A stretch of DNA of 41,154 bases from the NCBI GenBank assembly GCA_026398385.1, contig JAPLSZ010000263.1, positions 1 to 41,154 of the forward strand. Reading direction: 5' to 3'. The stretch comes from Kiritimatiellota bacterium. Lineage in GTDB: Bacteria > Verrucomicrobiota > Kiritimatiellia > CAIQIC01. The position numbers and the translations under genes were made by a program. Below are positions 1 to 41,154 of the stretch, one piece after another (the stretch's first letter is position 1; each line of letters begins with the position of its first letter). A model generated the notes under the pieces. It was not told where the DNA came from, ran no database searches, and saw nothing but the letters and a program-made list of their open reading frames with translations.

Positions 1-971
1 CCCGGCTCCCCGGCTATGTCCAGACGCGTCAGCAGGACATCGCCAACCCGCTCCGGATCGAGGACCTGCTGGTCCATGTGTCCACCGCCACGCCGTCCGT
101 CATCCGCCGGGTCCAGGACTCGGACCTGGCCCGGCACTGGGTGGACGCACAGTCCCTGTTGACCGGCCAGACGTTGAAAGTTCCGCTGGCCTATATTCAC
201 GGCATCAGCGGCACCAACGGCTTGGCGGCGGGCAACCGGCTGGAAGAAGCCATTGTGCAAGCCACGCACGAGGTCTTTGAACGCCGGGCCGCCATTACCG
301 TTCTGCGGCACAAGCTGATCATGCCCACCTTCGATCTGACCACGATCGAGAACCCGATTATCCGCCGGCAACTGGAGGAGCTCCAGGCGCTCGGCATCGA
401 AATCTTCATCAAGGACTTTTCCTTTGGCGGCGTGCTGCCGTGCGTCGGCGTTTACTTTATCAATCACCACGTGCCCCAGGATCTGCAACTGCACCACATC
501 CTCAACGTGGGCACGTCCTTCGACCGGGAAGAGGCCGTCATGCGCGCCTGCACGGAATTCGCCCAAGGCCGCAAATTTCAGCAAACGAACGGGCCGCTGC
601 GGGACGATTTCGAGCGGCTCAAGTGCCTGGGGGACGACAGCGACCACTTTCTGGCACTGTTCAAGTTCGGCTACATCTCGTATACGCATGCGGATTTTCT
701 CAAGGCCGGCGAGGTCCTGCCCTTTGACCGGGGGCCTGTGTTCACCGATTGCCTGGACGAGATCGAGCAGGCCAAGTCCATCTTCCGGCAGCTAGGCCGG
801 GACTATCTCGTCGTCGAGCTCACCGATCCCCGCCTGGGCTTCCCCGTGGCGCAGGTGGTGGTGCCCGGGTATTCGGACATCCTCCCGTATCATCCCCGCT
901 CCAGCGAGGTGCTCTTCCGCGGATGGACCCGTAACGACATCGTAGGATATTATGACGCGATCACCGAGTAA
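1..971 (+). CDS. YcaO-domain protein, C-terminal part (5' end outside the window)
   Basis: The frame stays open from nt 3 to the TAA at 969-971, so the listed GTG at 78 is probably internal. GISGTNGLAAGNRLEEAIVQATHEVFERRA matches the conserved YcaO motif (G-N-x-x-EA...E-x-x-ER). The C-terminal PGYSDILPYHP is also typical of the family. Confidence 0.85.
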   Translation, partial: RLPGYVQTRQQDIANPLRIEDLLVHVSTATPSVIRRVQDSDLARHWVDAQSLLTGQTLKVPLAYIHGISGTNGLAAGNRLEEAIVQATHEVFERRAAITVLRHKLIMPTFDLTTIENPIIRRQLEELQALGIEIFIKDFSFGGVLPCVGVYFINHHVPQDLQLHHILNVGTSFDREEAVMRACTEFAQGRKFQQTNGPLRDDFERLKCLGDDSDHFLALFKFGYISYTHADFLKAGEVLPFDRGPVFTDCLDEIEQAKSIFRQLGRDYLVVELTDPRLGFPVAQVVVPGYSDILPYHPRSSEVLFRGWTRNDIVGYYDAITE

Positions 972-2820
972 GGTGTTGCTGGTCAACATGCCCTTTGCCG
1001 CGCCGGCGATCCCGTCCCTGGCCCTCACCCAGTTGCACGCCGTGGCCGCGGCCCGCTTCGCCGGGCAGCTCCAGATCGAGACGCTTTACCTGAATCACGA
1101 TTTCGCCCGTTACCTGGGCGACTTGGGCGCTTACAAACACGTGTTGTCCAACCAGGGCTTCATGACCGGCATCGGCGACTGGTTCTTTCGCACCGCCGCC
1201 TTCCCCGCGACACCCGACAATTCCGGCGAGTACTTCGCGCGCTACTATGCCGGCGCCGACGCCCCGGCCCAACGGGCGTGGAACGTCCTGCTGAGCCGCC
1301 GGGCGGATGTCGGGGCGCTGCTCGATTCCTGGATCGCGCAGTACCGGCTGGCGGAAGCCGGGGTGGTCGGGTTCACGGCGCTGTTTGCCCAGACCGTGGC
1401 CGCCTTCGCGATGGCCCGGCGGATCAAGGCGCTGAACCCAAACACCATCATTCTGATGGGCGGCGCCGCCTGTTCAGACGAGATGGGGTTGGAGTTCTCC
1501 CGGCGGGTGGAGGCCATCGACTATTTTTTCTCCGGACCCGGACTGGTCAGCTTCCCGGCCTTCCTGCGCGGCTGGCTGGACGGCGACCTGCCGGCCGCCG
1601 CCCGTCTGCCGGGGGTTTTCCCGGGGATCAGCCGCGCGCCGTCTCCGGCCGCGCCGCCGGCTGCGGCATCCGGTCAACTCCTGGGCGACGACCTCGACCT
1701 CGACACACCCGTGCCGCTGGCGTATGACGGGTTCCTCGACTCCCTGGAACGCGCGTTCCCCGGGGGTGAATTCAAGCCGATTCTGCCGTTCGAGACCTCC
1801 CGCGGCTGCTGGTGGGGCGAGCGCCAGCGCTGCGCCTTTTGCGGCTTGAACGGACCGGCGCTCCGCTTCCGGGCGATGCGCGCGGAGCGGGCGATCGCCC
1901 AGATCCGCGCCCTGTTCGCGTATGCCCCGCGCTGTGTTTTCCTCGAAAGCGTCGACACCATTCTCCCGAAAAACTATCTGGCCGACGTGCTGCCGGCGCT
2001 TCATCCGCCACCCGGACTGAAGGTGCAGTACGAGGTGCGGCCCCTGTTGGGCGAGGCGGAGTTGCAGACGCTCTGCGCGGCGGGCGTCACCGTGCTCCAG
2101 CCCGGGATCGAAAGCCTCGCGACAGCCACTCTGAAGCTCATGCGGAAAGGCACCACGGCGTTTCAGAACCTGCGCTTCCTCAAGGCGTGCAGCAAGTTTC
2201 CCCTGGAGGTGGGCTGGAACCTCCTGATCTATTCCCCGGGCGAAAGCGAAGCCACCTACGCGCGCTATCTGCGCGACCTGCCGCTGCTGATGCACCTGCA
2301 TCCGCCCCAGGCCGCCAGCCTGGTGGGGTTTGTCCGCTACAGCGAATACTACGAGCGGGCCCGCGCCTACGGCCTGGACTTGCAGCCCGAGGATTACTAC
2401 CGCCTGACGTTCCCCTTCGACGAGGCCGGACTGGCCCGGGTGGCCGTCAAATTTTACGACGCGCGGGCCGACGCGGACCGCATGGCCGACTGGCTGCGGC
2501 GGCTCAACGCGGCGATCGACCGCTGGCGGACCCGCTGGTTGAATCAGGATGGCCAGGCGGAAGCCCGCCTCTGCCTGGTGTGCGACGGCGACGCCGCGGT
2601 GGTGTACGACTCCCGCCCGGGTGCCCCCCGCCAACATGCGCTCACCACGACCCAGCGCGCCGTGCTGGAACTGCTCGAAACCCCGCGCACGCCGGCGGAT
2701 CTCGCGAAGGGACTGCCCCAGACGCCCGCCACGGACCTCGACGGCGCGTTGGCTTTTTTCAGCGAACACGGGCTGGTTTTTGAAGAAGACGGGCGCTACC
2801 TCAGCCTGGTGATCTCCTAA
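952..2820 (+). CDS. B12-binding (class B) radical SAM enzyme, RiPP-maturation C-methyltransferase-like
   Basis: 622-aa ORF. The N-terminus KVLLVNMPFAAPAIPSLALTQL is the typical start of a B12-binding-domain rSAM. The cluster motif ETSRGCWWGERQRCAFCGLNG (C-x7-C-x2-C) is as I recall for YcaO/TOMM-associated rSAM methyltransferases. The ATG at 952 overlaps the YcaO gene by 20 nt. The C-terminal ~60 aa look like a winged-helix/PqqD-like segment. Confidence 0.8.
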   Translation: MTRSPSKVLLVNMPFAAPAIPSLALTQLHAVAAARFAGQLQIETLYLNHDFARYLGDLGAYKHVLSNQGFMTGIGDWFFRTAAFPATPDNSGEYFARYYAGADAPAQRAWNVLLSRRADVGALLDSWIAQYRLAEAGVVGFTALFAQTVAAFAMARRIKALNPNTIILMGGAACSDEMGLEFSRRVEAIDYFFSGPGLVSFPAFLRGWLDGDLPAAARLPGVFPGISRAPSPAAPPAAASGQLLGDDLDLDTPVPLAYDGFLDSLERAFPGGEFKPILPFETSRGCWWGERQRCAFCGLNGPALRFRAMRAERAIAQIRALFAYAPRCVFLESVDTILPKNYLADVLPALHPPPGLKVQYEVRPLLGEAELQTLCAAGVTVLQPGIESLATATLKLMRKGTTAFQNLRFLKACSKFPLEVGWNLLIYSPGESEATYARYLRDLPLLMHLHPPQAASLVGFVRYSEYYERARAYGLDLQPEDYYRLTFPFDEAGLARVAVKFYDARADADRMADWLRRLNAAIDRWRTRWLNQDGQAEARLCLVCDGDAAVVYDSRPGAPRQHALTTTQRAVLELLETPRTPADLAKGLPQTPATDLDGALAFFSEHGLVFEEDGRYLSLVIS

Positions 2821-2926
2821 TCGGATTGTCTTTCATGCCGAATGTGTTAGCCTGAGATTTTAGGGATGTGATGGGCAGGTTCGAGACACCCGGAACGAAC
2901 GAAGCCGGGCAGAGGAGCGCACCGCC

Positions 2927-4237
2927 ATGAAAAGCTTATCGTGTGCGATCGTACTGCTGATCCAGATGGCGCTGGGGTCGCACGCCCAGATCAACCCGAC
3001 TTGGAACGCGACGCCCAACGACGTGAACAACCTGCTGAAAAGCATGAAGGACATGATCGGCGTCAACTACAACATGCAGATCAAATCGCTGGGCGAAGTC
3101 AGCGCCGACGCCTCCCGCGATCCGATCCTCTTCCGGTCGGGACATTATAATTACCAGTATACCGACGAGCAGCGGCAGCGCCTGCGCGCGTATATGCTGG
3201 GGGGCGGCATGATCATTTTCAATACGGGCCTGGGCTCGGCGCCCTTCTACCGGTCCACGGTAAAGGAACTGGCGGCCATCTTCCCCGAGCAGCCGCTGCA
3301 ACGGCTGACAGCCGACCATCCCATCTTTCATTCCTATTACGACCTCGACCGGGTGAATTATCTGCCGGGCGTGGCCAAGTCCGGCTATGCCGGCAACGAG
3401 CCCTGGTTCGACGCGATCGAACTCAATTGCCGGGTGGTGGCCCTGGTGTCCCGCTGGTGCCTGGCGGTCGGGTGGGAGGATTTCGAGAAGCCGGAGTTTC
3501 AGGCCTATACGGCGACCTCCGCGAAAAAACTGGGCGTGAATATTTTTTCCTATGCGTCCGCCATGCGGGCGTGGGCCAAGAATGCAGCGAACTCCATCAA
3601 ATTCGTGGACAAGAATGAAGGCTCCGCAGACCAGGTGGCCATGGTCCAGGTGGTCTACGACGGGGTCTGGAAAACCCGGCACGCCGGCCTTTCGGTGCTG
3701 CTCCAGACCTTCAACCAGAAAACCGAGGTGCCGGTCAAGTACCGGGTCAGGGAAACGCGCCTCAAGGATCCCAGGATTTTCGACGCCCCCTTGCTCTACC
3801 TGACCGGCCACGAGTATTTCACGGTCACCGCCATCGAAGCGGCCCAGCTCAAGAAATACCTGGAAAACGGCGGGTTCCTCTTCGCGGAGGCGTGTTGCGG
3901 GCGCAAAGGGTTCGACCTGGCTTTCCGTCAATTGATGCAATACATCCTGCCCTCCAAGCCGCTGCGCGAAATTCCGCTGGACTCCCCGGTGTTCCGCTCG
4001 CCGAACGATGTGCGCAAGGTGGGCGTGACGCCCATGCTGCAGCAGGATCTGAACAAGACGGCCATCGCCCCCCGGCTGGAAGGCGTTGATTTCAACGGAC
4101 ATTATTCGGTGATCTACAGTCCTTACGGCATGGCCGGCGGCTGGGAAATGTCGCAGAGCCCCTATGCCCGGGGCTACGACGACAGCGGGTCGCAACGGCT
4201 CGGACAGAATATTCTGATGTATGCTGTTACGCAGTAA
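2927..4237 (+). CDS. DUF4159-like protein (two tandem copies of the domain), signal peptide
   Basis: 436-aa ORF with AGAGGAG upstream of the ATG and an N-terminal signal-like segment. It contains an internal duplication. First copy: ILFRSGHYNYQYTDEQRQRLRAYMLGGGMIIF...DHPIFHSYYDL. Second copy: LLYLTGHEYFTVTAIEAAQLKKYLENGGFLFAE...DSPVFRSPNDV. This is the DUF4159 pattern usually found next to MoxR/BatA operons. Confidence 0.75.
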   Translation: MKSLSCAIVLLIQMALGSHAQINPTWNATPNDVNNLLKSMKDMIGVNYNMQIKSLGEVSADASRDPILFRSGHYNYQYTDEQRQRLRAYMLGGGMIIFNTGLGSAPFYRSTVKELAAIFPEQPLQRLTADHPIFHSYYDLDRVNYLPGVAKSGYAGNEPWFDAIELNCRVVALVSRWCLAVGWEDFEKPEFQAYTATSAKKLGVNIFSYASAMRAWAKNAANSIKFVDKNEGSADQVAMVQVVYDGVWKTRHAGLSVLLQTFNQKTEVPVKYRVRETRLKDPRIFDAPLLYLTGHEYFTVTAIEAAQLKKYLENGGFLFAEACCGRKGFDLAFRQLMQYILPSKPLREIPLDSPVFRSPNDVRKVGVTPMLQQDLNKTAIAPRLEGVDFNGHYSVIYSPYGMAGGWEMSQSPYARGYDDSGSQRLGQNILMYAVTQ

Positions 4238-4259
4238 GCGCGCCGCCGCGAGGTACGGA

Positions 4260-4991
4260 ATGAAGACGGGGACCAAGCCATCGAAAGGGAGAACCGGGGC
4301 GCTACTGGGCCGGGCGCTGGCGCTGGCCGCCTGCTGCGCGTGGGCCGGCCGGTCGGCCGACGGCAAGACCGCCAACGGCAACGAATTGGCGCTGCAGCAT
4401 TTTTTCCGATACCTGCGGATCCTCAGCCTGCAGGAGGGCGAAAGTAACGGCTACCCCCATGTGAGCCTGTCCCTGTGCGAACCCAGTTCCCAGATGACGG
4501 TGAAGTGCAAGGTGATGAAATCCCTCTCCCTGGCGAAACTCAAGGAAGATCCGCCCGTCAAGGTGGGCGAAGCCGTCGCCCTCACCGGCGTGGTGGCCGG
4601 CGTGAATCCGGCCGAGAAAGCGATCACGCTGAATCCGGTCATTGTCCGCCACCGGGACCGGCTGGCGCCCAAACCGGGCAAGGAGTTGCTCTACGAGGTC
4701 GATTCCTCCGCGGTGGTCTATTCGTTCACCGGCGGCAAGAATCCGGTCAATGTGACCAAGCGGGACGAGGATCTGCTGCAGCAGGAAGGCGCCATCCTGG
4801 CCTCACAGGGCAAGGACGGCTGGGCCCGGTTCCTGCTGCAGGAAATCGCCAAGCGGGACCAGGCGGCCCTGGCCAAGCGCAACCAGTTGAATATTTTCAG
4901 GCGGGAAGCCGCGCCCCCGACGGCGGACGAACTGCCGCCGGGCGCCGCCACGAACCCGCCACCGCCGATCACGGAGGGCGAGGACGATTGA
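4260..4991 (+). CDS. hypothetical protein, probable signal peptide/lipoprotein, Pro-rich acidic tail
   Basis: The ORF track gives 4221..4991. The ATG at 4260 is preceded by GAGGTACGGA and gives MKTGTKPSKGRTGALLGRALALAACCAWAG. It is co-directional and tightly packed with its neighbours. No family was recognised. Confidence 0.55.
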   Translation: MKTGTKPSKGRTGALLGRALALAACCAWAGRSADGKTANGNELALQHFFRYLRILSLQEGESNGYPHVSLSLCEPSSQMTVKCKVMKSLSLAKLKEDPPVKVGEAVALTGVVAGVNPAEKAITLNPVIVRHRDRLAPKPGKELLYEVDSSAVVYSFTGGKNPVNVTKRDEDLLQQEGAILASQGKDGWARFLLQEIAKRDQAALAKRNQLNIFRREAAPPTADELPPGAATNPPPPITEGEDD

Positions 4992-5041
4992 CCACGCCCG
5001 GCGCCGCCGCCACCCGCTTGAACCGAACCCGGTAGCAACCC

Positions 5042-5965
5042 ATGCCCAACCCGCCCAGCGAGCCGAAAGCCGAAGGAATCGCCGCCTTCCTGAATCCCGA
5101 GGAGATGCACAAACTCAACCGGATCGTCCTGCTGTCGCGCTACGTGGTGGAAGGCAACCTGGCCGGCGCGCATCGTAGCCCGCTGAAAGGCGCCAGTTCG
5201 GAGTTTTCGGATCACAAGATGTACGGCATCGGCGACGACCCGAAGCATGTCGACTGGAAGGTGCTGGGTCGCACCGACCGTTACTACGTCAAGCGCTACG
5301 AAGACGAAACCAACCTGCGGGTTTACATCGCCCTCGACCGCAGCGGTTCCATGGGCTACGGCAGCGGCGGGATCACCAAATACCATTTCGCCTGCCGCCT
5401 GGCGGCCGCGCTGGCCTATGTGGTGATCAAGGCGCGGGACTCGGTCGGACTGTTCTTGTTCTCCGACAAGATCGACGTGGAAATGGAGCCCCGCAATTCC
5501 TTCAACCATCTGAACAACCTGCTGAAGCGACTCCAGGAGAAGCCGCCCGCCGCGACCACCCAGGCGGCGGGCGCGCTTCATCAGATCGCCGGGGCGGTCC
5601 GCAAGCGCGGTTTGATCGTCGTGATTTCCGACCTGCTCGACAACGAACACGAGATCAACCTGGCGCTGGCCCATTTCCGGAAGCGGTTGCACGATGTGAT
5701 TGTGTTCCATGTGCTGGACCCGGCGGAACTGGACCTTGCCTTTAATAAAGGCTTTGAGTTCGAAGATCTGGAGACCCTGGAGAAGATCACGGCCGACCCG
5801 CGCACGCTGGCCCAGGAATATCAGCGCGTGTTCGGCGCGTTTCTGGAACAATACCGGACCGCGTGCGAAGGGCTGAAGGTGGATTACCGCCTGGCGCGCA
5901 CCGATCAGACGGCCGAGCAGTTTATCCGGGCCTATCTGGAGGAACGACGGAAGCTTTCGAAGTAG
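5042..5965 (+). CDS. DUF58 domain protein (VWA-like, MoxR-associated)
   Basis: The string GAHRSPLKGASSEFSDHKMYGIGDDPKHVDWKVLGRTDRYYVKRYEDETNLRVYIALDRSGSMGYG is the canonical DUF58 signature, including a D-x-S-x-S MIDAS-like motif. Confidence 0.9.
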   Translation: MPNPPSEPKAEGIAAFLNPEEMHKLNRIVLLSRYVVEGNLAGAHRSPLKGASSEFSDHKMYGIGDDPKHVDWKVLGRTDRYYVKRYEDETNLRVYIALDRSGSMGYGSGGITKYHFACRLAAALAYVVIKARDSVGLFLFSDKIDVEMEPRNSFNHLNNLLKRLQEKPPAATTQAAGALHQIAGAVRKRGLIVVISDLLDNEHEINLALAHFRKRLHDVIVFHVLDPAELDLAFNKGFEFEDLETLEKITADPRTLAQEYQRVFGAFLEQYRTACEGLKVDYRLARTDQTAEQFIRAYLEERRKLSK

Positions 5966-5992
5966 CGGCGCGGAACGGGATGGCTGTGGCTT

Positions 5993-8206
5993 ATGTTTTC
6001 TTTGCTGGCTCCACAATTTTTGATCGCCGGGATCGCCCTCCTGCTGCCGCTCGTGCTGCACCTGATCCAGTCCAACCGGACGGTGCGCCTGCCGTTCAGC
6101 ACCATTCGCTTCCTGAAGCTCGCCGCCAAGCGGTCCTCCCGGCGCGTCAAAATGGAACACTTTCTCCTGTGGCTGCTGCGCACGTTGCTGCTGGCCGCGC
6201 TGGTGCTGGCCTTCGCCATGCCCATGATCCGCACCAAGGACTTCCGCAACTTCCTCGGACAGGCGGCGCGGGATGTCGCCATCGTCGTGGACGCGTCCTA
6301 CAGCATGGGCTACAAGACCGGGGAGCGCACGGTCTGGAACCAGGCTTCGGAACTGGCGGCCGAAATCATCGCGGGCCTGTCGGAAAAGGATCGCTTCTGC
6401 GTGTATCTCGCCACCAGCCAGGTCACGCCGATCTACGAGCAGCTGACGGGCGCCAAGGAGCGCGAAGCGGCCGGCACCCGGCTCAGGGGCCTCAAGCTGG
6501 GCTACGACTCGTCCCAACTGTGTCCCGCGCTCATCGCCGCCAATAAAACGCTGGAGCAGGAACAGCGCCGCACCGAGCGCGAGATCCACATCATCAGCGA
6601 TACCCACGCGCTGCCCTGGGAACGCTTTCAGCGGGATAACCAGGCCATCCCGGCCCAGGGTCCCGCCCGGCCGGAAGCCCAACCCGCGGCGCCCAGCCCC
6701 TCCGGAAACCTGTGGGATCCGAACCTGATCAACGAGCGCACGACCTGCTTCGTGACGCTGCTGGGCTCGCCGGCGCCGGAAAACGCGGCGCCCACCGACA
6801 TCGCGCTGGAGCCCCAACTGATCACGCCCGCCACGGCGGCCAAACTGACCGTGCGGCTCGCCCGCACAGGCCCGGCCCGGGAGACCACGGCGACGGTGTT
6901 CGTGGATGACAAAGAAGTGGCGCGCCGCTCCGCGGTCATCGGCAACAGCGGCGAAATCGAGTTGCTCCTGCCGCCGGTGGGCCACGGCGTGCACGTCGTC
7001 CGGGTGGAAACGCCGGACGACAGCTTGCCGGTGGACAATGCGTTTCATTTCCTGATGCGCGCCCGGCAGAAACTGCCGGTGCTGTGCGTCGGATCGAAGG
7101 ACAACAGCTTGTTCCTGCGCGCCGCCCTGTCCGTCGGGCTCGGCGGCGTTTCGCCCATCGAAGCCAAATACATCCAGCCCGACCAACTATCCGGCGAACA
7201 ACTCTCGTCCTATGTCTGCGTTTTTCTGTGCAACGTCCTGCCGCTGCCGGGCCAGGAGATCGTGCGCCTGGAGCAATACCTCCGCGCCGGCGGGTTGGCC
7301 GTTCTCTTCCCTGGCGATGGGGCGCAGGCCGCGGATTACAAGGTCTGGAGCTGTCTGCCCGGAACGCCCGCCTCTATTGCGGAGTTGCCGGTGGCGGAGC
7401 GCAAGCGGCTGCTGACCTGGGACAAGCCCCAGCACCCCCTGTTCGGCAGCCTCAAGGAGGGCGGCTTGGCCCCCGCGTTGGCCGTCAAGCGCAGCCTGCG
7501 TTATACCGCCTTCCAGGAGAAGGCCGCCACCCTGATTTCGACCGGCACCGGCCATCCCTTCCTGGTATCCGTCCCCTTCGGGCGCGGCGAGATGTTCCTG
7601 TTTTCCGTGTCGGCGGATCGCGGCTGGAGCGATTTCCCGCTGTCGCCGTTCTACCTCCCGATCATGCACCAGATCGTGCACTATGCCGCCGGTGTCGGCG
7701 CCTCCAGACCCTATCAATGGTGCACCGACAGCCTGTCGCTGCAGGAGTATCTGCCGGAGGCCACGCGCGAGTCGGTCCTGAAAGATCCGGAGGGCCAGAC
7801 CGTGTCCGTGCGCAGCGCCATGGTGGACGGGCAAGCGGTCTTGCACGCGGAAGGGCTCACCCAACCCGGCCTTTACACGTTGACCACGCCGCCGGAGCCG
7901 GCGCCCCACCCGGCCCTGGCGCTGAACATGCCCCGGGCCGAGTCGAACCTGACCCCCATCCGCCCGGAATCGGTCGCGGCCCTGCTGGGATTGAAAAACC
8001 TGGTGGTCACCACCAGCCGGGACGAGCTGCTGCGCAAGCTCGACGAGTCCAGGGTCGGCCGGACGCTCGGCGAGCAGTTCCTCTGGCTGGCCTTGCTCAT
8101 CGCCCTGCTGGAATCTTTTTACAGCAACTGGCTGACGCGGCCGGGGGGCCGGCTGACCGATCACTTGTCCATTGAAGCTTCGGGGAAAATAGCACGAAAA
8201 GCGTAG
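5993..8206 (+). CDS. BatA-type N-terminal double-TM domain protein with VWA domain
   Basis: The N-terminus LLAPQFLIAGIALLLPLVLHLIQSNRTVRLPFSTIRFLK is the aerotolerance-regulator (BatA) N-terminal domain. VAIVVDASYSMGY is a MIDAS motif. There is a C-terminal TM segment (LWLALLIALLESFY). Confidence 0.85.
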   Translation: MFSLLAPQFLIAGIALLLPLVLHLIQSNRTVRLPFSTIRFLKLAAKRSSRRVKMEHFLLWLLRTLLLAALVLAFAMPMIRTKDFRNFLGQAARDVAIVVDASYSMGYKTGERTVWNQASELAAEIIAGLSEKDRFCVYLATSQVTPIYEQLTGAKEREAAGTRLRGLKLGYDSSQLCPALIAANKTLEQEQRRTEREIHIISDTHALPWERFQRDNQAIPAQGPARPEAQPAAPSPSGNLWDPNLINERTTCFVTLLGSPAPENAAPTDIALEPQLITPATAAKLTVRLARTGPARETTATVFVDDKEVARRSAVIGNSGEIELLLPPVGHGVHVVRVETPDDSLPVDNAFHFLMRARQKLPVLCVGSKDNSLFLRAALSVGLGGVSPIEAKYIQPDQLSGEQLSSYVCVFLCNVLPLPGQEIVRLEQYLRAGGLAVLFPGDGAQAADYKVWSCLPGTPASIAELPVAERKRLLTWDKPQHPLFGSLKEGGLAPALAVKRSLRYTAFQEKAATLISTGTGHPFLVSVPFGRGEMFLFSVSADRGWSDFPLSPFYLPIMHQIVHYAAGVGASRPYQWCTDSLSLQEYLPEATRESVLKDPEGQTVSVRSAMVDGQAVLHAEGLTQPGLYTLTTPPEPAPHPALALNMPRAESNLTPIRPESVAALLGLKNLVVTTSRDELLRKLDESRVGRTLGEQFLWLALLIALLESFYSNWLTRPGGRLTDHLSIEASGKIARKA

Positions 8207-8242
8207 CGCGCTGGGCCGCGGGGTGGCCCCGCGGAAAACGAT

Positions 8243-10444
8243 ATGATCATTTACGAACACAGCTTGCCGACGATGGCCATCGGGCTGGGCGTGGCCGCCG
8301 CCATGGCCCTCAGCGTGTTCGGTTATGGGCGGTATGTGCAACGCACTCTGCCCATGGCGCTCATGGCCGCCACACGCATCTTTTTCCTGGCCCTGCTGAC
8401 CTGGTGCCTGGTCCTGCCCGGCCAGCGCGAAACCCAGACGCTCAAACACAAACCGCGTTTCGCCGTACTGCTGGACACCTCCCGCAGCATGCTGATGACC
8501 GCGCCCAAGGAAACCACCAATCGCTGGGCCGTGGTCCAGCAGGCGTTGCAGCAACCCTGGGTGGAAGCCCTGGCGCGGGACTGCGATTTGGAATACTACT
8601 CCTTCGCCACGGACCTCGGTAAGAAACTCACCCCGGCCGAAGTCCGGCCGCTGACGCCGGACGGCACGGCCACCCTGTTGCGCGATGTGCTCAAGAAGAC
8701 GGTGAGCCGCTATACGGGGCTGGACGTCACGGGCTGCCTGCTCCTGAGCGATGGCATCGATACACGCGAGGTGTTCTCGGACTGGGCCGCCGAAGCGCGG
8801 CCCTTCCCGATTCACACCCTGGTCCTGGAAGGCGCCGCCGTGTGGGAGCAGGAGCCCGACGTGCGCATCGACACGGTCAACACGCCGCGACGCGTCACGG
8901 TGGGCTGGCAAACCGAGCTCAAGGCCATCATCTCCGGCCAGGGCACCCAGGGCCGGAATATCCCGGTCCAACTCTTCAAGGATGACGTCCTGCAGCAGGA
9001 ACTGCAGACGCAGATCCCCGCCGGCGGCGGCTCCAAGGAAGTCGTTTTCCATCTGGAGCATCCCGTGGCCGGCCTCAAGACCTACCGGGTGTTGGTCCCG
9101 CCCTTCCCCAAGGAGACGCGCACCAACGACAACGAGTTCGCGCTCAGCGTGCTGGTGGTGGACGCGAAGAACCGCCTGCTCTATGTCGAAGGCCCGCCGC
9201 GCTGGGAGTCCAAATATCTGTCCCGCGTGCTGCGGGCCAGCAAGCAAGTCACCCCGGTGATCTTCCTCCGCGGGGCCCAGGGAAAATTCATGACCTTCGG
9301 GGTGCAGGGCGAAGTGGCCCCCGAGATGCGGGAAGCGCAGCTGGCTTTTTTCAAGATGGTGGTGCTGGGCAACCTGGACGGAGAAGAATTGGGCGAAGAG
9401 CGCGCGCGAAATCTCGTGCGTTTCGTGGAAACCGGCGGCAGCCTGGTCCTGCTGGGCGGCAGCAAGGCGTGGAGCGAGAAGGGGTTCGCCCAAACCGCGC
9501 TCAAGAAACTGCTGCCCGCCAAACAGTACAGCAGCAAAGCCGTGGCCGGCGAGTTTCCCATCGCGCTGACGGACATGGGCCGCCTGCATCCGGCCTTTGC
9601 CGGCGACCCCGCATTATGGCAGACCATCCCGCCGGTGCTGTCCCTCTTTCCGAATGTGGCCCCCACCCCGGGGGCGCGGGTGCTGGTGGCCGCCCAGGCG
9701 ACGAACGGCCCGCAGCCGATGATTCTCTCCCAGGATTACGGGCAGGGCAAAGTGGTGGCGATCTTCACCGATTCGCTGTGGCGGTGGCAACTGAGCCCCG
9801 AGACCGCCCGGCACAATCCGTACCAGCGCTTCTGGGACCAGTTGCTCTCCTGGCTTTCGCCCAAGGAGGAGAAAAGCGCGGAAAAGGAATTGGAATCCTT
9901 CGTGGATCGGGAACAGCTTTTCGTGGGCGAGGACGTCGAGATCAGCGCCCGGTGGAGCAGCGCGGCGCAGCCGCCGGCGAACGCCGCGGTCGGCGCGGAA
10001 GTCGTCGGCCCCGACAAACGCCCGTTGCGGTTTGCCATGAACCGGCAGGTCGCGCAAACCTCGGAAGGCCAGGCCATCTCCGTCTTCACCTATAAGTTCA
10101 AGGCCGCACAGGCCGGGCTTTTCGCGGTGGTGGCCGTGAGCGAAATCGGCGGGAAGCAGGTGTCCTCGGATCCGGTTTCCTTCTCGGTCAAGCCTTTTAC
10201 CCCGGAATCCGTTCCGCGCCCCGTCAACAACCAGGTCTTGCAGTCCATTTCCCAGAACAGCGGCGGCCAGTTCTTCGAGTCGGTGGACGCCTTGAATCAG
10301 CACCTGATCGCCCTACACGTGCAACGCATCGAGCAGGAGATTTCCGAATACCATTCCCTGTGGCAACGTGGTATCATCCTGCTGCTATTAATCCTGCTGC
10401 TGGCAGTGGAATGGATCTATCGGAAGCTGAAATTCATGCCCTGA
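8243..10444 (+). CDS. membrane protein with VWA-like (MIDAS) and class-I glutamine-amidotransferase-like folds
   Basis: Two N-terminal TM segments, a MIDAS-like FAVLLDTSRSM, and then LLYVEGPPRWESKYLSRVL...VVLGNLDGEEL...FVETGGSLVLLGG, typical of the BatA-neighbour family. The C-terminal TM segment is ILLLLILLLAVEWIY. Confidence 0.7.
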   Translation: MIIYEHSLPTMAIGLGVAAAMALSVFGYGRYVQRTLPMALMAATRIFFLALLTWCLVLPGQRETQTLKHKPRFAVLLDTSRSMLMTAPKETTNRWAVVQQALQQPWVEALARDCDLEYYSFATDLGKKLTPAEVRPLTPDGTATLLRDVLKKTVSRYTGLDVTGCLLLSDGIDTREVFSDWAAEARPFPIHTLVLEGAAVWEQEPDVRIDTVNTPRRVTVGWQTELKAIISGQGTQGRNIPVQLFKDDVLQQELQTQIPAGGGSKEVVFHLEHPVAGLKTYRVLVPPFPKETRTNDNEFALSVLVVDAKNRLLYVEGPPRWESKYLSRVLRASKQVTPVIFLRGAQGKFMTFGVQGEVAPEMREAQLAFFKMVVLGNLDGEELGEERARNLVRFVETGGSLVLLGGSKAWSEKGFAQTALKKLLPAKQYSSKAVAGEFPIALTDMGRLHPAFAGDPALWQTIPPVLSLFPNVAPTPGARVLVAAQATNGPQPMILSQDYGQGKVVAIFTDSLWRWQLSPETARHNPYQRFWDQLLSWLSPKEEKSAEKELESFVDREQLFVGEDVEISARWSSAAQPPANAAVGAEVVGPDKRPLRFAMNRQVAQTSEGQAISVFTYKFKAAQAGLFAVVAVSEIGGKQVSSDPVSFSVKPFTPESVPRPVNNQVLQSISQNSGGQFFESVDALNQHLIALHVQRIEQEISEYHSLWQRGIILLLLILLLAVEWIYRKLKFMP

Positions 10445-10475
10445 TGAAACCGCCGTCGTCAGAAGGAGCTGTTGT

Positions 10476-13400
10476 ATGCCGCCGGGCGCGTTGATCCGTC
10501 AACTGGAACAGATTGGCCGGTTGCTGAACCGGTGGAGCGCCGAGATCCGCCTGGCGGTCTGGGCGGCCGCGGTGCTGCTGGGTCTGACGGTGTGCGCGTT
10601 GGCGGATCTGTGGGTCCGCTTCGCCTCCGCCGGGCGCATCGCGGCCTGGCTGCTGCTCGTGGTCCTGGTAGCGGTCGCCTTGTGGCGGCTGGCCCGGACG
10701 TTGACCCGCGTGCGGACTCCGGAAGCAGTGGCCGTCCGGGTAGAACAAACCTTCCCGCAGATCGACAACCATCTGATCAATTGCCTGCAGTTCTCCTCCG
10801 ACTCCGGCCAGGATCCGTTCAAAGCAGCCTATGTGCAGATGGCGTTGCCGTATTGGAGCGGCTTGGATTTTCAGGCCATGAAGGATCGGCGGACGCAACA
10901 CCGCTCCCTGATCGCGCTGGCGGCGACCGTTTTTTTTCTGCTCCTCCCCTTCCCCATGGCCGGGCGGGCCTGGACGGTGGCCCTGCTGCGCATCGTGAAC
11001 CCCTTCTCGACCCTGCAACCGGCCTCCCTGACCCATATCCTCGGCGTCACCCCGGGCGACGCCTCGGTGCTGCAGGGCGGTTCCACCTGGCTCACGTGTA
11101 CCGTCCAGGGCAAACGGGGCCACGAGGTGTGGGTAGACATCAAGCCGTCGGATGCCGCGCAGAAAACCTATCGTCTCGGACGGATCAACGGATCCGGCGA
11201 AGAGGTGTTCTCCAACCGCATCTATAAGGCCACCACGGCCCTGCAATACCGGTTCCGCGCCGGAGACGCCCCCGCGCCCCGCTGGTTTACCCTGAGCCTG
11301 CGGCCGCCCCTCGCCTTCACCCGCATCGGTTTGCGGGTGGTGCCGCCGTCCTACACCGGCGCCCGCCCCCAACAATTCGACGGCCAGGCCGCGGTGATCG
11401 ACATCCCCATGGGTTCCCGAGTGGAACTGGCGGTCCACTGCAACGCGCCCTGCGCGACGCTCACCGCCGCCTGCCGGGAAGGCGCCGAGGTGCCCTTAAG
11501 TCCGGCGCGCGAGGCCCTGACCTGGACCGGCGCGCTGCTGGTCAGTAATGGCGCCGCGCTCAAGCTGTCCGCGCTTTCCCGGGACGGCGACAAGACCGAA
11601 GCCGTGGTCGCCTTCAACCTCCTGCCGGATCGGGCGCCGAACATCGAGATCTCCGCGCCCAAGGGCGAGGTCCTCCTCGCGCCCGGCAGCGCGCCCGCCA
11701 TCAGTTTCACGGTGACCGACGACTACGGCCTGGATGAAATCACCGTGCAGCGCGTACCGCCGGCCGGGGCCGCAGACGCGCCCGGCCAGGTGCTGAAGAG
11801 CTACAAGTGGATCACCTCCCGGTCGAAGATCTTTACCGCGACCTGGAAAGGGCCGATCCGAAAACTGAGCGACACGGAGCCGCTGACCCTGCGCCTGGTC
11901 GCCAAGGATCAGGCGCCCGGTACTCCGCATGTCACCCAATCGCCGCTGCTGGTGTTCAAGATGATGGGCCGGGAGCAGGCCGTCCAGCAGCGCTCCGAAC
12001 TGGAAAAGAAGGCGCTCGCCGATTTGAACAGGGTGATTGAGCTCCAGCGCGAAAACATCGCCAAAACCAAGCAGTACCAGGAGCTCCGCCCGCCGCCGGC
12101 GGCGGCGTCCTGGACGGCGATCGGCGGGCGGCAGCAGGAAATCCGCGCGATCACCAAAGCCCTCCTGCTCAAGGGCGCGCGCTGCCTGGGCAACCTGAGC
12201 GACACGGTAAAGAAACTGTATCTCGGGGAAATGGCGGAGGTCATCGTCGTGCTGGAACGCGTCGCCGGCGCGCAGGCCGACGCCCAGCCCGGGCTGATCC
12301 GCCAGGCGCTCCAACTCGAGGAAAAGATTTTCCGGCAGTTGACCTTTGCGGAAGTCGCCATCGCCAAGGCCAGCATCGACTTCCGTCAAAACGCGCTGAT
12401 CGGGATGCTGGACGGTCTGATCAAGAATCAGACCAGGCTGTGGCAGGCCACCACGCAATGCATCGGCCGGGCCACGGCGCCGGCGGGGCTGGTCAAGGAG
12501 CAGGACGGACAGGCCGGGGACGTAACCGAATTCATCAAGGCCTGTCAGGCCGAGTCAGCCGCCGTGCTCGGCGCGGACAAGGCGTTTGCCGGGTTCCTGG
12601 AGCAGGTGGCCGGCCAGTGCCGGGATACGAAAATCCGCGAGGACATGCTGCAGGCCGCCGAACAGCTCGACAAGAGCGGTTTCGCGGAAGCGGCCGTCAA
12701 ACAACGGAGCGCCATCGCCAAGCTCATGGCCGTGCGCAAGCTCTTCGACGACATGGTGGCGGCCGCGGAGAAGGAAAAAAACGAACAGCGGATCGAGGCG
12801 CTCCAGAACGCGAACAAGAAGATCGAGAAAATCAAAGCGCTGGAGAAAAAACTCATCGAGGCGATGGATGCGGTCAAGGACGCCAAGGACAAGGACAACA
12901 AGCAGGCCGATATGATGGAGGAGGATTTCGAGGAAGTGGCGAGGAACGCCGAAAAGGCGCTCCTCGAAGTGCCCGTGGATCTGGATATTTTCGCGGATCT
13001 GAACGTCGGCAACGACCTGGTCGAGGACATCAATTCCACCTTTGAGGAAGTCCGCCAGCAGGCGGGCTCGGAGCAGGCCGCGAACGGGCCGGTGGCGGAA
13101 CTCGCGGTGGCCAAGCGCGAAGCCATGCTGGATGCGATGGAAAAGGCCCAGGATCGGATGGATGAGCTGGAGTATTGGCTCAAGACCTCGCCCGACGGGC
13201 TTAAAATCACCACCGAACCTTTCGATAAGGAGGAGATGCCGAACGGCGTCGCCCTGCCGCCGCTGCTGACGAAGGTGGACGACCTGATCGGCGACCTGCT
13301 GAACGAGTCCAAGGAGAAGCAGGCCCAGGACAAGGACGGCGCCATCAATTCCGCCGTGCCCGACATGGCGCCCGACGGTCCCGTCACGGAAGGCGATGTG

Positions 13401-14063
13401 ACCAGTTTTGCCGCCCAGGGAAAATCGGGCAACGAAACGCCGGATCACAAGGAACAGGACGGCCGGTCGAACGTGGGCCGGGAGGGCATGTCCGACGGCG
13501 AAACCGCCGCGGGCTCCGGCACCCTCAGCAAGGGCGATGAAGACATCCAGGCGCGGCGTACTCAGGATCCGACCCAGAGCGGACAGGTCAATCTGGATGG
13601 CGAGTCCAAGGCCAAGGCCACGGGCGGCGGCAAGCTGGGCACCGGCAAGGCCGACGAATATGGCCAGGGCGGCGGCACCCGGCGCATGGATTCCACAGAA
13701 GCCGGCTCTCTCGAAGCCATGGCGGCGCTGATGGCCAAACAGGCCGACGCCGCCTACGCCCAGGCTTCCCTGAAGGGCGTGAAATCGGATTCATTGAAAG
13801 CGGCAGCCCATCACATGCGCCAGGTGGCGGATATGATTGCCCGGGGCGCGCCCATCGACCAGGTGCTGGAACTGCGGCGCAAGGCGCTGGCAGAACTGAA
13901 GGCCGGCCGTACGGAACTGGAACAGGGGAATACCGACGCCCTCGACACCCAGGTGACCGCCTCGATCCTCAAGGATGTGCTGGAGGCCGGGCCGGACGAT
14001 GCGCCGCCCAAATTCAAGGAACTCGTTTCGGAGTATTACAAGAGGCTGAACGATGCCCTGTAA
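10476..14063 (+). CDS. large membrane-anchored coiled-coil / acidic low-complexity protein (possibly DUF4175-like)
   Basis: 1195-aa ORF with GAAGGAG upstream of the ATG and N-terminal TM hairpins (LAVWAAAVLLGLTVCALADLW; AAWLLLVVLVAVALW). It has a long K/E-rich coiled-coil stretch (EKEKNEQRIEALQNANKKIEKIKALEKKLIEAMD...) and an acidic G/D/E-rich tail. The family name is from memory of similar operons only. Confidence 0.7.
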   Translation: MPPGALIRQLEQIGRLLNRWSAEIRLAVWAAAVLLGLTVCALADLWVRFASAGRIAAWLLLVVLVAVALWRLARTLTRVRTPEAVAVRVEQTFPQIDNHLINCLQFSSDSGQDPFKAAYVQMALPYWSGLDFQAMKDRRTQHRSLIALAATVFFLLLPFPMAGRAWTVALLRIVNPFSTLQPASLTHILGVTPGDASVLQGGSTWLTCTVQGKRGHEVWVDIKPSDAAQKTYRLGRINGSGEEVFSNRIYKATTALQYRFRAGDAPAPRWFTLSLRPPLAFTRIGLRVVPPSYTGARPQQFDGQAAVIDIPMGSRVELAVHCNAPCATLTAACREGAEVPLSPAREALTWTGALLVSNGAALKLSALSRDGDKTEAVVAFNLLPDRAPNIEISAPKGEVLLAPGSAPAISFTVTDDYGLDEITVQRVPPAGAADAPGQVLKSYKWITSRSKIFTATWKGPIRKLSDTEPLTLRLVAKDQAPGTPHVTQSPLLVFKMMGREQAVQQRSELEKKALADLNRVIELQRENIAKTKQYQELRPPPAAASWTAIGGRQQEIRAITKALLLKGARCLGNLSDTVKKLYLGEMAEVIVVLERVAGAQADAQPGLIRQALQLEEKIFRQLTFAEVAIAKASIDFRQNALIGMLDGLIKNQTRLWQATTQCIGRATAPAGLVKEQDGQAGDVTEFIKACQAESAAVLGADKAFAGFLEQVAGQCRDTKIREDMLQAAEQLDKSGFAEAAVKQRSAIAKLMAVRKLFDDMVAAAEKEKNEQRIEALQNANKKIEKIKALEKKLIEAMDAVKDAKDKDNKQADMMEEDFEEVARNAEKALLEVPVDLDIFADLNVGNDLVEDINSTFEEVRQQAGSEQAANGPVAELAVAKREAMLDAMEKAQDRMDELEYWLKTSPDGLKITTEPFDKEEMPNGVALPPLLTKVDDLIGDLLNESKEKQAQDKDGAINSAVPDMAPDGPVTEGDVTSFAAQGKSGNETPDHKEQDGRSNVGREGMSDGETAAGSGTLSKGDEDIQARRTQDPTQSGQVNLDGESKAKATGGGKLGTGKADEYGQGGGTRRMDSTEAGSLEAMAALMAKQADAAYAQASLKGVKSDSLKAAAHHMRQVADMIARGAPIDQVLELRRKALAELKAGRTELEQGNTDALDTQVTASILKDVLEAGPDDAPPKFKELVSEYYKRLNDAL

Positions 14064-14165
14064 ACCGGGCCGGCCCGGCGCCCCGTCGCCGGCATCCGTG
14101 CTACGGGATCGGACCCATGGGACAAGGTCGTTGACCGGTACATGCGCTATGGATCTGGGGCTTAC

Positions 14166-16409
14166 ATGACGGGCAAATTGTGGAAATCGCTCGTGAGGTG
14201 GTGGTGGGCGGCTTGGGCCTGCGCGGCACTCCCAGTCTGGGCCGGAGAGCCGTGGCTGGTCAAGGAGGCGCCCATCCGCTTCACGGTCTCGCTGGAGCGA
14301 TCACCCACCCATCCAAGCGCGGGCTATTTCCTGCACCTGCCCGACGGCGGCATGTTGCCCGGCCCGGCGCCCAACCCCCAGGTTTTCGACCAGAGCGGGA
14401 ACGCCCTGAAGAGTTGCGTGCTCTGGCAGAACCCGGAAAGCGGCCTGGCCGTCGTCTTCGAGGCGCCCCAGAACGGCAACCGCGTCGCCATCTATGTCAC
14501 CCAAGGAATGAAGCTGAACGTATGGACGCCGGAGTCCGGTTTGACGCCCAGTGCGATCATCTGCACGTATCCCGGACACCCGAGCAAGGCCGGCGCCGAC
14601 GCCCTGGCCCGGCTGGGACCGGTGGCGGCGAGTGTGCACTATCGCAACGAATCCGGCAGCCAGGGGGCCACCGTGACTCTGCCGGGCGATCGCTCCGGCC
14701 GCCCCGGCCTGGCCGCCATGTATATGCTGGCCTATGTGGCGACGAAGGATCCGGGCAACACCTGGATCGCGCCGATCACGTTCGGCGGCGCGCTGCAGGT
14801 CAGCGTCGATGGCCGGCCGATTAGCCCGCGCAGGATCAGCGACAAGCAGGGTGGCGTGGGCGCACACGTGGATTTAAGCGCCGGGCTGCACCGTCTGGAG
14901 CTGCTCGGATTCTATGCGGCCAGGGACAGCCGGCCGGAGATGTTGCTCACGTGGCGGACGCCTAAGACGCCGGTTAATGAGCTGGGCGGGCTGCGGCCCT
15001 CGGACCTGCGCTACGCGGGCACGCCCATGTGGGAAACCCGCCAGTTGCACAACGATGAAGTCGTACGCTCCGGCGCGTGTGCGATCCAGAGCATCCAGGC
15101 CCGCGAGGGCGGCCCCGTGGCCAACTTCACCCTGGCGCCCAAACACATCTACTGGTTCGACAACGAATCCCCCCTCCTGCTCTACACGCTGCACGCCGGC
15201 ACGGCGGGCAACCCGGCCGGAACCCAATACACCTGGAGTTTCAGCAGCGATCCTGGAGCCCTCGCCACCGGCACGAACATCGCCTGGCTGTTCGCGGGCG
15301 AGCGGGATCAGCGGGTGACGCTGAAGGTCACGGACGGTACGAAGGCATCGCAATGCACCCTGCCGTTTTACCCTTTCACGACCAGCCGCAGCAGCCTGAA
15401 CGAACCCGCGGTGCGCGCGGATTTCCGGAACGCCTGTCTGGCTCTCTTTCGGGCCTATCCGCTGAACAAGGACCCCACCGCCGCCTGGGACGCCAGTTGG
15501 TGGAACAATTTCTTCCGCACCATGGAGCTGACGCCGGATAACGAATTACTGGTGTACATGGTCGACCAGCGGTGGGACCTGTTCGGCAAGAAGCTGCCCC
15601 TGGACAAAAAGGAACTGCTGGAAGACATGTTCCTGGCCAGCACATCGTTCACCGATCCGCCCAGAGCGCTGAAATGGGCTTTGCAGCTCGAACAAAAGGT
15701 GCAACTCCGGTCGCGCGCCATCGCCTTGCGGCTGAAGGGCGCCGAGGTGCTGATGTATGAACTCAAAAATCTGCCGGAGGCCAGAAAATGGATCAAGCCC
15801 CTGGCGGCGGAGACGGGCGAAGGCGGCGCATGGGCCAAAATTAGAATGGGGGACATCGAGTTCCTCTCCCGGAACCTGAACGAGGCGACGCAGTTGTATG
15901 GCGACGTTCAGAACCTCTCCAAGCACAGCAAGCTGGGCCCGCAGGGCGAGGGGTTCAAGCCGCTGCACCTGAAGGGTTCGTCCATGGCCAGAACCGAGGA
16001 GCAAGCGGCGCCGCCGGTGTCCGCCAACCACGCCGTGCCGCCGCCCGGGATCGCCCCCTGGAAACTTGGCGCCATCCGCGATGTGGCCGCTTCGGAATCG
16101 GTCGAAACCCTGATCGAACAGGGTTTCTATTGGGAAGCCTATCAGGCGCTGCGCGCCTGGGAGCGGGAATTTCCGCTGAGCAAGATTTCGAGCGATTATC
16201 TGCTGCTGGAGGGCAAGCTGTGCCTGCAGTTGGGCGATGTGTCCCGCTGCCGCACCCTGCTCGAGGCCTATTGCGAGCAGGTGGACGCCTCGAACTACCT
16301 GGGCGAAGCCCTGCAGATGATCGTGCGTTGCATGCGGGCGATGAACGAACCCAACGAGGCCGTAGCCAAATTTCAGGAAACAATCAGAAAGCGGATGGCG
16401 CTCCAGTAG
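14166..16409 (+). CDS. secreted protein with PA14-like and PKD-like segments and a helical (TPR-like) C-terminus
   Basis: The ATG at 14166 gives the signal peptide MTGKLWKSLVRWWWAAWACAALPVWAG. The PA14-like stretch is ALQVSVDGRPI...VDLSAGLHRLELLGFYAARDSRPEMLLTWRTP. The PKD-like stretch is QYTWSFSSDPGALATGTNIAWLFAGERDQRVTLKVTDG. Confidence 0.6.
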   Translation: MTGKLWKSLVRWWWAAWACAALPVWAGEPWLVKEAPIRFTVSLERSPTHPSAGYFLHLPDGGMLPGPAPNPQVFDQSGNALKSCVLWQNPESGLAVVFEAPQNGNRVAIYVTQGMKLNVWTPESGLTPSAIICTYPGHPSKAGADALARLGPVAASVHYRNESGSQGATVTLPGDRSGRPGLAAMYMLAYVATKDPGNTWIAPITFGGALQVSVDGRPISPRRISDKQGGVGAHVDLSAGLHRLELLGFYAARDSRPEMLLTWRTPKTPVNELGGLRPSDLRYAGTPMWETRQLHNDEVVRSGACAIQSIQAREGGPVANFTLAPKHIYWFDNESPLLLYTLHAGTAGNPAGTQYTWSFSSDPGALATGTNIAWLFAGERDQRVTLKVTDGTKASQCTLPFYPFTTSRSSLNEPAVRADFRNACLALFRAYPLNKDPTAAWDASWWNNFFRTMELTPDNELLVYMVDQRWDLFGKKLPLDKKELLEDMFLASTSFTDPPRALKWALQLEQKVQLRSRAIALRLKGAEVLMYELKNLPEARKWIKPLAAETGEGGAWAKIRMGDIEFLSRNLNEATQLYGDVQNLSKHSKLGPQGEGFKPLHLKGSSMARTEEQAAPPVSANHAVPPPGIAPWKLGAIRDVAASESVETLIEQGFYWEAYQALRAWEREFPLSKISSDYLLLEGKLCLQLGDVSRCRTLLEAYCEQVDASNYLGEALQMIVRCMRAMNEPNEAVAKFQETIRKRMALQ

Positions 16410-16468
16410 GACGCCGGCCGCCGAACAACAATAAACCGCCCGACCAGGGCGGCGGAGGATGAGGGACC

Positions 16469-17932
16469 ATGGCCAGGATTATATTGACGAAGGGCGAGCA
16501 CGCCGGACGGGAAATAACGCTGTCGGGAACCGAATTGGTCTTGGGCCGGGACCCCCAATGCGGCCTGCCCCTGAACGATACCCAGGTATCCTGGCACCAT
16601 GCGCGGCTGTTTTTCGAACGCGACTTGTGGCACGTCCAGGATCTGCAAAGCGCCAACGGTACCCTGGTCAACCGGGTGGAAATCAAAACCGTGCCGCTGA
16701 ACCAAGACGATGTCGTCGTCCTCGGCGAAACCCAGTTTGTGTTCAAACCCGATCGCACGCCCGCGCCAGCGGCGGCCCCTCAACCGGCGGCGGCCAATCG
16801 ACCCGCGGCGCCGCATCCTGCGGCGACGGCGCCCGCCGTGGCCCCGGCGCCCGCGCCGGAACCCCCCAGCGTGGCCACGCCCGAAGACGTGAAGCTGGTG
16901 GAGCGGATGCGGCAATCCACGGATGCCATCCGCCGCGAAGTGGCCAAAGTCATCATCGGCCAGGAGGAGGTCCTGAACCAAATCCTCATGTGCATCATTG
17001 CCGGCGGGCACGTGCTGCTGATCGGCCTGCCGGGGCTGGCCAAGACGCTCACCGTCAGCACCATCGCCAAGGTGCTGGACATGAAATTCAAACGCATCCA
17101 GTTTACGCCCGATCTGATGCCCTCCGACATCACCGGCACCGAGGTGCTGGAGACGGATCCGGTCACCCAGCAGAAGTCCTTCCGCTTCATGCAGGGGCCG
17201 ATTTTCTGCAATATCCTGCTGGCCGACGAAATCAACCGCACGCCGCCCAAGACGCAGGCCGCCCTGCTGGAGGCCATGCAGGAGAAATGCGTCAGCATCG
17301 GCAAAGACACGCACAAGCTGGACAAACCCTTCTTCGTGCTCGCCACGCAGAATCCCATCGAGCAGGAGGGCACCTATCCCTTGCCCGAGGCGCAGCTCGG
17401 CCGGTTCATGTTCATCGTCGGGGTTGAATATCCCAAACGCGAGGAGGAAGAAACCATCGTGGCCAAAACCACCGTGCAGGCCGTGGCGGAGCCGCGCGTG
17501 GTGCTGGGCAAGGAAGCCGTCATCATGCTCCAGGAGGTGGTGCGGAAGATCCCCGTTTCCCGCCACGTGATCGGCTATGCCATCAACCTGGTACGCGCCA
17601 CGCGGCCGGGCGATCCGGAAGCCCTGGAGTTTGTCAAAAAGTACGTTTCGACGGGCGCCGGTCCCCGCGCCGGCCAATACCTGGTGCTGGCCGCCAAGGC
17701 CCGGGCCGTGCTGGAGGGCCGGATTCACGTGAGCTGCAACGACATCCGGAAGGCCGCCCTGCCGGTGCTGCGGCACCGCATCCTCACCAACTTCACCGCC
17801 GACTCCGAAGGCCTGACCTCCCGCGAAATGGTCGAGCGCCTGCTGACCGAGGTCAAGGAGCCCGGCGAGGCCGCCTACACGCCCGCCGACGCGGCGAAGA
17901 AGACGACCGCCGACAAAAAGAAGAAAGCCTGA
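16469..17932 (+). CDS. FHA domain - MoxR-type AAA+ ATPase fusion
   Basis: GGAGGATGAGGG lies upstream of the ATG. Residues 1-95 are FHA-like (LVLGRDPQCGLPLNDTQVSWHHARLFFERDLWHVQDLQSANGTLVNRV). A Pro/Ala linker follows, then MoxR with Walker A GLPGLAKT, Walker B LLADEINR, and FFVLATQNPIEQEGTYPLPEAQLGRF. Confidence 0.9.
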   Translation: MARIILTKGEHAGREITLSGTELVLGRDPQCGLPLNDTQVSWHHARLFFERDLWHVQDLQSANGTLVNRVEIKTVPLNQDDVVVLGETQFVFKPDRTPAPAAAPQPAAANRPAAPHPAATAPAVAPAPAPEPPSVATPEDVKLVERMRQSTDAIRREVAKVIIGQEEVLNQILMCIIAGGHVLLIGLPGLAKTLTVSTIAKVLDMKFKRIQFTPDLMPSDITGTEVLETDPVTQQKSFRFMQGPIFCNILLADEINRTPPKTQAALLEAMQEKCVSIGKDTHKLDKPFFVLATQNPIEQEGTYPLPEAQLGRFMFIVGVEYPKREEEETIVAKTTVQAVAEPRVVLGKEAVIMLQEVVRKIPVSRHVIGYAINLVRATRPGDPEALEFVKKYVSTGAGPRAGQYLVLAAKARAVLEGRIHVSCNDIRKAALPVLRHRILTNFTADSEGLTSREMVERLLTEVKEPGEAAYTPADAAKKTTADKKKKA

Positions 17933-18041
17933 CGCCGTCGGCGTTCTGGACATACTGCGCAACGTTTTTCGCGAGCGCAGACGTCCAGCGAACCCGGTTG
18001 GGGTTGGGGCAGCGCGAACAAGATCAAACAGGAGTTGTGGC

Positions 18042-19271
18042 ATGAATAAAATCAACGTATCCCGGCGGTCGTTTCTCAAGGCCCTGGGGGCGGCCGTGGC
18101 GCTGCCGAACATCATCACCTCCAGCGCCCTGGGCGCCAACGGGCGGCCGGCGGCCAGCGGACGCATTACCCTCGCCGGCATCGGCATGGGCGGCCAGGGC
18201 TCCAGCGATCTGGGCCAGTTCCTCGGCGATCCGCGCATCCAGGTGGTGGCCGTGTGCGACGTGCAGCATGGCCATCTGGCGCGCATCAAAGACCGCGTGG
18301 ACAAACGCTACAACAACAAGGACTGCAAAACCTACCTGGACTACCGCGAGATCGTCGCGCGGGACGACATCGACGCGGTCCTCTGCGGCACGCCCGATCA
18401 CTGGCACGCGCAGGTCTCCATTGACGCCATGAAGAGCGGCAAGGACGTGTACTGCGAAAAGCCGCTGACGCTGACGATCCGCGAGGGCCGCAAGATGGTG
18501 GACGCCGCGCGGCAGTACGGCCGCGTGTTCTCGTGCGGCAGCCAGCGCGTGATCGGCGACTACGGCCGGATGGCCTGCGCGGCCCGCAGCGGCAAGTTCG
18601 GCAAGATCCTGGCGGCCCACGCCGATCCCGGCGGGCCGCCGCGCATGTGCTACCTGCCGGGCGTGCCGCTCCCGCCCAACACCATCGAGTGGGACCTGTG
18701 GCTGGGGCCGGCCCCCTGGGCGCCGTACCACCCGAACCGCTGCTCGGCGGCCTACGGCCTCGGCGGCAAGGGCTTCCGGTCGTGGTACGATTACTCCGGC
18801 GGCATGATGACCGACTGGGGCGGCCACAAATTCGGCGCCGCGCTGCACGGCATGGGGCTGGATGGCACCGGGCCCACGGAAATCCTCCCGCCCGGCAGCG
18901 ATGGTTCGCCGTTCCTCACCTACGTGTTCGCCAACGGCATGAAGCTCTACGTCGGCGGCGGGATGAAGTACATCTGCGAAAAAGGCGAAGCCAAGGCCAC
19001 GCGGGATGCCAAGGTGCCGCCGGGGCTGCGCTGGTACGAGGACGGCGCCAACTCGCCGATCCAGGACCTGACCAACTGCATCATCACCCGGAAGCGTCCG
19101 TTCCAGGACGTCGAGTACGCGCACCGGACGGCGACCGTCTGCCATCTGGGCAACATCTGCTACCTGCTGAACCGGAAGCTGCGCTGGGATCCGGATAAGG
19201 AGGATTTCATCGGCGATCCGGAAGCCAGCCGGCTGGTGGATCGCCCGCGGCGCGGGCCGTGGCAGATCTAA
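18042..19271 (+). CDS. Gfo/Idh/MocA family oxidoreductase with twin-arginine signal
   Basis: Tat motif SRRSFLKALGAAVALP, Rossmann segment ITLAGIGMGGQG...VVAVCDV, and the family motif VLCGTPDHWHA...GKDVYCEKPL. AGGAG lies upstream of the ATG. Confidence 0.9.
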   Translation: MNKINVSRRSFLKALGAAVALPNIITSSALGANGRPAASGRITLAGIGMGGQGSSDLGQFLGDPRIQVVAVCDVQHGHLARIKDRVDKRYNNKDCKTYLDYREIVARDDIDAVLCGTPDHWHAQVSIDAMKSGKDVYCEKPLTLTIREGRKMVDAARQYGRVFSCGSQRVIGDYGRMACAARSGKFGKILAAHADPGGPPRMCYLPGVPLPPNTIEWDLWLGPAPWAPYHPNRCSAAYGLGGKGFRSWYDYSGGMMTDWGGHKFGAALHGMGLDGTGPTEILPPGSDGSPFLTYVFANGMKLYVGGGMKYICEKGEAKATRDAKVPPGLRWYEDGANSPIQDLTNCIITRKRPFQDVEYAHRTATVCHLGNICYLLNRKLRWDPDKEDFIGDPEASRLVDRPRRGPWQI

Positions 19272-19346
19272 CCTGCATTGCTCAAACGCCATGCAGGAAG
19301 CTCGAAACTCGAATATCGAAATCCGAATATAAATGTGAGGTCTAAA

Positions 19347-21320
19347 ATGCAGATCAAGAAATATACGGCCATTTTGACGCTGGTGGGTCTGGCGGTGCTG
19401 GGGGCGTGGGGCGATGTGTGGAAAGATCTGGCCAAATACAAGTACGGCGAAGGCGACGCGGCCGAGGAGGCGCACCACCTCCTCCAGCAGACGCCGGTGG
19501 AGCAGCATGGCGCGATCGAGGACGCGCTGCTCAAGGTGGTGGCGGCCGCCGACGCCACGCCGGACGGCAAGGCGTTGGCCTGCCGCATGCTGCAGCAGGT
19601 GGCGACGGAAAAATCCATCCCTGCCGTGGCCGCGCTGCTCCCGGACGAGGTGCTGTCCCACTACGCCCGGTTGGTGCTGCAGCGGCTTGGAAATCCCCGG
19701 GCCGACGCCGCGCTGCGCGCGGCGTTGGACAAGGCCCCCGACAAGGTCAAGCTGGGTATTATCGGCAGCCTGGGCGAGCGTCGCGATGTCCAGGCCGTGC
19801 CACCGTTGACAAAGTTGGCCCGGCAGCCCGATCCGGCGATCGCCGCGGCGGCCATCGTGGCGCTGGGAAAAATCGGCGGCGCGGAGGCCGCCCGGTCCCT
19901 GGGCGAACTGCAAGCCGGCGACAGCCTCAGCAGCGCGCGCTGGGAGGCCCTAATCCGCTGCGCCGCGAGCCTGCCGGCAGCGGAGGCGGCGGCGCTGTAC
20001 GAAAAGGCCCTCGCGCGCGGTCAGCGCACCCACCAGCTCGCCGCCTTGGGCGGGCTGCTGCGCGTGAACACGGACCAGGCGGCGCCGCGGCTGACGACAA
20101 TTCTCAAGGGCAACGACCTCGGGTTGCAGCGGGGCGCACTGACTCTGGTGGCCGAAGGTGCGGGCGCTGCACCAGTCACCAAGACGCTGACGGATCTGCT
20201 GGGCAGCCTGCCGGAGGCGAAGAAGGCTGGGCTGCTCACGGCCCTCGGCGCACGCGGCGACAAGGCGGCGCTGGCGGCGGTCACCGCCTATGCCGCGAAC
20301 GCGAACACCGGGATCCGCGAGGCCGCGCTGCTGGCGCTCAGCAAGCTCGGCGATGCCGGTACGGTAAAAGTATTGCTGGCCTCGACGGATCCCAAGGCCG
20401 CGGACGCCCTGGCGCGCATGCCCGGCGACGAGGTGAACGACGTGCTCATCCGATGCCTGGCCGACAGCCAGTTGCAAGGGGCGGCTTTGAAGGCGCTGGC
20501 CGCGCGGGCCGGGTCGGCGGCCGTGCCCCAGCTCCTGAAGCTGGTCAATGATCCGGACGCCGGCGTCCGCAAGGCGGTCTGGTCCGGGCTGGGCTCGCTG
20601 GCGACGGAGGAGGACATGGCGGCCGTGGCCGCCGCGGCCTTTGCGATCAAGGACGCCAAGGAAACCGCCGCCGCGTTGGCGGTGCTCAAGAGCATCTGCC
20701 TGCAGGCGCGCGACAAGGGCCGGTGCTTCGATTTCGTGGCGGCGAACTACGACCAGGCCTCCCCCGCGGCCAAGGCCAGCATCGTTGACTTGGCCGCCGC
20801 AGCCGGCTCGCCGGCCGCCCTGGAGGTCGAGCGCAAAGCGCTCAAATCCGGCGATAAGGAATTGTACGGCAAAGCCGTGCGCGCCCTGGCCGCGTGGGGC
20901 AACGCGACCGCCGCCGGGGATCTCCTGGAGCTGGCCCGGAACGCGCCGGCGGACGTGGACCGGCTCCTGGCCCTCCGGGGATACATCCAATTGGCCGGCA
21001 CGGAGAAATTCAAGCTCCATCCCGGCGAGCGGATGGAGCTGTTCAAGAAGGCCGGCGCGCTGGCCAAGCGCGCCGACGAAAAAAAGATGATCATCAGCGG
21101 TTTGATGCTGGCCGGCAGCGCCGACGCGCTGAACATGACGGGTGCGTATTGGGATGACAGCGCGGTGCGCGCGGAGGCGGAATTGACCGCCGACCAACTG
21201 ATGGATGAACTCAAGCAGAAAAATCCGGCCGAGGTGAAAGCCCTGGCCGGCAAGCTCCAGGCCAGCAAGAACGCGGCGCTGGCCAATAAGGCCAGAAAAA
21301 TCCTGGCCGAAATCAAGTAA
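19347..21320 (+). CDS. HEAT-repeat protein, signal peptide
   Basis: The internal ATG at 19347 gives MQIKKYTAILTLVGLAVLGAWG. Ala/Leu-rich ~30-aa repeats of the type IIGSLGERRDVQAVPPLTKLARQPDPAIAAAAIVALGKIGG run throughout. Confidence 0.75.
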   Translation: MQIKKYTAILTLVGLAVLGAWGDVWKDLAKYKYGEGDAAEEAHHLLQQTPVEQHGAIEDALLKVVAAADATPDGKALACRMLQQVATEKSIPAVAALLPDEVLSHYARLVLQRLGNPRADAALRAALDKAPDKVKLGIIGSLGERRDVQAVPPLTKLARQPDPAIAAAAIVALGKIGGAEAARSLGELQAGDSLSSARWEALIRCAASLPAAEAAALYEKALARGQRTHQLAALGGLLRVNTDQAAPRLTTILKGNDLGLQRGALTLVAEGAGAAPVTKTLTDLLGSLPEAKKAGLLTALGARGDKAALAAVTAYAANANTGIREAALLALSKLGDAGTVKVLLASTDPKAADALARMPGDEVNDVLIRCLADSQLQGAALKALAARAGSAAVPQLLKLVNDPDAGVRKAVWSGLGSLATEEDMAAVAAAAFAIKDAKETAAALAVLKSICLQARDKGRCFDFVAANYDQASPAAKASIVDLAAAAGSPAALEVERKALKSGDKELYGKAVRALAAWGNATAAGDLLELARNAPADVDRLLALRGYIQLAGTEKFKLHPGERMELFKKAGALAKRADEKKMIISGLMLAGSADALNMTGAYWDDSAVRAEAELTADQLMDELKQKNPAEVKALAGKLQASKNAALANKARKILAEIK

Positions 21321-21366
21321 CCGAGCCTCTAAACTCAGGGGTCAAGGCGGAATTCAACATTGCGCT

Positions 21367-22113
21367 TTACGTCCGGATGAGGCCGGCGCAAGCGGGACAG
21401 TCGGGCCGGCGCTCGACCGTCAGTGTGGTGAACGTCATCTGCTCGGCGTCGAAGACCAGCAGCTTGCCCAGCAGCGACGCGCCGAGGCCGGTCAGGAGCT
21501 TGAGGGCTTCCGTGGCTTGCAGGCAGCCAGCGAGGCCCGGCGTGACGCCGGCGACGGGAAAAACCTCCCGGGGTGGGGCGTCAGGGAAAATACAACGGAG
21601 GCAGGGCGTCCGGGGCGGATGCAGCACCGTGATCTGCCCGGACAACCCCCAGATGGCGGCGTGAATCAGCGGGATGCTGTGCCGGACGCTGTAGGCATTC
21701 AGCACATACCGGGTGTCGAAGTTGTCGAGACAATCCAGGATGAGGTCCACCGGCCCGACGATGCGCTCGATGTTATGCTCGGCGATCCGCTCGCCGGAGG
21801 AGTTGACGGCGATGGCGGGATTCAAGCGCCGCAGCACCTCGGCCGCAACCTCCGCTTTCGGACGGCCCAGATCGGCATCGGTGTAAAGAATCTGCCGGTT
21901 GAGGTTGGAGAGGTCGGGGCGGTCGCAATCGCCCAGGCCGATGGTCCCGACGCCGGCGGCGGCCAGATAGAGGGCCACCGGGCTGCCTAGCCCGCCGGCG
22001 CCGACGATAAACACCCGGGCGCGCTTGAGGCGCTCCTGCCCCGGCACACCCCAGCCGCCGATCATCATCTGCCGCCCGTAGCGCGTGCAGTCATAGTCCG
22101 TTAACGCTGCCAT
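21367..22113 (-). CDS. ThiF/MoeB/HesA-family E1-like adenylyltransferase (no rhodanese domain)
   Basis: YGRQMMIGGWGVPGQERLKRARVFIVGAGGLGSPVALYLAAAGVG...SNLNRQILY is the canonical ThiF/MoeB N-terminus. It has two CxxC pairs (CLRC, CPAC). GGAGAG lies 4 nt upstream of the ATG, and the gap to the carrier gene is 23 nt. Confidence 0.9.
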   Translation of the reverse strand: MAALTDYDCTRYGRQMMIGGWGVPGQERLKRARVFIVGAGGLGSPVALYLAAAGVGTIGLGDCDRPDLSNLNRQILYTDADLGRPKAEVAAEVLRRLNPAIAVNSSGERIAEHNIERIVGPVDLILDCLDNFDTRYVLNAYSVRHSIPLIHAAIWGLSGQITVLHPPRTPCLRCIFPDAPPREVFPVAGVTPGLAGCLQATEALKLLTGLGASLLGKLLVFDAEQMTFTTLTVERRPDCPACAGLIRT

Positions 22114-22136
22114 CAGGCTCTCCGAAAAAGTACGTC

Positions 22137-22415
22137 TTATCCCCCGGCGACGGCCACGACGATCACGATTTCCTCGCTACCGCCAAGCGGAGTGTCGTCG
22201 CCCTGCAGCGTCCGGATATCCCGGCCGTTGACAAAAATCGCGATGAACTTCCGCAGGTTCCCGCCCTCGTCGCACAGCCGGGCCCGCAGGCCGGGATACT
22301 GGCGCTCCAGATCGGCCACCAGCTCGCGGATGGTGCCGCCCGCCGTCTGAACCGCAGCGCGCCCCTGGGTGAGTTGACGCAAGGATGCCGGCATCGCAAT
22401 GTTCATAAAACTCAT
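22137..22415 (-). CDS. MoaD/ThiS-family ubiquitin-like sulfur-carrier protein (C-terminal Gly-Gly)
   Basis: The 92-aa reading from the ATG at 22415 ends ...EEIVIVVAVAGG. ELVADLERQYPGLRARLCDEGGNLRKFIAIFVNGRDIR resembles CysO/MoaD-type carriers. The start overlaps the upstream stop as ATGA (22412-22415). The longer 122-aa ORF in the track would overlap the YcaO gene by 90 nt. Confidence 0.85.
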   Translation of the reverse strand: MSFMNIAMPASLRQLTQGRAAVQTAGGTIRELVADLERQYPGLRARLCDEGGNLRKFIAIFVNGRDIRTLQGDDTPLGGSEEIVIVVAVAGG

Positions 22416-25234
22416 CCGCCTTTTAAAAAATCCGCCAGCAATGCGCGGGTGCACTGCGCGCGCGCGGCGATGAAGCCGGACGGCTGGTACTCCGGCACAA
22501 ACCACAACTCCAGGCCGGGGATGATCACCTTCACGCTGCTCACGCCATAGCGCTCCAGCGGACTTGTATTGGCGACGAGCATACGACGATGGCCGGCGGA
22601 AAGCAAACAGCCGATGACATGCTCCAGCTCATCCGTAATGGAGGCGAAGCGGAGTTCCTCCGTGCGAAGGGTCTGGCAAGCCAGCGGGGTTTCGCCGGAC
22701 GCGACCTGGGCGGCCTGGTAGGCGAGGCGCGCTTCCCGGAGCGGTTGGAACGAGCGATAGTCGTCGCGGATGCCCGTGAAGTAGGCAATATGCTGCATAT
22801 AGACCTCGTGCAGCGTCGCCGCCACGGCGGACGGCAGATCGGCCCGCACGGCGGTGCTGCCGTGGCCTTCGATGCCGCGGTGGGCATCGAACAACCGGCA
22901 GCGCACGCAGGGCAGCCCGAACAGGTTGGGCAGTATATACAGGGCAATCCGGCAGCCCTTCTCCTCCAGCCGCCCGATCAGTTCCCGGCTGCGCGGATCC
23001 GGCAGGGTGGCCGGATCCAGGCGCAACCGGGGGAGTTGCTCGCGGCAAAATGGGTCGACTGAATAAAGCTGGTTGGTGTCGCGCTCCACCAGTTCGTACA
23101 GGCCGTAGAGCAGCGCTTCGGGCAGGGTGTTGCCGGCCGCGTTGCCATCGGTGCCGGAAAACATGGACATGACGGCGAAGCGCGGAACGCTGCAGGGCTG
23201 GCCGGAGGGCAGTTCGGTGACAGTCACAAAGCCGTGATCCTCCGCTACCTGTTGCTTGATCTGCGGGTCCACAGCGAAGTTGTAATACTGCGGAATGTTC
23301 TCCAGGGGCTCCGGAATCCGATCGACTTGGTTGCCCTTAAAAGCGGCGCGTCGGAAGTTGTGCGTGGGAATTCGTTCCACCAGTTCCATGTAGGCGGCGG
23401 CCAGCGCCTCGGCGAAGACCTCGCCGTTGCCGGTGGACGAGGACAGCGGATAGCCCAGAAAATAGAAGGGCACGAAGAAGATGTTGACGATAAAACTGCC
23501 GCCCGGTGGATCGTAGCCCGTGGTGTCGGCCACCACCACGTCCAAATCCCGGAAGAATTCCTCCGCCCGCCGGCAGGTTTCCTCCGCCGGCAGCGCCCGC
23601 CGGTCCCGGCGCGGATGGCCGCGGCCGTCCGGCGGCGCGGCAAACTCGCGCCAGGCGGCCGGCAGCGTGAGATCCGCATCGCCGCGGTACTTGGCGTACA
23701 GGCGTTCCATGTAGCGGACGCGCGCCTGGCGGAAGGTTTTCCGGACATAATCCGCCGCGCGTCCGGCGAGGATCTCCCGGAAGCAGGCCAGCAGTTGACG
23801 TGCATCGGCCTGCTTGATGGCGAAGCGCTCCGCACCCTCCCGGGCGTAGTAGTCCTCGAGCCGGCGCAGCGCCGGCTCGGCGAGCGAACCGGCTTCCCGG
23901 AGGCGGCGGAAGAAAAAATCGAACGAGAGCAGCGGGAAGCCGATGCCGTCGGCCACCGCGCGGCATTGCTCCGCTTCCCCGGCGCCGAGCAGTCCGTCGC
24001 TGGTGGCACATTCCAGAAAATAAATGATTTCGACCAACGGCCGGGTCAGCGCCGCATCGTCTTCCGTGTACGTCTGCGCCACGATGTGGTAGGGCTTGAT
24101 GGGCTGCCGGCGGAGGTAGTCATACACGTAGCCGACCCCCGTCATGCCATAGCGGTCGAGCTCGACGGCTCGCAGCGCGCCGATGCTGGCGGCGCCAAAC
24201 ACATTGAGCCCCTGCTCCAGCGCCAAGACGACTTCAAACGTGGTGCAGGGGAACTTGGAATAAAAATAGCCGTCCAGGATCAGGATGTTCCGGAAGCCCG
24301 CCAGGATCGCCATCAGCAGGTCCCCCTGCTCCACCGGCGTGGTGTACACCAGGCGCGGGTCGGGCGGGGCTTCCGCCCGCGGCAGGCTGCCCCCGATGAA
24401 AGCGATGGTGTCCTCCGTTTGTGGAACCACCACGGATGCATAGCCGGGATGTTGCTTCACGTCGGTGAACGCGTAGCAGGCGGCTTGGCAACGGCAGGCC
24501 GCGCAGGGCGGCAGGTAGGCGTGCCGTTGCCCGGCCACCTTGCCGATGGTGTAGCGCTGGGATCCGATCAGGCCCCGCAGATCGTTCAAGGAATACCGGA
24601 ACAAAGCTTTGAAGTGCGCCGGGGGCGCCAGGCAGAAGGGGAAGCCGGCCAGGCTGACCCCCGGCCGCCGTGAGCGCGGATCGTCGAGGAACAGCGCCAG
24701 TTCGGAACGCCAGACCGCCGCGGATTCGGCCGTGAGCGCAGGGAAACCGTAGATGAACACAAGGCTTTCGAGCGCGCCGTCTTCCAGCCCAGCGCAAAGG
24801 GGCGCGGCGCCGCCGGCGTCGAAGCCGCCCACATACACGTGCAGGTGGATGCCCAGGTTGTAGGCGGTGGCAAAACGGTGCAGCGCCTCCCGGTGGGACG
24901 CGAGCTCCGCCTGAATTTTCTCGAAATCGGCCCGGGCCGACGCCGCGGCGACCTTTTGCATCACGGTGATGTGCCGGAGCGGAAGCGGGCGGCCCGGGTA
25001 GCGCTGCAGGAATTCCTCGATCGCCTGGCGCAGCCCCTGGTGGCGGAAAATGCTGCCGTCGGCCACGGTCGGCCGGCTGTCCGCCAGGCCGAAACCAGAC
25101 AGGGTTTCGATGAAGGCGCCGACCCCGGCATAGTACGTCGGATCGCTGCTCTGGAACACCGCCCAACGCGGCGTCTCCTCGCCGAAAAACAATTGCATCC
25201 GCGCGTCCATCGTTGGAGTGGAATGTAGCCACAC
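22412..25234 (-). CDS. three-part fusion: unknown Cys-rich N-domain + TfuA-like domain + YcaO domain
   Basis: Single uninterrupted 940-aa frame. TfuA-like region (aa ~277-390): IAFIGGSLP...PVEQGDLLMAILAGFRNILILDGYFYSKFPCTTFEVVLALEQGLNVFGAASIGALRAVELDRYGMTGVG. YcaO region (aa ~545-925): EETCRRAEEFFRDLDVVVADTTGYDPPG, STGNGEVFAEALAAAYMELVERI, GNAAGNTLPEALLYGLYELVERD. The start may instead be the ATG at 25210 (MDARMQLFF). Confidence 0.85.
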   Translation of the reverse strand: MWLHSTPTMDARMQLFFGEETPRWAVFQSSDPTYYAGVGAFIETLSGFGLADSRPTVADGSIFRHQGLRQAIEEFLQRYPGRPLPLRHITVMQKVAAASARADFEKIQAELASHREALHRFATAYNLGIHLHVYVGGFDAGGAAPLCAGLEDGALESLVFIYGFPALTAESAAVWRSELALFLDDPRSRRPGVSLAGFPFCLAPPAHFKALFRYSLNDLRGLIGSQRYTIGKVAGQRHAYLPPCAACRCQAACYAFTDVKQHPGYASVVVPQTEDTIAFIGGSLPRAEAPPDPRLVYTTPVEQGDLLMAILAGFRNILILDGYFYSKFPCTTFEVVLALEQGLNVFGAASIGALRAVELDRYGMTGVGYVYDYLRRQPIKPYHIVAQTYTEDDAALTRPLVEIIYFLECATSDGLLGAGEAEQCRAVADGIGFPLLSFDFFFRRLREAGSLAEPALRRLEDYYAREGAERFAIKQADARQLLACFREILAGRAADYVRKTFRQARVRYMERLYAKYRGDADLTLPAAWREFAAPPDGRGHPRRDRRALPAEETCRRAEEFFRDLDVVVADTTGYDPPGGSFIVNIFFVPFYFLGYPLSSSTGNGEVFAEALAAAYMELVERIPTHNFRRAAFKGNQVDRIPEPLENIPQYYNFAVDPQIKQQVAEDHGFVTVTELPSGQPCSVPRFAVMSMFSGTDGNAAGNTLPEALLYGLYELVERDTNQLYSVDPFCREQLPRLRLDPATLPDPRSRELIGRLEEKGCRIALYILPNLFGLPCVRCRLFDAHRGIEGHGSTAVRADLPSAVAATLHEVYMQHIAYFTGIRDDYRSFQPLREARLAYQAAQVASGETPLACQTLRTEELRFASITDELEHVIGCLLSAGHRRMLVANTSPLERYGVSSVKVIIPGLELWFVPEYQPSGFIAARAQCTRALLADFLKGG

Positions 25235-25275
25235 GCCCGCGGGGAAAGCCAGATGAAAGCAGCCGCCCGATAATT

Positions 25276-25730
25276 CTATTCCAGCAAGGCCCGGTCCCGG
25301 CTTGGTGCCCCGCCGGTCGTCAGTATCCTGGGCATCGCCGCCTTGTTCACTGCCGAGAAGCTGCTTGTGATCACTTTTTTGAGTTCATCGATGGTTAAGG
25401 CGCGGCGACTCTCTTGCTGGAGCTCCGGCAAGACAACGTCGCTCCACGGGTTTTCCAGTAGACCGGCCGGGAGGCGCAATCGGGCAAACAGGCTCTTCAG
25501 AAATTTAAAATTCCAGCCGCAGTGCGGCTGGCGAAGCCTTCCCGGTGCAGATTGGCAGCGTACCGCTCCACCCGTGCCGGGGTGCCCTCGTGCAGGTATA
25601 TGATCCCTTCGCCCTCGGCCCACTTTTGGAACCGCTGCCACGCGGGGCGATAGCTGGCGATGGTGTCGTCCGCGGGTTGCCGCTTTTTCGATGCTTGCTC
25701 CCACGCGTCCCAGGCGGCCTTGATTTCCAC
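25276..25730 (-). pseudogene. tyrosine recombinase/integrase relic (N-terminal SAM-like domain only, frameshifted and 3'-truncated)
   Basis: EIKAAWDAWEQ...IASYRPAWQRFQKWAEGEGIIYLHEGTPARVERYAANLHREGFASRTAAGILNF stops at 25497. It continues in another frame as LKSLFARLRLPAGLLENPWSDVVLPELQQESRRALTIDELKKVI. Adding one T to the minus-strand TTT run (plus-strand AAA at 25501-25503) restores ...GILNFLKSLFARL. The catalytic R..HxxR..Y domain is absent. Confidence 0.55.
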
Positions 25731-26105
25731 GCGTTCGGTGGTGCCGGCCAGCAGGGCAGCAGCGGCGCGGAGGGATGATTGCGAGGAATAAACCGCATTG
25801 CCAGCATTCTGGCGGGTAGAACTGGCCTACGGCCGTCTGGGCCACGTCGCGCTACCTGCCGACCGGTTGGGCGATCCCGAGCGCGATTGCGGGTCGGAAA
25901 AAGTCCGCATAAAGGGCTTGCAAAACCCATCCGCCAGGTAACAATTGACGAATGAATGTTTGCGGCACTCAGGTGGCGCGGAAAACGGCGCTCTCCCGGC
26001 GGGCGCGCCAAAGCAATTTCTTATTTGTACATTAACCTCATCGCCCGCCCGTTGCTCGGTGTCAGCCTCAACGAAATCAAAACCGCCCTCAACAAAGTAA
26101 CCACT

Positions 26106-27344
26106 ATGAAAACCATCATCCGCCTCATTCCCACCCTCATTCTCGCCGTTCACATCGCGACCGCCGATGAGTGGCCCGCGTATCGCGGCGCCGCCGGCGA
26201 CGGCATTTGCACCGAAAAACTCAACCTGAACTGGTCAGCCGTCGGCCCGCGGGTCGTCTGGCGTGTGCCCACACCGAACGGGTTCAGCTCGTTTGCGGTG
26301 GGCGAAGGCAAAGCGTTCACGCAAGTCATCCGCGAGATCAACGGCGCCCCGCGCGAAATCTGCCTCGCCCTCGATGCGGCGACGGGCAAGGAATTGTGGG
26401 CGGCGGACGTGGCGATTGGCAAGGGGTATTCCGGCGGCGGCGAGGGTGACGGCCCGCGTTCCACGCCGACGGTGAACGGCGGAAAAGTCTACGCGTTCAC
26501 GCCCGACTCCGTCCTGCATTGCCTGGACGCGGCGACCGGCAAGCCCGTTTGGAAAAAGAACATCATTGGCGAATTCGCGGGCCGCAACATCGGCTGGAAC
26601 TTCGCCGCCTCGCCCGTCGTGGACGGCGACCTCCTGTTTGTGGCCGGCGGCGGGTCCGGCCAATCGTTGCTCGCCTTCAACAAGAAAACCGGTGACGTCG
26701 TCTGGAAAACCGGTGACGAAACCACCACCCATGCGATGCCGGTGGTGGCGACGATCCTCGGCGAACGCCAAGTCATTTTTTTCTGCAAGAGCGGTCTCGT
26801 GGCGGTCGCCGAAAAAGACGGCCGCCCGCTGTGGAAATTCCCCTGCCAGTTCAAGACCGCGATTGCGGCCTCGCCGGTCGTGTGCGGCGACATCGTGTTC
26901 TGCACGGTCGGATACGGCATCGGCGGCGGCGCGTGCAAGATCGCCAAGAGCGGCAACAATTTCACCGCCACGGCCCTCTACGAGAACAAGGGCAGCCTCG
27001 CGTCGCTCTGGAGCACGCCGTTGTTCAAGGAGGGCTTCATCTACGGCGTCATCAGCTTCAAGAAACCCGGCACCGGCCCGTTGAAATGTTTTGAATCCGC
27101 CACGGGCAAGATTTGCTGGGAGCAAAGTGGGTACGGCGATGGCCAGGCGATCCTGATCGGCGACAAGGTGCTGGCGTTGACCGACAAGGGCGACCTCGTC
27201 GTCGTGGCCGCGGCCCCGAGCGGATACAAGGAACTCCGGCGTTTCAAGGCCGTCACCGGCAAGTGCTGGTCCACACCGGCGGTGAGCAACGGCCGCATCT
27301 TCGTTCGCAGCACCAAGGAAGGCGTCTGCCTCGACTCGAAGTAA
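26106..27344 (+). CDS. PQQ-like beta-propeller repeat protein (BamB-like fold), signal peptide
   Basis: The ATG at 26106 gives MKTIIRLIPTLILAVHIATADEWPAYRG. Propeller blades recur: ALDAATGKELW, CLDAATGKPVWK, AFNKKTGDVVWK, VAEKDGRPLWKF, FESATGKICWEQ, ending WSTPAVSNGRIFVRS. Confidence 0.85.
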   Translation: MKTIIRLIPTLILAVHIATADEWPAYRGAAGDGICTEKLNLNWSAVGPRVVWRVPTPNGFSSFAVGEGKAFTQVIREINGAPREICLALDAATGKELWAADVAIGKGYSGGGEGDGPRSTPTVNGGKVYAFTPDSVLHCLDAATGKPVWKKNIIGEFAGRNIGWNFAASPVVDGDLLFVAGGGSGQSLLAFNKKTGDVVWKTGDETTTHAMPVVATILGERQVIFFCKSGLVAVAEKDGRPLWKFPCQFKTAIAASPVVCGDIVFCTVGYGIGGGACKIAKSGNNFTATALYENKGSLASLWSTPLFKEGFIYGVISFKKPGTGPLKCFESATGKICWEQSGYGDGQAILIGDKVLALTDKGDLVVVAAAPSGYKELRRFKAVTGKCWSTPAVSNGRIFVRSTKEGVCLDSK

Positions 27345-27763
27345 CCGGCCTCAAACCGACGCCCGTTCTCCAACACGCCCGCCTCGCACTTGGCGTGCTT
27401 GGCGCGCGGCTTGTCGTACACCTTGCCGGCTTGTTTGTCGGGCTTGACTTCGCTGCCAGAAATCACCTCGGTGATAAACGTCGACTCGTGGACAACGCTG
27501 CGCTGGATGACGAGCAACCGCCGTTAACCACGGCATCCGAGCTGCGTCCCGTGGCCTCCGAGACGTGGCGGGAATTGATCCAACGCGTGTGGCGCGTGCT
27601 TCGTCTGGTCCTTATAGCAACTCCAGAGTTATGAATCAGGCGGGGAGGAGAGCCCCTCGAAGCTCCCCGCACACGCCTGTTCATAACTCTGCCCGACCGA
27701 AAAACGTTCGGTTGCAACAAAGCGGCGATGATGGTTGTATGCAGACGGAAACATGTGTCGGTC

Positions 27764-28084
27764 TGATTACGAAGCGACGCCAAGCTGCTGGCGGAGATTC
27801 TGCGATTGCATCGCGACAAACTCTCCGCCTGGAAGCCGGATGATACCCAGACACGGACCTTGACTATCCTGAACGAGGAACGGCGTAAGGCGGCGGACCT
27901 CGGCACCAAGCTCGTCCTGCGCTTGCAGGCGTCCATTACGGAATACGACCGGCAGATCGCGCAGTTGTTCCGCCGGCATCCCGATGCCTTCATCTTCGAG
28001 GGAGTGCCCGGCGCCGGACCTGCCTTGGGACCACGACTGCTGAGCGCCTTTGGCACAGACCGCCAACAGCTCCAGGAGGCGTGA
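27764..28084 (+). pseudogene. IS110-family transposase internal fragment
   Basis: LRSDAKLLAEILRLHRDKLSAWKPDDTQTRTLTILNEERRKAADLGTKLVLRLQASITEYDRQIAQLFRRHPDAFIFEGVPGAGPALGPRLLSAFGTDR matches the end of the DEDD domain and the start of the helix-hairpin-helix (Transposase_20) region of IS110 transposases. It is bounded by stops, and both the N-terminal catalytic part and the C-terminus are missing. Confidence 0.6.
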
Positions 28085-28119
28085 AAACAAAACCCAGAAA
28101 AATCGTTGACGGACTTCCT

Positions 28120-28290
28120 CAGATGTCTGCGTAGCCTCTTGACCTGCGTAGCCTTGGCGAAGCGGGTTGGCGAAGCGGGAAGCGAAGGCAGCCTCCGCTG
28201 ACTTCGCAAAGTCGCACAAGACTGCGTCCCTACCTGGCCCATTATTTTTGCGGTGTACGGCGACTTGTCGCCGGCGGCCGAACGGGATAG
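28120..28290. repeat. cluster of short REP-like palindromes and direct repeats
   Basis: GCGTAGCCT occurs twice (28128-28136 and 28146-28154). GGCGAAGCGGG occurs twice in tandem with a third partial copy. Palindromes: GACTTCGCAAAGTC (28201-28214) and GGCGACTTGTCGCC (28259-28272). Confidence 0.35.
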
Positions 28291-28312
28291 AATGTCGACG
28301 CAGGGAGTTGCT

Positions 28313-29653
28313 ATGGCACAGACCACTTTTTGCGGAGCGGGGGCGGGGGAGCAGGCGGAGATGCTCGCCGCGATCGGGGCGCGGTCATGCGACGAGCTGT
28401 TCGCCGGCGTGCCGCCGGAGTTCCAGACGGCGGACTTCAACGTACCGGAGGGCCGCTCGGAACTGGAAATGCTGCAGGCGCTGCGGGCGCTGGCGGCGAA
28501 GAACTCCACGCTGACCAACTTCTGCGGCGGCGGCTTTTACGACCACTTTATCCCGGCCGCGGTGGATGCGCTGGCGGGCCGCAGCGAGTTTTACACCGCC
28601 TATACGCCGTACCAGCCGGAGGCGTCCCAGGGCACGCTGCAGGCCGCCTATGAATTCCAGACCGCCGTGGTCCGGCTGACGGACATGGAGGTGGCCAACG
28701 CCTCGCTGTACGACGGCGGCACGGCGTTGTTCGAAGGCCTGATGATGGCCCTGCGCATCACGGGGCGCAACAAGGTGCTGGTCTGCGAGGGCGTGAATCC
28801 CATTTACCGCGCGATGCTGCGCTGCTACACGCGCAACCTGTCCATCGAATACGATGAAATCCCGCTGGCCGGCGGCCTGGCCGACCGCGCGGCGTTCCAC
28901 GGCAAGCTCGATGCCTCCGTGGCGGCGGTGCTGGTCCAAAACCCGAACTTCTTCGGCTGCCTGGACGACCTGACGGATCTCGTGGCCGCCGCGCATGACG
29001 CCGGCGCACAGGCGGTTTTCTCGGTGTATCCGCTGGCGCTCGGCCTGGTGCAGACGCCGGGCGCGATGGGCGCAGACATCGTCACGGGCGAGGGGCAGAG
29101 CCTGGGGCTGCCGCTCTCGTTCGGCGGCCCCTACCTCGGTTTCATGGCCACGCGCCGTTCGTACGCGCGCAAGCTGCCCGGCCGCCTGGTCGGCGCCACC
29201 CAGGACGCGCAAGGCCGGCGCGGCTTCGTGCTCACGCTCCAGGCGCGCGAGCAGCACATCCGCCGCGAGAAGGCCATGAGCAACATCTGCACCAACGAGG
29301 CGCTCTGCGCGCTGCGCGCGACGATCTACCTCGCGCTGATGGGCAAACAGGGACTGGTCGAGGCTGCGCGCCAGTGCGCAGCACGCGCCGCCTATGCCTT
29401 TGACCGGCTGTGCGCCATCCCCGGCGTGCGACCCGCGTTCCCGGACCGCTGCTTCTTTAACGAATTCGCGCTGACGTTGCCGCGCGACGCCGCGGAAGTG
29501 GTCGGCGCGCTGATCGATCAGGGCCTGGCCGCGGGCTTTCCGGTGGGCCGGTACTACGCCGGCTTGGGGAACGTGCTGTTGGTAGCCTGCACCGAGAAGC
29601 GTACCAAGGCCGAGGTGGACATCCTCGCGGCGAAGCTGGAAAGCGTGCTGTGA
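28313..29653 (+). CDS. gcvPA: glycine dehydrogenase (aminomethyl-transferring) subunit 1
   Basis: EMLAAIGARSCDELFAGVPPEF...LTNFCGGGFYDHFIPAAVDALAGRSEFYTAYTPYQPEASQGTLQAAYEFQT...NASLYDGGTALFEG is canonical GcvPA. GGGAG lies 8 nt upstream of the ATG at 28313. Confidence 0.92.
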   Translation: MAQTTFCGAGAGEQAEMLAAIGARSCDELFAGVPPEFQTADFNVPEGRSELEMLQALRALAAKNSTLTNFCGGGFYDHFIPAAVDALAGRSEFYTAYTPYQPEASQGTLQAAYEFQTAVVRLTDMEVANASLYDGGTALFEGLMMALRITGRNKVLVCEGVNPIYRAMLRCYTRNLSIEYDEIPLAGGLADRAAFHGKLDASVAAVLVQNPNFFGCLDDLTDLVAAAHDAGAQAVFSVYPLALGLVQTPGAMGADIVTGEGQSLGLPLSFGGPYLGFMATRRSYARKLPGRLVGATQDAQGRRGFVLTLQAREQHIRREKAMSNICTNEALCALRATIYLALMGKQGLVEAARQCAARAAYAFDRLCAIPGVRPAFPDRCFFNEFALTLPRDAAEVVGALIDQGLAAGFPVGRYYAGLGNVLLVACTEKRTKAEVDILAAKLESVL

Positions 29654-29709
29654 TGGAAAACGGGGAAGAAGCTCGGAATTTCACAGAAGTAACGAAGGCA
29701 ACGAAGGTC

Positions 29710-31167
29710 ATGAAGCTGATCTACGAGAAGAGCGTGGCGGGACGGCGGGCGGTGCAGTTGCCGTCGCGGCACGACGACGCCCGGCCGCACATCGCGCCCC
29801 GCCTGCTGCGGACGCAACCGGCGGAACTGCCGGAGCTGTCGGAGTTGGACGTCGTGCGGCATTACACCGCGTTGAGCCGCCTGAATTTCTCCGTGGACAC
29901 GCACTTTTATCCGCTCGGTTCCTGCACGATGAAGTACAATCCGAAGGCCTGCGAGACCGCCAGCGCGCTGCCGGGCCTGGCCGATCTGCATCCGCTGTGG
30001 CCGCAACTGCGCCATGGCGGCCTCCTGACGCAGGGCGCCCTGCAACTGCTCTACGAAACCGAGCGGCTGCTGTCCGAAATCACCGGCCTGGCCGAATTCA
30101 CGCTCCAGCCCCTGGCCGGCGCGCACGGCGAACTGACCGGTTGCATGATCATGGCCGCCTATCACCGCGCGCGCGGCAACCGGAAAACGCACATCGTGAT
30201 CCCCGATTCGGCGCACGGCACAAATCCCGCCAGCGCGGCGCTGGCCGGCTTCGACGTGGTCACCGTGCCGTCGGACGCCCAGGGCCACATGCCTCTGGAG
30301 GCGCTCCGCCGCGCGGTCACGGCCGAGACCGCCGGCCTGATGATGACCTGCCCCTCGACGCTGGGCTTGTTCGTGGACCACCTGAAGGAAATTGCGGACC
30401 TCGTCCATGGCGTGGATGGGCTGCTGTATTACGACGGCGCCAATCTCAATGCGTTGCTCGGCCGCGTGAAGCCGGGCCGGATCGGCTTTGACCTGTGCCA
30501 GCTTAATCTGCACAAAAGCTTCAGCACACCGCATGGCGGCGGCGGCCCCGGCGCCGGGCCGGTCGGCGTCGTGGAAAAGCTCAGACCCTTTCTGCCGATC
30601 TCGCGCGTGGTCAAGCGGCCCGACGGCACATTTGTCCTGCATTATGACGAGCCGCAGAGCATCGGGTACATTGCGCCGTTCTACGGCAACTTCGGCGTCA
30701 TCGTGCGCGCCTACGCCTACCTGCTCATGCTCGGCCGCGACGGCCTGCGGGCCACCAGCGATGCCGCCGTGCTCAACGCGAATTACCTCCAGGAAAAATT
30801 GCGGCCGCATCTGCCGCCCGTCGCGCCGGGCCGCTGTCTGCACGAGTGCGTCTGCAGCGGCGCGCCGCTGAAGGCACACGGCGTGCATACGCTCGACCTC
30901 GCCAAGGCGCTGATCGACCGCGGTTGCCACCCGCCGACCATCTATTTCCCGCTCAACGTGCCCGAGGCCTTCATGGTCGAGCCGACGGAGAGCGAGAGCC
31001 GCGAGACGCTGGACGCCTTCGCGCAGGCCGTCGCCGAACTGGTGGCGCTTGCGCGGACCGATCCGGACGCCTTGCGCCGTGCCCCGGTGACCACGCCGGT
31101 CGGCCGGCTGGACGAGGTGGCCGCGGCGCGCAACATGAATCTGGCCTATCGGTCCGCCGGCGGGTGA
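29710..31167 (+). CDS. gcvPB: glycine dehydrogenase (aminomethyl-transferring) subunit 2
   Basis: MKLIYEKSVAGRRAVQLP is the typical GcvPB start. The PLP-lysine region is NLHKSFSTPHGGGGPGAGPVGV. An alternative upstream start at 29653 (ATG overlapping the gcvPA TGA) would add 19 non-conserved residues. Confidence 0.9.
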   Translation: MKLIYEKSVAGRRAVQLPSRHDDARPHIAPRLLRTQPAELPELSELDVVRHYTALSRLNFSVDTHFYPLGSCTMKYNPKACETASALPGLADLHPLWPQLRHGGLLTQGALQLLYETERLLSEITGLAEFTLQPLAGAHGELTGCMIMAAYHRARGNRKTHIVIPDSAHGTNPASAALAGFDVVTVPSDAQGHMPLEALRRAVTAETAGLMMTCPSTLGLFVDHLKEIADLVHGVDGLLYYDGANLNALLGRVKPGRIGFDLCQLNLHKSFSTPHGGGGPGAGPVGVVEKLRPFLPISRVVKRPDGTFVLHYDEPQSIGYIAPFYGNFGVIVRAYAYLLMLGRDGLRATSDAAVLNANYLQEKLRPHLPPVAPGRCLHECVCSGAPLKAHGVHTLDLAKALIDRGCHPPTIYFPLNVPEAFMVEPTESESRETLDAFAQAVAELVALARTDPDALRRAPVTTPVGRLDEVAAARNMNLAYRSAGG

Positions 31168-31291
31168 GGTGGGGCCATTTCAGGCGGAGCGGGTTCGGGG
31201 TTCAGGAAAGATGCACCGCACCTTGGAGAAGCCGTTATTGGAATCCGAGCCTGTCACTCGACACAAACGCAGTTTGGAGGCACGCGGCGGA

Positions 31292-32233
31292 ATGTTGTCT
31301 AACCTGCGTCAGGGCTGGGCTGCCACCCGCATACCGGGCGCTGCCGGTCGCCGGTGTACGGCGGCGCACGGTCTGGCCGGGCTGCTGCTGCTGGCCGCTC
31401 TGGCCGGGCTGACCTCCTGCACCACCCCGGACCCTGTCACCGGACGCGGATACTACAATCTCTACACGCTGGCGGACGACGCCAAACTGGGCCGCGCGGC
31501 CATGGACCAGAATATGCGGGAAATGCGCACAGCGGGCGTGCGCATTAATACCGATGCGGCGCGCGTGGCGCAGCTGCAGGAGATGGTGCGCCGGCTCGGC
31601 GCGGTGACCCACTATCCCCAGTTGCCTTACAGTGTCACGCTGTTTCAAACCAACATCGTCAATGCCGCCGCGTTGCCCGGCGGGCCGATGATGGTCTTTG
31701 CCGGCCTGTACAATCCCACCAACGGCCTGGTGCGGGACGAGGACGAAATGGCCGCGGTCATGGGGCACGAGCTCGCGCACGTCAACTGCCGGCACAGCAC
31801 CCGGCGCCTCAGCGTCATCATGTCCGCCTCGCTGCTCGCCGAGGTGGGCGTGGCGCTGTTGGAGCAGAAGGACCAGCAGGGCTGGGCCCAGGCGCTGCAG
31901 ACTGTGTTCATGGCCGGCACGGCGCTGTGGATTCCCACCTATTCGCGCAAGGATGAGTTTCAGGCCGACGCGGTGGGCCTGCTCTACATGGCCCGGGCGG
32001 GCTACGATCCGCGCGCCGCGCCGCGGATTTGGCAGCGCGCCGCGACGCAGGATCGCAAGCAAGCCGCCCGGGTCAGCATCTTTGCTTCGCATCCCGCCGA
32101 CAAGGCGCGCTACGAGGCGCTTCAGAAACAACTGCCGGCCGCGCTGGAGATCTACGAGCGGGTGCGCGGCGGCCAGCCGCCCGACGGGGTTCCCGGCGAC
32201 CGTGCGCCCGCGCCGCGGAAAACCGTGATGTAG
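31292..32233 (+). CDS. M48-family zinc metallopeptidase, lipoprotein
   Basis: Contains HELAHVNCRH (HExxH), EFQADAVGLLYMARAGYDPRAA and FASHPADKARY. The lipobox is LAGLTSC. The ATG at 31292 is preceded by GGAGG; an earlier in-frame ATG at 31211 is possible. Confidence 0.85.
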   Translation: MLSNLRQGWAATRIPGAAGRRCTAAHGLAGLLLLAALAGLTSCTTPDPVTGRGYYNLYTLADDAKLGRAAMDQNMREMRTAGVRINTDAARVAQLQEMVRRLGAVTHYPQLPYSVTLFQTNIVNAAALPGGPMMVFAGLYNPTNGLVRDEDEMAAVMGHELAHVNCRHSTRRLSVIMSASLLAEVGVALLEQKDQQGWAQALQTVFMAGTALWIPTYSRKDEFQADAVGLLYMARAGYDPRAAPRIWQRAATQDRKQAARVSIFASHPADKARYEALQKQLPAALEIYERVRGGQPPDGVPGDRAPAPRKTVM

Positions 32234-32358
32234 CTGGCATCGGACGGCGCAGGCTTGAACTGGCCGAGGGGACATGCTATAGCTTGACCCGTTTGGGAGC
32301 GCTTATTTTATGGAAAGACACCGGCGTTTATGAATAATCCGGGTTGGGAGAGCGTGAT

Positions 32359-33138
32359 ATGAAAAAGCAAGGGGTTGGATTACTGGCGGTCTTGAGTGTG
32401 GTCGTGGCGCTGGGTGCGGCTGCGCCCGCGCGGGCCGGCGGTCCGACGCTGGTGGTCGCGCCGGCGCGTTATTCGGTGCTGCAGGTGGGTTTCGACCTGG
32501 TACAACGCTACGGCGTGACGCTGGTATCCTACCGCGGCGAGGCGGCGACCGAAAAACCGCTGCTGCACGTTTGGACGGGGCAGGAGTGGAAATTTATCGC
32601 GCTGCCGGATTTCCAGTCAGGCGCGTTTCTGGACCAGAAGCCGGCGCAGACGGTGGTGATTGGTGATGCCCGCATGGTCCCGGCCGTCTTTGCGCCGATG
32701 GCGGCCTGGGCGGGCCGGCAGGTCAGCATTCCCTCGCTGTTCACGGACGAAATCCTGAACCAGGCGAGCAAGGCCCTGCGGTTCAGCAGGGGGGACTGGG
32801 ACTGGTTCGCGGCGCGCTACAACCTGAAGCTGGATGATACCAACGCCGCGTTGCGCAGCGACAGTTGGTATGGTCACACGTACGACAAGCCGATCCATAT
32901 TCAGTTCAAGCGGCCCTCCCGGGCGCCGGACGCCAGCGTCGAGCCGGCGCCCGCGCCCGTCATGGACGAGGCGAAAAAAGACGCGGTCGAGATGGCGCCG
33001 CTTCAGGACAGCACCCCGCCGGCTGATCCGAGCAAAGCGGAGCCCGCGCGGCCGGCGGATGAGCCGGTCAGCGACCTTTCCCTGCGCCTGGCGCCCGCGC
33101 CGGCGGAGACCAATGCCGCGGTGGGCCCGACTAATTGA
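32359..33138 (+). CDS. hypothetical secreted protein with Pro/Ala-rich tail
   Basis: GGGAGAG lies upstream of the ATG at 32359. The signal peptide is MKKQGVGLLAVLSVVVALGAAAPARAG. No family was recognised. Confidence 0.55.
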   Translation: MKKQGVGLLAVLSVVVALGAAAPARAGGPTLVVAPARYSVLQVGFDLVQRYGVTLVSYRGEAATEKPLLHVWTGQEWKFIALPDFQSGAFLDQKPAQTVVIGDARMVPAVFAPMAAWAGRQVSIPSLFTDEILNQASKALRFSRGDWDWFAARYNLKLDDTNAALRSDSWYGHTYDKPIHIQFKRPSRAPDASVEPAPAPVMDEAKKDAVEMAPLQDSTPPADPSKAEPARPADEPVSDLSLRLAPAPAETNAAVGPTN

Positions 33139-33151
33139 GCCTGTTAAACGC

Positions 33152-33547
33152 ATGCTGGGGCCATCTCTCATCGCCGGCGTCACGAACCAACCGGTGTTTT
33201 GGCTGGGCGCCTGGCGCCGCGTCGCGCTGGGGCTTGGCTGTTTGATGATAGCCGCCGCGGGCTGCGTGCGTGTGCCGGTGGAACCCGACCGGAAGAACGT
33301 CGTCGAAACCCTGCTGTTCACCACCACGGCCAATGGCCAAACCTCGTTGAGTTGGACCTCCCGGTCGGATTTGGCCTACACCTTGCTGGTGGCCGAGCGC
33401 TGGGACGCCATGCGTTGGCAGCCGCTGCCGGCATGCGTGAATCAACCCGGCACGGGCCGCATCATGCAGTATACCTTGAAAGAGGACCCCGGCCGCCCAC
33501 GGATTTATAAATTGATGGCCACGCCGCTCGCCAAGCGACCGCGTTAG
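33152..33547 (+). CDS. hypothetical small lipoprotein
   Basis: An internal ATG of the 32834..33547 ORF lies immediately after the upstream stop. It has a TM/lipobox segment LGLGCLMIAAAGC. The downstream part, LLFTTTANGQTSLSWTSRSDLAYTLLVAE, looks like a small beta-sandwich. Confidence 0.45.
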   Translation: MLGPSLIAGVTNQPVFWLGAWRRVALGLGCLMIAAAGCVRVPVEPDRKNVVETLLFTTTANGQTSLSWTSRSDLAYTLLVAERWDAMRWQPLPACVNQPGTGRIMQYTLKEDPGRPRIYKLMATPLAKRPR

Positions 33548-33588
33548 CCGCGGCCAGAAATGCGGTGATCATCGAAAGGATAGAACAG

Positions 33589-34341
33589 ATGCGCAGGACA
33601 ATGAGCGGTAAGCAGATGGCAGCGGTGGTGGCGGTGGCGCTGGGCGTGGCCGGGGCTCCGGCGGCGCGGGCCGCCGATGTGCTGGTCAAGGATGGACAGA
33701 AAATCGCTTTCCTGGGTGATTCGATCACCCAGGCAGGCGCGCAGACCCCGCAGGGTTATGTGCGGCTGGTGATCAGTGGCTTGGAGGCGATCGGCGTCAA
33801 GGCGACGGCCATCCCCGCTGGCATTAGCGGCCATAAATCCAATCAGATGCTGGCGCGACTGGAGAAGGACGTGTTGAGCAAGAAGCCGGACTGGATGACC
33901 CTGAGCTGCGGCGTGAACGACGTCTGGCACGGGGCGAACGGCGTGCCGCTTGATCAATACAAGGAAAACATCACCAAGATCGTCGAACAGTGCCAGGCGG
34001 CGGGCGTCAAGGTGATGGTCCTCACCGCGACCATGATCAAGGAGGACCAGGCCAACGCCTTGAACCAGAAACTGACGGCCTATAACGAATTCCTGCGGAC
34101 GCTGGCCAAGGAGAAGGGCTGCCCGCTGGCCGACCTGAACGCCGACATGCAGGCCGCCATCGCGAAGGTCGGTCCCGCGAAGAAGGGCAATGTGCTGACC
34201 GGTGACGGCGTGCACATGAACCCGGCCGGCAATCGGATGATGGCCACCGGAGTTCTCAAGGCTTTCGGGTTGAGCGCGGAGCAATTGGCCAAGGTGCAGA
34301 AGCAATGGCCGGAATCTCCGGCTCCCAAGCCCAAAAAATAA
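33589..34341 (+). CDS. SGNH/GDSL-family hydrolase, signal peptide
   Basis: Block I FLGDSIT, block II GISGHKS, block III SCGVNDV, block V DGVHMNPAGNRMMA. AAAGGA lies 9 nt upstream of the ATG at 33589. Confidence 0.85.
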   Translation: MRRTMSGKQMAAVVAVALGVAGAPAARAADVLVKDGQKIAFLGDSITQAGAQTPQGYVRLVISGLEAIGVKATAIPAGISGHKSNQMLARLEKDVLSKKPDWMTLSCGVNDVWHGANGVPLDQYKENITKIVEQCQAAGVKVMVLTATMIKEDQANALNQKLTAYNEFLRTLAKEKGCPLADLNADMQAAIAKVGPAKKGNVLTGDGVHMNPAGNRMMATGVLKAFGLSAEQLAKVQKQWPESPAPKPKK

Positions 34342-34364
34342 GCCGCGCTTTTTATTGAACGCGC

Positions 34365-35267
34365 ATGATGTTCCGGGGTTATAGCTTGGCGGCCAGCCGG
34401 CGTGACCCCAGCGCGCGCCGCCCGCCGCTGACCGCGGTCCGCTTGGCGGCGGGTCTGTGGCTGGCTCTGGCCGCGGGCACCGGCCCGCGCGCCGCGGATT
34501 TGCCGCCGGGCTTGGTGCTGCATTTCAGCTTCGACGACGCGAGCGCCGGAGGTGTCATTGCGGATCGGTCGGGTCACAACCTCTCCGGGCGCGTGCTGGG
34601 CGCCAAGTGGACCTTCGCCGGCAAGCAGGGCGGCGGTTATGAATTCACATCCACCAACAGCTATATCGTGGTGTCCAACACCCCCGCCTTGACTCCGAAA
34701 CAGATGACCCTGGCCCTGTGGTTCAAAACCGCGAAGGCGGATGCGCAGCCGCGCTGGCTGCTCGACAAGGCGGCGGACAGCGGCTACGCGCTGAGCCTCG
34801 GCGGTGACGCGCCGGACGAACAGCGCCGGGGCAGGCTGTGCTTCGCCGTCAGCGGCCAGGCCTGCTGGAGCGCGCACAGCGTCGCCGACGGCATCTGGCA
34901 CCACGGGGCTGCTGCGTTCGACGGCGAGCGGCTGAAACTGTATGTGGACGGACAGCTTCAGCCGCAGGTCGTCGTCTGGCGCGGCGAGCCGGCAGCCAAC
35001 GCCCATGACCTGACACTCGGCCTGAACCGGTCCAACCCCGCGCCCCAGGAGCAGGGCTTGTCCTTCGAGGGCGTGCTGGACGAGGTGATGCTGTTCAACC
35101 ATGCGCTAACCGACGCCGAGCTCCAGTCCGTGCTCGCGGCGACGAGATCCCGGTTCACCCGGGACCAGGTCGCCCGACGCGTGCAGGAAATCAAGGGGCT
35201 CTATGACCGGGGCCTGTTGCGCAAGGACTTCTACGACCGGAAAGTCAAGGAGTGCGAAGCGCAGTGA
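34365..35267 (+). CDS. LamG-domain (concanavalin A-like lectin/glucanase) protein
   Basis: LVLHFSFDDASAGGVIADRSGHNLSGRV...MTLALWFKT...WHHGAAAFDGERLKLYVDGQL...FEGVLDEVMLFNHALTDAELQ is the standard LamG jelly-roll pattern. Confidence 0.8.
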   Translation: MMFRGYSLAASRRDPSARRPPLTAVRLAAGLWLALAAGTGPRAADLPPGLVLHFSFDDASAGGVIADRSGHNLSGRVLGAKWTFAGKQGGGYEFTSTNSYIVVSNTPALTPKQMTLALWFKTAKADAQPRWLLDKAADSGYALSLGGDAPDEQRRGRLCFAVSGQACWSAHSVADGIWHHGAAAFDGERLKLYVDGQLQPQVVVWRGEPAANAHDLTLGLNRSNPAPQEQGLSFEGVLDEVMLFNHALTDAELQSVLAATRSRFTRDQVARRVQEIKGLYDRGLLRKDFYDRKVKECEAQ

Positions 35268-35340
35268 TCAAACTGGGCGCGTGACCGCTCAGCATCGGCC
35301 TGTTAGGAAGGCAACGGCCCCATTTCAAGCTCCCCTTGAC

Positions 35341-37389
35341 CTAGGGTTTTGCGGCGGGCGAAGCCTTTGGGGGCGGCTCGGCTTTGGGCGGCGGGGGCGG
35401 GGGTACGTACACCAGGGCGCATAGTTTCTGGGCAGGGACGAGATGCCGCCAGAGGAACGCCTGCATGCGGTCTTCCGCCGGCACGGCCGTACGCAGGATC
35501 GCGCAACCGTTGTTCGTCGCACAGCCGATCACGGTCAGGCTGACGGGTTCCGGCGTCTCACCCAGACTTGTTTTTACCGTGATCCGCGCCATGGTTTGGG
35601 TGCCGGTCAGCACGCCGCCTTTGCTCTCGAAGCCGCTCGTCGCCGGTTCCACCCTGAGATGGATCGCGTTGGTAAAGCCATCCAGCCGGTTGACGTAAAC
35701 ATTGATGTTGGCGGTTGAGTTGCTGCGCAGGGTCATGCTGGAAGGCACGACGCGCAGTACAAAATCGGGCTGCGGCGCGCTGAGGCGCAGGCGGTAGGCA
35801 TAAGCCTCGCCGCCCTGATGTTGGGTGTCACGCAGGTACAGGTAGTAGCTGCCGCTCCTGGACAGCCTGGCCCGGAGGTAGGAGTCCGCGTGATGCGTGG
35901 TCAATCCCGCGCCCGGATCCTCATGATCGTCGTTGAACGCCAGGCAGGTGCCGGTGGCATCGGTCAGTTTGAGGAAGGAATCCAGCGGGGAATCGAGCCG
36001 GCGCGCATACACCTCCGCGACCACCTCGTCGCCAACCCGCCCCTCGAACCGGAACACGTCCTGATCGCCCGGCCGATCCAGGCGCCCGTTCACGATGACG
36101 GGCAGCGTCACGCGCTGCGCGCCGGCGGGCGTGTCATTCGGCTCCCGCTCCAGGCCTTCCGGCAGCGTGTCCAGGGCATAGGGCACGGGGTTGGAAACAA
36201 ACCCAGCCTTGCCGCGCGCGGTGAGCGGATACACGCCCGGCGCGAGGTCATGGGTTGCGGGCGTCACCCGGGTTTCCGTCAGGTTCCAGCCTTGCACGGC
36301 CACGCTCACGGGCGCGTCCACGCGTCCGCCCAGCGGAAAACGGCTGGTGATAAACGGCAGTTCGCCGACGGTGAGCCGGTAAACGAAATCCTCGCGGCCG
36401 CGGAAGATCGCATCGTGAATCGCGAGCAGGTAGTCGCCATCCGCCGGCGCCTCGAACAGGATGACCGGATCGGGCTTGAACCGGTAGTCGTCGTTGTAGG
36501 CCACCTCCCGGCCCTGGGCGTCGCACAGCAGCAGGACGGCCTGGAACCAGCCCGGGACGGCATCGGCCATGTACGGAATCAGGTCCCGCGCCTGGACGCT
36601 GATCACCAGGCGCTGCCCCTGGCGCGCCGCAAAACGAAACCGGTCCACGGCGCCGGGTGTGATCTGGCCGTTCACGGTGCCGGGTGTCTGCAGGCGCAAC
36701 TCCTCGTTGTCAAAGGCGCTCTGCGCGCCGGGGCCGGCCATCATGGCCGACATCGCTGTCATGTCCGCGTCCGCCGTCGCGGTGGCGTCACGCCGCTTCC
36801 GGCGGAGGCTTTGCTCCTCCTTGCCGAGGGTGACCAGCGGGCTGATGGGCGCCGTGGGTGTGGAAATCTCGGGCACCTGGCCGACGATGAACACAAGCGG
36901 ATTCGAGAGCCCGCGCGGTGTGCCCAGCCGGATTTCCCGCCGGCCGGGCAGCGCATCGGGCGCGATGGTCACCCCGACGACGACCCGGTTGGCCATCGCC
37001 GGGGAGGCCGGCTGGCCCACGTACTCGCCCACAATCCGCTTGATGCGCGCGATCAACCGCGCGGTGTTCTCGTCCGGCGGCACGGCCGGCGGGGATTTCA
37101 GCTCCTTCAATTGCTCGTTCAGCAACTGCATTTCCTGGTTGGACAGCCGCTTGTTGTACTCCAGCACCCGGGCCTGCACGCCTGCGCCGGAGACGAGCGC
37201 CAGATGGACACCGTCCAGGTTCTGTCCGCCCAGCGTGACCTGGACGTGGGTCCCCTGCTGCCCACCGGCGGGGTAGACAAACCCGATATACGCCGGGGAC
37301 TGCGCCGGCGCCGGCGGCACGAGCGCCAGCCAGGCGGTCAGGCCCAGCAGCGCCGCCTTCCGCAACCTATAGATTGATCCCGCGTTCAT
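35341..37389 (-). CDS. secreted protein with pre-peptidase C-terminal (PPC) type domains
   Basis: The signal peptide is LLGLTAWLALVPPAPAQ. The PPC-like stretch is EREPNDTPAGAQRVTLPVIVNGRLDRPGDQDVFRFEGRVGDEVVAEVYARRLDSPLDSFLKLTD, with a second similar unit (ITPGAVDRFRFAARQGQRLVISVQARDL). It is co-directional with the DUF1501 and DUF1553 genes. Confidence 0.7.
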   Translation of the reverse strand: MNAGSIYRLRKAALLGLTAWLALVPPAPAQSPAYIGFVYPAGGQQGTHVQVTLGGQNLDGVHLALVSGAGVQARVLEYNKRLSNQEMQLLNEQLKELKSPPAVPPDENTARLIARIKRIVGEYVGQPASPAMANRVVVGVTIAPDALPGRREIRLGTPRGLSNPLVFIVGQVPEISTPTAPISPLVTLGKEEQSLRRKRRDATATADADMTAMSAMMAGPGAQSAFDNEELRLQTPGTVNGQITPGAVDRFRFAARQGQRLVISVQARDLIPYMADAVPGWFQAVLLLCDAQGREVAYNDDYRFKPDPVILFEAPADGDYLLAIHDAIFRGREDFVYRLTVGELPFITSRFPLGGRVDAPVSVAVQGWNLTETRVTPATHDLAPGVYPLTARGKAGFVSNPVPYALDTLPEGLEREPNDTPAGAQRVTLPVIVNGRLDRPGDQDVFRFEGRVGDEVVAEVYARRLDSPLDSFLKLTDATGTCLAFNDDHEDPGAGLTTHHADSYLRARLSRSGSYYLYLRDTQHQGGEAYAYRLRLSAPQPDFVLRVVPSSMTLRSNSTANINVYVNRLDGFTNAIHLRVEPATSGFESKGGVLTGTQTMARITVKTSLGETPEPVSLTVIGCATNNGCAILRTAVPAEDRMQAFLWRHLVPAQKLCALVYVPPPPPPKAEPPPKASPAAKP

Positions 37390-37441
37390 GACATCACTGC
37401 CAGCTTTATCCGTATTCGGTGTTCTGACTTCTGTCCACTCG

Positions 37442-38851
37442 TCACATGATCTCCTTCAGGCGGCCGGCCGACTTGGCGCCGGCTTCGCCGGGGGCCAGCA
37501 CGTGCGCGTCCAAGCCCATGGGGTGGGGCAGCTTGGCGTTGGCATCAATGCCGGCCAGCTCATAGATGCTGCCGAGGAGATCAATCGGATAAACCGGCCG
37601 CTCCTTGACCTCTTCGCCCTTCGCGTCCGTGGCGCCCACCACCCGGCCGCCCTTGAAACCGCCGCCGGCGACAAGGACGGAGAACACGTTGCCGTAATGA
37701 TTGCGGCCGCCGTTCCAGGGCGGCTGCCAGTCCACCTTCGGCGTCCGGCCGAACTCACCGCAACACCAGACGATGGTGCTGTCCAATAAGCCGCGCTCGG
37801 ATAAATCCTGCAATAACCCCGCCAGCCCCTGATCCAATTGCGGGCCTTGCCGCTGCATGGTCGCAAAGTGATTGGAGTGTGTATCCCAGCCGCCGGGGTA
37901 GTTGATGGTGACGTACGGCACGCCGGCTTCGACCAGCCGCCGCGCCGCCAGGCATTCCTGCCCGAACGTGTGCCGGCCGTAGCGATCCCGGAGGGCCGGC
38001 GTCTCCTTGGAGATGTCGAACACCTCCCGCCCCTTGCCCAGGATCAGATCATAGGCCTGCTGCTCCGCAGCCGCCGCCAGGGCCAACTGCGGGTTGTCCG
38101 GCAGGGCGCTGCCGAAGGTGTTCAGCTTGTGGAGCAAGTCGCGCCGGGCCGTCTGGCGCGCGTCGGTAATGCCCCGGGCAATGACCCCCTCCACTTCGAA
38201 GCGGCTGGCGTTCGGATCGCCGCCGGTGGCAAAGGGCTTGTACTTCGAACCCAGGAAGCCCGCCTCGGAAAACCGGCCCTGCGGCTGGGTCAGCACCACG
38301 TACGGCGGGATCAGTCCCTGGTAGCCGACGCTGTATCCCTTCAGCAGCGCGAAGACGGCGCCGATGCTCGGATAGGCCAGCCGCTCGCCGGGCAGGTGCC
38401 CGGTCTGCATCAGGTAGGCCGCCGTTTCATGACCATTGTTGCGATGGGTCATGCTGCGGATGAGGGAGAATTTATCGGCCTGTTTCGCCAGCCCGGGAAA
38501 CAGTTCGCCCAGTTGGATGCCGGTGACGTTGGTGGGGATGGCGTTCTTTAACGAGCCCGTGTAATCGTAGCCCGCGTCCGGCTTGGGGTCCCAAGTGTCC
38601 GTGTGCGACATGCCGCCCCATAAAAAGACTTGGATGACGGCCCTGGCTTTGGCCGGTCCGGGTTGGCCGGCCGGCGGAGCTTCGTCGGCCCGGGCAGCGT
38701 CGCCCAACCGCTCGGCCAGCAGCAGGCCGGCGGCGCCAAGAAAACCGCGGCGCAGCGCCTCGCGCCGCGAGACGGCTGGACCGCACCATCCGGTGGAGGA
38801 CGTATCCAGCCACTGCCGATTGTCGCTGCGTTTCGTTTTCATGACTTTCAA
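37442..38851 (-). CDS. DUF1501 domain protein (sulfatase-like fold), Tat signal
   Basis: Tat motif SRREALRRGFLGAAGLLLA, plus VFLWGGMSHTDTWDPKP, INYPGGWDTHSNHF and CCGEFGRTPKV, typical of DUF1501. Confidence 0.9.
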   Translation of the reverse strand: MKVMKTKRSDNRQWLDTSSTGWCGPAVSRREALRRGFLGAAGLLLAERLGDAARADEAPPAGQPGPAKARAVIQVFLWGGMSHTDTWDPKPDAGYDYTGSLKNAIPTNVTGIQLGELFPGLAKQADKFSLIRSMTHRNNGHETAAYLMQTGHLPGERLAYPSIGAVFALLKGYSVGYQGLIPPYVVLTQPQGRFSEAGFLGSKYKPFATGGDPNASRFEVEGVIARGITDARQTARRDLLHKLNTFGSALPDNPQLALAAAAEQQAYDLILGKGREVFDISKETPALRDRYGRHTFGQECLAARRLVEAGVPYVTINYPGGWDTHSNHFATMQRQGPQLDQGLAGLLQDLSERGLLDSTIVWCCGEFGRTPKVDWQPPWNGGRNHYGNVFSVLVAGGGFKGGRVVGATDAKGEEVKERPVYPIDLLGSIYELAGIDANAKLPHPMGLDAHVLAPGEAGAKSAGRLKEIM

Positions 38852-38904
38852 CTCCTGCCCGGCGCGCTGCGCGTCTCGTTAAGCTACACGACTTTGCCCC
38901 GCTT

Positions 38905-38938
38905 TTTTGGAGTGCGGCGGCTCGACGCCGCTTTTCTT
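38905..38938. repeat. REP-like GC hairpin element in the DUF1553/DUF1501 intergenic spacer
   Basis: TTTTGGAGT GCGGCG gctcga CGCCGC TTTTCTT: a 6-bp GC stem (38914-38919 with 38926-38931), a 6-nt loop and T-rich flanks. It sits in a 175-nt spacer between two co-directional minus-strand genes. Confidence 0.4.
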
Positions 38939-39026
38939 CGGCGCGACCTGACACGCCGCTTCGTATTGCGGCCCGTCAAGCCGGTCCGCACAAAAGCGCG
39001 GTCAAGATCATTCCAAAACGTCTTCT

Positions 39027-40751
39027 TTAATGTCTATACAGAAATTCATCGCTGTTAATCAACGCCCAGGACAAATCGGTCCACACCTCCCAGCTCTTCA
39101 CCACGCCCGATTTGGTATACGCCTCGATGGTCTGGACCTCTGCGGCCGTTGGCAAGCGCGCGAGGATGGTCAGGTAGAGCTCCTCGATGACGGCTTGCGG
39201 CTGGGGCCGGGTCTTGAGCAGCTCCTTGAGGCGTCGGTTGCCCTCCAGTTTGCGCTGGATATGGCTCGAATTCAACAGGTGCATCCATTGGGCGGGGACC
39301 GGACGGTTGACGCGTTCGTTTTCCATGCCGGTGGCGCGCGCCGGCCGGCCGAACAGTTCCAGGAAGGGACTGGTGATGCTGCCATCCGGCAGGGCAATGG
39401 CGGGTTTATTCTCGGGGATAAAGGTGAAGGGCTCGGGAATGGCGCTGGTGTACAGGTCCGAGGCGCCGGTGACCTTGTTGATCGCATCAATCAGCACCTC
39501 CGCCTCCAACCGGCGCAGCGGATAAAACGCAAACAGGGCCGCGCCTGACGGCGCCTGGGGTTTGGGATTGCGGGCGGTCACCTGATACGTGCGGGAAGTC
39601 AGAATCAAGCGGTAGATGTGCTTCAGGTCGTAACGGCTGGCGACGAGCTCCTGCTGCAAATAGGCCAGGAGCTCCGGATTGCTTGGCGGGTTGTCCGGCC
39701 GGATGTCGTCCGGCTCGTGAACGATGCCGCGCCCCAACAGCCAGGACCAGATGCGATTGACAATGTTGGCTGTAAACCAGGGGTTCCGGGGTGTAATCAG
39801 CCAGTCGGCGAAGACCTCCCGCGGATCGCGACCGGGGGGCAATCGTTTGAGCCTGGCCCCATCGGGGAAGGCTGCGGCGTGCCGCGCGGGCGGCGCGGGC
39901 GCTGCGGCCGAAGCGGCCGGCCGGACCGCGCTGTTCGTAGCCGCCGGCAGGGGGGCGTTGCTGCCCGCCGGCGCGAGCTCCTTGTCGGGATCCCAGAAAA
40001 CGATCTCCTCCTTCCATTCGCGGGTGGGCTTGTAGCTGAGCTGTTCAAAAAAGGACGCCATGCCCGACAATGTATTGGTCGGCCAGAGCTCGGCCCGGGA
40101 ACCCATGAACGTCAGGGCCACGGCGGTGGCAATGCCTTCCGGCGTCCGGTTCTGCAGGGCGCGATAGAAGTTGACCGGCCCGACGCGGAAGTTGCTGCCG
40201 TTCGACGTGAGCAGCGCGCGGACAAACTGGTCGTACGGTTGGTTGTCCCGGAGGGCGGTCCGCACCCAGTGGTGATAAGCCTGCGCGGCATTGGGCCACA
40301 GATTGACGGGGAACTCGGCCTTAATGCGCAGCAGGTCACCCCATTTCATCGCCCAATAATCGGCGAACTCCGGGCGGTCCAGCAAACGATCCACCAGCGC
40401 CTGGCGCTTGTGGGGGGCTTGGTCCTGCAGGAACGCGCGCGTCTCTTCCGCGGTGGGCAGGGTGCCGATCACATCCAGAAAAGCGCGGCGGACAAACACC
40501 GCATCGGAGCAGCAGGCCGGTTGGATGCCCAGCTTGGCCAGCCGGCGGCCGACGATTTTATCGAGCGGGCTAACCGGTGTCGTGCAGGCGGTGCTTTCGA
40601 AGATGTTGGCGGCCGGTTCCGCCGCCGCGCCGTCGCCCAGGGCCGCCCGGGAAACGGTCAACACCAGCCAGAGCGCGGTGGCCGGCCGGACAAACGCGCG
40701 GGGTACGCCCGTCGCTCCCGACCTGGCGGCTGGCCGAAGAAGCGTCAACAT
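39027..40751 (-). CDS. DUF1549 (PSCyt2) + DUF1553 (PSD1) domain protein
   Basis: The start is taken at the ATG at 40751 (MLTLLRPAARSG..., signal-like), because the 669-aa ORF in the track would overlap infA. The DUF1549 stretch is FVRRAFLDVIGTLPTAEETRAFLQD...LVDRLLDRPEFADYWAMKWGDLLR. The DUF1553 end is WTDLSWALINSDEFLYRH. Confidence 0.88.
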   Translation of the reverse strand: MLTLLRPAARSGATGVPRAFVRPATALWLVLTVSRAALGDGAAAEPAANIFESTACTTPVSPLDKIVGRRLAKLGIQPACCSDAVFVRRAFLDVIGTLPTAEETRAFLQDQAPHKRQALVDRLLDRPEFADYWAMKWGDLLRIKAEFPVNLWPNAAQAYHHWVRTALRDNQPYDQFVRALLTSNGSNFRVGPVNFYRALQNRTPEGIATAVALTFMGSRAELWPTNTLSGMASFFEQLSYKPTREWKEEIVFWDPDKELAPAGSNAPLPAATNSAVRPAASAAAPAPPARHAAAFPDGARLKRLPPGRDPREVFADWLITPRNPWFTANIVNRIWSWLLGRGIVHEPDDIRPDNPPSNPELLAYLQQELVASRYDLKHIYRLILTSRTYQVTARNPKPQAPSGAALFAFYPLRRLEAEVLIDAINKVTGASDLYTSAIPEPFTFIPENKPAIALPDGSITSPFLELFGRPARATGMENERVNRPVPAQWMHLLNSSHIQRKLEGNRRLKELLKTRPQPQAVIEELYLTILARLPTAAEVQTIEAYTKSGVVKSWEVWTDLSWALINSDEFLYRH

Positions 40752-40825
40752 GCCAAAACGATGTCGTAAAGCAGTCGTAAAAGCAAGGCTGGGGAAAAAG
40801 AGGACGGCGAAGAACAAATATAACC

Positions 40826-40854
40826 TTGTCAGCCGCAAGGGCTTTGTGTATTGT
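40826..40854 (+). promoter_or_regulatory. candidate sigma70-type promoter for infA
   Basis: TTGTCA (40826-40831), a 17-nt spacer, then TATTGT (40849-40854), 30 nt upstream of the infA ATG. GGGAAGAG lies just before the start. This is a pattern match only. Confidence 0.3.
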
Positions 40855-40884
40855 AGCTGTTGAATTTGATTTGCGGGAAGAGCC

Positions 40885-41112
40885 ATGGCGGGCGAAAAAG
40901 AAAATTTATTGGAAGTGGATGGCTTGGTGACCAAGGTGTTGCCGGCGACCATGTACCGGGTGAAACTGGCCACCGGGCATGAGGTCCTGGCGCATATTTC
41001 GGGGAAAATGCGGAAGCATTTCATCAAGATCACCACCGGTGATCGCGTGACGATGGAAATGTCGCCTTACGATCTGTCCCGCGGCCGCATCACCTTCCGG
41101 CACAAGATTTGA
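40885..41112 (+). CDS. infA: translation initiation factor IF-1
   Basis: The 75-aa product [66 protein letters not shown] is near-canonical IF-1 (S1-like OB fold). Confidence 0.95.
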
Positions 41113-41134
41113 TCTCGCACGAGCGGCCCTGCTA

Positions 41135-41154
41135 CCCCCCCCCCCCCCCCCCCC
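41135..41154. repeat. 20-nt poly(C) homopolymer at the very end of the window
   Basis: Read directly: 20 consecutive C from 41135 to the last base, starting 23 nt after the infA stop. Confidence 0.95.

Follow-up and report, generated by a model that had tools for sequence, protein, structure and literature searches.

The window analysed here, a 41-kb contig (41,154 nucleotides) of a Kiritimatiellota bacterium, contains a cassette of three genes on its reverse strand: a fusion gene encoding an N-terminal domain, a TfuA domain and a YcaO domain (22412..25234, (-)), recognised from its open reading frame (ORF), Pfam matches, gene call and AF2 model; a ThiS/MoaD/SAMP-like carrier (22137..22415, (-); 92 aa, ending in VAGG); and a ThiF/MoeB-type E1 adenylyltransferase (21367..22113, (-); 248 aa). 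Read directly, the TGA stop of the fusion and the ATG of the carrier gene share bases (ATGA), and a 23-nt spacer containing GGAGAG lies ahead of the ThiF ATG. The fusion frame is 940 aa long if the GTG at 25234 is used and 928 aa from the ATG at 25198 of the database gene call; comparison with the L009 homologue suggests that translation begins at the ATG at 25210, and the GTG is likely not the start, either ATG being favoured instead. Inspection of the ORFs of the contig revealed no precursor-like frame within or adjoining the unit, and no cysteine desulfurase or rhodanese, as a persulfide donor, is encoded in the cassette. The convergent HEAT gene read downstream (19278-21320) is confirmed by Pfam (HEAT_2, E 5e-31). 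The upstream remnant taken for a decayed integrase does match Phage_int_SAM_1 (E 3e-4), with a score of 21.4 bits that narrowly misses the cut-off of 22.3, and its putative identity is only weakly supported.

At the left edge of the window lies a second, stand-alone YcaO gene, YcaO2 (3..971, (+); PF02624, E 4.5e-45), which is cut by the contig start, with about 88 N-terminal residues missing, and whose product is 56% identical to the YcaO2 of the related locus L001. It is followed by a B12-type radical-SAM C-methyltransferase of the RiPP-maturation family TIGR03975 (952..2820, (+); 456 bits, cut-off 282), here called rSAM, orthologues of which are placed after YcaO2 in class-A loci. An operon annotated with Pfam then runs DUF4159 - orf4221 - DUF58 - BatA/VWA - GATase1-like/BatD - 1195-aa - 755-aa - FHA-MoxR AAA+ (2927..17932, (+)); it is bracketed by YcaO2-rSAM at one end and by the cassette, 3.4 kb from its MoxR end, at the other.

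The proteins of the cassette

The full-length AF2 model of the fusion has a pLDDT of 90.1 and a pTM of 0.91. The sequence-only reading had placed a TfuA-like block upstream of a complete YcaO domain in one 940-aa frame, and profile searches uphold this. The TfuA domain (23774..24409, (-)) matches PF07812 over residues 321-433 (E 3e-21; 75.8 bits, cut-off 30), NF033432 of NCBIfam (E 5e-33) and PDB 6xp8 (profile E 2.5e-35; Foldseek TMt 0.85, rmsd 2.6), and the YcaO domain (22508..23431, (-)) matches PF02624 over residues 602-909 (E 2.5e-34), MJ1094 (6pe3, profile E 4.6e-28) and, with Foldseek, 6peu (E 1.4e-15, TMt 0.76). Invariant in the former are GGS (Ser271) and K462-x-x-D-A (P0001 numbering), and in the latter both ExxER ATP/Mg motifs (YMELVER and YELVERD). 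The top Foldseek matches of the fusion model are the thioamide-forming YcaO of M. jannaschii and the TfuA of M. acetivorans. The NCBIfam equivalog cut-offs for McrA-type TfuA/YcaO are missed by far (114 against 235 bits; 46 against 365 bits), which counts against the reading favoured below.

The family-specific N-terminal domain of ~265-270 aa (24410..25198, (-)), absent from the sequence-only reading, is recognised from AF2, hhalign and its invariant cysteines. It is predicted with confidence (pLDDT 89.9); Pfam and NCBIfam searches gave no match, and a PDB search with its model gave no fold match, the weak matches being partial TIM barrels. A set of 1.84 billion proteins yields only 27 representatives, and apart from two marginal ones they share the architecture of the fusion. 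Four cysteines are invariant, in the pattern FPFC...CX2CX5C (C189, C232, C235 and C241, P0001 numbering; nt 24476-24634). The domain aligns, this pattern included, to the C-terminal half of small HxsC/MoaA-like radical-SAM proteins (hhalign probabilities of 82% and 59%; hmmsearch E about 1e-3), a likeness to SPASM/twitch maturases and 'pseudo-SAM/SPASM' proteins; unlike those, it lacks the CX3CX2C SAM-cluster motif, and its first ~130 residues are without any cysteine. It may be a pseudo-radical-SAM/twitch-like half barrel, distantly kin to radical-SAM/twitch proteins, with homology that is marginal.

The carrier matches PF02597 (E 1e-12) and the E1 PF00899 (E 1e-75), and all four Pfam families (YcaO, TfuA, ThiS and ThiF) are thereby found in the three proteins. 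The C-terminus is AGG-stop in 11 of 11 orthologues of the carrier, whose NCBIfam matches to SAMP1 and moaD_arch fall below their own cut-offs. The E1, which carries GAGGLG and two CxxC pairs (CLRC and CPAC), resembles E. coli ThiF (1zfn, E 1e-54) and MoeB (1jw9, E 2e-49); these motifs, like the ATGA overlap, the VAGG terminus and the spacer, stand as they had been described. Neither protein reaches an NCBIfam equivalog cut-off. A GG-terminated beta-grasp carrier and a Zn-binding E1 (2x CxxC) with GxGxxG are common to this pair and to the ThiS-ThiF and MoaD-MoeB systems; the cassette differs in being unlinked to thiamine or molybdopterin genes, in falling below all equivalog cut-offs, and in an E1 that has no rhodanese domain and no sulfurtransferase nearby and whose gene is dispensable in most relatives.

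Gene order in related loci

The fusion family is rare: a set of 5.8 billion proteins contains 42 clusters of it, every one from the PVC superphylum or Omnitrophota. Gene order was compared in 32 non-redundant related loci, 28 of which have enough downstream sequence for ThiS to be counted. In 17 of these 28, across phyla, ThiS is the next gene 3' of the fusion and is often translationally coupled to it, and because of this recurrence the arrangement is not one of chance. It is absent beside the fusion in about 40% of loci, which counts against our interpretation. ThiF accompanies no more than 6 of 25 relatives, which makes the E1 an accessory that the system can do without. With no persulfide donor in the cassette, the relay is incomplete there. 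Orthologous ThiS/ThiF pairs might have sat with molybdopterin or thiamine genes; no thi or moa genes are present in the window or the related loci.

In 11 of 25 loci YcaO2 lies downstream of the fusion at a distance of no more than 4 kb, directly after the fusion, ThiS or ThiF, and in these 11 rSAM comes next wherever the contig reaches far enough. This contiguity, with the tie to the DUF4159...MoxR operon, contradicts the description of the cassette as self-contained, and it bears out the suggested link to the left-edge locus, where the same YcaO2 and rSAM lie. Genes of the DUF4159-DUF58-BatA-MoxR operon are near the fusion in 12 of the 32 loci, recurring across Lentisphaerae, Kiritimatiellia, Verrucomicrobiota and Omnitrophota; the fusion is at the 5' end of the operon in class A and at the 3' end in L012, L021, L089 and L093. 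Against this, the closest relatives, L009 and L090, have unrelated flanks without YcaO2 or an operon gene (about 5 kb upstream and 9 kb downstream examined).

In relatives the operon is usually opened by smallP, a conserved protein of ~85 aa with a signal-peptide-like N-terminus, whose gene directly follows YcaO2 in L001, L170 and L175 and rSAM in L171. Its flanks are conserved and its core is of two types, xIPGGCT or CCCC. The former is present in 6 of 6 fusion loci that reach the smallP gene, the latter in three loci where the partners of YcaO2 are instead a flavoprotein and a member of the nitroreductase family. We consider smallP most likely the substrate, the alternative being a protein of the DUF4159...MoxR operon; the earlier statement that no precursor gene exists is true for the contig but does not extend to the relatives, which carry this strong candidate. 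Counting against smallP are its absence from the 41-kb contig (the gene possibly lies off the contig edge), its position next to DUF4159, not to the enzyme genes, in most loci, and an excess of xIPGGCT-type smallP clusters (about 85 of the best 120) over fusion clusters (42). Since its N-terminus is signal-peptide-like and anti-sigma factors carry a Cys-less copy of its module, smallP could be an ordinary periplasmic partner of DUF4159.

Resemblance to known systems

Thioamide-forming YcaOs use ThiS-COSH and TfuA (PMC13063428), and the archaeal McrA thioglycine system (YcaO and TfuA, with ThiS-COSH as donor) shares with the cassette both catalytic families and dependence on a ThiS-type carrier (PMC13063428). 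In contrast to that system, the present one joins TfuA to the N-terminal side of YcaO and adds a further domain of ~270 aa, keeps the ThiS gene (sometimes that of ThiF too) within the operon and not in trans, belongs to bacteria of the PVC superphylum, and has a substrate other than McrA. Bacterial RiPP clusters of the TfuA-YcaO kind (thioamitides, thiovarsolins) likewise add radical-SAM tailoring to these two enzymes; one such cluster, in Burkholderia thailandensis, carries tfuA fused to ycaO along with two radical-SAM genes, and the genes reported for these clusters include ThiS (PMC8120280). A scan of species-representative genomes returned no Burkholderia locus among the best 80 matches. 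The present system differs from those clusters in lineage, in an N-terminal domain confined to its fusion family, in having no classical leader-core precursor, and in the DUF4159/BatA/MoxR operon surrounding it.

Bottromycin- and proteusin-type pathways, in which stand-alone YcaOs act with B12 radical-SAM C-methyltransferases, are alike in the two YcaO domains without an E1-like/RRE partner and in the TIGR03975 C-methyltransferase. They differ from the present system, which has a TfuA/ThiS arm and a candidate substrate with a signal-peptide-like N-terminus and two conserved core types but no hypervariable core, and in which no gene for a protease or exporter of the kind common in antibiotic clusters was seen. 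A precedent for Sec-signal RiPPs is found in the bufferins, Cys-modified and periplasmic (PMC11626156); smallP similarly joins a signal-peptide-like N-terminus to a Cys-containing core, and its modification would presumably take place in the cytoplasm, ahead of export. Here YcaO, TfuA and rSAM stand in place of MNIO, partners with DUF2282 or DUF2063 are lacking, and a metal-binding role would be hypothetical.

Interpretation of the cassette

We propose, with a probability of about 0.6, that the three genes form the thioamidation and sulfur-delivery arm of a modification system conserved in the PVC superphylum, together with YcaO2, rSAM and, as likeliest substrate, smallP. That thioamidation is TfuA-dependent and ThiS-fed, as the sequence-only reading held, fits the conserved and often translationally coupled ThiS gene across phyla and is supported by best structural matches that are thioamide-forming.

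It is unlikely that the cassette is instead a self-contained thioamidation unit, functionally independent of the left-edge YcaO/rSAM and the operon, with a target protein encoded in trans, for instance a housekeeping one like uL16 or McrA. YcaO thioamidation of protein substrates is known (PMC5589413, PMC13063428); the L009/L090 and P0002 contigs carry the same three genes alone between unrelated flanks, DNA homology to the window stopping exactly at the cassette borders, and over 5-10 kb the fusion-ThiS loci L005, L014 and L100 lack both YcaO2 and operon genes. Set against these are the YcaO2-rSAM contiguity in 11 of 25 loci, the operon genes near the fusion in 12 of 32 across four lineages, and the bracketing of the operon in the window.

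Distinctly improbable is a fused YcaO that forms azolines or amidines or cleaves peptides, for which TfuA would chiefly provide allosteric control or substrate affinity, ThiS serving another sulfur-requiring step. YcaO enzymes catalyse several reactions, the profile matches include the cyclodehydratases TruD and LynD and the peptidase MusD, the Cys/Thr of the candidate core (GGCTT) could be cyclised, and the McrA thioamidation equivalog cut-offs are unmet; yet the top sequence and structure matches are the thioamide-forming MJ1094 YcaO and TfuA, the putative TfuA catalytic residues are invariant, the commonest neighbour of the fusion is a dedicated ThiS, and the separate YcaO2, which elsewhere pairs with a nitroreductase-family dehydrogenase, is available for cyclodehydration. 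We give little credence to target tagging by a ubiquitin-like conjugation pair of SAMP/UbaA type, in which TfuA would be a processing or deconjugating hydrolase and there would be no sulfur relay: the carrier has a GG terminus and SAMP1 as top NCBIfam match, and the SAMP-activating E1 UbaA is among the best for the E1, but all these matches are well below equivalog cut-offs, the nearest solved E1s are bacterial ThiF and MoeB, none of the loci examined has an E2-like or JAMM gene, most lack ThiF, and hydrolysis of ThiS-COSH is a documented function of TfuA (PMC13063428). Housekeeping thiamine/molybdopterin genes beside the fusion by chance, as the resemblance to E. coli ThiF and MoeB might suggest, are scarcely credible given the ATGA coupling, the ThiS adjacency kept across phyla, the lack of thi or moa genes in the window and related loci, and the unreached equivalog cut-offs.

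Under the proposed thioamidation system, ThiF would, by homology, adenylate the Gly-Gly terminus of the carrier, and a persulfide donor encoded elsewhere would convert the adenylate to ThiS-thiocarboxylate. The TfuA domain, as a Ser/Lys hydrolase, would free sulfide from ThiS-COSH beside the fused YcaO, in line with the ThiS-COSH hydrolase role of archaeal TfuA as summarised in PMC13063428 and PMC8939145. With ATP, the YcaO domain would O-phosphorylate a substrate backbone amide, which sulfide would then turn into a thioamide. The four invariant cysteines of the N-terminal domain probably, if speculatively, provide a metal or Fe-S site and/or substrate docking. The partners of the module would be YcaO2 and the B12 radical-SAM C-methyltransferase (window 3-2820), and its substrate most likely smallP, through the xIPGGCT core, or else an operon protein.

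Neither the fusion of tfuA to ycaO nor the presence of ThiS in TfuA clusters is new (PMC8120280); the wider system behind the cassette is undescribed. The cassette is probably one arm of a larger modification system that is attached to an envelope operon in Lentisphaerae/Verrucomicrobia-type bacteria.

The fusion protein and its cassette partners

The cassette comprises three genes read from the minus strand of the window: a fusion gene (22412-25234; 940 aa from GTG), a ThiS-like carrier gene (22137-22415; 92 aa, with a C-terminal VAGG) and a ThiF/MoeB-type E1 gene (21367-22113; 248 aa). Their tight spacing, as described in the sequence-only reading, was found again in the DNA: the fusion stop and the carrier start overlap as ATGA, and a 23-nt spacer containing GGAGAG precedes the E1 gene. 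The database gene call for the fusion, P0001, begins at ATG 25198 (928 aa); comparison with the homologue in the related locus L009 suggests ATG 25210 as the start.

Profile-HMM searches of the three proteins matched all four of the expected Pfam families (TfuA, YcaO, ThiS and ThiF) and placed TfuA and YcaO in one open reading frame, with PF07812 at residues 321-433 (75.8 bits; cut-off 30) and PF02624 at residues 602-909 (119.5 bits; cut-off 25.7). A family profile of 34 members matches both TfuA of M. acetivorans (6xp8; E 2.5e-35) and the thioamide-forming YcaO of M. jannaschii, MJ1094 (6pe3; E 4.6e-28). AlphaFold2 models the full-length fusion with high confidence (pLDDT 90.1, pTM 0.91) as a compact structure in which a single loop is disordered, and Foldseek aligns the model with TfuA 6xp8 (TMt 0.85, rmsd 2.6 Å) and with the M. 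jannaschii YcaO carrying a bound peptide (6peu; E 1.4e-15, TMt 0.76). Both ExxER ATP/Mg motifs are kept, residues E605, E608, R609, E702, E705 and R706 being invariant in 34 sequences. In the TfuA domain the serine of GGS (Ser271) is invariant in the family and the lysine of K462xxDA nearly so, and both are identical in 6xp8; Ser271 and Lys462 are the putative catalytic Ser-Lys hydrolase pair, reportedly identified by Liu et al. 2021.

The carrier matches PF02597 (ThiS/MoaD) at 48.7 bits against a cut-off of 22.5, and all 11 of its 11 orthologues end in AGG-stop, with Gly-Gly directly before the stop codon. The E1 matches PF00899 (ThiF) at 254 bits and 1zfn with an E-value of 1e-54, and contains the GAGGLG nucleotide loop and two CxxC zinc motifs (CLRC and CPAC) that had been read in its sequence. 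It scores below the NCBIfam equivalog cut-offs for MoeB (PRK08762, the best at 284.8 versus 449), ThiF (TIGR02356, 212 versus 275) and UbaA (246 versus 450), as the fusion does for both McrA-glycine thioamidation equivalogs (NF033432, 114.4 versus 235.2 bits; TIGR03266, 46.1 versus 365 bits); the fusion is related to the McrA system and is not its orthologue. NCBIfam agrees with Pfam on the families, and none of these equivalog cut-offs is reached; the cassette proteins are members of these superfamilies and not orthologues of characterised housekeeping or methanogen enzymes. The fused YcaO is a putative thioamide former, and what is observed is its association with TfuA—covalent here—and with ThiS. 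Domain identities, conserved motifs and the coupling of the genes are direct observations.

The first ~270 residues of the fusion, passed over in the sequence-only reading, form a separate domain, which has no match in Pfam (E up to 10) or NCBIfam (E up to 0.1). Modelled alone it folds confidently (pLDDT 89.9, pTM 0.87), and Foldseek against the PDB returned no significant fold, the best hits being partial TIM barrels (E 0.047, TM below 0.3). The profile of the domain matched 27 among 1.84 billion representative proteins. Of these, 24 have the ~900-aa fusion architecture or are shorter, fragment-like proteins; one, a 2,347-aa cadherin/Ig-repeat protein, is low-scoring and repetitive and looks spurious. 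The remaining two, both marginal, are small radical-SAM proteins of HxsC/MoaA type, and hhalign aligns the domain with the C-terminal half of each (probability 82% and 59%) over a stretch that takes in FPFC...CX2CX5C, whose cysteines are invariant (C189, C232, C235 and C241 in P0001 numbering). The CX3CX2C cluster motif and a PF04055 match are absent from the domain, as is any cysteine in the first ~130 residues. We infer from these alignments that the domain is radical-SAM/twitch-like but degenerate, and possibly still able to bind a metal or an Fe-S cluster.

No sulfurtransferase gene lies in the cassette, no precursor peptide gene was found within the window (the sequence-only reading had noted none in or next to the unit), and a scan for promoters and terminators returned nothing above shuffles. 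The convergent HEAT gene beside the cassette was confirmed with Pfam. In the region 25276-25845 (minus strand), the "decayed integrase" noted upstream amounts to a weak remnant of an integrase SAM-like N-terminal domain at 25497-25730, whose E-value of 3e-4 falls slightly short of the Pfam cut-off; the continuation is frame-shifted and lacks a catalytic domain. A 92-aa open reading frame at 27806-28084 (plus strand), which by eye resembled an IS110/transposase fragment, has no Pfam match at E up to 0.1.

Relatives of the cassette and their neighbourhoods

The fusion family is rare: a set of 5.8 billion proteins contains 42 clusters of it (at 90% identity), and almost all members are full-length at ~880-970 aa. 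Where a source is named, it is Lentisphaerae (79% identity), Victivallales, Kiritimatiellia, Verrucomicrobiota or Omnitrophota. A PVC origin also suits other genes of the window, such as PSD1/PSCyt2, DUF1501 and BatA. TfuA/YcaO matches in Thaumarchaeota, Sorangium and Acidobacteriota, which appeared as fusions in the locus table, are not members: in the loci inspected YcaO precedes TfuA, the classical arrangement, and there is no N-terminal domain.

Window proteins were mapped onto 32 non-redundant related loci. In 17 of the 28 loci with enough sequence, ThiS is the next gene after the fusion; ThiF is present in 6 of 25. A second, stand-alone YcaO of ~425 aa (YcaO2) follows within 4 kb in 11 of 25 loci, directly after the fusion, ThiS or ThiF, and wherever the contig reaches far enough it is followed by a ~620-aa radical-SAM protein. 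These same two genes stand at the left edge of the window: YcaO2 (3-971, plus strand) is cut by the contig start, and the next gene (952-2820, plus strand) encodes a RiPP maturation radical-SAM C-methyltransferase (rSAM) that scores 456.2 bits against the TIGR03975 cut-off of 281.85. Downstream of YcaO2 and rSAM, in relatives and window alike, comes a DUF4159 gene and then a long operon, which in the window (2927-17932, plus strand) encodes, by Pfam, DUF4159, a 256-aa protein, DUF58, BatA/VWA, a GATase1-like/BatD protein, proteins of 1195 aa (10476-14063) and 755 aa (14142-16409), and an FHA-MoxR AAA+ protein. The 1195-aa and 755-aa proteins have no Pfam match and are conserved beside the fusion in two relatives (L021 and L089). 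In L021/L106, L089, L093 and L012 the fusion is at the opposite, MoxR, end of the operon. In the window the cassette and the YcaO2/rSAM pair bracket the operon, the cassette being convergent with it and 3.4 kb past the MoxR gene.

The sequence-only reading called the cassette self-contained and offered a link to the left-edge locus as an alternative. Since the recurrent neighbours in relatives are the left-edge genes and the operon, a comparative linkage that is observed directly, the cassette is not self-contained, and the alternative is supported. Positions 21363-25214 of the window share 82-84% nucleotide homology with the closest relatives, two Lentisphaerae contigs that are 98% identical to each other (L009, 699-4628; L090, 5020-8947); the homology runs from 25211-25214 to 21363 and covers the three cassette genes only, with unrelated flanks. 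No direct or inverted repeats of 9 nt or longer flank the cassette. It seems to have moved as one piece within this lineage of Lentisphaerae, and this accounts for its autonomous look here.

The idea that YcaO2 replaces ThiF as the activator of ThiS was rejected, because both occur in L001, and L016-L018 contain YcaO2 but not ThiS. The YcaO2 family (327 clusters) is larger than that of the fusion, and in four loci without a fusion, where the operon context is the same, a nitroreductase-family protein and a ~800-aa flavoprotein (Fer4_20/Pyr_redox_2/Oxidored_FMN) stand ahead of YcaO2; these sets occupy L169 6746-11260, L170 6449-11290, L171 6550-11275 and L175 3304-9972. The nitroreductase family is that of the azoline dehydrogenases, and nitroreductase, flavoprotein and YcaO2 together constitute an enzyme set of the azole-forming type.

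Defence genes are also seen in these neighbourhoods. A complete type I-C CRISPR-Cas system (Cas3, Cas5d, Csd1, Cas7, Cas4, Cas1, Cas2) with its repeat array lies immediately upstream of the fusion in L001 (351-10000), and genes of toxin-antitoxin or defence type (HipAB, zeta toxin, DUF4062 with SLFN/AlbA_2, HepT/MNT) occur in or beside the YcaO2/operon clusters of several relatives (L175 1115-2683 and 6711-8582; L007 9396-11581; L171 18414-19041).

A candidate substrate

Small open reading frames in the intergenic gaps of eight related clusters yielded no conserved candidate except one, and none is conserved in the gaps adjoining the fusion. The exception, smallP, is a protein of ~85 aa found by clustering all open reading frames of the related loci. 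It has a signal-peptide-like N-terminus with an invariant AATLCxGT, then GDGSxExGFVxPP, a proline-rich linker, a short core and the conserved tail TPMxRTEAKKPPxPPxLxTKLK. In L001 (15511-15753) it lies between YcaO2 and rSAM; it immediately precedes the main DUF4159 gene in L002 (20608-20859), L007 (11841-12098), L016 (20238-20492), L018 (9935-10189) and L174 (10001-10225), directly after YcaO2 in L170 (11358-11636) and L175 (10001-10339), and after rSAM in L171 (1976-2239). Searches of the window by tblastn, by HMM on the six-frame translation and by motif regular expressions were all negative for smallP.

Two core types are present. The core is xIPGGCT in six of the six fusion loci that reach the gene, and of CCCC type (TDPCCCCPV, LDCCSCCPV and LDACCCCPV) in three nitroreductase loci, so that the co-variation of core type with enzyme set rests on nine loci. 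A database search returned 540 smallP clusters (90% identity), none of them assigned to a Pfam family or informatively named; among the best 120 of these, ~85 have xIPGGCT, ~25 have CCCC and a few are intermediate. On account of its adjacency to YcaO2, conserved flanks, cysteine-containing core and core/enzyme co-variation, smallP stands out as the strongest candidate for the substrate. The bufferins offer a precedent for RiPPs that carry Sec signal peptides (PMC11626156).

smallP usually adjoins DUF4159, and in L172 and L173 there is no modifying enzyme within 10 kb upstream. A Cys-less form of the module makes up the periplasmic end of anti-sigma factors in related loci. These anti-sigma factors, paired with an ECF sigma factor, are encoded downstream of the rSAM gene (L007 8565-9131; L002 18522-20498; L016 ~18011; L018 ~8312; L101 ~16549) and carry either the Cys-less smallP-like module or a DUF4159 domain after GDGSxExGFVxPP.

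Proposed pathway and comparison with known systems

The observation made from sequence was borne out and its interpretation stands in part, namely TfuA-dependent YcaO thioamidation with a dedicated ThiS relay, without the claim of self-containment. We consider the cassette to be the thioamidation arm of a larger system, with a probability of about 0.6. We give rather less than even odds to the tentative proposal of an undescribed RiPP-like class in PVC bacteria, in which smallP would be the substrate that is modified and the cassette the dedicated sulfur-relay arm.

The steps from ThiF to YcaO draw on established knowledge of ThiS and ThiF and on the reported activity of TfuA on ThiS-COSH (PMC13063428, PMC8939145). 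ThiF would adenylate ThiS-GG, an unlinked persulfide donor would make ThiS-COSH, the TfuA domain would hydrolyse it beside the YcaO active site, and the YcaO domain would phosphorylate a backbone amide, with sulfide converting it to a thioamide. YcaO2 would form an azoline at the core cysteine or activate a second amide, and rSAM would carry out C-methylation. YcaO-family enzymes would act in the cytoplasm on smallP, the product of the first gene of the DUF4159-BatA-MoxR envelope operon: in the xIPGGCT branch by thioamide formation and C-methylation, through the pseudo-radical-SAM-TfuA-YcaO fusion, YcaO2 and the B12-dependent rSAM, and in the CCCC branch by thiazole formation, through YcaO2 and the nitroreductase-type dehydrogenase. 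A role for the N-terminal domain is speculative, and so is the idea that smallP, once modified, is exported to partner the DUF4159 protein in the periplasm; there it might serve the periplasmic proteins of the operon, for instance as a cofactor-like peptide with metal or redox activity.

Fused tfuA-ycaO genes have been described in Burkholderia thailandensis, beside two rSAM genes, and ThiS is listed among the genes of TfuA clusters (Malit et al. 2021, PMC8120280, Figure 5), so neither the fusion as such nor the co-location with ThiS is unprecedented. Among the papers searched, none names DUF4159 together with YcaO. As far as can be told, the three-domain architecture with a pseudo-radical-SAM domain, the complete fusion-ThiS-ThiF cassette, the systematic tie to a DUF4159/BatA/MoxR operon and the smallP family with its two core types are new.

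According to a 2026 study (PMC13063428), the route by which a sulfide equivalent reaches E. coli uL16 thioamidation is still open. If the proposed reading is true, this is a compact bacterial system in which carrier, E1, TfuA hydrolase and YcaO are genetically hard-wired and two of them covalently joined, which would make it a convenient test bed for the delivery of sulfide equivalents to thioamide-forming YcaOs. The N-terminal domain would be a new accessory module in YcaO enzymology. Comparison of the loci also links enzymes that modify the peptide backbone with an envelope operon of BatA/MoxR/DUF4159 type—for which, to our knowledge, no function is established—and gives a concrete candidate substrate whose two discrete core types co-vary with the enzyme set.
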